Shown: positions 1 to 64,000 of the stretch, in pieces
Position numbering within the stretch: position 1 is the stretch's first letter
Layout: the number at the start of each line of letters is the position of its first letter
Assembly: GCF_963921235.1 (NCBI RefSeq)
Contig: NC_086104.1
Span: 12,710,001-12,774,000 of the forward strand
Direction of reading: 5' to 3'
DNA length: 64,000 nucleotides
Source: Mobula hypostoma
Taxonomy: Eukaryota
Notes under the pieces: model-generated
Told to the model about the DNA's origin: nothing
Databases searched by the model: none
Seen by the model: only the letters and a program-made list of their open reading frames with translations
Made by a program: the position numbers and the translations under genes

Positions 1-417
1 TCGCATTGCACTCTGGACACTCAGTCTGATTCTCCTATCACTGTACCAGCCCCTTTTCTCAGCTGGTTCCCCCTCACCTCCTCACATCGACTACCGTTCC
101 AACATAGGGTTCTCTACCCTGTAGGCCAAGTGTCCCTCTGTCTCCTCAGATGATGCTCACACCACCAAAACCCTCCACTGGGGACCTGAGAGATGCAGAT
201 GCTGGAATCTGGAGCAAGACACAGATTCTATAAGCCTTCTGCAACCTCCTTTGGCTCTTACAGTCCCAACTATCTCTATTTCCCCATCTTCTACACCACT
301 ACCTGTCTCTATAACACCTTCTACAGATCCTACACACCTGACTCTGTGAGCCACGATAGCACCAACACACCTCCCGATCTCTGCAACCACCTCCATCCCC
401 CTCCACCCTTTTGACCA

Positions 418-1356
418 CTATCTAGCTTTGCTGATGAAACGAAGATAGGTGGAGGGGCCGGTAGTGCTGAAAAAATAGAGAGTCTGTAGAGAAACTTGGA
501 TAGATTGGAAGAATGGGCAAAGAAGTGGCAAATGAAGTACAATGTTGGAAAGTGTATGGTTATGCACTTGGGCAGAAGAAATAAACAGGCAGTCTATTAT
601 TTAAATGAGGAGAGAATTCAAAGTTCTGAGATGCAACGGGACTTGGGAGTCCTCGTACAGGATATACTTAAGGTTAACCTCCAGGTTGAGTCGGTGGTGA
701 AGAAGGCGAATGCAATGTTGGCATTCATTTCTAGAGGAATAGGGTATAGGAGTGGAGATGTGATGTTGAGGCTCTGTAAGGCACTGATGAGACCTCACTT
801 GGAGTACTGTGGGCAGTTTTGGTCTCCTTATTTAAGAAAGGATGTGCTGACGTTGGAGAGGGTACAGAGAAGATTCACTAGAATGATTCCGGGAATGAGA
901 GGGTTAACATATGAGGAATATTTGTCCACTCTTGGACTGTATTCCTTGGAGTTTAGAAGAATGAGGGGAGACCTCATAGAAACATTTCGAATGTTGAAAG
1001 GCATGGAACAGAGTGGACGTGGCAAAGTTGTTTCCCATGATGGGGGAGTCTAGTACGAGAGGGCATGACTTAAGGATTGAAGGGCGCCCATTCAGAACAG
1101 CGATGCGAAGAAATTTTTTTAGCCAGAGGGTGGTGAATCTATGGAATTTGTTGCCATGGGTGGCAGTGGAGGTCAAGTCATTGGGTGTATTTAAGGCAGA
1201 GATTGATAGGTATCCGAGTAGCCAGGGCATCAAAGGTTATGGTGAGAAGGCGGGGGAGTGGGACTAAATGGGAGAATGGATCAGCTCATGATAAAATGGC
1301 AGAGCGGTTTCGATGGGCCGAATGGCCGACTTCTGCTCCTTTGTCTTCTGGTCTTA
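418..1356 (+). mobile_element. CR1-clade LINE 3' fragment (end of RT plus 3' UTR)
   Basis: ORFs 496-1053 and 1013-1267 carry CR1 C-terminal motifs (RDLGV, RPHLEYC..FWSP, LERVQRRFTRMI, RGH, FFSQRVVNLWN) with a frameshift. Confidence 0.85.
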
Positions 1357-1672
1357 CCTCTTCACTCTGTCTGCCTCCTACACTGCCCATTCACTTAAAC
1401 CTCTACAACACCTGCACTCCTTCCCATTTCTGACACCCCATCCAGTCCAACACCCCTCACTATCTCTGTAATCCTCCCCCTCCAGCCCCTATTGACCTCC
1501 TACTTGCCTCTCTGTCCAACCACACCCTGCACCCCTCCCTATGTCTGTGAGCCTCTTTGACCCCTGCACCCCACTGTCTCTAAGCTCTGCCCCCATGACC
1601 ACACCATCTCTGTAAACCCCTCCAACCCCAGCCTCTCTATCTCTACCAACTCCTCCCTACCCCGTCACCCTC
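1357..1672. repeat. Degenerate C-rich low-complexity repeat (similar tract at ~230-415)
   Basis: Recurrent cacc...atctctg(t/c)aacc...ctcc units on both sides of the CR1 fragment. Confidence 0.45.
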
Positions 1673-1982
1673 AGACATAAGAGCGGAATTAGGCCAGTTA
1701 GCCCATCCCTGCCGTGTTTCATTATTGCCCTCTTCGGTCTTCTCCCCATAAGCTTTCACACTTGCTAATCAAGAACCAGTCAACCTCCACTTTAATTGTA
1801 CTCGTCTGTGACAAAGAATTCCACAGATTCAGCACCCTCTGGCTAAAGCAATTCCTCCTCATTTCTGTTCTAAAGAAATGCCCTTCTATTCAGAGACTGT
1901 GCCCTCTGGTCTTCAACTCTCCTGTGATTGAAAACATCCTCTCCACACCCACTCTCTGCAGGTCTTTCAATATTCAAACAAC

Positions 1983-2235
1983 TTACACACAAAATGCTGG
2001 AGGAACTCAGCAGGCCAGGCAGCATCTAGGAAAAAGAGTACCGTCAATGTTCAGGGCTGAAGCCCTTCAGCAGGACTGGAGACAAAAGGCTGAGGAGTAG
2101 ATTTAAAAGGTGGGGGAGAGGGGAGCTAGAAACATGAGGTGATAGGTGAAACCTGAGGGGGGGGAGGATGAAGAAAAGAGCTGGGACGTAAATTGGTGAA
2201 GGAGACTGAAGGCCATAGAAGAAAGAAAAGGGGAG
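1983..2235 (-). mobile_element. PLE terminal-repeat fragment with decayed hammerhead (2043-2078)
   Basis: acacaaaatgctggaggaactcagcaggccaggcagcatct is shared with the other hammerhead-bearing repeats here; the core is mutated. Confidence 0.6.
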
Positions 2236-2239
2236 ACAT

Positions 2240-3760
2240 GCACCACTGAATGAAGATCATAGTTGGGAGCTTAACATGCAAGGATACAAATTGTATCGAA
2301 AGGACAGGTAGGTATGCAGAGGGAGTGGGGTGGCTCTGCTGGTAAAAAAAATGAAGCAAAATCCTTGGAAAGAGGTGACAGAAAACTGAAAGATATAGAA
2401 TCCTTGCGGGTAGATTTAAGAAATTTCAAGGGTAAAAAGACCCTGATGGATGTTATATACAGGCCTCTGAATGTGGGATATAAATTACAATGGGAGATAG
2501 AACAGGCAAGTAAAAAGGGCATTATTAAAATACTAATTGGGGATTTCAGTATGCTGGTAGATTGGGAAAATCAGGTTGGTCCTAGATCCCAAGAGAGAGA
2601 ATTTGTAGAATGCCAACAAGATGGCTTTTTAGAGCAGGTTCCGGTTGAGCCCACAAGGGAAAAGACAATTCTGGATTGAAGTTTGGTGTAATGAACCAGA
2701 TTTGCTTAGGGAGCCTAAGGTAAAGGAACCCTTGGGAGGCGGTGATCGTAATGTGATGGAATTCATTCTGCAGTCTGAGCGGGAGAAGGTGAATTCAGAT
2801 GTATGAGTACAGTGGAGTAAAGGGAATTATGGAGGCATGAGAGAGGAGTGCCAAGCTTGATTGGAAAATGACACTCGCAGATTTGATGGCAGAACAATGG
2901 CCAGCCTCACCATTCACCACCTAGGGCATGCTCTCTTCTTGCTGCTGTCATCAGGAAGAAGGTAGAGAAGCCACAGGACTCACCACCAGATTCAGGAATA
3001 GTTATTACCTGTCAATCATCAGGCTCCGGAACCAGTGGGGTTAACTTCACTCAACTTCACTTGCCCTAACAATGAACTCATCCCACAATGTATGGACTCA
3101 CTTTCAATGACACTTCATCTCATGTTCTTGATATTTACTATTTGTTTGTTCATTTATTTATTATAATTGTTTCTTTTTTCTTTCATATTTGCACAGTTTT
3201 TCCATCCTGGTGGGTGCAGTCTTTTACCCTATTATGTTTCTTGGATTTACTGTGTATGCCTGCAAGAAAATTAATCTCAGGGTTGTATATGGTGACATAC
3301 ATGTACATTGATAATAAATTTACTTTGAACTGTCAACCTTGGAATTTCTGGGAGAAATTCAGAAAGTGCAGCATAGTTAAATCCCGAAGATGAAGAAGTA
3401 TTCCAAAGGGAAGATGTCAACCATCGCTGACAAGGAAAGTCAAAGACAGCATAAAAGCGAAAGAGAATATATAAAATATAGCAAAAATTAGTGGGAATTT
3501 TGAGGGCATGAAGCTTTTAAAAACCAACAAAAGGCAACTGATAAAGCCATGGGGGAGAAAATATGAAATATAAAGGCAAGCTAGTCAATAATATAAGATA
3601 CCAAAAGTTTTTTTCAGATGTATTGAGTACAAGAGAGGCAAGAGTGGATATCAGACTGTTAGAAAATGATGCTGGAGAGGTAGTAACGGGGGACAAAGAA
3701 GTGGCAGACAAATTTACTAACTATTTTGCATTAATCTTCACTGTGGAGGACACGAGCAGC
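2240..3760 (+). mobile_element. Degraded CR1 endonuclease/linker region, interrupted by another LINE 3' end (~2900-3330)
   Basis: ORF 2314-2679 has IYRP, IGDFS, PTREKTILD; ORF 3563-3835 has FTNYFALIFTVED. Confidence 0.7.
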
Positions 3761-4059
3761 TTAGTTATACAATGGAGGATAAGAAAAAATGTTGAATGTA
3801 TTACTGCACAATTAGACAATCATGCAGTCACTTGATTGGGGAATGGGTTGTGTATTTTGTTTATCAAATATATTGTACCCCATGTTGCTTGATTTAACTT
3901 TGTGGGAGGTGATAACATTGAAATCTTGCCACAGATGTCGAGCATCCCTCGTTGATTCCAGTTTGGTCCAGAATCTTCATTTTGTCTGTGAGATGGCATT
4001 CTGGTGATCATACCTGCACCTCTTCTAGCATTCTTAGTCTCCAGATTTGATTGTCTGTT

Positions 4060-5025
4060 AGACAATTCTCCTTTGTCTATCCTACATGTTATTTCTTCAA
4101 AAAGTTCCAACATATTTGTTAGGCAAGATTTAACATTGAGGAAACCATGCTGACTATGGCTTATTTTATCATGTGCCTCCAAACACCCCAAAACAACATC
4201 CTTAACAATCGACTCCAACATCTTCCCATCCACTGAGATCAGTCTAATTGGCCGATAATTTCTTTTCTTCTGCCTCTCTCCCTTCTTGAAGAGTGAAGTG
4301 ACATTTGCAATTTCCCAGTCTTTCAGAACCATTCCAGAATCTAGTAATCATTGAAAGGTCATTACTAATGCCTCCATAATCTCTCCAGCCACCGCTTTCA
4401 GAACCCTGGGGTAACACCATCAGGTCCAGGTGAATTATCTACCTTCAGACCTTCCAGTTTCCAAAGAACCTTCTCCCTGGTAATGGCAACTTCACACGCT
4501 TCATGACCCCTGACACCTGGAGCTTCCACGATACTGCTACTGCCTTCCACATTGAAGACCGAGGCAAAATACTTATTCAGTTCATCCATCATTTCCTTGT
4601 CCCCCGTTATTATCATTTTCCAGCAGACTGATATCCATTCTTTCCTCTCTTTTACACTTTATGAATTAGAAGGAAATATTGGTATCCTCTTTAATATGAC
4701 TGGCTTGCTTACTACTCCATCTTTACTATCTTAATGACTTTTTTGTTGTCGTCTGTTGGTATTTGAAAGCTTCCCAATCCTCTAACTTCCCACTAATTTT
4801 TAGTCTATTTGGCTTTGAGTTCTCTTCCTTTAGATTACTTCTTCCTCATTGGGATGTATGTATTCTGTGCCTCCAAATTGCTTCCCGGAATCCCAGTCAT
4901 TGCTGCTCTGCCATCATCCCCGCCAATGTTCTTTTCCAAGCAACAAGCCAATTCTTCTCACATACATCTATAAATCCCTTGACTCCACGGTAAGACTGAT
5001 ACATCTGACTTTCGCTTCTCCTTCT
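4060..5025 (-). mobile_element. Degraded CR1 RT fragment
   Basis: SPGPDG, DWEIANVTSLFKKG, NYRPI, SQHGF, KSCLTN. Confidence 0.8.
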
Positions 5026-5104
5026 CTGGAAAAGAGTAAACAGTCGTGTGTCGGCCAGCTGAGTCACTGCAGCATTTGGTGTGCAGCACTGGGCAGAGGG
5101 AGCC

Positions 5105-5265
5105 GCTTCTGATTGGTGGACGAGTGAATTGGAGCGTTTTTGATTTGCTCCCTTCGATATCCAATCAAAGGATAGATAAGCGAATCGTTTGCCCAATCAA
5201 CCAATGAAAATGTTCTCTATTCACATCCCTCATTAACATACCGATGTCGGCGTTGTCTATTTAAT
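5105..5265 (+). promoter_or_regulatory. H2B copy 1 promoter
   Basis: CCAAT boxes at 5161, 5193 and 5201; octamer-like ATTAACAT at 5232-5239; TATTTAA at 5258-5264. Confidence 0.7.
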
Positions 5266-5317
5266 CCGCACTCCGAGCAGATTCTGTTCATTTCAGCGTT
5301 TGAATCCGAGGGAAGAA

Positions 5318-5692
5318 ATGCCCGAGCAGCAGAAATCCGCTCCCAAGAAGGGCGCCAAGAAAGCTTTGCCCAAACCAGCGGGCAAGTCTGGCAAAAAACG
5401 CAGGAGGGTGAGGAAGGAGAGTTACTCCATCTATATCTACAAAGTGATGAAGCAGGTTCACCCCGACACCGGCATCTCCTCCAAGGCCATGAGCATCATG
5501 AACTCGTTCGTGAGCGATATTTTCGAGCGCATCGCGGGCGAGGCTTCCCGGCTGGCCCATTATAACAAGCGATCGACCATCAGCTCCCGGGAGATCCAGA
5601 CTGCTGTGCGCCTGCTGCTGCCTGGGGAGCTGGCCAAGCACGCCGTGTCGGAAGGGACAAAGGCGGTGACCAAGTACACCAGCTCCAAGTGA
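5318..5692 (+). CDS. H2B: Histone H2B, replication-dependent (124 aa)
   Basis: [12 protein letters not shown]...[27 protein letters not shown]...AVTKYTSSK; intronless; stem-loop downstream. Confidence 0.98.
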
Positions 5693-5724
5693 AGAGTGCC
5701 CAGAAAACACACCGGAAACCCAAC

Positions 5725-5764
5725 GGCTCTTTTAAGAGCCACTCACAGATTCATTGAAAGAGTT
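5725..5764 (+). terminator. Histone 3' stem-loop plus HDE (U7 snRNP site)
   Basis: GGCTCTTTTAAGAGCC at 5725-5740; purine-rich AAAGAGTT at 5757-5764. Confidence 0.95.
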
Positions 5765-6518
5765 ACTACTCCCGCCCACACGGAAGCATAATTCCGTCCT
5801 TCGCCTCTCTTTACTAGAAACTATCTCCCACATATCCAGCAATTACGAAAACATTACAAATAACCACTGACAAAACAGGGAACTCAGTCATTAAAAGTTA
5901 CAGGGATCTTTTGCCACTGAATGAAGTAAGCATCGAAGTTCAATGAGCTAATTCAAATTCTTTTCATGTTAATCGGCCGACTGTCTGGTATTATCCCGAG
6001 GTCTTTGTTCCATTCTTCCTATAGCGCGAACACGGAACTATCATCCCCTCTTTAGCGTTACTGTCGGTCATTACAAATTGTACATGTATCTGTGAAGCGG
6101 ATAGTTGCTGAATCTGATTTAATAACTGTGGGGAATCTGATTGATTAATTTCTGTCCCATTTTGACAGCTTATGCGAATCCCATTTCAGTGTCAGACATG
6201 AACTGGTTCACGGGTCTTCTCACAGATACCTTTTGTCTGCAAAGTAATTTGTTAAAACTGCAGGTTAAACCAGTCGCAGTCTGAGAAGACCGATGTTTTC
6301 ATAACCGGATCAGGCCCTCATAATGACCGACCGCGAACAGAAGCGATTTTTTTGTTCAGAGTGTTTATCACTTGAAAGAAATCGGCGAATTAATTTCCCA
6401 GACATTTTTTCCATATTAGTTACACTTGTATTAAATGTGTCGGACTTCAGTAATGGGATGTATGCGGAGACCAAGTGGAGAAATAGATCTGGAATAGTTT
6501 GATTTTAGGTTAGGTTTG

Positions 6519-7164
<646 letters not shown>

Positions 7165-7194
7165 AGCGACAGATTCTGAACCCGGTGACCCAAA

Positions 7195-7235
7195 GGCTCT
7201 TTTAAGAGCCACTCACAGTGTCTGTGAAAGGGCTG
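7195..7235 (+). terminator. Histone stem-loop plus HDE
   Basis: GGCTCTTTTAAGAGCC at 7195-7210; AAAGGGCTG at 7227-7235. Confidence 0.95.
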
Positions 7236-8049
7236 TTCTGCGGTTACCATGAGCAGAAAACCCCCAACCGCGTCTGTTGGGCTCGAACAGTGCGTTCGGG
7301 TTCATAATCCGCCATTAATTTCACATAGCCGCCTCTTCCAGAAGTATGCCAAGCGGTAGCTGTGGGAGAGGGGATTGGCATCCCGGTGCCCAGACAGCGG
7401 TGTGTGTCAGCCCAACTTCAGCCAGTCTCCAGAGAGATGGATGGAGTCGATTGTGATCTCACTACTTTACACTGAACCGCACCGCAGCTGACCAGACACT
7501 TGGCACACGATATCTGCGCCGACCATTATGCCGATTTAGATTGTAACAAAGAAACTAGACAGGCAGGCACAAGGTTTTCCACTATATATTTGAGAGAATC
7601 TAATTGCAGAATCCAGAGTGAACAGCCGTCAGGGTATCGACAAATACATTAAGTATAATAAATTACAACTTTTATCTGTTTCCGCTCCGGCTCACTGCTT
7701 CATTTTCTGAGGCAGTGGGTGACTCTCTAAAGAGCGTTTGTTTTGTGCTGAGGAGAAAAGGTTTGTGCGGAGGGCTGTCTGTATCTTGTTTTACGGCAGT
7801 TGGCATCCAGTTTAATGGTGCATTACCGCCACCCTCTGCTCCAGAATGTGCACTAGACATACATTCTAAATCCCTGTTCTTCATTTGCCGAGATACACGG
7901 CGCGGACTTGGCGTTTCAGACCTTACGCTTGACGTGATCGGCGGAAATCACCGCTTTAGAGGGCGGGGAGGGGAGAAGCAGAGAACCGGAATTCTGAAAT
8001 TCGGGTAAGATACGGGTCAGGCAGCTGCAATCCGCCGCAAAATTTCACT

Positions 8050-8345
8050 CCTAGATGAGCCTGATGCCTTTTCTGCTCACTTTGTCCAACAAAACATGGA
8101 GACACCTTCACGAACGCCGACTCCGATTTCGGTGTCTGAGGCCGACGTGAACGCTTCCTTCAGGAGGATGAACCCGCCGAAAGCACCTGGTCCCGATGGG
8201 GTCCCTGGCTGTGTTCCGAAGACCTGTGCTAATCAACCGGCTGGGCTGTTCACTCTCTCTCGGCAGTCTAAGGTACCCACCTGTTTCAAGCAAAAGGTTC
8301 CTACGAAAAACGTGGTGACCTGCCTCAGTGATTACTGTCTGCGCA
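8050..8345 (+). mobile_element. Rex1/Babar-like LINE RT fragment
   Basis: ORF 8096-8350: NPPKAPGPDGVPG, VPTCFK. Confidence 0.6.
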
Positions 8346-8616
8346 GTTAAGCTGCAGATAGTGATTTCCTCACTTGCAGACCCCAGTCAGTTTGTACAGT
8401 GCGGTGCAAATGTTTGGGCACCCACGGTCGAAATTTCTGTTACTGTGAATAGCTAAGCGAGTAAAAGATGACCTGATTTCCAAAAGGCATAAAGTTAAAG
8501 ATGACACATTTCTTTAATATTTTAAGCAAGAAAACTTTTTTATTTCCATCTTTTACAGTTTCAAAATAACAAAAAAGGAAAAGGGCCCGAAGTAAAAGTT
8601 TGGGCACCCTGCATGG

Positions 8617-9639
8617 TCAGTACTTAGTAACACCCCCTTTGGCAAGTATCACAGCTTGTAAACGCTTTCTGTAGCCAGCTAAGAGTCTTTCAATTCTTGT
8701 TTGGGGGATTTTCACCCATTCTTCCTTGCAAAAGGCTTCTAGTTCTGTGAGATTCTTGGGCTGTTTTGCATGCACTCCTCTTTTGAGGTCTATCCACAGA
8801 TCTTCGATGATGTTTAGGTCAGGGGATTGTGAGGCCCATGGCAAAACCTTTAGCTTGCGCCTCTTGAGGTAGTCCATTGTGGATTTTGAGGTATGTTTAG
8901 GATCACTATTCTGTTGTAGAAGCCATCCTCTTTTCATCTTCAGCTTTTTTACAGATGGTGTGATATTTGCTTCCAGAATTTGCTGGTATTTAATTGAATT
9001 CATTTTTCCCTCTACCAGTGAAATGTTCCCCTTGCCACTGGCTGCAACACAAGCCCAAAGCATGATCGATCCACCCCCGTGCTTAACAGTTGGAGAGGTG
9101 TTCTTTTCATGAAATTCTGCACCCTTTTTTCTCCAAACATACCTTTGCTCATTGCGGCCAAAAAGTTCTATTTTACCTTCATCAGTCCACAGGACTTGTT
9201 TCCAAAATGCATCAGCCTTGTTTAGATGTTCCTTTGCAAACTTCTGATGCTGAATTTTGAGGTGAGGATGCAGGAAAGGTTTTCTTCTGATGACTCTTCC
9301 ATGAAGGTCATATTTGTGCAGGTGTTACTGCACAGTAGAAGAGTACACCACCACTCCAGAGTCGGCTAAATCTTCCTGAAGGTCTTATGCAGTCAAACTG
9401 GGGTTTTGATTTGCCTTTCCAGCAATCCTACGAACTGTTCTCTCAGAAAGTTTTCTTGGTCTTCCAGACCTCAACTTGACCTCCACCATTCCTGTTAACT
9501 GCCATTTCATAATTACATTATGAACTGAGGAAACGGCTACCTGAAAACACTTTGCTATCTTCTTATACCCTTCTCCCGCTTTGCGGGCATCATTTATTTT
9601 AATTTTCAGAGTGCTAGGCAGCTGCTTAGAGGAGCCCAT
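8617..9639 (-). pseudogene. Tc1 transposase pseudogene (340 codons, in-frame stops)
   Basis: GRPRK, LWTDE, KHGGGS and SPDLNIIE are all in one frame; two in-frame TAA; second catalytic Asp lost (QQNS in place of QQDN). Confidence 0.9.
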
Positions 9640-10353
9640 GGCTGCTGGTTGTTGGGACAAGGCTTGAGGAGTCAGAGTATTTATAAAGCTTTGAAATTTG
9701 TATCACCTGGCCTTTCTTAATGATGACTGTGAACAAGTCATAGCCCTAACAAGCTAATTAAGGTCTGAGACCTTGGTAAAAGTTATCTGAGAACTCAAAT
9801 CTCTTGGGGTGCCCAAACTTTTGCATGGTGCTCCTTTCCTTTTTTTTCACTCTAAAATTGTACAAAACAAAAATAATACACTAATCTTGCTTAAAATGTT
9901 GAAAATGTAACATACCCCGTGGGTATCTTCTGACTGTCTTATGAGCATGATGTAATGATCTTGCAGAGGTCAAATGATGTTAATTTCCCGCCAGTGTGAG
10001 GTCACGTGATGACCTGTTCTCAACAAATATATAAAAGGAAACCCTGGTGACGCAGTTTAGTTTTCAGTTTTGTTTTGTGTTAGTTCGTTATGCTACTCCG
10101 TTATGCTGTGTATTTGTCATGATGCAGATTCGTTTTAAAATGGAGTTTTCCTGTCTGTTTTAAGGTGCAAAGATTAGTGCTGGCAGTTTCGCTAATTGCT
10201 GCCAGGTTTATGTGTGTTGCATCTATAATTTTCCCTTTCCAGTAGTATTGGAGAGTGAAGACTTTATTAAAGGATGGGAACCTGAAGGATCGGAATAACG
10301 TTGGAGTTGTTCGTGAACGCAGCAGGCCAGGCAGCATCTCTAGGAAGAGGTAC

Positions 10354-10389
10354 GGTCGAAGTTTCGGGCTGAGACCCTTCATCAGGACT
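10354..10389 (-). ncRNA. Minimal hammerhead ribozyme, mutated stem III
   Basis: AGTC-CTGATGA-A-GGGTCTCAGCCC-GAAAC-TTC-GACC. Confidence 0.55.
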
Positions 10390-12023
10390 AACTGAAGGAA
10401 GAGTTAGTAAGAGATTTGAAAGTGGGAGGGGGAGGGGAGATCTAAAATGATAGGAGAAGTCAGGAGGGGGAGGGATGGAGCCAAGAGCTGGACAGGTGAC
10501 TGGCAAAGGGGATATGAGATCATGGGACAGGAGGCCCAGGGAGAAAGACAAGGTGGGGGGTGAAGCCAGGAGGATGGGCAAGGGGTCCAGAGCAGGCAGA
10601 AGACCAGAACGGGGTGTCCATGAAGAAGAGGAGGGTTGAAGACAGGAGAAGGGGTCATCGGTGGGGTTGGAAGAGTCCTTGCCGAAGAAGTAGGCTCGGA
10701 GACGGAGACAGTGGAAGAAGAGTTCTGCATCATGGTGAACACGGAACTCGCTGAGGTGTGGGCGAAGGGGACAAAGGTGAGGCCCTTACTGAGGACAGAG
10801 CGTTCTGCCTCCGACAGTTGAAGGTCAGAGGGGATGGTAAAGACCCGGCATGGATGAGAGCTGGGATCAGAGGGGGGAGGGGGGAGGCTGGGGGTGTCAG
10901 TGGAGAGGGGATGGTTGGGGCGAGAAGAAGATGGAGCCTCTGAGTACCCGGGAGCTGACGATGGGATCTGAGGGAGACGGGATTGCAGAGTATTGGTGGG
11001 GGAAGGGGAGACGGGAGTCACAATAGCAGCACATAAAGACCCGGCCTGGAGTTCAAGGCTGGAGTCGCAGTTGGTGGTTGCGCAATCGCTTTGAAGGAAT
11101 ATGCCCTGAGGTGTTGGAGCCGGTGAGATCAATGGCAGAGGCCGCAGTCTGAAGTTCATGCCTGCTAGTTTCATGGCCAGCAGGCTCTGGAGATCGCACG
11201 ATCCTACAACTACGGACTCCAGAGCCTGCTGGCCATGAAACTAGCAGGCATGAACTTCAGACTGCGGCCTCTGCCATTGATCTCACCGGCTCCAACACCT
11301 CAGGGCATATTCCTTCAAAGCGATTGCGCAACCACCAACTGCGACTCCAGCCTTGAACTCCAGGCCGGGTCTTTATGTGCTGCTATTGTGACTCCCGTCG
11401 CCCCTTCCCCCACCAATACTCTGCAATCCCGTCTCCCTCAGATCCCATCGTCAGCTCCCGGGTACTCAGAGGCTCCATCTTCTTCTCGCCCCAACCATCC
11501 CCTCTCCACTGACACCCCCAGCCTCCCCCCTCCCCCCTTTGATCCCAGCTCTCATCCGTGCCGGGTCTTTACCATCCCCTCCGACCTTCAACTGTCGGAG
11601 GCAGAACGCTCTGTTCTCAGTAAGGGCCTCACGTTTGTCCCCCTTCGCCCACACCTCAGCGAGTTCCGTGTTCACCATGATGCAGAACTCTTCTTCCGCC
11701 GTCTCCGTCTCCGAGCCTACTTCTTCAGCAAGGACCCTTCCACCCCCACCGATGACCCCTTCTCCCGTCTTCAACCCTCCTCTTCTTCATGGACACCCCG
11801 CTCTGGTCTTCTGCCTGCTCTGGACCCCTTGCCCATCCTCTAGGTTCCCCCCCCACCTTGTCTTTCTCCCCAGACATCCTGTCCCATGATCCTCTCATAT
11901 CCCCTTTGCCAGTCACCTGTCCAGCTCTTGGCTCCATCCCTCCCCCTCCTGTCTTCTCCTATCATTTTGGATCTCCCCCTCCCCCTCCCACTTTCAAATC
12001 TCTTACTAACTCTTCCTTCAGTT

Positions 12024-12059
12024 AGTCCTGACGAAGGGTCTCAGCCTGAAACGTCGACT
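12024..12059 (+). ncRNA. Minimal type-I hammerhead ribozyme
   Basis: AGTC-CTGACGA-A-GGGTCTCAGCCT-GAAAC-GTC-GACT; predicted cleavage after 12055. Confidence 0.75.
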
Positions 12060-13319
12060 GTACCTCTTCCTAGAGATGCTGCCTGGCCTGCTGCGTTCAC
12101 CAGCAACTTTGATGTGTGTTGCTTGAATTTCTAGCATCTGCAGAATTCCTGTTGTTTGGAGTCGTTTGGCGGTTTTATACAGGATCGACCTTATCGAGCA
12201 TTCATTCAGAAGTGGTGACCTGTATCTGAGATAATTCCTGCAAGAGCAGGGAAGTTTGTGCAGTGTCCACTCACCAGAAAAAGGTCAGTTCCTTTACGCT
12301 GTTTTATTTCCTTCGTCGTGAACTCTTTGGAGAATCAGCAGTAACATCACGTCTTCGAAGAAATCCGTTTCCGGAGAAATCTCTCTTTATTGACTGTGTA
12401 AATCACTTGGACTTTCAAATTTACCATTTTAAGACTGGGTTCGAATTTACCACTTTAAGAACTGTTTTCGCATTTACCCTTTTAAGAACTGTTCCAGAGT
12501 TGCTGTATAGCAGTCAACTTACGGTTAAGTTGGTCGTTGAATATTTTTCGCTATTATTGAGCAGAGTTTGGTAAATGTTTTTGTTTGTTTATAAAACCTG
12601 CCTCGTTTCATAATTCATTGTTGCCGATCACGTGACAAAAAGAATGTTTCATCTTTAACTTTGTCTTTTGGAGATCAGTTCATCTTCTACTCACTTAACT
12701 ATTCACAGTAACAGAAATTTTGTCAGAGCCCTGGAGTCTGTTGCAGAACAGAGGGTCCTCCAGATAGAATTCCAGAAAGTGCCAACATAGGCGAACAAGG
12801 TGGTGCTTGACTTCATTTGCCTTCTTTAGAGTCAGGCCAGTGAGTACAGGAGTCGGGATGTTATGTTTAAACTGTACAAGATGTCAGTGGAATTGTACTT
12901 GGGATATTGTATGCAGTTCTAGTCACCTAGCTACAGGAACAAGGTGATGTAGCTGGAGAGGGTGCAGGAAACATTCACAAAGATGTTTCTCTGGGACTGG
13001 AGGGCTTGAATTACAAGGACAGATAGGGCAGGCTGGGTCTGTTTCTCTGGAGCACAAAGTGATGGGTTTATATATTAATTCATGGATAGATAAATATATA
13101 TTACTCTGTAGCCTCACACTCTACAATGTCCTCCAGTCCCTGTGACCCTCTGACATGTCTCTTCTCCGACATCCTTAGTCCCTTTTGAATCCTCACTTCC
13201 TGTTTTCGATTGGAGCACTGTGCTCTGTCGTTTCCCATATGCGTTGGTGATTTGGATGAGAATATAAATGGCAAAAATAATAAATTTGCAGAAGTTCACC
13301 CTCCTGAAAGATGCACTAA

Positions 13320-15100
13320 TAGTCATAGGCCTGCATTGTGAGAGGCAACCATCTACAATCACTCTCTGGCTTCTCCCGTGAAGCCAATGTCTAATCCAAT
13401 TTTCTACCTTATCATGAATGCCAAACAACCTATCACCCATGTGGGACCTTGTCAAAACCCTTGCTAAAGTCCATGTAGACAACATCCACTGCCTTTCCTT
13501 CATCACCCTTCCTGATAACCTCCTCAAAATACTCTATAAGATTGGTTAGACACGACCTACCAGACACAAAGTCATGTTGACTATCCTTAGTCAGTCCATC
13601 TATCCAAGTACTCATATATCCAGTTCCTTAAAATACTTTCCAATAACTTTCCCATTATCCCTGACTGATGTCAGGCTCATCAGTCTATAATCTCCTGGCT
13701 TATTTTTGTAGCATTTCTTAAACAATGGAATAACTTTAGCAATCCTCAATCCTGTGGCACCTCATTCATTACTAAGGACATTTTAAATATCTCTGTTACG
13801 GCCCCTGAAATTTCTGCACTAGCCTCCCAGAAGGTCCGAGGGAACACCTTGTCAGGCCCTGAGGAGTTATTCACTCTAATTTGCCCCAAGGCACTAAACA
13901 CTTCCTCCTTTGTAATCTGTATATGATCCATGACCTCTCTGCTGTTTTGCCTCACTTCAAAGACTCCATGCCCATCTTCCAAGTAAACACTGATGCAAAA
14001 AATCCATTTAAGATCTCCCCCATCTCTTTTGGTTCCATGCATGGATGACCACTCTGATCTTCAAGAGGAACAACTTTGACCCTTGTACTCCTTTTGCTCT
14101 TAATGTATCTGTAGAATCCTTTGGGTTTTTCCTTCATCTTGTCTGCCGGAGCAAAGTCATGCCTCCTTTTAGTCCTCCTGATTTCCTTCTAAAGAGTTCT
14201 CTTGCATTTCTTATCCTCATCGAGTACCTCATTTGTGCCTGCCTGCCTATATCTGCTATGCACCTCCTTCTTCTTAGGACCCAGGATCCCAATATCTCTC
14301 GAAAACCACTGTTCCCTAAAGCTGCTAGCGTTATTCTGAAAGGAATAAACAAACTTGATACTCATAAATTTGACATTTTAAGGCCTCTCTCTCACCAAAC
14401 ACACTCTTGTCTGAAAACAACATGTCCCAGTCCACACTTGCCAGATCCTTTCTCATACCATCAAAATGAGCCTTTCTGCAATTTAGAATCTTAACCTGAG
14501 GACCGGACCTATCCCTTTCTATAATTACTTTGAAACTAATGACATTATGATCACTAGATGCAAATTATTCCCTATACAGTGTTCTGTCACCTGACCTATC
14601 TCATTCCCTAATAGGAAATCTAGTAGCACACTCCCTCTAGTTGTTATGTTGACTTATTGATTAAGGAAACTTTCCTGGATACATTTGAGAAGACCTAACC
14701 CATCCAGCCCTTTTACAGTGTGGGAGTCCTAGTCAATATGTAGAAAGTTAAAATCAGCTACTATCACAATTTCATGTATTTTGGGACAGTCTACAGCCTC
14801 TCTACAAATTTCCTTCTCTAAATCCTGCTAACTATTGGGTGGTCTATAATATAACCCCATTTATGTGGTCATCCCTCTCTTATTCCTCAGTTCCACCTGT
14901 AGTGCCTCACTCGATGAGCTCTCCTGTCTGTCCTACCTGAGCACTGCCATGACATTTTCCCCAACTAATAATACCACCTTCCCCACTCTATCGTGTCTAA
15001 AACGATGTAATCCTGGAACACTGAGCTGCCAATCCTGCCCCTTCTGAAACCAAGTCTCACTAATGGCTACAATGTCATAATTCCACATGCTGGTCCATTA
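13320..15100 (-). mobile_element. Degraded CR1 ORF2
   Basis: SQHDF..RSCLTNL, VDVVYMDFSKGFDKVPH, SGPDKVFPR, KEKPKGFYRYI. Confidence 0.8.
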
Positions 15101-15825
15101 ATGTGACAACTTGTTTCTCAGTGAAACCATTGGGATTAGCAAAATCTTGGCTGATAAGATTTTTGGAAACAAGCAAGACTAATTCAATGCCAGCTGTATA
15201 ATCCTAACATGAAGAAATGGTTAGTTTTTAAATTGTTGATGACTGGTATATGAGTAGAAAAGAAGTGAGTGATTTCTTGATTATGTAACTGTGAGCAGTG
15301 AGTAACATCACTGGATTTCAAGAGTTCAAAGTAAATTTTATGAATGAAGTACAGATATGTCACCATATTCAACCCTGAGATTAATTTTCCCGTGGGCATA
15401 CTCAGCAAATCTATTGAATAATTACGATAACAAAGGGCCTGTTTCTGTTCTGTGTTGGAAAGTTATGTTACAGTTAAATAAGACATCGATGATACCATAC
15501 TTGGAGGACTATGTACACTTTGTTCTCCCTGCTTAGGAAAGATGTTATTAAACTAGAAAGAATGCAGAAAAGATATACCAGGATATTGGCTGGACTTGGG
15601 GGAATGAATCGGACAGAAATATTGTATAGACTAGGATTTTATTCCTGGAACAAGGGAGATTGAGGAGTGATTTGATAGAGGTCTGTATTAAGAGCATGCA
15701 AAGCATAGACAGGGTGAAAGCACATTGTATTTTTCCCAGGGCTAAAAACAACAGGACACAGCTTTATGATGGGAGGCTAAAGATATAAAATGAGTATAAG
15801 GGGCAGCTTTTTCATGCCCAGTTTG

Positions 15826-16394
15826 GTCTCTATTTCCTGAGGAGACTGAGGTCCTTTAACATCTGCCAGACGATGCTGAGGATGTTCTACGAGTCTGTGG
15901 TGGCCAGTGCGATCATGTTTGCTGTTGTGTGCTGGGGCAGCGGGCTGAGGGTAGCAGACACCAACAGAATCAACAAACTCATTCGTAAGGCCAGTGATGT
16001 GGTGGGGATGGAACCAGACTCTCTCACGGTGGCGTCTGAGAAGAGGATGCTGTCCAAGTTGCATGCCATCTTGGACAATGTCTCCCATCCACTACATAAT
16101 GTACTGGGTGGGCACAGGAGTACATTCAACCAGAGACTCATTCCACCGAGATGCAACACAGAGCGTCATAGGAAGTCATTCCTGCCTGTGGCCATCAAAC
16201 TTTACAACTCCTCCCTTGGAGGGTCAGACACCCTGTGCCGATAGGCTGGTCCTGGGCTTATTTCATAATTTACTGGCATAATTTACATATTACTATTTAA
16301 CTATTTATGGTTCTATTACTATTTAATTATTTATGGTGCAACTGTAACAAAAACCAATTTCCCACGGGATCAATAAAGTATGACTATGACTATG
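15826..16394 (+). mobile_element. Rex1/Babar-like LINE 3' end with (TATGAC)n tail
   Basis: ORF 15873-16244 is nearly identical to the end of ORF 33751-34599; tail caataaagtatgactatgactatg. Confidence 0.85.
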
Positions 16395-17654
16395 GTGCGT
16401 AAATGGATTCAGGTGCCTGAAACAATGATCACAATATTTAAAACCCATCTCGATAAGTTCATGGAGGGGAGAGGTTTAGATGGCTATGGGTGAAATGCAG
16501 ACAGGTGGGACTAGCTCGCAGTGTATATAGGGCCAAAGTGCCTGTTTCTGTGCCGAATGACGCGATGATTATGAGGTTTATGTCTTCAATTCAGAGAATT
16601 AATTTCCATCCAGCTTCCTGTATCAGAACTACTTTGAAACTTGCCTATTTCCGCTCCTCAGCACTAAAGTCCTCATCTACCTCCCTGCATTACATACTAT
16701 CAATGTACTGACACAGAAAGCTCTCCTGGATGCACTTTAAAAATTCCACCTCTAATCTTTCCACATAAATCAGATCCTATGAATGTGAATGTGATCCTAT
16801 GAATCCCATTAATATGAATGCCTGGCAACTGCAACTCCATTCAGCAGATCTCTTCCTCAATCTCCCACCAACAGTTTGGTGGTCTGCAGTACAATGCCAG
16901 CAACATGAATGTGCTGTTGTTTCTAAAATCTGTCCATGTGGCCTCGTGTAAAGAACATTCTGAGACACCCACCCTCGTTCCTGCAGTGATGGTCTCCCCC
17001 ATTAATCTTGCAATATCATCATTTCCTCTTTTCCATCCCTCCCTCTCTGTGGAATTCATTGCCATAGGCAGCTGTGGAGGCCAAGACTTTATGTATATTT
17101 AAGACAGAGGTTGATATATTCTTGATTGATCAGGACATGAATGGATACGGGGGGGGGGGGGAGCGCCGGGTGTAGAGAAGGGAAGAGATTGGGGTTGTGA
17201 AGAAAAATAGATCAGCCATGATGAAATAGCACTGCACTTGATGGGCCAAATGGCAAAATTCTGCTCCTTTATCTTATGGTCTTATGGTCTAACATCGCAT
17301 TTGTCTCCCTCACCTCCAACTCAATCTGTAAATTAACCTTTAGGGAATTGAGTACGAGGACTCCCAAATTCCTTTGCTTCTCAGTTTTTAATTTTTTTTC
17401 TCTCAATTTAGAAAATAGTCAACCCTTCCATTTATTCTATCAAAGTGCAGGACCATACACTTCCCGACACTGTATTCCATCTGCTATTTCTTTGTCCATC
17501 GTCCTAATATTTCTAAATCCTTCTGTAGCTTCTCTAACCTAGTTTCCTCAAAACTATCTGCCCCTCCGCCTATCTTCGGATCGTCCACGAACTTCGCGCT
17601 GATATCCGATCATAGGATTTATCGGAATAAATCTGATGAGTGATTCGTATCTCA

Positions 17655-17725
17655 GTCAACCAATGGAAATGCTCGACCTCTCCATTCTTCATTAGCATAC
17701 TGCTTACAGCACTGCCTATTTAAAC
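17655..17725 (+). promoter_or_regulatory. H2B copy 2 promoter
   Basis: CCAAT at 17660; octamer-like ATTAGCAT at 17691-17698; TATTTAAA at 17717-17724. Confidence 0.75.
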
Positions 17726-17776
17726 CGCGCTCCGAGAGATGTTTGTTCATTTTGCCGTTTGAATCCGAGTGAAGAA

Positions 17777-18151
17777 ATGCCCGAGCAGCAGAAATCCGCT
17801 CCCAAGAAGGGCGCCAAGAAAGCTTTGCCCAAACCAGCGGGCAAGTCTGGCAAGAAACGCAGGAGGGTGAGGAAGGAGAGTTACTCCATCTATATCTACA
17901 AAGTGATGAAGCAGGTTCACCCCGACACCGGCATCTCCTCCAAGGCCATGAGCATCATGAACTCGTTCGTGAGCGATATTTTCGAGCGCATCGCGGGCGA
18001 GGCTTCCCGGCTGGCCCATTATAACAAGCGATCGACCATCAGCTCCCGGGAGATCCAGACTGCCGTGCGCCTGCTGCTGCCTGGGGAGCTGGCCAAGCAC
18101 GCCGTGTCGGAAGGGACAAAGGCGGTGACCAAGTACACCAGCTCCAAGTGA
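17777..18151 (+). CDS. H2B: Histone H2B copy 2 (protein identical to copy 1)
   Basis: Same translation; two synonymous differences seen. Confidence 0.98.
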
Positions 18152-18183
18152 AGAGTGCCCAGAAAACACACCGGAAACCCAAC

Positions 18184-18225
18184 GGCTCTTTTAAGAGCCA
18201 CTCACAGATTCACTGAAAGAGTTAC
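18184..18225 (+). terminator. Histone stem-loop plus HDE
   Basis: GGCTCTTTTAAGAGCC at 18184-18199; AAAGAGTT downstream. Confidence 0.95.
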
Positions 18226-19079
18226 TACTCCCGCCCACACGGAAGCATAATTCCGTCCTTCGCCTCTCTGTTGGTTATTAGAAACTGTATCTCCCACATA
18301 TCCAACAATTACGAAAACATTACAAATAACCACTGACAAAACAGGAAACTCACGGTCATTAAAAGTTAGAGATATTTTGCCATTGAATGAAGTAATCATC
18401 AAAGTTCAATGAGCTAATTGAAATTCTATTCATGTTAATCGGCCGACTGTCCGGTATTATCCTGAGGTCTTTGTTCCATTCTTCCTATAGCGCGAACACG
18501 GAACCATCATCCCCTCTTTAGCCTTACTGTCGGTCATTACAAATTGTGTATTTGTGAAGCGGATAGTTGCTGAATCTGATTTAATAGCTGTGGGGAATCT
18601 GATTGATTAATTTCTGTCCCATTTTGACAGCTTATGCGAATCCCATTTCAGTGCCAGACATGAACTGGTTCACGGGTCTTCTCACAGATACCTTTTGTCT
18701 GCGAAGTAATTTGTTAAAACTGCAGGTTAAACCAGTCGCAGTCTGAGAAGACCGGTGTTTTCATATTTGATCAGGTTATAATGACCGGCCGCGAACAGAA
18801 GCGAAGTTTTCGCTCAGAGCGTTTATCACTTGAAAGAAATCTGCGAATTAATTTCCTAGACATTTTTTCCGTATTACTTACACGCGTATTAAATGTGTCG
18901 GACTTCATTAATGGGATGTATGCGGAGACCAACATCTGGAATATTTTGATTTTAGGTTAGGTTTGAACAAAGGATTTTTTTGGCGGGCTTTTTCAAATTT
19001 CTTTTATAGGAAATAAACGGTTAGTTTCCGCGCTTCTGCTATTGCTGTCTCTTGATAGGTGAATAAAGCTGCTCCCTGA

Positions 19080-19604
<525 letters not shown>

Positions 19605-19634
19605 AGCGACAGATTCTGAACCCGGTGACCCAAA

Positions 19635-19675
19635 GGCTCTTTTAAGAGCCACTCACAGTGTCTGAAAGGGCTGTC
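19635..19675 (+). terminator. Histone stem-loop plus HDE
   Basis: GGCTCTTTTAAGAGCC at 19635-19650; AAAGGGCTG downstream. Confidence 0.95.
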
Positions 19676-21285
19676 TACGGTTACCATGGGTGCGGGTGAA
19701 AGGGCTCAAATTTATATTTGATTGTTTACCGTGTGGTTAATTGAAATTTCCTCCTGTTGCGAAGCTCACAGGATGAACAGTCGGGTTGCAGTCCGAAATG
19801 ATGGAGGTGGGTCCCCCACTGATGTTGGAATTGAATGTTTTTTATAGGAGTCCAGCAGTGCGATCGATTACATGTGGCCGCCCGTTCCAGAGGAAATATG
19901 GGGGGGTGGGTGTGAGGTGTTGGGCAAGAGAGGTCCGTGCCAAGGGAGGTGAGTGACCGCAGGGTGGTGATGAAGCATTCTCTGCTTGAGGAGAGGCCTG
20001 ACCATCATGACAGGTGTCATTTCATTGGCTCTTCACTGAACCCTGGAACATCTTATGACTGAGAGGCTAAATAGAGCGCCAATCCATACTTAAGATTGCT
20101 GTCGTCGCCTGCAGGTTCAGGAGCAGTTAGTACTCCTCAACCAGAGGGGATAACTGCACTTTTACGGAGTCTACAACTGATGTTCGCGATACTTATTGTT
20201 TTCTAATTTATTATTCTTACTTTTTTTTTCTCTTTTTGTACTTATACAGTTTGTCTTTTGCAGATTGTTTTGTCTTTGTTGCGAGTTTTCACTGGTTCTG
20301 TTGTGTTTCTTTGTATTTACCGGCATTGCTTTGGAACAAAGTGATACAATAGAATCAGTGAAAAATTACACACAAGCACAGAGAGATCATTCTGCAAAAG
20401 ACAAACTGCAAATATGTATAAGTAAGTGTGTATGGTGACACATACAGTATCTATCGATAATGAATTTATTTTGAAATTTGAACTTAACGTTTCAGCCCAC
20501 AGGTCCTTCATCAGATAACATTGTTACCTTTCAATACTTAGAGAACAAAGTTCGAATTGAATCTAAGTACGAAGTGTCACCATAAACAACCCTACTAAAC
20601 TGAACTATTATTTTATCATTTTCAACTTCCCTGTCCTTTGAAACATGGATATTTGGAATTATCGCCCTTTTTTTTCCTGTCCTGGTGTTAAATTCTATTT
20701 CCCTCCCCCAGTGGTAAATTTGACATTGAAATGTGTCTGAGAAGCCCCTGTGTGCAGTAAGTAATTGCCCGCTGTGGCTCCTCTGATCGAAAGCTCACTT
20801 TGCTCTGACCCCCAGGCTGTGGACAGCAGATAATGTCACTTGACACCTCTTTGTGGAACTATTTGTGTGTTGGCATCCCTGATGTTGTTCCCGCGGCTAT
20901 GGGCTGGTGCAGTCTCGGGTGGTGGCAATGTGATGTAATGAGCTTCTTCTGTGGTTTGCAGGTTGATGTGGAGAGATGGAGAAGACAGCGACTGGATCAG
21001 ATTATCTAAACCGTGCTCTCTGCTATTGCCCATGTTTCCCATTCTCATCCTTAAGCTCACATCCCTTCTTGTTCCTCACCCCCTCACTCTTGCTGTAACC
21101 TCCTCCCATCCTGCAAACTCTCACTGCTCTGCTCTCCTCCATCTGTGGCCTCTTATATATTGTCGCATTATTTTTTTTAGACTTGTGACCTGTTACCAGA
21201 CGCACTGCTGGAGAAGGGGTTGTGCATTTTGATTATCAAATATATTGATAAGTTGAATGAGAATATATGTAGGGTGATTACTAAA

Positions 21286-22059
21286 GTCAAGTCAAGTTTA
21301 TTGTCATTTCGACCATAAGCTGCTGGTACAGTACGCAGTAAAAACGAAACAACATTCCTCCAGGACCATGGTGCTACATGAAACAACACAAAACTACATT
21401 AGACTGTGAGACAGCACAAGGCTACACTAGACTACGTGAAACAAACATAAAAGCTACACTAGACTACAGACCTGCACAGGAGTACATAAAGTGCACAAAA
21501 CAGTGCAGGGCAGTACAATAATTAATAAACAAGACAGTAGAGGACAAATTACAATATAATAATAAATGATGTAGCTGTCAGTCTAGACTGAGTATTGAGG
21601 AGTCTGATGGCTTGGGAGAAGAAACTGTTGCACAGTCTGGTCGTGAGAGCCCGAATGCTTCGGTACCTTTTGCCAGATGGCAGGAGGGAGAAGAGTTTGT
21701 ATGAGGGGTGCGTGGGGTCCTTCACAATACTGTTAGCTTTGCGGCTGCAGCGTGTGGCGTAAATGTCTGTAATAACAGGAAGAGAGACCCCGATGACCTT
21801 CTCAGCCGACCTCACTATCCGCTGCAGGGTCTTGCGATCCGAGATGGTGCAATTCCCGAACCAGGCAGGGACGCAGCTGCTCAGGATGCTCTCAATACAT
21901 CCTCTGTAGAATGCGGTGAGGATGGTGGTGGGAGATGGACTTTTCTCAGCCTTTGCAGAAAGTAGAGACGCTGCTGGGCTTTTTTGGCTATGGAGCTGGT
22001 GTTGAGGGACCAGGTGAGATTCTCTGCCAGGTGAACACCAAGAGATTTGGTGCTCTTTG
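21286..22059 (-). mobile_element. Rex1/Babar-like LINE 3' fragment with (CTTGA)n tail
   Basis: LGVHLAENLTWS, KKAQQRLYFL, FYRGCIESIL; flanked by TAAA; absent from the paralogous segment near 53430. Confidence 0.85.
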
Positions 22060-22924
22060 TAAATTTGTAAATGACACCAAAATTGATGATATAGTGGACA
22101 GTGAAGAAGGTTGTCCAAGTTACAATAGAACATACATGAACTTTGAAAATAGGCAAGGAGGTGACAGATGAAATTTAATTTGGACAAATGCTGAATTTTG
22201 CATTTTAGTCAGTTAAAGCAAGGCAAAACATTACACAGTAAGTGGCAGGGCCCTGGAGATTGTTGCAGAACAGAGGGTCCTCCTGAGAGAATTCCAGAAA
22301 GTGGCAACTTAGTGAAGAAAGGGCTTGACTTCATTTGCCTTCACTAATCAGGCCAGTAATTACAGGAGTCGGGTGGTAATGTTACAACTGTACAAGATAC
22401 TGGTGTGATTGCACTTGGGATATTGTGGACAGTTCTGGTCACCTAGCTACAGGAACGAGGTGATGTAGCTGGAGAGGTTGCTGGAAACATTCACAAAGAT
22501 GTTACTCTGGGACTGGAGGGCTTGAGTTACAAAGACAGGCTGGGTCTGTTTCTCTGGAGCACAAGAAGGGATGGGTTTATATATTAAATCATGGATGGAT
22601 AGATAAATAAATAAATATAGAGAAAATTTAACTTCCTCTATAGCCTCACACTCTGTAACTTTCTCCAGTCCATGTGACCTTCTGAAGTGTCTGCTCTCCA
22701 ACATCCTTGGTCCCTTTTGAGTATTCACTTACGTTTTTAGATTGGAGAACTGTGCTCTGTTGTTTCTCATATGCATTGGTGATTTTGATGAGGATGTAAA
22801 TGGCAAAAATAATAAATTTGCAGACACCAAACTGGTGGTAGAGTGGACAGTTCTGAATGGTGGGATATAGATTACTTAGGAATGAGGCAAGGTGATGGCA
22901 GATGGAATTTAATTCATCAAATAC

Positions 22925-25900
22925 AAATCAAATCAAAAACACAATGAGAGCTACAGGGACGTAGTCACACCTAGGCTGTTGGAAGCAGGTCGTTGGGTAA
23001 CAGTCAGAGGGAGGAAAGCGAAGGTGAGCAGACAGGTAGTGCAGAGCACCCCTGCAGCCATTCCCCTGAATAATAAGTTTACCGTCCTGGATACTGTTGG
23101 CGGGGAAGACTGACCAGGTGTGAGCCACGGTGGCAGGGCCTCTAGCACTGAGTCTGACCCTGTGGTGCAGAAGGATGGGATGGAGGAGAGGAGAGCTGTC
23201 GTCATTGGAGACTCTATAGTCAGGGGAGCAGACAGGAGATTTTGTGGATGTGAGAAGGACACCTGCATGGTTTGTTACCTCCCGGGTGCCAGGGTCCGGG
23301 ATGTCTCTGACCGGGTGCATGACATCCTGGTATGAAAGGGAAAGCAACCAGAAGTCGTGATACATGTTGGTACCAACGACATAGGCAGGAAGAGGGATGA
23401 GGTCCTGAAGTGTGAGTTTCGGGAACTAGGTAGAAGGCTGAAGAACAGGACCTCAAGGGTGGCGTTCTCAGGATTGCTGCCAGTGCTATGTGACAGTGAT
23501 GGTAAGAATTGGAGGAGATGGCAATTGAATGCGTGGCTGAGGAGTTGGTGCAGGGTGCAGGGTTTTAGATTTTTGGATCCTTGGGACCTCTTCTGGGGAA
23601 GGTGGGACCTGTACAGATTGGATGGGTTGCACCTGAACCCGAGGGGGAGCAATATCCTTGCAGGTAGGTTTGCTAGCATGGTTCGGGAGCGTTTAAACTA
23701 ATTTACGAGGGGGATGGGACCCGGAGCAGTAGAGCAGTGAAAGAAGTGCATGGAGTAAAGCCAGATGTAACATATACAGAGGCTTTGAGGAAAGAGAAGC
23801 AGAATAAATGGTGTAAGGACAGTAAGGTAGAAGGGCTGAAGTGTGTGTACCTCAATGCAAGAAGCATCAGGAACAAAGGTGATGAACTGAGAGCTTGGAT
23901 ACATACATGGAATTATGATGTAGTGGCCATTACAGAGACTTGGCTGGCAACAAGGCAGGAATGGATTCTCAATATCTTGGATTTCAGTGCTTTAAAAGGG
24001 ATAGAGAGGGGGGAAAAGGGGAGGAGGGGTGGCATTACTGGTCAGGGATACTATTACAGCTCAGAACGGGTGGGTAATGTAGCAGGATCCTCTTTTGAGT
24101 CAGTATGGGTGGAAGTCAGGAACAGGAAGGGAGCAGTTACTCTATTGGGGGTATTCTATAGGCCCCCTGGAGCAGCACAGATACCGAGGAGGAGATTGGG
24201 AGGCATATTTTGGAAAGGTGCAAAAATAGTCATAGTCATAGTCATACTTTATTGATCCCAGGGGAAATTGGTTAAAATAACAGGGTTGTTATCATGGGTG
24301 ACTTTAACTTCCCTAATATTGATTGGCACCTGATTAGTTCCAAGGGTTTAGATGGGGCAGAGTTTGTTAAGTGTGTCCAGGATGGATTCCTGTCACAGTA
24401 TGTGGACAGGCCGACCAGGGGGAATGCCATACTAGATCTAGTACTAGGTAATGAACCGGGTCAGGTCACAGATCTCTCAGTGGGTGAGCATCTGGGGGAC
24501 AGTGACCACCGCTCCCTGGCCTTTAGCATTATCATGGAAAAGGATAGAATCAGAGAGGACAGGAAAATTTTTAATTGGGGAAGGGCAAATTATGAGGCTA
24601 TAAGGCCAGAACTTGTGGGTGTGAATTGGGATGATGTTTTTGCAGGGAAATGTACTATGGACATGTGGTCGATGTTCAGGGATAAATTTGTCCCGGTGAG
24701 GAAGATAAAGAATGGTAGGGTGAAGGAACCATGGGTGACAAGTGAGGTGGAAAATCTAGTCAGGTGGAAGAAGGCAGCATACATGAGGTTAAGGAAGCAA
24801 GGATCAGATGGGTCTATTGAGGAATATAGGGAAGCAAGAAAGGAGCTTAAGAAAGGGCTGAGAGGATCAAGAAGGGGGCATGAGAAGGCCTTGGCGAGTA
24901 GGGTAAAGGAAAACCCCAAGGCATTCTTCAATTATGTGAAGAACAAAAGGATGACAGGAGTGAAGGTAGGACTGATTAGAGATAAAGGTGGGAAGATGTG
25001 CCTGGAGGCTGTGGAAGTGAGCGAGGTCCTCAATGAATACTTCTCTTCGGTATTCACCAATGAGAGGGAGCTTGATGATGGTGAGGACAATATGAGTGAG
25101 GTTGATGTTCTGGAGCATGTTGATATTAAGGGAGAGGAGGTATTGGAGTTGTTAAAATACATTAGGATGGATAAGTCCCCGGGGCCTGACGGAATATTCC
25201 CCAGGCTGCTCCACGAGGTGAGGGAAGAGATTTCTGAGCCTCTGGCTAGGATCTTTATGTCCTCGTTGTCCATGGGAATGGTACTGGATGATTGGAGGGA
25301 GGTGAATGTTGTCCCCTTGTTCAAAAAAGGTAGTAGGAATAGTCCAGGTAATTATATACCAGTAAGCCTTGTGTCTGTGGTGGGAAAGTTGTTGGAAAAG
25401 ATTCTTAGAGATAGGATCTATGGGCATTTAGAGAATCATGGTCTGATCAGGGACAGTCAGCATGGCTTTGTGAAGAGCAGATCGTGTCTAACAAGCCTGA
25501 CAGAGTTCTTTGAGGAGGTGATCAGGCATATAGATGAGGGTAGTGCAGTGGATGTGATCTATATGGATTTTAGTGAGGCATTTGACAAGGTTCCACACGG
25601 TAGGCTTATTCAGAAAGTCAGAAGGCATGGGATCCGGGGAAGTTTGGCCAGGTGGATTCAGGATTGGCTCGCCTGCAGAAGGCAGAGGGTGGTGGTGGAG
25701 GGAATACATTCAGATTGGAGGATTGTGACTAGTGGTGTCCCACAAGGATCTGTTCTGGGACCTCTACTTTTCGTGATTTTTATTAATGACCTGGATTGTG
25801 GGGGTAGAGGGGTGGGTTGGCAAGTTTGCAGATGACACAAAGGTTGGTGGTGTTGTAGATAGTGTAGAGGATTGTCGAAGATTGCAGAGAGACATTGATA

Positions 25901-26717
25901 TGATGAAGAAGTGGGCTGAGAAGTGGCAGATGGAGTTCAGCCCGGAGAAGTGAGGTGGTACACTTTAGAAGGACAAATTCCAAGGCAGAGTACAAAGTAA
26001 ATGGCAGGATACTTAGTAGTGTGAAGGAGCAGAGGGATCTGGGGGTACATGTCCACAGATCCCTGAAAGTTGCCTCACAGTTAGATAGGATAGTTAAGAA
26101 AGCTTATGGGTTGTTAGCTTTCATAAGTCAAGGGACAGAGTTTAAGAATCGCAATGTAATGATGCAGCTCTATAAAACTCTGTTTCAATCACAATTGTAG
26201 TACTGTGTCCAGTTCTGGCTGCCTCACTATAGGAAGGATATGGAAGCATTGGAAAGGGTACAGAGGAGGTTTACCAGGATGCTGCCTGGTTTAGAAAGTA
26301 TGCATTATGATCAGAGATTAAGGGAGCTAGGGCTTTACTCTTTGGAGAGAAGGAGGATGAGAGGAGACATGATAGAGGTGTACAAGATAATAAGAGGAAT
26401 AGATAAAGTGGATAGCCAGTGCTTCTTCCCCAGGGCACCACTGCTCAATCCAAGGGGACATGGCTTTAAGGTAAGGGATAGGAAGTTCAAGGGGGATACT
26501 GGAGTAAAGTTTTTTACTCAGAGAGTGGTTGGTGCGTGGAATACACTGCCTGAGTCAGTGGTGGAGGCAGATACACTAGTGAAATTTAAGAGACTACTAG
26601 ACAGGTATATGGAGGAATTTAAGGTGAGGGGTTATATGGGAGGCAGGGATTGAGGGTCGGCACAACATTGTGGGCCAAAGGGCCTGTACTGTGCTGTACT
26701 TTTCTATGTTCTATGTT
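22925..26717 (+). mobile_element. Near full-length CR1 LINE (SGNH-esterase ORF1 plus EN-RT ORF2), frameshifted
   Basis: ORF1 has IGDSIVRG, HVGTND, DGLHLN; ORF2 has [35 protein letters not shown]; (TTCTATG)n tail. Confidence 0.92.
24229..24273 (-). mobile_element. 45-bp terminal stub of the (TATGAC)n Rex1-like LINE
   Basis: Matches the 3' ends at 16352-16394 and 33601-33645; TSD AAAATA at 24223-24228 / 24274-24279. Confidence 0.8.
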
Positions 26718-26789
26718 TTATCATCCAAAGAACTGAAGTGAACAACAACATTCTCAACCATTCCGAGCGTAGAGGAGATATTGTTATTT

Positions 26790-27900
26790 GTCCATGCTGA
26801 CTGGGATTTGCAAGCGAGGAAATCAAGGATCAAATTGCACAAAAGATTCAGGACCACCTGTAGTCAATAGTCAGCTCTTTGATTTTGGTGCATTGAGTGA
26901 GAAGTTGTTGTGGCTCCATTCAGCCAGAATCTCAATCTCCCTCCTATATGCTGATTCATCACCACCTTTGATTTGGCCCTCAACAGTGGTATCATCACCA
27001 AATGTAAATCTGGCATTGGAGTGTATTTAACCCCAGTCAAAAGTATAAAATGAGTAGAGCAGGGGGCTAAGCACACAGCCTTGTGGTGCACCTGTGATGA
27101 TGAAGATTATGGAAGAGATGTTTTTGCCGATCCGTACTGACTAGGGTCTGCAAGTGTAGAAATCAAGGATCCAATTAGAAGTGTTGAAACCTAGGTCTTG
27201 GAGCTTATTGATTAGTTTTGAGGGGATGATACAGTTAAATGCTGAGCCGTGGTCAATGAAGAGTATCCCAATGTGTGCACCTTTGCTGTCTAGATGTTCC
27301 AAAGCTGAGTGAAGTGCTAATGAAATGGCATCTGCTTTTGACCTGTTGCTCCTGTAGGCAAACAGGAGCGGATCCAAGTCACTTCTCAGGGAGGAGTAGA
27401 TACATTTCATTACCAATCTCTCAAAACCCTTCATCAGAGTGAATGTAAGTGCTATTGGATGATAGTCATGGAGGCAAGTTGCCACGTTCTTCTTGTCTGA
27501 TTGAACCTTGTAGATACCTCAGACTACCAAAGTGAAAGGTTAAAGTTGTCACTAAATGACAGCCAGTAAATGAGCAACGTGTTCAGTACTCTGCCAGATA
27601 CACCATAAGAGCCAGATACTCTCTGTGAGTTCACCCTCCTGAAGGATGCACTGGGACTGAAATAGCAGGGTCATCGGTAGCAGTGGGAGTTTGTGAAGGT
27701 GCCTCCATGTTCTGATGGTCAAAGTGTCCTTAAAAGGCACTGAGCTCATCTGGGAGAGAAACCTTGTTGTCACTCATGTTGCTTAATATCACTTTAGAGG
27801 AGATGTAGACATTCAAGCCCTGACACAGCTGTTGAGCATCCTTCCATGATTCAGGTATGGTCCAGAATTGTCAATTCACATCTGAAATAATTTTACAGAG
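26790..27900 (-). mobile_element. Degraded Rex1/Babar-like RT fragments
   Basis: DYHPIALT, LDPLLFAYR, LFIDHGSAFN. Confidence 0.7.
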
Positions 27901-27915
27901 GTCATAGACCATAGG

Positions 27916-28662
27916 TGTAATGCCCTGGTTAAGATTCTACTGCTAATGCTGTGGGGCATTTCATTTAGTAGCTTTCTGTAAAGCAGTGTGTCCTGCTGGT
28001 AAAATGATTTGGTTTCGGCTAAAGATAAGGGCTATGATGTTCCACTTAGGAATGTTGTGTCAGCCAGTTGGGCGAAGAGAGATTTGTGACAAACACTGGT
28101 GGGGTTCATGATCTTTCGGCAAGAGATGTGGAGAAGAGAAGATTGGGAGAGACTGCCATGGGATTCAATTCGACAGGAAGATGCAATTGCAAGGAATGCT
28201 TTGCAAGATGAAGGAGTCCAGGATGGGAAACTCTACCAGTGATTGGTAATAACAATTCAGCACCGTGAGTAATGGTTATACCAAGCTTTTGGAAGTTACA
28301 AGTTCCAATGAAATGTGCACATTTAGATTGGATTAACTGTAATAAACCTATAACTTTTATTTTTTTTTCTTTTCTTCCTTTTAATAACTGCTGAAGTAAG
28401 TAAATATACTTTTATGGGGGTGTATGATCTGTTATTTCTTGCTGACTAATAACTGTGAATAAACAGTATTTACACAGTATTCACTCAAATCGAGGCTCCA
28501 TTGATCAGAACAGCCCAACTTTTCTGTTTGGTTGAACCCCAAATCATACTGACCCTAGATGTATATTGTGTATGAAAGGTGGCCTTCTCATTGCTGAGTA
28601 ATGAAGCTTTTAGCAGAGCTAGAATGAGCAAGTTTGTATACGAGCCCAGTGAGGGGGTTACC
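27916..28662. mobile_element. Probable solo LTR
   Basis: TGTAA...GGGGTTAC(C) termini; TAGG/TAAG flanks; interrupts a CR1 3' tail. Confidence 0.55.
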
Positions 28663-28894
28663 TAAGACAATAGAGACAGACTTAAGCTATTTGGCCCATC
28701 TAGTCTGCTCTGCCATTCCACCATGACTGGTTTATTATCTGTCCCAACCCCATTCTCCCATAACCTTTGATACACTTACTATAGACACTATCAACCTTCA
28801 CTTTAAATATACTCAATGACTTGGCCTGCACAACTGTCTATGGCAGTGAATTCCTCATATTCGCCGCCAACTGGCTGAACAAATTCTTCCTCAC

Positions 28895-29004
28895 AACACA
28901 CATCAAAGTTGCTGGTGTACGCAGCAGGCCAGGCAGCATCTCTAGGAAGAGGTACAGTCGACGTTTCAGGCCGAGACCCTTCGTCAGGATTGTTTGCGTT
29001 TTTA
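28895..29004 (-). mobile_element. Mini PLE insertion carrying a hammerhead (28956-28990)
   Basis: 14-bp TSD AAATTCTTCCTCAC at 28881-28894 / 29005-29018; core CTGACGA...GAAACGTC. Confidence 0.8.
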
Positions 29005-31562
29005 AAATTCTTCCTCACCTCTGTTCTAAGGAGACTTCTGTGTATTCTGAGTCTTGTGTTCTCTGGTGCTAGACACCACACTTTTGGAAACATCCTCTAC
29101 AAATTAGCTCTATCTAAGGCTTTCAATATTCAGTAGGTTTCAATGAGATCCCCCTCAATCTTCTGAACAATAAATACAGGCCCAGATTCGGCGAATGCTC
29201 CACGTACTTAAACCCTTTCATTCCTGGGATCATTCTCATGATCATCTCTGGACCCTCCTCAATTCCTCTCCACCTAGGTTTTTTCTTGGATAAGGGGCCC
29301 AAAACTCTTCACAACACTCTAAGTGTAATTTGACCAAAGCCTTATAAAGCCTCAGCAATACATCCTCGCTTTTGTATTCTAGTTCTCTTGAAATAAATGC
29401 TGATATCAGAATCAAGTTTAATATCACAGGCGTGTCATGAAATTCATTGTTTTGCAGCTGCAGTACTTTACAATACATTTTTAAAAAGCTATAAATTACA
29501 ATAAGAAGTATATATCAAGATGATACTGGCATACATCAGCAACTCTCTGTGGGCTGTAGAAAACTGTACCAGTTTTCCTCTTAAATATACTCCCTTTGAA
29601 TTACTTTCGCTGCAATCAGCAGCAGGTAAATTTCCTCTTAACGACAGACTATGAAATTACATCAGTGATCTTCAGTTCTCACAATCGATGGTTGAATGCG
29701 AGGCAGTTATGCATGGCACCTTTAAGGATCAATGTCATAGCCAAAAACACTACAGGAGAGGAGGAATTCAAACCAGGCTGAAGCATACAGAGATGAGGTC
29801 TCCTCTACCCAGCATCTTGTCGGTGAATGTGCAGCTGCTGGAAATTAAGATTTATGATCTCAGGGCAAGACTGATGAATCAAAAGCAGATGGGCAGATCT
29901 CAATTGTTTGTTGCACCGAGACTTGGTTCTCAGAACCGATGGTCCCACTTTAGGGACTCGTTATCTTGTTATTTCATACTCGTTATTTATTGCTATTTAT
30001 TTATATTTGCATTCGCACAAGTTGTTGTTGATTGATTCTGTTGCTGTTCTATAAATTTGCTAAGCATTCCCACAAGAAAAAGAATATCAGGGTTATGTGT
30101 GGTGATGCGTATGTATTCTGATAATAAAACATTTTGGAATTTTGTTTAAATAAAAAGAAAGTGAAAATATTTGTGTAGTGCAAAAAGTGAAGGGAATAAT
30201 AGTGAGGCAGTGTTCATAGGTTCATTGTTCATTCACAAATCTGCTGGCAAAGGGGAAGAAGCTGTTTCTGAAACATTACCCCTCGTAGTCATGATCAGTG
30301 AAGCACAGGGAGAGTCTGTAATGCCAGTCAGTACCTTTATTGTCTCAATGGAAGAACATGTGAACTTACACAACTGAATTCATGTCTGCACACCAACTAA
30401 GTTTTCCTGACCATTCACGAACAGTCAAAGAATAGAAAAGATATTACCTGTTAAAAAGGAGTTTCTGCTGCTGGCCACATGTTCCTCATAGTCCCGTTTC
30501 GAAGCTCCACATGTCCGTGGGGTTCTCCTCATCTGCGATCATTGTTCCCTTACTGTGTTACCTCTGCTATGGATTTGGAGCTCCTGACTCTTATTGTGAT
30601 CCTCATCAGTTGAACTGATGGATCTCCAGCCCATTGGCTCAAGGTCACCTGGCCTATCTGGGTCACCTTCTAAATGGCTCTAGTCCAGGGCTAAAATCAA
30701 CGCTGTTCTATATTTTGCCCCTCTGCCCCCAGCCTTGTGTAGATGTTCCTTTCAAATTCGACTGGTCCAAGTTAGTCAAACTAGGGGACCCATACACTGA
30801 GTCTAACATTATAGATTGCTTCTTTTGTAGGTGTGGCACTTTACATAACAAATAGCTACTCATCTGAGAATGGTCTCTGGTTTAGCACGTCATGGCTTGA
30901 AGCTCCTTGTGTGCACATTCAATTGCTCTGATCAGATTATCCCAGAGGACAAATCAGAGTCCACAAAATGGGGGAAAACCATGCTGACTTTGACTTATTT
31001 TATCACGAGTCTCCAAGTACCCTGAAACCTCATCCTTAATAATAGACTCCAACGCTTTCCCAACCACTGAGGTTAGGTTAATTGGCTCTATAATTTCCTC
31101 TCTTTGTAGTCCATCTGGTCCAGGTGACATCCACCTTAAGACCTTTCAGTCTCCCTCACATTCTCTCCTTTATAATAGCAATGGCACTCACTCCTGCTCC
31201 TTGACACTCACAGACCTCTGGCACACTGCTAGCGTCTTCCACAGTGAAGACAAATGCAAAGTATCCATTAAGCTTATCTGCCATTTCTTTGTCCCCCATT
31301 ACTACCTCAGCAGCATCATTTCCAGTGGTCCAATATCAACTCTCACCTCCTTTTTACTCTTTATGTAACTGAAAAATCTTCTAGTATCCTGCTTTATATT
31401 ATTGGCAAGTTTGACCTCATGTTTCATCTTTTCCCTTCTTATAGCTTTTCCAGTCGCCTTTTGTTGAATTTTAAAAGCTTCCCAATCATGCACTCACTTT
31501 TGCTACCTTGTAGGCCCTTCCCTTGGATTTTATGTAGTCCCTGCATCAGCCAGTTGTCTACT

Positions 31563-32574
31563 TGTCACAATGGGGTGCTGGGAATGGACCCAAATGCAAG
31601 ACACAGACACTGAAGTTCAAGGAACAGGACTTGACTAGGGTAGGGACGTGACAGGATACAGGCCAGGAGCAGGGACAAGAATGCAGACTCGGGCTAAGGA
31701 AAGCAGGACCAGGACTAGAAGCCATGGACTAGGAGACAAGGCTTCGACTCTGAGCCCGAGATTGGACAAGGACCCAGAACCTGGGTCTTGCCTCGGGCTC
31801 AGCTACCCCAGAACCAGGCAAGGACATGACATGGCTTCAATTCAGGACGTGGCTGGGGTCTAGAAGCCTGAGCTTGGAGACAGGCTGGGGTCTTTGCTCT
31901 TGAGGCTTGTGTTCTTGGAGCTTGGCTTGGGATCTTCGAGGCCTGTGTTCTTGGAGCTTGGCTTGGGATCTTCGAGGCCTGTGTTCTTGAAGCTTGGCTT
32001 GGGATCTTCGAGGCCTGTGTTCTTGGAGCTTGGCTTGGGATCTTCGAGGCTTGTATTCTTGGAGCTTCTCCTGGGCAAGACGCAGAACTTCACCCCACAG
32101 AGGCAAAGACAGGGAGGGACAGAACCAACCGCAGGGTAACAGCAATTACAGCCTGGCTTACCCAACAGAGGCAAGGACAGGAGAGAAGCTCAGTCCAGGG
32201 TGGCTCTGAGTCTCAGGGCAGCCAGCAACCTTGGCTGGCTACAGAAATGGCCTAATCCATACCACGATGACTGCTCCAATGAGTAGCAACAAGGCTCCAT
32301 GAAGCAGTGGCCCTCCAACCAGGCCTAGAGATCACAAATGGTTTCACTAGTCTTCCATCAGCAGGTTGCTCCAAGGGGGGGCGGGGGGGGCTGATAAGAC
32401 AAACCAGCAGCCCACACTCAACCCCAAGGCTACTTATATTCTGAGCCCCAAGATGGGAATTAGGTGCCTATGATTAATTCAATCAAACCAAGGGACAGCT
32501 GGAAGACCCGGAGTCCTGAGTCCACGGACCAGATTGTGAACCGGAATGTGGACTTTACGGACCAGACCATAACA
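31563..32574. mobile_element. Solo LTR (1012 bp) with 5-bp TSD
   Basis: TGTCA...TAACA termini; TSD CTACT at 31558-31562 / 32575-32579. Confidence 0.85.
31902..32067. repeat. 36-bp tandem repeat, about 4.6 copies
   Basis: Unit gaggcctgtgttcttggagcttggcttgggatcttc. Confidence 0.95.
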
Positions 32575-33600
32575 CTACTCCTGTTGTTGAAGACCAACTT
32601 CTTCTCTGGACATATCCAGTCTGTGCCTTGCGAACTATTCCCAGAAACTTAGCCACCTCAGCTCTGCTGTCATCTTCACAAGTGTCCTCCTCCAATCCAC
32701 CTGGGCGAGCTCCTATCTCATGCTTCTGTAATTCCCTGGATTCCATTGCGATACTGATATATGTGAGTTATATTTCTCCCTCTCAAATTGCAGCATGAAT
32801 TCAATCATATTATTATCACTGCCTCTTAAGGGTTCCTTTACATTAAGCTCCCTAATAAGATCTGGGTTATTACACAATACCCAATCTAATATAGCCTTTC
32901 CCCGATTAAGCTCAAGCACAAGCTGCTCTTAAAAACCACCTCGTAGGCATTCAACAAATTCCCTCTCTTGTGACTCGACACCAACCTGATGTTCCCAATC
33001 CCCTTGCATATTGAATTCCCCCATTACAATTGTGCCATTACCCCTTATACTTGTCTTTTTCAGCTCCCTATGCAATCTCAGCCCCACATCTTGGTGACTA
33101 TTTGGAGGCCTAGTACATGTGATTCCCATAATGTGGTTTTTTTTTTTACCTTCGCAGTTTCTTAACTCCACTCACAAAGATTCAGCGTTCTCTGACCCTA
33201 TGTCACCTCTTTCTGAACATGTAATACCATCTCTTACCAACACCACCACCTCTGCCTTCCTGCCTGTCCTTTCGATACAAAGTATATCCTTTTATGTTAA
33301 GTTTACAACTATTGTCTTCTTTCAGCCATGACTCAGTGATGCCCACAATGTCATACCGCCCAATCTCCAATTGTGCCACAAGTTTCATAAGGGCAGTGTG
33401 GGTGAGATGGAATTCAGCTACGTGCATTTAAATACAGCACCTTCAGTCCTGCATTATTCACCCTTTTGAATTTTGCCTGTGTGGTACAATTTAACTCTTT
33501 GCTCTGTCAGCATTTGTACCCAGTCATTGGCTTGTCCTTCCTTACGTTCACGTTACACCAACCATCTACTTGTAAACCTGCTGGCTCATCCTCAGCTCTA

Positions 33601-36600
33601 TCATAGTCATAGTCATACTTTATTGATCCCGGGGGAAATTGGTTTTCATTACAGTTGCACCATAAATAATAAATAGTAATAGAACCATAAATAGTAAAAT
33701 AGTAATATGTAAATTATGCCAGTAAATTATGAAATAAGCCCAGGACCAGCCTATCGGCACAGGGTGTCTGACCCTCCAAGGGAGGAGTTGTAAAGTTTGA
33801 TGGCCACAGGCAGGAATGACTTCCTATGACGCTCTGTGTTGCACCTTGGTGGAATGAGTCTCTGGCTGAATGTACTCCTGTGCCCAACCAGTACATTATG
33901 TAGTGGATGGGAGACATTGTCCAAGATGGCATGCAACTTGGACAGCAACTTCTTTTCAGACACCACTGTCAGAGAGTCCAGTTCCATCCCCACAACATCA
34001 TTGGCCTTACAAATGAGTTTGTTGATTCTGTTGGTGTCTGCTACCCTCAGCCTGCTGCCCCAGCACACAACAGCAAACATGATAGCACTGGCCACCACAG
34101 ACTCGTAGAACATCCTCAGCATCGTCCAGCAGATGTTAAAGGACCTCAGTCTCCTCAGGAAATAGGGATGGCTCTGTCCCTTCTTGTAGACAGCCTCAGT
34201 GTTCTTTGACCAGTCCAGTTTATTGTCAATGCGTATCCCCAGGTATTTGTAATCCTCCACCATGTCCACACTGACCCCCTGGATTGAAACAGGGGTCACC
34301 AGTACCTTAGCTCTCCTCAGGTCTACCACCAGCTCCTTAGTCTTTTTCACATTAAGCTGCAGATAATTCTGCTCACACCATGTGACAAAGTTTCCTACCA
34401 TAGCCCTGTACGCAGCCTCACCTCCCTTGCTGATGCATCCAACTATGGCAGAGTCATCCCAAAACTTCTGAAGATGACAAGACTCTGTGCGATGTTGAAG
34501 TCTGAGGTGTAAATGGTGAAGAGAAAGGGAGACAAGACAGTCCCCTGTGGAGCCCCAGTGCTGCTGATCACTCTGTCGCACACACAGTGTTGCAAGCACA
34601 CGTACTGTGGTCTGCCAGTCAGGTAATCAAGAATCCATGACACCAGGGAAGCATCCACCTGCATCGCTGTCAGCTTCTCCCCCAGCAGAGCAGGGCGGAT
34701 GGTGTTGAACGCACTGGAGAAGTCAAAACACATGACCCTCACAGTGCTCGCTGGCTTGTCCAGGTGGGCGTAGACATGGTTCAGCAGGTAGACGATGGCA
34801 TCCTCAACTCCTAGTCGGGCCTGGTAGGCGAACTGGAGGGGATCTAAGTGTGGCCTGACCATAGGCCGGAGCAGCTCCAGAACAAGTCTCTCCAGGGTCT
34901 TCATGATGTGGGAGGTCAATGCCACCAGTCTGTAGTCACTGAGGCCCCTGGGGCGCGACGTCTTCGGCACAGGGACGAGGCAGGACGTCTTCCACATTAC
35001 AGGAGCCCTCCGGAGCCTCAGGCTCAGGTTGAATACATGGCGAAGTACTCCACATAGCTGAGGGGCACAGGCTTTGAGCACGCTGGTACTGACATCATCC
35101 GGTCCTGCAGCCTTGCTTGGGTTGAGACGTTTCAACTGTCTTCTTACCTGTTCAGCTGTGAAGCCCACCGTGGTGGTTTCGTGTGGGGAAGGGGTATAGT
35201 GATGACAGCAGGGTGGGGGACTGTGAGGAGGGGTAGGAGGGGAGAGTGGAATATGTGTTGGTTGGGGGCCGACAGCAGATGGCTCATGTGGGGGATGGGC
35301 AGGGGCCACAATGTCGAATCTGTTAAAGAACAGGTTAAGTTCAGGAACCCAGTGATGGTCCTCATGCCCCTCCAGACCTCTCTCATCTTGTTCTGCTGGA
35401 GTTTCCACTCAAGCTTCCTCCTGTACCTGTCTTTAGCCTCCCTGATCCTGGCTTTCAGGTCCCTCTGTATTGCTCTCAGCTCCTCCCTATTTCCATCTCG
35501 AAACGCCCTCTTTTTAGCGTTCAGGATGTCCTTAATGTCCTTTGTCATCCATGGCTTGTTATTTGAATAACAAAGGACAGTTCTTGTCGGAACATTGCAG
35601 TCCACACAGAAGTTGGTGTAATCAGTGATGCACTCTGTGAGCCCATCAATATCCTCTCCATGTGGCTCACAGAGTGCCTGCCAGTCTGTCACCTCAAAAC
35701 AACCCGGGAGCGCCTCATAAGGCCTTGGTGAGACCACACCTGGAGTATTGTGTGCAGTTTTGGTCCCCTAATCTGAGGAAAGACATCTTTGCCATAGAGG
35801 GAGTACAAAGAAGGTTCACCAGATTGATTCCTGGGATGGCAGGTCTTTCATATGAAGAAAGACTGGATGAACTGGGCTTGTACTCGTTGGAATTTAGAAG
35901 ATTGAGGGGGGATCTGATTGAAACGTATAAGATCCTAAAGGGATTGGACAGGCTAGATGCAGGAAGATTGTTCCCGATGTTGGGGAGGTCTAGAACGAGG
36001 GGTCACAGTTTGAGGATAGAGGGGAAGCCTTTTAGGACCGAGGTTAGGAAAAACTTCTTCACACAGAGAGTGGTGAATCTGTGGAATTCTCTGCCACAGC
36101 AAACTGTTGAGGCCAGTTCATTAGCTATGTTTAAAAGGAAGTTAGATATGGCCCTTGTGGCTACAGGGGTCAGGGGGTATGGAGGGAAGGCTGGGTTCTG
36201 AGTTGGATGATCAGCCATGATCATAATAAATGGCGGTGCAGGCTCGAAGGACTGAATGGCCTACTCCTGCACCTATTTTCTATGTTTCTATGTTTCTATA
36301 AGCCTCCTCCGACCATTTCCTCACTGTCCTCGAGGTTGCTGGTTTACTCTTCACCAGAGGCACGTAGCAGGGTTTTAGATGCACCAGGTTGTGATCTGAC
36401 CTTCCCAGTGGGGGGAGGGGAGAGGAGCTGTATGCATCCTTAACGTTAGCGTACATCAAATCCAGAGTCCTCTCCCCTCTGGTTGTACAGCTCACATACT
36501 GTATGAAGTTGGGCAGTGTTCTAGCCATGGTTGAAGTCACCCGAGATGGTAATGAGGGCACTCGGGTGTTGGGTTCGTAATCTGGCTATGACGGTGTAAA

Positions 36601-36670
36601 TGATGTTACACGCCGATGTCGGGTTGGCAGAGGGAGGGATGTACACAACAACCACAGTTGCATGCGAGAT
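33601..36670 (-). mobile_element. Long Rex1/Babar-like LINE (EN-RT), frameshifted
   Basis: TLDL, GRSDH, KAAGPD, LQFAYQ, DFSSAFNT, GAPQGTVLSP, KFWDD; (TATGAC)n tail. Confidence 0.9.
35722..36297 (+). mobile_element. CR1 3' fragment inserted in the Rex1-like element
   Basis: Uninterrupted CR1 C-terminal frame; (TATGTTTC)n tail; ATAAG on both sides. Confidence 0.9.
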
Positions 36671-37869
36671 TCCCATCCCCCTGCCATATTAGTTTAAGCC
36701 ACTCCCAACAGCTCTAGTAAACCTGCCCACAAGAATTTTTGTCCCCAATATTGGTCCGTAGTTCCTCTTGACCAACAGTACTGTATATAGGATCAGGTCA
36801 GGCAAGCAAGGACTTCCTTGCTTGGAGCACAGGAGACTGATGGGTGACATTATTGAGCTGTAGATAAGGTGTATGCGTAGTCTTTTTTCCCCCAGGGTAA
36901 TGGATTGAGAAACTAGGGGACATAATTTTAAGGTGAGAGGGGAAAGATTTAAATAGGACCTCAAGAACAGCTTACTGACACAAACACATGGAACAAGCTG
37001 CCAGAGAAAATGGTTGAGGCAGACACAATAAAAGCATTTAAATGATTTTGGAGAAGTACATAGGAAAGATTTGGGATATGGGTCAAATTCAGGCAATGGG
37101 AAATGGGACGAGGTTAGATGGGAGTTTTGGCCTGCATGGAGGAGATGGGCTAAAGGGCCTGTTTCTGTTCTATATTACTGAACAACTCTGTCTCTTGTTA
37201 CCAAGCTATGTTTTGGGTTCTGTGGCATTAACATTTTGGATCAGTCTTCTATGTGAATCTTACTGAATTCCATCTGAACCACACAACCCACACTGCCCTT
37301 ATCAATCTATTTGGTAATCTCTTCAAATAATTATCTCAATTAAATTAGTCAGATGGGTCTCCTACTAACCTCTCCGTACTGACCATCACTGATCCATCCC
37401 TCCCATTCCAAGTACAAATTATCTTTATAGCAATTTCCCCACTATAATTTGAAAATTGCTGACTTATAATTCTCTGTCTTGTCCCTATTACGGTTCTGGA
37501 ATGAAGATCCCACAAATGCTGTCCACCAGTCAGCTGACACCTTACCTGTGACCAGGGAAGGTTTAAATCAAAGACTCTTCTCAGACCCGACCCACCCACC
37601 GCCTCACAGAAAGAGCAGATCTGGTGTCACTGACCCGAAATGTTAACTCTCTATTTCCCAAATGTGCAATTAAACTTAAAACAAACGGATGGACGAAGTA
37701 ACTTTATGCCAATTACGCCACGGGACTGAAACCGCTGAGAACACAAACCAGAGAAAATCTGCAGACGTTGGAAATACGAGCAACACCAACTGGGCGGCAC
37801 CGGATCATGAATAGTGCGGTTGCTACGTTACTGTCTGGGGATTAAATTCCAACCCTTGTGGCGAGCGCA

Positions 37870-38040
37870 CTAACCCCATGAGAGAGCTACCTTATTCACC
37901 AACGAACAGAGGGCAGCAAGGAAAGCGCGGAAAGAAACTGTCAGTTAGTTCCCCGGATGACGAAAATTTGAAAAGCCCGCCGAAAAAGTTGGCTATAGTT
38001 CCGTAGTCAGCGAAAACATACGGTGACTCATTAATTCGCT
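37870..38040 (-). promoter_or_regulatory. Orphan H2A-promoter homologue
   Basis: GGCGGGCTTTTCAAATTT...TTTCCGCGCTT...TTGCTG...TTGGTGAATAA is collinear with 6533-6640. Confidence 0.6.
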
Positions 38041-38345
38041 CAATATTTATTTCACAGTAACAGGCCAAGTTTTATTTAGATCACGTTTGAATGTTCCTGG
38101 TCATTAACGCTTCCAAAAGCCGATTCAGGCTGTATTCGCGGCTGATTTGTATAAATTTAATCAGGCTATGCACTGTTCTCTCTTTTTAAACTGCGGTCTA
38201 AAGCGAAATTATAAGGAGAGAAAAAAATAGTTAATACTGTATGTGAAAGGACGTAATACCTGCAGCTGCAAACTGTTGTGTCTCCGTGAACCTACCATGG
38301 ATTCGAATAGTTACTAAATGGAAGACTGCATTTATTAAAGCATCA

Positions 38346-38495
38346 GACACAAAATACTGAAGGAACTCAGCAAGCCAGGCCGCATCTAGAGAAAGGAGTG
38401 AACAGTCGACATTTCAGGCCGAAACCTTCCATCAGAACTCTCCCATAGATGCTCCTGGCCTGCTGAGTTCCTCCAGCATTTTGTGTTGCTTGGAT
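38346..38495. mobile_element. PLE terminal-repeat fragment with short inverted structure and decayed hammerhead (38404-38439, - strand)
   Basis: acacaaaatactgaaggaactcagca...tgctgagttcctccagcattttgtgt form inverted ends. Confidence 0.65.
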
Positions 38496-38708
38496 TTATG
38501 AAAATCCGATTTTCTTAACAGTAACAACCACAAATATCGGGAAACCTCACCCGCAGCAGCCAGCTGTAAGGCAGGGTATGGGACAGAGATGCCCTGAGAA
38601 GTTAATAATGGCCGATTCTCGGGGTCAACCGTTTGTAGTTTGTAAGCAATTCAGGGATCTCTCGGTAAACACAGCCAACCGAGGGGAATGTAAGTAAATA
38701 GAATGAGA

Positions 38709-38748
38709 CAGCCCTTTATCTGCCTAGTTAGTGGCTCTTAAAAGAGCC
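38709..38748 (-). terminator. Histone stem-loop plus HDE (H3)
   Basis: GGCTCTTTTAAGAGCC at 38733-38748 (-); AAAGGGCTG at 38709-38717. Confidence 0.95.
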
Positions 38749-38778
38749 TTTTTGTTGTGCTTTGTGCCGAGGTCGGGT

Positions 38779-39195
<417 letters not shown>

Positions 39196-39249
39196 TCAGA
39201 AACCTGTTCGCAGTCCCAAATAGGAGTGTCGGAGCATAACCCGGGACCG

Positions 39250-39470
39250 CCTTTTAAAAGGGTTGAGAAGAGCCGCCCACATCCTTATTGGTGGGATAGG
39301 AGATGTCCATTATCGGATCCCAGCGCTGCGATTGGCTGTTTTTCTTCCATCAGTTTGAAAGCTGGGGGATGGTGGGGAATGTTACCTGTGACCAAATATG
39401 GAAACTGGAGCCTGAGGGTCAGAATTCAGCCAATCCCACCAGAGGGTTCAATTTCAAATCGCCCGCCAAT
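39250..39470 (-). promoter_or_regulatory. H3 promoter
   Basis: TTTTAAAA at 39252-39259; CCAAT at 39287-39291 and 39331-39335; GGCGG-N4-TTTGAA at 39451-39470. Confidence 0.7.
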
Positions 39471-40657
39471 TTCAAGAACAACCGGGTCTAGTTTCCAACC
39501 CGAATTATTAAATTTCACGTTAATTTCAATAATCGATTTTACTTCCTTCAATTAGCTGAATCAGAAATATGCGTCTGCTTCACTGTGTGAGTGGATTCGG
39601 TCCTACCGGAAAACGGAATCCGCCCGACAGGCGGAGAGAATTGAGATTTTAATCTTCTGCAGGTATTTAAAGTTTGAGGGGGAAAACAGAACCACGAAAT
39701 GATCACATGAATCCTCCCTGGACTGAAATACAAAATATATCTACAAAACATTAACTAAAATCAATAATTAAATTCTTTATCTCTTCCCGCTCCAAGTCAC
39801 TGCGAAATGACAACCGACTGCCGCGATCTCCTTTTACACACAGCCAGAGACCTCAGAATCAGATTTATTATCCCCGGCATGTGCCGTGAAATTTGTTTAA
39901 TTTAGCAGCAGTTCAATAATCTAGAAGAAAATTTAAAAAATAATGAAGTAACTTATTCAGTATACTTTATACAGTAAACTTATATTGAATAGATTAAAAA
40001 TCCTGCAAAAAATAGAAATACTATATATTAAAAAAGTCCAAGGGTCCATTTAGGAATCGGATGGCAGAGCTGTTCCTGAATCGCTGACTGTGTCTTCAGG
40101 CTTCTGTACCTCCTACCTGATGGTAACAGTCAGAAAAGGATATGCCCTGCGTGCCGGAGGTCCTTAATACTGTAATGGACGCTGCCTTTCTGAGACACCG
40201 CTCCCTAAAGATATCCTGGGTACTTTGTAGGCTCACACCCAAGATGGAGTTGCCTAGGTTTACAGCTTTCAGCAGCTTCTTTCGGTCCTGTGTAGTAGCC
40301 CCTCCCAACCCCACCCCCACCATACTAGACAGTGATGTCCCGACCCCACTCCTCTTGAGAATTTTAGTCACTATAACCTGTTTAATTGTGGAACGTTTTA
40401 TGTTGGTTTTCTGGCTGTGAGGCGGGGATTCCCCTCCAGTGTTGCCGACCCACAGACGATATCCCGGTATTTTATGAGAAAGAAACGATCTTTGAACGGA
40501 GCCTGAGGCCGAACACGTTCCGAGTGAGCCTCGGCCCGGACACGCCATGCAGCTTTGATACTAGGGAAACGATTGTTAATGTCAGGTGTGCTGGGGATCC
40601 ATGATTTCGCATCGACATCTGAACCCAGCTCCGGGACAGGAATCACCTGATTTCAGT

Positions 40658-40698
40658 CAGCTCTCTCCTGGGAGATGTGAGTGGCTCTTAGAAGAGCC
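40658..40698 (-). terminator. Histone stem-loop plus HDE (H1)
   Basis: GGCTCTTCTAAGAGCC at 40683-40698 (-); AGAGAGCTG at 40658-40666. Confidence 0.9.
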
Positions 40699-40734
40699 GT
40701 TGGTTTTAAGTCATTACAAGTTGCGTTTTCCTTT

Positions 40735-41370
40735 TTACTTTTTAGCCGCTTTTTGCTTGGTCTTCATAGATTTCGCCTTCGGCTTGGCATTTGAAGACTT
40801 CTTGGCCGCCTTCGCGGCAGTCATCTTCTTGGGGCTCTTGGGCTTCTGCGCAGCCTTCTTGGTCGCCGGTTTCTTCGCGGCCGCTTTTTTAGCCGCTGGT
40901 TTCTTAGCTACCGCTTTTTTAGGCGTTAGTTTCTTAACGCCTTGTTTTTTGGTGGGAGATTTCTTAGCCACTCTTTTCTTGGCCGCAGATTTCTTGGCCT
41001 GAGATGTTTTGGCCGCTGGTTTCTTCGCTTTTTTGGCGGTGCTCTCTTTCTTAGCGGCCTTCAAGGAGCCGGAGACACCCGCGCCCTTAGTGTGAACCAG
41101 GGAGCCGCTTTCCAATTTCTTCTTTATGACCATCTTGATCTGGCGATTGAACTTCTCCAGGTCGACGCCGTTGGCGGCTAACTCCTTCTTTATCGCGATG
41201 ACGGACACCCCTCGGCGATTGCGGCAATCCGCCACAATTTTCTCGATTTGTTCGCCTAGCCTGGGGCCGGCTAGCTTGGTGCGGGCGGCCGCCTTCTTCT
41301 TCTTGAGAGCCTTGGTTGCGGCAGCGGGCGCGGCTGGAGGAGCCGATTCGGCGGCTGCAGTCTCGGTCAT
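40735..41370 (-). CDS. H1: Linker histone H1 (211 aa)
   Basis: MTETAAAE N-tail; winged-helix globular domain ending TKGAGVSGSLK; K/A/P-rich tail with S/TPxK motifs; stem-loop downstream. Confidence 0.95.
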   Translation of the reverse strand: MTETAAAESAPPAAPAAATKALKKKKAAARTKLAGPRLGEQIEKIVADCRNRRGVSVIAIKKELAANGVDLEKFNRQIKMVIKKKLESGSLVHTKGAGVSGSLKAAKKESTAKKAKKPAAKTSQAKKSAAKKRVAKKSPTKKQGVKKLTPKKAVAKKPAAKKAAAKKPATKKAAQKPKSPKKMTAAKAAKKSSNAKPKAKSMKTKQKAAKK

Positions 41371-41444
41371 GTCGACGACTCTGCACAAAGTCCCTCTCGG
41401 TCTCAGAACTGGGTGAGAAATGAAGCCAGAGGCGGCCGCGCAGA

Positions 41445-41522
41445 GCAATTTAAAGGCAGCGAGCGGACGGGGCGGAGACATTCTGATGTCAGCTCCTGGC
41501 TGCCCCGTCTCTCTGTGTTTCT
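41445..41522 (-). promoter_or_regulatory. H1 promoter
   Basis: H1 box AAACACA at 41514-41520; GC box at 41469-41477; TTTAAA at 41449-41454. Confidence 0.7.
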
Positions 41523-42014
41523 CTCTCCTCAAAAACTCTCCGATTTCAATTAAAATAGGTCACCCCTGAGACCCAGACCGCTCTCTGTCTGTACCCGAGG
41601 TCAGATTACTTGCTGTAAAGGAAGTTTGGTCCGATTTAAAAGCAGCAGTTTCCATATAAACCAGTTTCACTGCTGCCCAGACTTCGTTTTCTACTGTGAT
41701 CGTCGACATGTTCGCTGTTTCTCGACAGAAATATTGCAACCAACTAAAATTTTGCGATTAATTCCTACTTCAGGATTGAGCTGGGAAGCGAGTGCATCCT
41801 GTCACGGGGAAATATTTCATTTTCCATAGGAGGGGCTGAAAAATCTAGCAACGTGATCGGACTCACAAACACAGTGACTCTACTCTGCGCCGTCCGGTCC
41901 TTTAAACACTCTCTGACTCGATGTTCACAACTGGCACATTCACAGCGCGAACTGTTGACCCGATACGCAGCACCTAGCGCAAGCTTTCCTTTCTGCCGAC
42001 CTTTCTCTCTTACT

Positions 42015-42170
42015 CGCTCTTCTTTCAGTTAGTCCTGACGAAGGGTCTCGGCCCGAAACGTCGACTGTACCTCTTCCTAGAGATGCTGCCTGGCCTGCTG
42101 CGTTCCCCAGCAACTTTGATGTGTGTTGCTTGAAATTCCAGCATCTGCAGATTTCCTCGTGTTTGCGTTT
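42015..42170 (+). mobile_element. PLE terminal-repeat fragment
   Basis: Nearly identical to 12008-12155. Confidence 0.8.
42031..42066 (+). ncRNA. Intact minimal type-I hammerhead ribozyme
   Basis: Stem I AGTC/GACT; core CTGACGA; stem II GGGT/GCCC with CTCG loop; GAAAC-GTC; predicted cleavage after C42062. Confidence 0.8.
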
Positions 42171-42484
42171 CTGCAGATTATCGAGTGTTATTTGTAGATT
42201 CTCATCTCGATAACTGTAAAGGCCCCGAGACCGGCGCTTCTCACAGTCCTGATCCCTAGTTTAGGGTAGGTTTCATCTCCTCCTTACGTGGGCTATATTT
42301 TTAGTTTAACCAGGAGACCAAGATCGTTTGCAATCTCTGACTGTTTGATCAACTACACCCAGCCTCCCTACGTTTCTGTTCAATTCCCCAGTTAATTTCA
42401 CAAATCTGTTCGGGGCTGATGTGGGTGTCACAGACACATCGGATTTGAGACGCGCCATTCACAAAAGCGTAATTGAAGCATAAG

Positions 42485-44460
42485 TTGTAAAAAGTCCCCC
42501 ATGGACTGCTTTTGGGAAGGGTTTAAACTAGATTTGCAGGGGGATGGGAACCAGAGTTCCAGAGCAGATAGTGGAGCGGGGGTGAAAATAAATGATGTTA
42601 AAAGTTCATGCAAAGCCACAAATAGAGGGGTTGTGAGTGGTGGTAATAATCTTCTGAGGTGTGTCTATTTCAGTTCAAGGAGTATTGTGGGGAAGGCTGA
42701 CGAGCTGAGGGCGTGGATTGACACATGGAATTACGACATTATAGCAATTAGTGAAACTTGGCTACAGGAGGGGCAGGACTGGCAGTTTAATGTTCCAGGG
42801 CGACGTTTCAGACGTGATGGAGGCAGAGGAATAAGGGTGGGGGAGTGGCATTGCTAGTCAGGGAAAATGTTACAGCAGTGCTCGGGCAGGACAAATTAGA
42901 GGACTCGTCTATCGAGGCCATATGGGTGGAGCTGAGAAACAGGAAAGGTATGACTATATTAATGGAGTTGTATTATAGACCACCCAATAGTGAGCGAGGG
43001 CAGATCTGTAGAGAGACAGCAGACAACAGCAGGAAACAAAATTGTGATAGAAGCAGATTTTAATTTTCCACATATTGATTGGGATTCCCATACTGTTAAA
43101 GGTCCAGACGGATTAGAGTTTGTAAAATGTGTTCAGGAAAGTTTTCTAAATCAATATATAGAGGTACCAACTAGAGGGGATGCAATATTAGATCTCCTGT
43201 TAGGAAAAGAGTTAGGACAGGTGACCGAAGTGTGTGTAGGGGAACACTTTGGTTCCAGTGATTATAATACCATTAGTTTCAACTTGATCATGGATAAAGA
43301 TATATCTGGTCCTCGGGTTGAGGTTCTAAACTGGAAAAAAGGCCAAATTTGAAGAAATGAGAAAGGGAGGGTCTAAAAAGTGTGGATTGGAACAGGTTGT
43401 TTTCTGGCAAGGATGTGATTGGTAAGTGGGAGGCCTTCAAAGGAGAAATTTTGAGAGTGCAGAGTTTGTATGTTCCTGTCAGGATTAAAGGCAAAGTGAA
43501 TAAGAATAAGGAACCTTGATTCTCAAGGGATATTGGAACTCTGATAAAGAAGAAGAGAGAGATGTATGACATGTATAGGAAACAGGGTACAAACAAGGTG
43601 TTTGAGGAATATAAAAAGTGCAACCTCTTAGCATCCTCCTCACAGCTAACACTGCCACCCAGCTTCGTGTCATCCGCAAACTTGGAGATGCTGCATTCAA
43701 TTCCCTCATCCAAGTCATTAATATATATTGTAAACAACTGGAGTCCCAGCACTGAGCCTTGCGGTACCCCACTAGTCACCGCCTGCCATTCTGAAAAGGT
43801 CCCGTTTATTCCCACTCTTTGCTTCCTGTCTGCTAACCAATTCTCCACCCACACCAATACCTTACCCCCAATACCGTGTGCTTTAAGTTTGCACACTAAT
43901 CTCCTGTGTGGGACCTTGTCAAAAGCCTTTTGAAAATCCAAATATACCGCATCCACTGGTTCTCCCCTATCCACTCGACTAGTTACATCCTCAAAAAATT
44001 CTATGAGATTCGTCAGACATGATTTTCCTTTCACAAATCCATGCTGACTTTGTCCGATCATTTCACCGCTTTCCAAATGTGCTGTTATCACACCCTTGAT
44101 AACTGACTCCAGCAGTTTCCCCACCACCGACGTTAGGCTAACCGGTCTATAATTCCCCGGTTTCTCTCTCCCTCCTTTTTTAAAAAGTGGGGTTACATTA
44201 GCCACCCTCCAATCCTCAGGAACCATTAGAGTAGATAAATCCCCAGGACCTGACAGGGTATTCCCTCAGACCTTGAAGGAGACTAGTGTTGAAATTGCAA
44301 GGGCCCTAGCGGATATATTTAAAATGTCGGTATCTACGGGTGAGGTGCCGGAGGATTGGAGGATAGCAGGTCAGTGGGACTAGGCAGAAAAATGGTTTGG
44401 CCCAGCCAAGAAGGGCCCAAAGGCCTGTTTCTGTGCTGTAATGTTTTATGGTTCTATGGA
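42485..44460 (+). mobile_element. CR1 fragments with an inverted CR1 RT segment at 43620-44223
   Basis: + strand EN motifs (ISETWL, DFNFP, ILDL); - strand RT motifs ([27 protein letters not shown]). Confidence 0.8.
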
Positions 44461-45060
44461 ACTATAGTCTGGAAGGTTGGTTCATATTAGGGAGTCCAGG
44501 GAGAGGTAGATACGTGGATACATAAACACCTGAAGTTAGGAGGCAGAGGGTGATGGTAGGAGATTACTAATTGGACTGGAGGTCTATGTGTAGTGACGTG
44601 TCACGGGGATCGCTGCTGGGCCCATTGCTTTTCATTACTTTGGATGAGACTATACAAGGCACTTGCCATTTTGTCATCCCTAACAGAGAGACATGATTAG
44701 TAAGTCTGCAGATGACACTAAAAGGGGTGGTAGAGTCACAGAACAATACAGCCCTTTGGCCCAACTAGTCCATGCTGACCATGTTTCCCACCCGGATGTG
44801 TTAGGTCCATATCCCTCCAAGTCCATCCTCCCCGTGTACTAATTCCAGTTTAACCACATCTTTTCAATAACACAATAGCCTAAACTGAACGCGAAACCCC
44901 AAATGTAGCCTTAAGCAACTGCAACAGAATGTCCCAACTCCTCTATTAAATGTCCTGACTGATGCTAACACCTCATTCACCACCTGGTCTACTCTAATGC
45001 CCCTTTCAATGAAGAGTGCACTTATGTTCCCCCTCTTCCGTGACACTTCCTAGTTCCTTC

Positions 45061-45806
45061 TGTTACGAACCCGCAGGTTTCTTTAAGAGTGCCTGAGTGA
45101 GACGGGACTATGATGTCAGCCACAGGCTGTCACGGTCTGTGCAGATTAAACACAGAGAGGGAGAGAGACTGGGGAAGCTGGTAGCTTCAGCTTGCTGCAG
45201 CTGAGGATTTGGAACTCTCCTATGCCCACAAGGGTGGGTTAAACATTGGCACACGCTGCACAACGATTATATGTGACTGTCACTTCGTATGATCCACAGG
45301 AGTGGATTCTGGGGATATCTTGTGGACCACTTGTGTAGCCCTTGCCTGGGTATGTTGTGTGGTAACCACTGGAAGATGATATTCCTGTGACAGGTCACTT
45401 TCGGTGATAATTCGTATGCGGATTTGGAACGACACGATGGACAAGATCTACGGTGACTGTTATCTCGTTTTACCAGCGTGGAACCTGTGGAATACATCGT
45501 ACTTACCTTCTTTCTCCATTACAACATGGATTACAAATATCTCCCTCCCATCATTTATCTCATGGATTACTGAATTTTCCTACTTTACCATCTCAAGACT
45601 CTAAGCCTTGTTCCCCCAAGCTCAATAGTCTGGGAGTTATATTTACACACATATATATACATAATACTGTTAACTTTTGTTTATCTTGGTTCAGTTACTA
45701 TATTATAAGTAGATACTAATAAAGATAGTGGTTTTAACATTAAAACCTGACTCAGTGTGAAATCTCTTGCTGCTGGTTTGTTTCTAAAACGTCACAGTAC
45801 GTAACA
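45061..45806 (+). mobile_element. Solo LTR (746 bp)
   Basis: TGTTACG...CGTAACA termini; AATAAA near 45718; CTTC/CTTA flanks. Confidence 0.8.
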
Positions 45807-46239
45807 CTTACCATTCATTATAAGTCCTACTTTGGTCTGACTTTCCAAACTGCATCACTTCACTGTTATCTGAATAGACATCCAGTTGTCAACCTTCAGC
45901 ACACTTCACTAACTGAGCAAGGTCCCCCTATAATCATCTTCACTATCAAGAATACCTCCTAATTCTGTGTCATCCACAAACTTGTGGATTTGCAGTCAAA
46001 GTTGAATTCTTGATTTCTCAAGTGATCTCATCATGGCCCTTGAACCTTCCTTGATTACACAGAACATAGTGCAGTAGATCACAGGCCCCTTGGCTCACAA
46101 TGTTGTGCTGCACTAATTAAACTAGTAATTAAATGTTGAACTAAGCTAATCCCTTCTCTTTACACTGTGCCCTTATCCCTCCACACTCTGCACATCCATG
46201 TGCCGATCTAAGAGGTTACTAAATAGACCTTTGACCAGC

Positions 46240-48470
46240 GGTCAATCGGCATTTTAGACTAATTAACAAGAGCAAATTAAAGGAAGCCAGAGGCAAGCAC
46301 ATCAGCCATCGTCTGAGTGGACGCATTCAGAGTGGTGATCTTACGGCTTTAGCTCTCCAAGACTTCAGTGAAGAGTGGCTTCACTCAGAGAAAGCAAAGG
46401 AAAGAAAAGCTCATGTTTTTTTTCCTTCTCTTCTTTATATCTGTTCTGCTAGATAGAGATGACAGGCAGGATAGTGTAATGCTCCTCTTGCGGGATGTGG
46501 GAAGGTAGGGAGACTTTCAATATCCCCGACCACTACAACTGTGAGAAGTGCATCCCGCTGCAACTTCTAACAAACTGCGTTAAGGAGTTGGAGCTGGAAC
46601 TGGATGAATTCTGGATCATTTTGAGGCTGAAGGGATGATAGATAGGACATGTAGAGAGGTAGTTACATCCCAGATGCAGGGTATAGAAAGCTGGGTGTCC
46701 GTCAGGAAGGGAAAAGGGGTCAAAGAGCCAGTGCAGAGTATCCCTGTGGCCAACCCCCTCAACAACAGATATGTCACTTGGATACAGTCAAGGGGGATGA
46801 CCTAACAGAGGGAAGTCACAGTGGCTGGGTCTCTGGCACTGAGTCTGCATCTTTGACTCAGAAGAAAAGGTGATTCATTAGTTAGCAGAAAGGACAGGAG
46901 GTTCTGTGGACGACAACGAGTTTCTGGGATGGTATGTTACCTCCCAGGTGCCAGGGTCTGGGATATTTTGGACTGAGTCCTCAGAATCCTTAAGTGAGAG
47001 GGTGAACAGTCTGAAGTCGTGGTCCATGTAGGTACCAATGACATGGGTAGGACAAGCGACAGGGTTCTACATAGGGAGTTCAGGAAGTAGGTGCTAAGTT
47101 AAAGGGCAGAACCTCCAGGGTTGTGATCTCAGGATTTCTACCCACGCCACGTGCTGATGAGGTTAGAACTAGGAAGATTATGCAGTTTAATATGTGGATA
47201 AGGAGTCGGTGTAGGAGGGAGGGAATAAGATTTTTGGATCTTTGGGCTTTCTTCCAGGGAAGTTAAGATCTGTAGAAAAGAGATGGTTTGCACCTGAACA
47301 GCAGGGGGACTAATATCCTAGTGGAAACGGTTGTTAATGCTGCATGATGGAGTTTAAACTAGAGTTGTAGAGGGATGGGAATCAGAGTCCCAGAGCTGTT
47401 GGTGGAGAGGTTGTAGAGGCAGATGTTGGTAAGGGCTCAGACAGTTAGTAATCGAAAGGGTGCATCCAGTATATGGAATAAGGTAGATGAACTTTTAGCA
47501 CAGTTGCAGATTGGCAGGTATGATATTGTATCATTGCTGAAAGATTATAGCTGGGAACTTAATGTCCAAGGATACACATTTTATCAGAAGGATAGGCAGG
47601 AAGGTGGGGTGGGGGGGTGGTGGCATTACTCTGTTGGTAAAAAAAGAAATCAAATCATTGGAATGAGGTGACATAGAGTTGGAAGGTGTTGAATCTTTGT
47701 GGATCGAGCTAAGGAACTGCAAGGGTAAAAGGACCCTGATGGGAGTTGTATAAAGACCCCCAAACAATAGTAAGGATGTGGTGTACAAATTACAATGGGA
47801 GATAGAAAATGCATGTAAAAAGGGCAATGTTACAATAGTCATGTGGGACCAATGCAGGTAGATTTGGAAAATCAAGTTGGTGCTGCATTACAGGAAGGGG
47901 GATTTCTAGACAGCCAATGAGATGGGTTTTTTAGAGTAGCTCATGGTTGATCTCACTAGAGTATCAACTATTTTGGATTGGGTGCCTTACGATGAACAAG
48001 AATTGATTAGTGGGCTAAAGGTAAAAGAATCCTTGTCAGAAAGTGGTCATAACAGTGAGGCATGAGAGAAGAGTTGGCCAGAATTGATTGGAAAAGAACA
48101 CTGGCAGGGATGATGGCAGAGCAGCAATGGCTGGAATTTCTGGAAACAATTTAAATGGCTCAGGATATATACACCCCAAAGAGAAAATAGTATTCTAAAG
48201 GAAAGACACAACCCTAACAACAGAAGTCAAAGCCAAGATAAAAGCCAAAGAAGGGACATATAATACAGCAAAGATTGTTGGGAAGTTAGAGGATTAGGAA
48301 AATTTTAAAAACTAACAGAAGCCAACTAAAATAGTCATTAAGGAGGTAAAGATGGAATATAAAAGTAAGCTAGCCAGTAACACTAAAGAAGATACCAAAG
48401 GTTTCTTCAGATACATTAAGTGTAAAAGAGAGGTGAGAGTGTATAATGATGCTGGAGAGATAGTAATGAT
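46240..48470 (+). mobile_element. Degraded CR1 5' region (ORF1 plus EN)
   Basis: Similar to 22990-24300 (tgttacctcccaggtgccagggtc; catgtaggtaccaatgac). Confidence 0.7.
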
Positions 48471-49684
48471 TGTAAAACCTTGTGTATATATAAATCGGTT
48501 TATTAAGCATTCTTGGTCATTTAAATAATCCATTATTGTTATATGTATAAATATGTGAATTGCATATGTCACTATGCTATCACGTGAAACATGATCACCT
48601 CACTTAAAGTAAACACAAATTTCGATATGCATTTTGGACTCCCATGTCTTTGTTTGACTTAGTTTAATGTTTTGAAGTTACAAAGTATAACAGGAACCAA
48701 TATCCATGAAGGAAGGTTTGCTAGTGATGTATGTTTGGGAGGGTGGGAGTGGGGGCGGGGGAAGAAGAAAGATTGGAGGTTTATACTCCTGATCATCGTT
48801 CTTTCACTGTCACAGAGTTCCACAGCATGCTAACAGGCCCTTTTGCCCATCTCGCCCATACTGACCATCATGTACATCCCAGCTAGTCCCTCTTGCCTGC
48901 ACTTGGCCCTTTTCCCTTTAAATCAGGAGTTCCCAACCTGGGGTCCACGGGACCCTCATTAATGTTAGGGGTCCATGGCATAAAGAAAGTTGTAAACGCC
49001 TTCTATCCATGGACCTGTCTTCTACTCATGAACCTGCCCCTTATGTTTTCTGTAACATTCTAATAGTTTTTTTTTATTCTTGTGGGCATTCACAGTAAGT
49101 ACAAAGAAACTATATATAATCTTTGGAAAAAAAATTCCACACAGAGGGACAAACAAACTAATGTGCAAATGCCAATAATTTGTGCAAATACAAAAATAAA
49201 ATAAATAAATAGATAGATAGATACTGAGGACACGAGTTGCAGAGTCCTTGAAAGTGAGTCCAAAGGCTGTGGAATCGGTTTAGTGTTCGGGTGAGTGAAG
49301 TTATACTTGCTGGTTCAAGGGCCTGATGGTTGAAGACTAATAGTGGTTCCCAAGTCCTACGGTGTAGGACCTAAGGCTCCTGTACCTCCTTCTGGATGGC
49401 AGGGGTGAGAAAAGAGCCTGGATAGTGTTTGTGATAATGGATACTGCTTTCCTGTGAGAGTGTTCCTTCTGATGTGCAAGGAATCTATGTTCATATTTGT
49501 TTATTTCTGCTTTATTTTTTGGCAGGCTTTTTAAATTGAAAGTCCCTTTGGAAAAATAGAAGATACACTCAATGGCCACTTTATTAGGTACAACTGCCTG
49601 TTAGTGCAAACATCTAATCAACCAAACATAGAGCAGTAACTCAATGCATAAAAGCATGCAGACATGGTCAAGAGGCTCAGTTGT

Positions 49685-50920
49685 GACCTATCGCCACAAT
49701 AGGTCAATGGCAGATGCAATCTCAATGGCTCTCCACACGGCTTTAGACACCCTGGACAACACAAACTCCTACGTCAGGATGCTGTTCATTGACTATAGCT
49801 CAGCATTTAATACCATCATTCCCACAATCCTGATTGAGAAGTTGCAGAACCTGGGCCTCTGTACCTCCCTCTGCAATTGGATCCTCAACTTTCTAACCCG
49901 AAGACCACAATCTGTGCAGATTGGTGATAATATCTCCTCCTCGCTGACAGTCAACACTGGCACACCTCAGGGGTGTGTGCTTAGCCCATTACTCTACTCT
50001 CTATATACACATGACTGTGTGGCTAGGCATAGTTCAAATACCATCTATAAATTTGCTGACAATACAACCCATTGTTGGTAGAATCTCAGGTGGTGACAAG
50101 AGGGCATACAGGAGTGAGATATGCCAACTAGTGGAGTGGTGCCGCAGCAACAACCTGGCACTCAACGTCAGTGAGACGAAAGAGCTGACTGTGGACTTCA
50201 GGAAGTGTAAGACGAAGGAGCACACACCAATCCTCATAGAGGGATCAGAAGTGGACAGAGTGAGCAGCTTCAAGTTCCTGGGTGTCAAGATCTCTGAGGA
50301 TCTAACCTGGTCCCAACATATTGATGTAGTCATAAAGAAGGCAAGACAGCAGCTATACTTTATTAGGAGTTTGAAGAGATTTGGCATGTCAACAAATACA
50401 CTGAAAAACTTCTGTAGTTGTACTGTGGAGAACATTCTGACAGGTATGGAGGGGCTACTGTACAGGACCAACGAAAGCTGCAGAAGGTTGTAAATCTAGT
50501 CAGCTCCATCTTGGGTACTAGCCTACAAAGTACCCAGGACATCTTTAGGAAGCGGTGTCTCAGAAAGGCAGCATCCATTATTAAGGACCTCCAGCACCCA
50601 GGGCATGTCCTTTTCTCACTGTTACCATCAGATAGGAGGTGCAGAAGCCTGAAGGCACACACTCAGCGATTCAGGAACAGATCCTTCCCCTCTGCCAAAT
50701 GGACATTGAAATTTTGGACACTACCTCACTTTTTAAAAAATATATATTATTTGTTTTTTTTACAACTTCGTTTTAATCTATTCAATATACATAATTGATT
50801 TACTTGTTTATTTACTATTATTTTTTTTCTCTGCTAGATTATGTATTGCATTGAACTGCTGCTGCTAAGTTAACATTTTTCATGTCACACGCCGGTGATA
50901 ACAAATCTGATTCCGATTCT
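49685..50920 (+). mobile_element. Rex1/Babar-like LINE 3' part
   Basis: [28 protein letters not shown]; (ATTCYG)n tail; TSD GTTGT. Confidence 0.85.
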
Positions 50921-51257
50921 GTTGTTCAGACCAAATGTCAGAATGGGGGAGAAATATGATCTAAATGACTTTGTCTATGGAATAACTGTTGCTGGCAGAT
51001 GGGGTGGTTTGAGATCTCAGAAACAGCTGATCTTCTGCGGTTTTCGCCCACAACAATCTCTGGAGTTTATAGAGAATGGTGCAAAAAAATCCAATATGCG
51101 CAGTTCTGTGGGCAGAAAGAGAGGTCAGAGGAGAATGGTCAGACTGGTTCAAGCTGACGGGAAGGTGACAGTAACTCAGATAACCAGGCATTACATCAGT
51201 GGTGTGCAGAAGCACAGCTGTGATTGCACATGTCGAACCATGAGTGCTGGGCTACAG

Positions 51258-51495
51258 TAGTGTAGTAGTTAGCACGTTTTACAGTACAGGCAACCGGGGT
51301 TCAATTCCCATCACTGCCTGTAAGGGGTTTGTACATTCTCCCAGTGACCACTCCGGTTTCCTTCTACAGCCCTGGTTGGTAGGTTAATAGGTCATTGTAA
51401 ATTGTTCTGTGAGTAGGCTAGGATTAAATCAGGGATTGTTGGGTGGTGTGACTCGAAGGGCCGGAAAGACTAATTCTATGCTGTATCAATAAAAA
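51258..51495 (+). mobile_element. tRNA-derived SINE
   Basis: A-box-like tagtgtagtagttag; B-box ggttcaattcc; A-rich tail. Confidence 0.55.
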
Positions 51496-53099
51496 AAGAT
51501 GACAAACATACACTCAGTGGCCACTTTATTAAGTACAGGATTTATCTAATAAAATGGCTTCTGAATGCAGGTCTAAAGTGAGAGTACTAGGTTCAATGGG
51601 ATATGAGGGGTAATTTTCTCAGACAAATAATAATTAGCATTGGAATGAGTAGCCAGAGTGGTGATGGAGGCAGGAGGGGTGGTGGTGAGATCTCCGTTCG
51701 GTAACACTCCCCAGGACATTGTCATTCTCTGTCCCATGCTGTCCTGCTTTAACTTCCCAAAATAGAGTCACTGATTTATATAGCTTTGAAATAGGCCCAA
51801 CTCATCCCTATCAATGAGTTGCATGCCTGAACTAGACCCAGCTACCTGCATTAGGCCCAAATCTCTCTCAAGCCTTCATATCAAAATGTCTTTTAAATAT
51901 TGTAATTATACCCATATCTACAGCATTCTCTGCCAAGTTATTCCACATACATCAAATATTCAGAGTGTTAATGTTGCCCCTCAGGTCATGTTAAATAATT
52001 ATCCTCTCACAATAAATTTATGTCATTTACCTATGGACCTCCCTACCCTGGGGAAAAAGGACTATGGCCATCCACACCTCATGGATTTATAAACCATTCT
52101 AAGATCACCCCTCAGTCTCCTACACCCCAGCGGAAACAATCTCAGCCTATCCAATCTCCTCTTATAGGTCAAACTCTCCGGTAGCACTCACAAGCTTGTG
52201 AATCGTTCAGAGGGACAGGAGGGATTTACACAGTGTGAGGCTACAGAGGGATTTAAAAAGTCCCTCGTGATTTAATATATGTCTTTAAATCTGCCCCTCA
52301 TCTTCTGTGCTCCAGAACAAACAGTCCCAGCCTATCCAGTCTCCCCTTGTAACCCAAGCTCTCCCTCTTAGTCACATCTTTGAGAATGTTTCCTGCACCC
52401 TCTTCAGCTACATCACATAGTTCCTGTAGCTGGGTGACCAGAACTGTCCACGATAACCCTGCACACAATGCATATGGGAAACGACAGAGCACAGTGCTCC
52501 GATCTGAAACAGGAAGTGAGGATTCAAAACGAGCCAAGGGTGTAGGAGAGCAGACATTTCAGAGGGTCACAGGGACTGGAGGAGGTTACAGATTGAGAGG
52601 CTACAGGGGAATTTATATTTATCTATGATTATTTATTTATTATCCATGATTTAACATACCTCTAAACCCTGTGCTCCAGAGAAACAGACCTAACCTGTCC
52701 TTGTAACTCAAGTCCTCCAGTCCCAGAGGACCATCTTTGTGAATATTTCCAGCAACCTCTCCAGCCACATCACCCCGTTCCAGAACTGTCCACAATACCC
52801 CAAGTGCAATCTCGCCAATGTCTTGTACAGCTGTAACATTACATCCCGACTCCTGCATTTACTGGCCTGACTAATGAAGGCAAATGAAGTCAAGCACTTT
52901 CTTCACTACCTTGTCCACCAATGTTGACATTTTCTGGAATTCTACCCAGAGGACCTTCTACTCCGCAATAATCTCCAGGGCCCTGCCACTTACCGTGTAA
53001 TGTTTCACCCTGGTTTAACTGACTAAAATGCAATATTTGGCATTTGTCTGAATTAAATTACAACTATCATTTCCTTGCTCACTTTTGCAGTGGATGTAT

Positions 53100-53353
53100 A
53101 AAAGGCATCCGTTAGTCTTGCGAGACCATGGATCTGCGCCTGGCAAGTCTTCACTCTCCAGAGCACAAGCCTGGTCAAGGTCGTATGGAAGACCAGCAGT
53201 TGCCCATGCTGCAAGTCTCCCCTCTCCACGACACCAATGTTGTCCAAGGGAAGGGCATTAGGACCCATACAGCTTGGCACCAGTGTTGTCGCAGAGCAAT
53301 GTGTGATTAAGTGCCTTGCTCAAGGACACAACATGTTGCCTTGGCTAGGGCAA
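53100..53353. mobile_element. Short retroposon insertion (possibly RTE-related)
   Basis: 9-bp TSD TGGATGTAT at 53091-53099 / 53354-53362; absent from the paralogous segment near 22138. Confidence 0.7.
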
Positions 53354-53471
53354 TGGATGTATGTTCTATTGTAACTAGACAACCTTCTTCACTGTCCACT
53401 ATACCATCAATTTTGGTGTCATCTGCAAATTTAGTAACCGCCTTACATATATTCTCATCCAATTTATCAAT

Positions 53472-54204
53472 TGTTACATACCAGCAGCAATAGATCACAA
53501 ATGAGTCAGGTTTTAATGTCAAAACCACTATCTTTATTCATATTTACTCAAAATATAAAAGATTAAATGAAATAAACAAAAGTTAACAGTGTTATGCTTG
53601 TATATGTGTGTGTATATATGTAGCTCCCCAAACTATCAAGTTAGGAACGATTTTTAAAGTCTTAAGATTCAGACGGTGAAGTAGAAAGGTTCAGTAATCC
53701 ATGGAATAGACAATGGGAGAGAGATTTGTAATCCAGAATATAATGTAGAGGGAAGGCGATTATGTCGAATTCCACAAATTCCACACTGGTATAACAAAAT
53801 AGCAGACGTTGAGTCGTTCCGAAATCCACCTGGAGATATCACCAAATGACAGTCACAGGAAAATCGTCTTCAATTGGTTACCACTTAACACCCTGATTCC
53901 AGGTAAGGGCCAGCAAGAGTGATACCACGGGATACTCCAACAAATCCACACATATGGATTATACGAAGTGACCATCACATATTCGTTGTGCACTGCGTAC
54001 CGATGATCACCCCAATCTTTTGCGCATAGGAGAGTTCCAAACCATAGCAGTGACAAGCTGAAGTTCCAACAGCTTTTCCAGTCTCTCTCTCTGTAGGTTT
54101 AAGTCAGCAGCCGGCTGCCGCAGCTTGTGACTAACGTCATAGTACGCCTCACTCAGGCGCTCTTAAAGTAACACTCACAGTACGAGCCTGCGTCTCTCGT
54201 AACA
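53472..54204 (-). mobile_element. Solo LTR (733 bp), related to the 45061 LTR
   Basis: TGTTAC...GTAACA termini; TSD TCAAT; shares aataaagatagtggtttt...aaaacctgactca in reverse orientation. Confidence 0.88.
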
Positions 54205-54841
54205 TCAATATATTTGACAAACAAAATACACAGCACCTTCCCCAGCAGTACGTCTGGTCACAGGCCATCAGTAAAAAAAGTAATGAGAGTATCCAAAAGA
54301 GGCCACAGAGGGAGAAGAGCAGAACTGTGAGAGTTTACCAGGGCGGGAGGAGGTTACATAAAGAATAAGTGGTTGAGAAACAAGCGGGGAATGTGAGGCT
54401 AAGGCTGGGAATGATCCTGAGGCAGGGAGCTGGTGCAGTAGGTACTGTTCCCCAGGTGGGAAGCAAGAAGAGAAGAAGCTAATGCCCACAGTGGAGTTGT
54501 AGTCAGGCCCACCCGTCCTCTCACACAGCCACATGGCATCGGCACAGAGCAAAGCGCAGCTCGTCTGATCCAGTCGCTCTCTTCTCCATCTGTCCACATC
54601 TACCTGCAAACCATGAACGAAGCCCATTACATCACCTCGCTGCTGCCCAAGGCCACACCAGCTCGTTGCCACAGGAACAGCAGCAGTGATGACAACACAC
54701 AACTGGCTCCACAAAGTGGCGGTGCGCCGCAGCACGTCTTGTCCGCAGCCTGGGAGGCAGGGCAGCGTGAGATTTCAATTAGAAGAGCTGCAGTAGGCAG
54801 TCACTGTGCACAACACCTTCACGTGGACATTTCAATGTCAA

Positions 54842-55323
54842 CACAAAATACTCTGCAGATGCTGGGGTCAAAGCAACACTCACAACACGCTGGAGGAACT
54901 CAGCAGGTCGGGCAGCATCCGTGGAAACGATCAGTCAACGTTTTGGGCCGGAACCCTTCGTCAGGACTGAAGAGGGAAGGGGCAGAGGCCCTATAAAGAA
55001 GGTGGAGGGAGGGTGGGAAGGAGAAGGCTGGTAGGTTCCAGGTGAAAAACCAGTAAGGGGAAAGATAAAGGGATGAGGGAAGGGAGGCAGGGAGGTGATA
55101 GGCAGGAAAGGTGAAGAAAGAATAGGGGAAAACACAATGGGTAGTAGAAGGAGGCGGAACCAAGAGGGAGGAGGTAGGCAGCTGGGGGAGGGGGCAGAGT
55201 GAGATAGGGATAGAGGAAGGGAGGGGCAGGGAACTACCGGAAGTTGGAGAATTCTATGTTCATACCAAAGGGCTGGAGACTACCTAGACGGTATATGAGG
55301 TGTTGCTCCTCCAATCTGAGTTT
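54842..55323 (-). mobile_element. PLE 3' fragment with decayed hammerhead (54933-54968)
   Basis: TSD AATGTCAA at 54834-54841 / 55324-55331; translation includes LEEQHLIYRLGSLQP, matching the PLE ORF end at 63648-63884. Confidence 0.8.
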
Positions 55324-55599
55324 AATGTCAAGTTTGCTGCTGGGGAACGGAAATGGAATTTGGCACCAGGAAGGAAAAGGGCGGTAATTCCAATCATCCG
55401 TGCTTTAAAAGACAGAAAAGTAAAATAGATATAAAGAAAATTAAGCTTAATTTATATATTATGTTTTATTTTGTATTTGCACAGATGTCTTCTTTTGCAC
55501 TATGGTTACTGGTCAGTCTGTGTTTGTTTATAGTTTTTCATTTATTCAATTGTTTATTCATTAATGTTTATTCTAATATTTATCCTAATTCCTTGCCAA

Positions 55600-56540
55600 A
55601 GTAGATTTGCATCATCATGAGACTCACTTTCTTGTGGGCATTCACAGCAATTACAAAGAAACACAACAGAATCAATGAAAACCCACACAACTAATAGACA
55701 AAAAGCAACCAACATGCAAAAACAAAAAAAGAGAAAAATTATTAATAAATAAGCAATAGATATTGAGAACATGAGCTGTGGAGTCCTTAAAAGTGTAGTT
55801 TTCCCCTTGGTTCAAGAGCCTGATGGTTGAGGGGTAATAACTGTTCCAGAACCAGGTGGTGTGAGTCCTGAGGCTCCTGTACTTTCTTCCTGATTACAGC
55901 AGCGAGAAGGGAGCATGGCCTGGGTGTTGGGAGTCTTTGATGATGGATGCTGCTTTCCTGTGACAGGATTCCTTGTAAGTGTGCTCAGTGGTGGGGAGAT
56001 ATTTACCTGTGTTGGACTGAGCCATATCCAGTAAATTTTGTCGCCTTTTGCGTTCAAGGGCATCGGCGTTTCCAAACTATGCTGATATAATAACGGTGAG
56101 GAATTTATAGCTGCTGATCCTCTCCACCTCTGATTACTTGATGAAGATTGGCTCGTGGACCTCCAGTTTCTTCCTCCTGAAGTCAATAATCATCTCTTGG
56201 CTGACACTGAGTGAGAGGTTGTTGTTGTGCCACCACTCAGCCAGATTTTCAGTCTCTGTCCTACATGTGAATTTGTCACCACCTTTGATTCGGTCAACGA
56301 CAGTGGCCTTAAATGTGGCATTGGAGATGTACTTGGCCTTGCAGTCACAAGTATAAAGTGAGTAGAGCCGGATGGTTTCCGTGGGTTCACACTCCTGAAG
56401 GATGCACTTACGTCAGCCTCAAAGACTGAAATCACAGAGTCATCGAGGGCTGTGGGAGCCTGTGAAGGGGTCTCTATGCTTTGAGCTCATCTAGGAGTGA
56501 AACCTTGTTGTCACTTATGTCGCCTGGTTGCTGCTTGACA
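55600..56540 (-). mobile_element. Degraded Rex1/Babar-like LINE pieces
   Basis: ISVFEADVSASFRSVNPRK and a 3' UTR similar to other copies in the window. Confidence 0.55.
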
Positions 56541-56639
56541 TGAATTTCAGAATTCCAATCTTCCTATCAATTTTCATCAAATTGAGCAGAAATCTAAAGA
56601 TATTATGCATAAGTTAGCCATGGCATTAGTTGGCATTAT

Positions 56640-56915
56640 TTATTTATTTATTGAGATACAGTGCAAGATAAGCCCTTCAAGCCACGGTGTCCAGAAAACC
56701 CCGCAATTTAATCTAGCCTAATCAAAGGACAATTTACAATAACCAACCAATTTAGCAGTAGGTCTTTGGACCCTGGGAGGAAATCGGAGCACCCAGAGGA
56801 AACCAACACGGTCACAGAGAGAACATATAATCTCCTAACAGGCAGCAGTGGGAATTAAACACAGTTTGCTGGTACTGTAAAACATTGTAACAGCCACTAT
56901 TCTACTGAACCACCG
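56640..56915 (-). mobile_element. tRNA-derived SINE
   Basis: Reverse-strand similarity to 51258-51495 (gtgacc...tgctccgatttcctcc). Confidence 0.5.
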
Positions 56916-57212
56916 CAAGGTCACCCAGTATTGGGTGACCTTCAATATAGGACCCATGTCTCTGTAGGTTTATCTGGAGGGCTGAGTCTCTGTTCTGTCA
57001 TGGCTAATCTACTGGAAATTGGCAGTTGTGGAGCTGGAAGATGTAAGGCTGCACTCTGCACTGTCCCACACTCTGATTCCTCTCCCTGCCACTCTGTCTC
57101 TAAATGGTCACCACTGCAGAGCACTTCAAGCGAAAGACAGTTACTACTTGGATGTTATGTATGCTCACAAAGCACAGGCTCTTCTAAGGGCCACCCACCA
57201 CCTCACAAAAGA

Positions 57213-59610
57213 GACCATAAGGTAGAGGAGCAGAATTAGTCCATTTGGCCCATCGAGTCTGTTCCGCCATTTCATCATGGCTGATCTGTTTTTCGTCTCA
57301 GCCCCAGTCTTCTGCCTTCTCTCTGTATCTCTTCTTGTCCTGACTAATCAAGTGAGGTCTTAGCAGTGCTTTATAAAGCCTCAGCATTACATCCCTGCCT
57401 TTATATTCTAGTCTACTTGAAATGAACGACCACAGCACCAACTCAACATGCAAATTAACCTTTAGGGAACCGTGCACAAGGGCTTCCAAGTTCCTTGGCA
57501 CCTCAGATTTTTGATTTTCTCTCCATTTAGAAAATAGTCTATCCTTTTATTTCTTCTACCAAAGAGCATAACCATGCACTTGTTGACATTGTATTCCATC
57601 TGTCACTTCTTTGTCCATTCTCCTAATCTGTCTAAATCCTTCTGTAGTCGCTCCACATCTTCAAAACTACCTGCCTCTCCACCTGTCTTTGTATTGTCTG
57701 CAAACTTTGCAACAGAGCCTTCAATTCCATCACCACGTCATTGACATATAATATAACAAGAATCAGTCCCAACACAGCCTCCTGTGGGACATCAGTAGTC
57801 ACCAACAGCCAACCAGAAAAAGCTCCCTTTATTCCCTCTCTTTGTCTCCTACCAATCAGCAATGCTCTTTCCATGTTAGTATATTTCTTGTAATACCATG
57901 TGCTCTTAACTTATTAAGCAGCCTTATATGTGGCACCTTGTCAAAGGTCTTCTGAAAATCCAAGTATACAACAACTGATTCTCCTTTGTCTATCCTGCTT
58001 GTTATTTCTTCAAAGAATTCCAACAGATTTGTCAAGCAAGATTTTCCCATAAGGAAACCATACTGACTATGGCCTATGTTATCATGTGCCTCCAAGTACA
58101 CCGAAACCACATCCTTAACAATCGACTCCAACATCTTCCCAACCACTAAGGTTAGTCTAACTGCCCTATTGTTCTTCTTTTGCCTCTTCCTTCTTGAAAT
58201 TTTCCAGAACCATTCCAGAATCTAGTGATTCTTGAAAGATCATTACTAATGCCTCCACAATCTCTTCAGAACCTCTTTCAGAACCCTGAGGTGTACACCA
58301 TCTGGTCCAGGTGACTTATCTACCTTAAGACCTTACAATTTCCCAAGAACCTTCTCCCTAGTAATGTCAACTTTCACACTTCTGATCCCTGACAATCTCA
58401 AACTTCCACCACACTATGTCTTCCACAATGAAGACTGATGCAAAATACTTATTCAGTTCACCCACCATTTCCTTGTCCCCGATTACTCCCTCAGCATAAT
58501 TTTCCAATGGTCCGATATCCACTTTTGCCTTTCTTTTACATTTCATGTATCTGAAAATTTGTGTTGGTATCCTCCTTAATATTATTGGCTAGCTTCCTTT
58601 CATATTCCATCTTTTCCTTCCTAATTACTTCCTATTTTCCTTCAGTTGTTTTTTTTAGAAAGTTCCCAATCCTTAAACTTCATGCTAATTTTTGCTCTAT
58701 TATGTGCCCTCTCTTTGGCTTTTATGTTGGCGTTGACTTCTCTTGTTAGCCAAGATTGTGTCATCTTGCCTTTAGAATACTTCTTCCTCTTTGGGATGTA
58801 TATATCTTGTGCCTTCCAAATTGCTTCCAGAAACTCCAGCCATAGCTCTCTGCCATCATCCCTATCAGTGTTATTTTCCAAACAACTCTGGCCAACTCTT
58901 CTCTCATGCCTCTATAATACTGATAGACCTGACTTCAGCTTCTACTCAAATGTCAGGGTGAGTTTGACCATACTATGATCACTTGCCACTAGGGTTTCTT
59001 TTTACCTTAAACTCTAATCAATTATGGTTCATTGCACAACACCCAATCCAGAATAGTTGATCCCTTAGTGAGATCAACTACGAGCTGCTGTAAAAAGCCA
59101 TTGTGCAGGCATTCTAGAAATTTCCCCCCTTGGAATCCAGCACCAACCTGATTTTCCCAATCTATCTGCATATTGAAATTCCCCATTGCAAAATTGCCCT
59201 TTTGGCATGCATTTTCTATCCCCCATTGTAATTTGTAGACTGTACATAACTCCCATCATGATTTTTTTTACACTTGCAATTCCTTAACTTTACCCACAGC
59301 GATTCAATACACAAAATGTATCCTTGGATGGTAATCTCCCAACTACAGTCTTCTTTCAGCCACTGTTCAGTGATGCCCACATCACACATGCCAATCTGCA
59401 ACTGTGCTACAAGTTCATATACCTTAATCATTATACGGTGCACATTCAAATATAACACTGTCAGTCCTGTATTCGCCCTTAGTTACCTTTATCATCCTGT
59501 TGACTGCAAATTTTCCATACCATCAGCCTCTCCTTGCTAGGAGTCTCACTGTACATCACCTTTGTTTGTAACCCAGCTACCTCATTCTCAGCACTCTAGT
59601 TTCATCCCCC
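57213..59610 (-). mobile_element. Degraded CR1 ORF2 through 3' end
   Basis: GITEQWL, KSCLTNLLEFFEE, DFQKTFDKVPH, YKALLRPH. Confidence 0.8.
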
Positions 59611-60086
59611 TGCAGTTTATCGGGGAGACAGGAGGTCTCACGGGCTTCCCACATCCCACACACAAGTACAAAACATCACAGGAGTCCCGATGAAGGTGTC
59701 TCGGTTGGAAACGCCGACTGTTTACTCTGTTCAATAAATGTTGCCTGGCCTGCTAAGTTCTTCTAGCATTTTGTGAGGTACACAGTGCGATCAATGTAAG
59801 ATTAAAATTGACCCCAACCATTACTCCTGAGACTGGTCGAAATCCGGTGGCCAGTGACACATACCGGTATCTCAGCAGCCCCCACCCCACATCGTACTTC
59901 GTCTGGAACAGGCTGTTTGAAATCAATGCTGGATATTAAGCTTTATGCACTACAAAAGACACGGTTGGGGTCGGTCATTCAACGCCGACAGTTGGTGAGG
60001 GACCCAACTGTGGGCTTCATTAAAACAACATACATCGAAGTTGCTGGTGAACGCAGCAGGCCAGGCAGCATCTCTAGGAAGATTAC

Positions 60087-60122
60087 AGTCGACGTTTCGG
60101 GCCGAGAGCCTTCGTCAGGACT
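60087..60122 (-). ncRNA. Minimal hammerhead ribozyme (core intact, one stem II mismatch)
   Basis: AGTC-CTGACGA-A-GGCTCTCGGCCC-GAAAC-GTC-GACT. Confidence 0.75.
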
Positions 60123-60377
60123 AACTGAAGGAAGAGCTAGTAAGAGATTTGAAAGTGGGAGGGGGAGGGGAAGATCCAAAATGATAGGAGAAGACAGGAG
60201 GGGGAGGAATGGAGCCAAGAGCTGGACAGGCAATTGGCAAAAGGGATATGACAGGATCATGGGACAGGAGACCCAGGGAGAAGGAAAAGGGGGAGGGAGG
60301 GGAAAAACCCCAGAGGATGGGCAAGAGGTATAGTGAGAGGGACAGAGGGAGAAAAAGGAGAGTGAGAGAAAGAATGT

Positions 60378-63300
60378 CTCTCTTTAAATCTTTTTATTGA
60401 ATAAGTATACAAAAAGGTAAGCCATATAGGCACTAATACACTGTTAGCATATAATAAAATTACAGAAGATATTAATACAAAAAAATACTACAAACAATGT
60501 AATTTAAACATAACGTACCAAGGTAACATAATAGTATACTAATTTTTATATATATATCAATAGAGAAAAGGGAAAAAAAAACCCACCGTGCAACTAACTA
60601 AAAGCAAAGCAAAGCAATGGGCTAACTTGAAACCAAACAGAGTTTAAAAACTTAAAATCACATCCTCAATCCCGACCTCCATTAAAAACAGTAAAAAAAA
60701 ACAAGAAGGGTATATATTACATTAAATGAAAATATTGAATAAAAGATCTCCAGGTCTGTTCAAATTTAAATGAGGAGTCATAAAGATTGCTTCTAATTTT
60801 CTCCAAATTCAAGCATAATATCGTCTGAGAAAACCAAAAAAAGGTAGATGGAGCATTAAGCTCTTTCCAATGTTGTAAGATACATCTTTTCACCATTAAA
60901 GTAAGAAATGCAATCATTCTACGGGCTGAAGGGGAGAGATTACTGGAAATTTTAGGTAGTCCAAAGATAGCAGTAATAGGGTGAGGAGAGATATCTATAT
61001 TCAATACCTTGGAGATAATATTAAAGATGTCTCTCCAAAATGTTTCCAGAGTAGGGCAAGACCAAAACATATGAGTTAAAGAGGCTATCTGCCCCGGACA
61101 TCTATCACAAAAAGGATTAATATGAGAATAAAAGCGAGCTAATTTATCTTTGGACATATGTGCTCTATGAACAACTTTAAATTGAATTAGGGAATGTTTA
61201 GCACAGACAGAGGAAGTACTGACTAATTGTAAAATCTGCCCCCAGTCATCCACAGAAATGATAAACCCCAATTCCTGTTCCCAATCTACCCTAATCTTAT
61301 CAAATGGAACTTTTCTAAGTTTCATAATAATATTATAAATCATAGCCGATGCACCTTTCTGACATGGATTAAGGTTAATTATAGTATCTAAAATGTATGT
61401 AGGAGGAAGCATTGGAAAGGAAGAAAGTATAGTACTTGGGAAATTTCTAACTTGTAGATATCTAAAAAAATGTATTCTTGATAAGTTATATTTATTAGAT
61501 AATTGTTCAAAAGCCATAAGGGAACCATCTAAAAATAAATCCAAAAACCGTGAAATACCCTTGGTCTTCCAAATTTGAAAAGCACGATCTGTAAAAGAGG
61601 GAGGAAAAAAATATGTTACCTAAAATAGGAATCGCTAACCCAAATTGATTAAGATCAAAAAATTTTCTGAATTGAAACCAAATACGTAAGGTATATTTAA
61701 CTATCGGGTTAGACACCTGTTTAAGGCGTTTCAAATCAAAAGGAAGAGAGGAACCTAAAATAGAGCCAAGTGTATAACCCTGAACAGATTGTAATTCCAA
61801 TGCTACCCATTTAGGAATGGATAGTATATCCTGGTCAAGTAACCAGAATTTCATATGTCAAATATTAATTGCCCAATAATAAAATCTAAAGTTAGGTAAT
61901 GCTAAGCCTCCATCTCTCTTAGCTTTCTGTAAATGTATTTTACCCAGTCTCGGGTTTTTATTTTGCCAAATAAATGAAGAAATTTTAGAGTCGACTTTGT
62001 CAAAAAAAGATTTTGGAACAAAGATTGGTAATGCCTGAAATATATATAAAAATTTTGGCAAAAAAAACATCTTAACTTCATTAATACGACCAATCAAAGT
62101 TAAATATAAAGGAAACCATTTAGATGAAAGTTGAATAATATGGTCTATTAATGGTAAAAAATTAATCTTAAATAAATCTTTGTATTTACAAGTAATTTTA
62201 ATCCCAAGATATGAAAAATAATTATTAATCAATTTAAATGGAAAGTTAAGATATAAGGGAAGTTGTTTATTAATCGGGAAAAGTTCACTCTTACTAAGAT
62301 TTAATTTTTAACCTGAAAAAAGACCAAATTGTGCTAATAGCTCTAAAACAGCCGGGATGGATTTTTGGGGATTAGAAATATATAAAAGTAAGTCATCAGC
62401 ATAGAGTGATATTTTATGGGACTTTAAGCCCCGAGTTATCCCAGTAATATTTGGAGATTCTCGAATGGCAATTGCAAGAGGTTCTAATGCAATATCAAAT
62501 AATAAAGGACTAAGAAGACAACCTTGTCGAGTACCTTGACTCGGACTTTGTTAACTTTATGAATGAACAGATTGATCTTTTTTTTACAATTAACTATACG
62601 GAGGATATTTCTGTGAACATTCTTTGGGATACTTTTAAAGCTTATATTCCTGGTCAGATTATCTCGTATTCTGCTGCTTTGAGGAAGAAGCTGAAGCAGG
62701 AGGAGTTGGTAATTGTGGACAAGATTAAGGAAATTGATAAGAAATGTGTTATAGCTCCTTCTGAGGAATTATATAAACAAAGAACTGAACTTCAAATGGA
62801 ACACAGTTTATTACTTTCGTCCTCGATTATAAACCAATTAAAGAAAACAAGAAGTGAATTTTATGTACACAGTGACAAAATTGGCAAACTGTTGGCTAAT
62901 CAACTGAAGTCTAATTATGCTAAATCTCAAATTAATCAGATTTATAACCAAAATGACCGACTGATACTTGATCATGTGGGGATTAATCAAACCTTCTGTG
63001 ATTTTTATTCTTCCTTATATCAATCAGAGTCTCCTCGAGATTCTAAATATATGAATGATTTTTTAGATAATCTAGACTTCCCTGAGATTTCACAGGATAT
63101 GTCTTCTATGTTAGATACTCCCATTACCACGGATGAGATTAAGAATGTTATTTTCTCTATGAATTTGGGGAAAGCTCCTGGCCCTGATGGGTTTACCGTA
63201 GAATTTTATAAATGTTTCGCTCCCTCATTAATCCCTTGGTTCTGCAGGGTTTCTGAGGCTTCATTAAAACTTGGTAAACTTCCCGAATCTTTCAATAGAG

Positions 63301-63583
63301 CGTCAATTTCTTTAATATTAAAGAAGGATAAAGATCCTGCTCAATGTGCATCTTACAGACCAATATCTTTATTAAATGTTGATTCTAAAGTTTTTTCTAA
63401 GTCATTAGCAAATAGATTAGAAAAAGTACTTCCTTCTATTATTTCGGAAGACCAAACGGGTTTTATTAAAGGTCGTTACTCTTTTTATAATATTCGCACA
63501 CTGTTAAATATTGTTTATACTCCCTCACAAAATGTTCCTGAGTGTGTTATCTCTTTAGAGGCTGAGAAAGCTTTTGATAGAGT
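60378..63583. mobile_element. L1-clade LINE, 5'-truncated with 5' inversion
   Basis: - strand 60378-62536 has GTRQGCPLSP, LYADD, YLGI, GGLALP and the C..C..H..C motif; + strand 62537-63586 has WDTFKAY, KAPGPDGF, DQTGF, EKAFDRVE; TSD AGAAAGAATGT at 60367-60377 / 63584-63594. Confidence 0.92.
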
Positions 63584-63869
63584 AGAAAGAATGTGTGTAT
63601 AAAAATAAATAACGGATACCCCATCCGTTAAAGGGGGAGGTGGGGCATTAGCGGAAGTTAGAGAAGTCAATGTTCGTGCCATCAGGTTGGAGGCTACCCA
63701 GACGGAATATAAGGTGTTGTTCCTCCAACCCGAGTGTGGCTTCATCTTCACAGTAGCGGAGGCCGTGGATAGACATATCAGAATGGGAATGGGATGTGGA
63801 ATTAAAATGTGTGGCCACTGGGAGATCCTGCTTTCTCTGGCGGACAGAGCGGAGGAGTTTATTAACCCA

Positions 63870-64000
63870 CCGGCAATAATCCAATCAGGGAGCTGCCTTG
63901 TTCACCAATCAAGAGACAGCAACTGCAGAAGCGCGGAAACTAGCCGCTTAGTCTCCTAAATAATCCGCAATTTGAAACAGCCCGCCAAAAATCCTTTGTT
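63870..64000 (-). promoter_or_regulatory. Orphan H2A-promoter homologue
   Basis: Reverse complement aacaaaggatttttggcgggctgtttcaaatt...agtttccgcgcttctgc..ttgctgtctcttgattggtgaa...gctccctgattgga matches 6519-6644 and 18966-19084. Confidence 0.85.

What the first reader, a model, noticed from the sequence alone, without database searches (positions are those of the whole stretch)
59780..64000. Ghost H2A locus: promoter and 3' flank retained, gene replaced by a Penelope-like insertion
On the - strand, 64000-63870 is a clear copy of the H2A promoter with both CCAAT boxes intact. 59970-59780 matches the flank just after H2A-1 at 7260-7485 (ccccaaccgYgtct, ccagtctc...atgg.tgg.gtc.att, ttacaYtga), and 60010-59975 resembles 19808-19838 after H2A-2. 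The interval where the TATA region, CDS and stem-loop should be holds only a PLE 3' fragment later split by an L1. The further-downstream landmark (55450-52440) is also present in the right order and orientation. Inference: gene loss by PLE-associated deletion, leaving a histone promoter pointing into a retroelement in the sense of its hammerhead. Prediction: a minus-strand histone gene (H2B or H3) ends ~0.8 kb beyond the window.
Basis: partly seen in the sequence, partly recalled or inferred. Interest (0 to 1): 0.75.

Follow-up and report, generated by a model that had tools for sequence, protein, structure and literature searches.

The report
Dead H2A locus overwritten by retroelements
In a ray histone gene cluster, one old copy of the H2A gene has lost about 0.7 kb (core promoter, coding sequence and 3' stem-loop), and a truncated Penelope-like retroelement now sits there; this is ordinary gene decay, not a new kind of element.

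Summary
On the - strand, 64000-63876 is 83-84% identical to the block 136-265 bp upstream of both intact H2A genes. 60018-59770 is a diverged but significant homologue of the H2A 3' flank. Nine collinear blocks continue for 11 kb against the H2A-2 unit. Nothing between promoter and flank resembles H2A coding sequence or a histone stem-loop.

The gap holds about 0.64 kb of a 5'-truncated Penelope-like element (PLE): the end of its GIY-YIG region plus a tail with a minimal hammerhead core. A 3.2-kb L1-like LINE later split this PLE. That LINE has an 11-bp target-site duplication (TSD) and a twin-priming 5' inversion.

The PLE has no TSD. A second PLE 5 kb away has a clean 11-bp TSD against an empty site in the paralogue. 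So insertion-coupled deletion is a reasonable mechanism, but it is not proven.

No RNA contig covers the unique parts. A second species label carries the same flank junctions. The prediction of a histone gene beyond the window could not be tested. The scan's notes list other dead or orphan H2A loci in this genome. Interest is low.

The parts
63876..64000 (-). Relic of the distal H2A promoter. It has two E2F-like GC motifs and two inverted CCAAT boxes, and runs off the window end.
   Evidence: 83-84% identity to 6519-6648 and 18966-19088, which lie at -265 to -136 from the H2A start codons.
63648..63872 (-). 5'-truncated PLE: the last ~72 codons of the ORF (C-terminal end of the GIY-YIG endonuclease region) plus the stop codon.
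   Evidence: 230 hits at E<=1e-3. The match falls at the C-terminal end of proteins that carry GIY-YIG, and in one case also RVT_1.
63584..63647 (-). Proximal PLE 3' untranslated part, ending in the upstream copy of the LINE target-site duplication (63594-63584).
   Evidence: Collinear with a second PLE copy at 55321-55219. Contig joints skip 3217 bases with 11 shared letters.
62556..63583 (+). Inverted 5' segment of the L1-like LINE. It codes on the + strand and contains RVT_1 positions 2-83.
   Evidence: Pfam RVT_1 E 1.3e-11. Its outer end abuts the TSD, as the twin-priming model expects.
60378..62555 (-). Direct 3' segment of the same LINE: RVT_1 from position 116, zf-RVT, and the 3' end.
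   Evidence: Pfam RVT_1 116-176 (E 2.5e-10) and zf-RVT (E 2.8e-6). The downstream TSD copy lies at 60377-60367.
60026..60377 (-). PLE tail (pseudo-LTR part) with a minimal hammerhead core at 60118-60091. It ends without the optional 30-40 bp extension.
   Evidence: 87-93% identity to four other tail copies in the window. The core pattern matches 5 times against 0.02 expected. End comparison.
59770..60018 (-). Relic of the H2A 3' flank. In H2A-2 coordinates it starts roughly 85-130 bp past the stem-loop.
   Evidence: It behaves as single-copy in DNA contigs (one 312-bp contig in run X1).
59683..59780 (+). 3' end of another PLE on the opposite strand. It bounds the flank relic on its far side.
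   Evidence: Matches PLE tails at 12024-12098, 42031-42105 and others.
54831..55331 (-). Second 5'-truncated PLE with an 11-bp TSD (55331-55321 and 54841-54831). It sits in the backbone shared with the H2A-2 unit.
   Evidence: Filled site here against an empty site at 20720-20730. ORF end and tail matches.
52466..55818 (-). Collinear downstream backbone shared with the H2A-2 unit (20133-22778), and in part with the H2A-1 unit (12721-13246).

Best explanation
This is the wreck of a third, inverted H2A unit in a ray histone cluster.

Shown: an old segmental duplication produced a unit collinear with the H2A-2 unit. In this copy about 0.67-0.71 kb is missing, from 135 bp upstream of the ATG to roughly 85-130 bp past the stem-loop. 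Exactly in its place lies about 0.64 kb of a 5'-truncated Penelope-like element, in the same orientation as the lost gene. An L1-like LINE later inserted into that PLE, with an 11-bp TSD and a twin-priming 5' inversion.

Inferred: the PLE nicked an AT-rich site in the H2A 3' flank and reverse-transcribed from its normal internal start site. Its truncated cDNA end was then joined about 0.7 kb upstream rather than next to the nick. That removed the gene in one step, as in L1 insertion-mediated deletion.

What remains of the promoter is only the distal activating block. It is most likely decaying neutrally and silent.
For: 1. Promoter and flank homology, in the right order and orientation.
2. No H2A coding sequence or stem-loop in between.
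3. The downstream backbone is paralogous by descent. A second PLE there is a filled site with an 11-bp TSD, against an empty site in the H2A-2 unit.
4. PLE identity: the 72-aa fragment matches the C-terminal ends of proteins with GIY-YIG and RVT_1, and the tail carries the minimal hammerhead core (PMC4209133).
5. The PLE's 3' end coincides with that of another copy lacking the optional 30-40 bp tail. The literature describes that tail as present in only a fraction of copies because there are two RT start sites (PMC11167929, PMC8557442). So the 3' junction looks like a primary integration junction.
6. There is no TSD around this PLE. The longest word shared by the two 40-nt flanks is 5 nt.
7. 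Little or no unassigned sequence lies between host homology and PLE homology at either junction: at most about 20 nt at the 5' junction and about 7 nt at the 3' junction.
8. The same flank junctions are present at 96.5% identity in a contig from a second species label. The event is therefore fixed and not an assembly artefact.
Against: 1. The deletion is inferred from paralogues, not from an orthologous empty site.
2. A single-step event cannot be told apart from recombination between two PLEs, or from separate deletion and insertion.
3. The exact 5' truncation point of the PLE is uncertain (63857-63876), because no longer copy of this subfamily was available.
4. Insertion-coupled target deletion is documented for L1 (PMC1920257, PMC12016303). 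I found no paper documenting it for PLEs.
5. The RNA evidence is weak: it rests on contigs only, from runs merely guessed to be RNA.
Confidence: 0.5

Rival explanations
1. Two-step loss by recombination between two PLEs. Two same-orientation PLE copies inserted independently, one in the H2A promoter and one in the 3' flank. Unequal recombination between them then deleted the gene and left one chimeric PLE without matching TSDs.
For: PLE tails are dense here: at least 7 tail fragments in 64 kb. A chimeric element would also lack a TSD. A PLE 3' end follows a second H2A-promoter relic at about 37815-37765, so PLEs have landed near H2A promoters more than once.
Against: It needs two insertions of the same subfamily within 0.7 kb, plus a recombination between very short homologous stretches (under 0.64 kb). 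Nothing in the sequence marks a chimeric join. It is less parsimonious than one event.
Confidence: 0.15
2. Unrelated events. H2A was lost by an ordinary deletion, before or after the PLE arrived, and the PLE merely sits at or next to the scar. Alternatively, PLE cDNA was captured during repair of a double-strand break, without use of its endonuclease.
For: The locus is heavily hit by transposable elements. About 8 kb of insertions separate blocks that lie 1 kb apart in the H2A-2 unit. Other dead or orphan H2A loci are noted elsewhere in this genome. Endonuclease-independent insertion at breaks is known for L1 (PMC1920257).
Against: Both deletion breakpoints would have to coincide, to within a few bases, with the two ends of the PLE. 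The PLE 3' end is a normal family terminus next to an AT-rich site, as expected for endonuclease-dependent integration (PMC11167929).
Confidence: 0.25
3. The retained promoter block is functional. It is kept by selection as an S-phase enhancer for a neighbouring histone gene, or as a driver of PLE/hammerhead RNA.
For: Both CCAAT boxes and both GC-rich E2F-like motifs are intact. Identity is higher (84%) than in the neighbouring backbone (62-80%).
Against: The intact promoters are themselves constrained. So 84% is about what neutral decay of the ghost lineage alone would give, if pairwise neutral divergence is about 23%. By my own estimate, ten box positions surviving at about 0.84 per site has a chance near 0.17. 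The core promoter is deleted. No RNA contig lies on the promoter bin or the unique flank, and none of three RNA-labelled runs holds the flank's words. The ghost's hammerhead helix II carries a G-to-C change relative to the other four copies.
Confidence: 0.07

Closest known systems
L1 insertion-mediated deletion (retrotransposition with loss of target DNA instead of a TSD)
   Same: A 5'-truncated retroelement with a normal 3' junction and no TSD, with adjacent target DNA missing on the side of the element's 5' end. Target-site deletions are a recognised minority outcome for L1 (4% of calls in PMC12016303; also discussed in PMC1920257).
   Different: The element here is a PLE, which has a GIY-YIG endonuclease and starts reverse transcription internally. 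It is not an L1. The deletion is inferred from paralogues rather than from an empty orthologous site.
Canonical endonuclease-positive Penelope-like elements (Penelope/Poseidon/Neptune type)
   Same: The C-terminal end of the ORF follows a GIY-YIG domain in its homologues. The tail carries a minimal type-I hammerhead core. The copy shows frequent 5' truncation and the optional 30-40 bp tail, and it sits next to an AT-rich target (PMC4209133, PMC8557442, PMC11167929).
   Different: Only about 0.64 kb of the 3' end is present. No RT region lies in this copy. The hammerhead is not detected by Rfam models and carries a helix II substitution.
Histone pseudogenes and orphan histone promoters in vertebrate histone clusters
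   Same: A paralogous unit within a replication-dependent histone cluster has lost its gene. Similar dead or orphan H2A loci are noted elsewhere in this genome.
   Different: The coding sequence here is not decayed but entirely absent. Its exact place is taken by a retroelement.
L1 twin-priming 5' inversion
   Same: There is an 11-bp TSD. The inverted 5' piece has its outer end (RVT_1 position 83) lying just upstream, in element coordinates, of the start of the direct piece (RVT_1 position 116). About 100 bp is lost between them (the model is described in PMC12016303).
   Different: This is a ray L1-like LINE without a long poly(A) tract. Assignment to a clade (L1 or Tx1) was not tested.

Membership tests
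Replication-dependent histone H2A gene | H2A open reading frame | tested here: not met
   tblastn with the window's own H2A finds only the two intact genes and nothing in 59700-64000, even at E<=10.
Replication-dependent histone H2A gene | 3' histone stem-loop | tested here: not met
   Rfam RF00032 finds six stem-loops at the intact genes. It finds none in 59500-64000 at either the gathering or the E<=1 threshold.
Replication-dependent histone H2A gene | Family-specific upstream promoter block | tested here: met
   83-84% identity over 125-130 bp to the block at -265 to -136 of both H2A genes. The proximal 135 bp is absent.
Penelope-like element (EN+) | ORF with RT followed by a C-terminal GIY-YIG endonuclease | tested here: inconclusive
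   Only the last 72 codons are present. They align to the C-terminal ends of proteins in which Pfam finds GIY-YIG just upstream, and in one case (P0105) also RVT_1. All those Pfam scores are below the curated cut-offs. Pfam finds nothing in the fragment itself.
Penelope-like element (EN+) | Hammerhead ribozyme motif in the flanking repeat or tail | tested here: met
   The core pattern (CUGANGA, helix II, GAAAC.UC) is found at 60118-60091 and in four other tails, against 0.02 expected. This matches the minimal hammerhead architecture described for PLEs (PMC4209133). Rfam hammerhead models do not score it. Catalytic activity was not tested.
Penelope-like element (EN+) | 5' truncation and the optional 30-40 bp tail at the end of insertions | tested here: met
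   The copy is truncated within the endonuclease region. The ghost copy and the copy at 28893 end at the same point. Three other copies carry a further ~35-40 bp, as described in PMC8557442 and PMC11167929.
Retrotransposon insertion-mediated deletion | No TSD, with target DNA missing relative to the pre-insertion site | tested here: inconclusive
   There is no TSD, and 0.67-0.71 kb is missing relative to paralogous units. No orthologous empty site could be obtained. A control PLE nearby shows a normal 11-bp TSD.
L1-like LINE insertion with twin priming | RT and zf-RVT domains, TSD, and an inverted 5' segment whose outer end adjoins the direct segment in element coordinates | tested here: met
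   Pfam hits. The 11-bp TSD is seen in the sequence and in contig joints that skip 3217 bases with 11 shared letters.

The most novel reading that the evidence does not exclude
PLE integration itself can delete hundreds of bases of target DNA, and PLEs have repeatedly erased H2A genes in ray histone clusters. In this window a second, older H2A-promoter relic (37987-37875, - strand, downstream of H3) is also followed by a PLE 3' end. The scan's notes list further dead or orphan H2A loci beside conserved H2B genes. If PLE endonuclease or cDNA joining is biased towards H2A units, PLEs would be a specific force reshaping histone gene stoichiometry in this lineage.
Probability: 0.12. Interest if true: 0.45.

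Novelty: new member of a known kind. Interest (0 to 1): 0.2.

Why it matters
The finding mainly improves annotation. It explains why an H2A-type promoter block lies in a sea of retroelements. It shows that the histone cluster once held at least one more H2A unit. It also dates the loss to before the split of two sampled ray species labels.

There is a modest mechanistic point. If the one-step reading is right, this is a clean natural example of a Penelope-like element deleting its target on integration, an outcome well documented for L1 but not for PLEs. A census of PLE insertions without TSDs in ray genomes could test that.

Nothing here points to a new class of element or a new regulatory system.

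Tried and rejected
1. Seeing beyond the window end. Exact-protein look-ups of the two LINE ORFs found nothing on record. The look-up of the window's H2B protein found nine places in two large assemblies, but no DNA was returned. That call shows only that several H2B genes there have no H2A called within 10 kb.

2. Rfam. No hammerhead family scored in the region at either threshold. The single weak hit (rdlD, E 0.11) is chance.

3. Pfam on the 72-aa PLE fragment gave nothing. An earlier attempt used the wrong reading frame. The ESM Atlas gave only unnamed clusters and a GIY-YIG cluster at 0.89, which is a lead only.

4. The bacterial promoter/terminator scan is irrelevant to a vertebrate locus.

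5. RNA evidence. All available runs are contigs only, so no transcription start or strand could be read. The RNA-labelled run X10 has no contig on the promoter bin or on the unique flank. None of three RNA-labelled runs holds the flank's words. This is weak negative evidence only.

6. Selection on the ghost promoter was considered and set aside. Its 84% identity fits one-sided neutral decay.

7. The idea that the flank relic is part of a PLE composite was rejected. The two PLE tails that bound it are convergent rather than head-to-head. The stretch between them is homologous to the flanks of both intact H2A genes and is single-copy in DNA contigs.

8. Earlier findings searched with the words 'Penelope' and 'deletion' returned nothing.
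Full report
**Setting.** The window is vertebrate DNA from a ray, according to earlier notes on this genome. It carries a histone cluster:
- H2B(+) 5318-5692 and H2A(+) 6784-7164 (unit 1)
- H2B(+) 17777-18151 and H2A(+) 19224-19604 (unit 2)
- H3(-) 39189-38779
- H1(-) 41370-40735

Each gene has an Rfam histone stem-loop. Units 1 and 2 are 94% identical, but only over 2.08 kb (5175-7251 against 17635-19688). Beyond that stretch they have diverged.

**Checking the observation.**
- *Promoter.* A self-comparison shows that 63876-64000 matches 6519-6648 (83.1%) and 18966-19088 (84.3%) in reverse orientation, with E about 1e-30. These blocks lie 136-265 bp upstream of the two H2A start codons. The alignment shows both inverted CCAAT boxes and two GC-rich motifs intact in the ghost. 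From memory, those motifs resemble E2F sites. Homology ends abruptly at about 63873-63876.
- *3' flank.* 59970-59796(-) aligns to 7262-7462 with a local score of 40, against 18.8 +/- 2.2 for shuffles. Relaxed BLAST gives E 2.6e-7. A three-way alignment links it also to 19758-19911 behind H2A-2.
- *What is absent.* tblastn with the window's own H2A finds nothing in between. Rfam finds no stem-loop there.

**Is the locus a true paralogue or a set of dispersed repeats?**
- Nine collinear blocks connect 18966-22778 (unit 2) with 64000-52466.
- The strongest single piece of evidence is a filled-site/empty-site pair. Blocks 20596-20730 and 20720-20825 are contiguous in unit 2. In the ghost they are separated by 480 bp of a second 5'-truncated PLE, flanked by an 11-bp duplication of the sequence found once at 20720-20730. 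The backbone is therefore homologous by descent across an insertion site.
- The LINE fragment at 52466-53099 occurs three times in the window. Each copy lies downstream of an H2A or the ghost, in the same relative orientation.
- In DNA contigs the flank relic behaves as single-copy, with one 312-bp contig and no differences. The retroelement parts reach summed depths 10^4-10^5 times higher.

**What fills the gap.**
- *PLE coding end.* Reading the - strand from about 63872, an open frame of 72 codons ends at 63651. Against 1.8 billion representative proteins it has 230 hits at E<=1e-3. The match always falls at the extreme C-terminus. In the longer hits Pfam finds GIY-YIG immediately upstream, and in one case RVT_1 as well, though below the curated cut-offs. 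The alignment places the ghost's start just after the catalytic YIGET segment.
- *PLE tail.* 60329-60019(-) is 87-93% identical to four other tail copies in the window. It carries the hammerhead core at 60118-60091. The pattern occurs five times, against 0.02 expected. This is the minimal, helix-III-less type described for PLE flanking repeats (PMC4209133), which explains why Rfam models miss it.
- *One element, two halves.* A second PLE copy at 55329-54852 has the same order of ORF end and tail. The two halves in the ghost therefore belong to one element.

**The LINE inside the PLE.** The two PLE halves are separated by 3206 bp (63583-60378), flanked by an 11-bp direct repeat at 63594-63584 and 60377-60367. 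Contigs from other PLE copies join the two halves by skipping 3217 bases, with 11 letters shared across the joint.

The insert is an L1-like LINE in two pieces. The piece at 62556-63583 codes on the + strand and covers RVT_1 positions 2-83. The piece at 62555-60378 codes on the - strand and starts at RVT_1 position 116, followed by zf-RVT. The outer end of the inverted piece adjoins the start of the direct piece in element coordinates. That is the geometry of a twin-priming 5' inversion (model described in PMC12016303).

**Mechanism of gene loss.**
- Relative to H2A-2, about 665-712 bp is missing. Relative to H2A-1, whose flank is shorter, 613 bp is missing.
- At most about 20 nt at the 5' junction and about 7 nt at the 3' junction cannot be assigned to either host or PLE.
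- The PLE 3' end (60026) coincides with the end of another copy at 28893. Three further copies carry an extra ~35-40 bp.
- The literature describes exactly such an optional 30-40 bp tail, caused by two internal start sites of reverse transcription, and a preference for AT-rich targets (PMC11167929, PMC8557442). The 3' junction here is followed by TTTTAAT. It therefore looks like a primary integration junction.
- The 40-nt flanks share no word longer than 5 nt, so there is no TSD. The neighbouring PLE has a clean 11-bp TSD.

This is the signature known for L1 insertion-mediated deletion (PMC1920257; target-site deletions made up 4% of calls in PMC12016303). I found no paper documenting it for PLEs. 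I rate one-step PLE-coupled deletion the most likely route, at about 0.5. Recombination between two PLEs, or independent deletion and insertion, cannot be excluded without an orthologous pre-insertion site.

**Is the retained promoter active or selected?**
- Only the distal block survives. The 135 bp between it and the ATG, which must contain the transcription start, is deleted.
- Its 84% identity exceeds that of the backbone blocks (62-80%). The intact promoters are themselves constrained, so one-sided neutral decay predicts roughly this value. Ten intact CCAAT positions at about 0.84 per site is not unusual (chance about 0.17, my estimate).
- The run guessed to be RNA has no contig on the promoter bin or on the unique flank. 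None of three RNA-labelled runs of the same species label holds the flank's words. These are contigs, so this is weak negative evidence.
- The ghost's hammerhead has a G-to-C change in helix II relative to the other four copies.

**Age.** A 511-bp contig from a second species label covers 59542-60051 at 96.5% identity. It bridges the far boundary of the flank relic with ample sequence on both sides. It reaches only about 26-33 letters into the - strand PLE tail, which is at the edge of the tool's 31-letter bridging rule. The arrangement is therefore most likely fixed, predates the split of the two labels and is not an assembly artefact. The unit duplication is much older, with 20-38% divergence in the backbone.

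**Untested prediction.** No tool returned sequence beyond 64000. The window's H2B protein occurs in two large assemblies. Several of its nine listed places have no H2A called within 10 kb. That fits widespread H2A loss beside H2B, as other notes of this scan also suggest, but it does not test this locus.

**Verdict.** This is a real and well-described relic of an H2A unit whose gene has been replaced by nested retroelements. It is an ordinary outcome of transposable-element bombardment in a histone cluster. One point of modest mechanistic interest remains: possible PLE insertion-coupled deletion.

Noticed in passing
window 37875-37987 (-), with 37765-37815 (-): A second, more decayed H2A-promoter-like block (about 70% identity; GC motifs kept, CCAAT boxes degenerate) lies about 0.72 kb downstream of the H3 stem-loop. 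About 60-110 bp further on, a ~45-nt stretch is ~80% identical to the PLE terminal tail extension. No H2A gene or flank homology follows. This may be a second, independent loss of H2A next to a PLE.
   Followed up: partly
window 10267-11889: Head-to-head inverted pair of PLE-derived units, each with a ~200-250-codon ORF followed by a hammerhead tail, centred near 11205. I only used its tails for comparison.
   Followed up: no
window 19070-19076: In the intact H2A-2 promoter the first inverted CCAAT box is mutated (ATTGG to ATAGG). The ghost keeps both boxes, so box integrity is not a guide to function here.
   Followed up: no
window 7251/19688 and beyond: Units 1 and 2 are 94% identical only across 2.08 kb (H2B to just past the H2A stem-loop) and diverge sharply outside it. 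This suggests gene conversion limited to the genic core of much older duplicates.
   Followed up: partly
window 1-64000: No H4 gene was detected in the window (motif scan of six-frame translations). This stretch of the cluster holds H2B, H2A, H3 and H1 only.
   Followed up: partly
(two public assemblies, no DNA returned): The window's exact 124-aa H2B protein is encoded at nine listed places in two large assemblies. Five of the nine places show no other called gene, and hence no H2A, within 10 kb.
   Followed up: no
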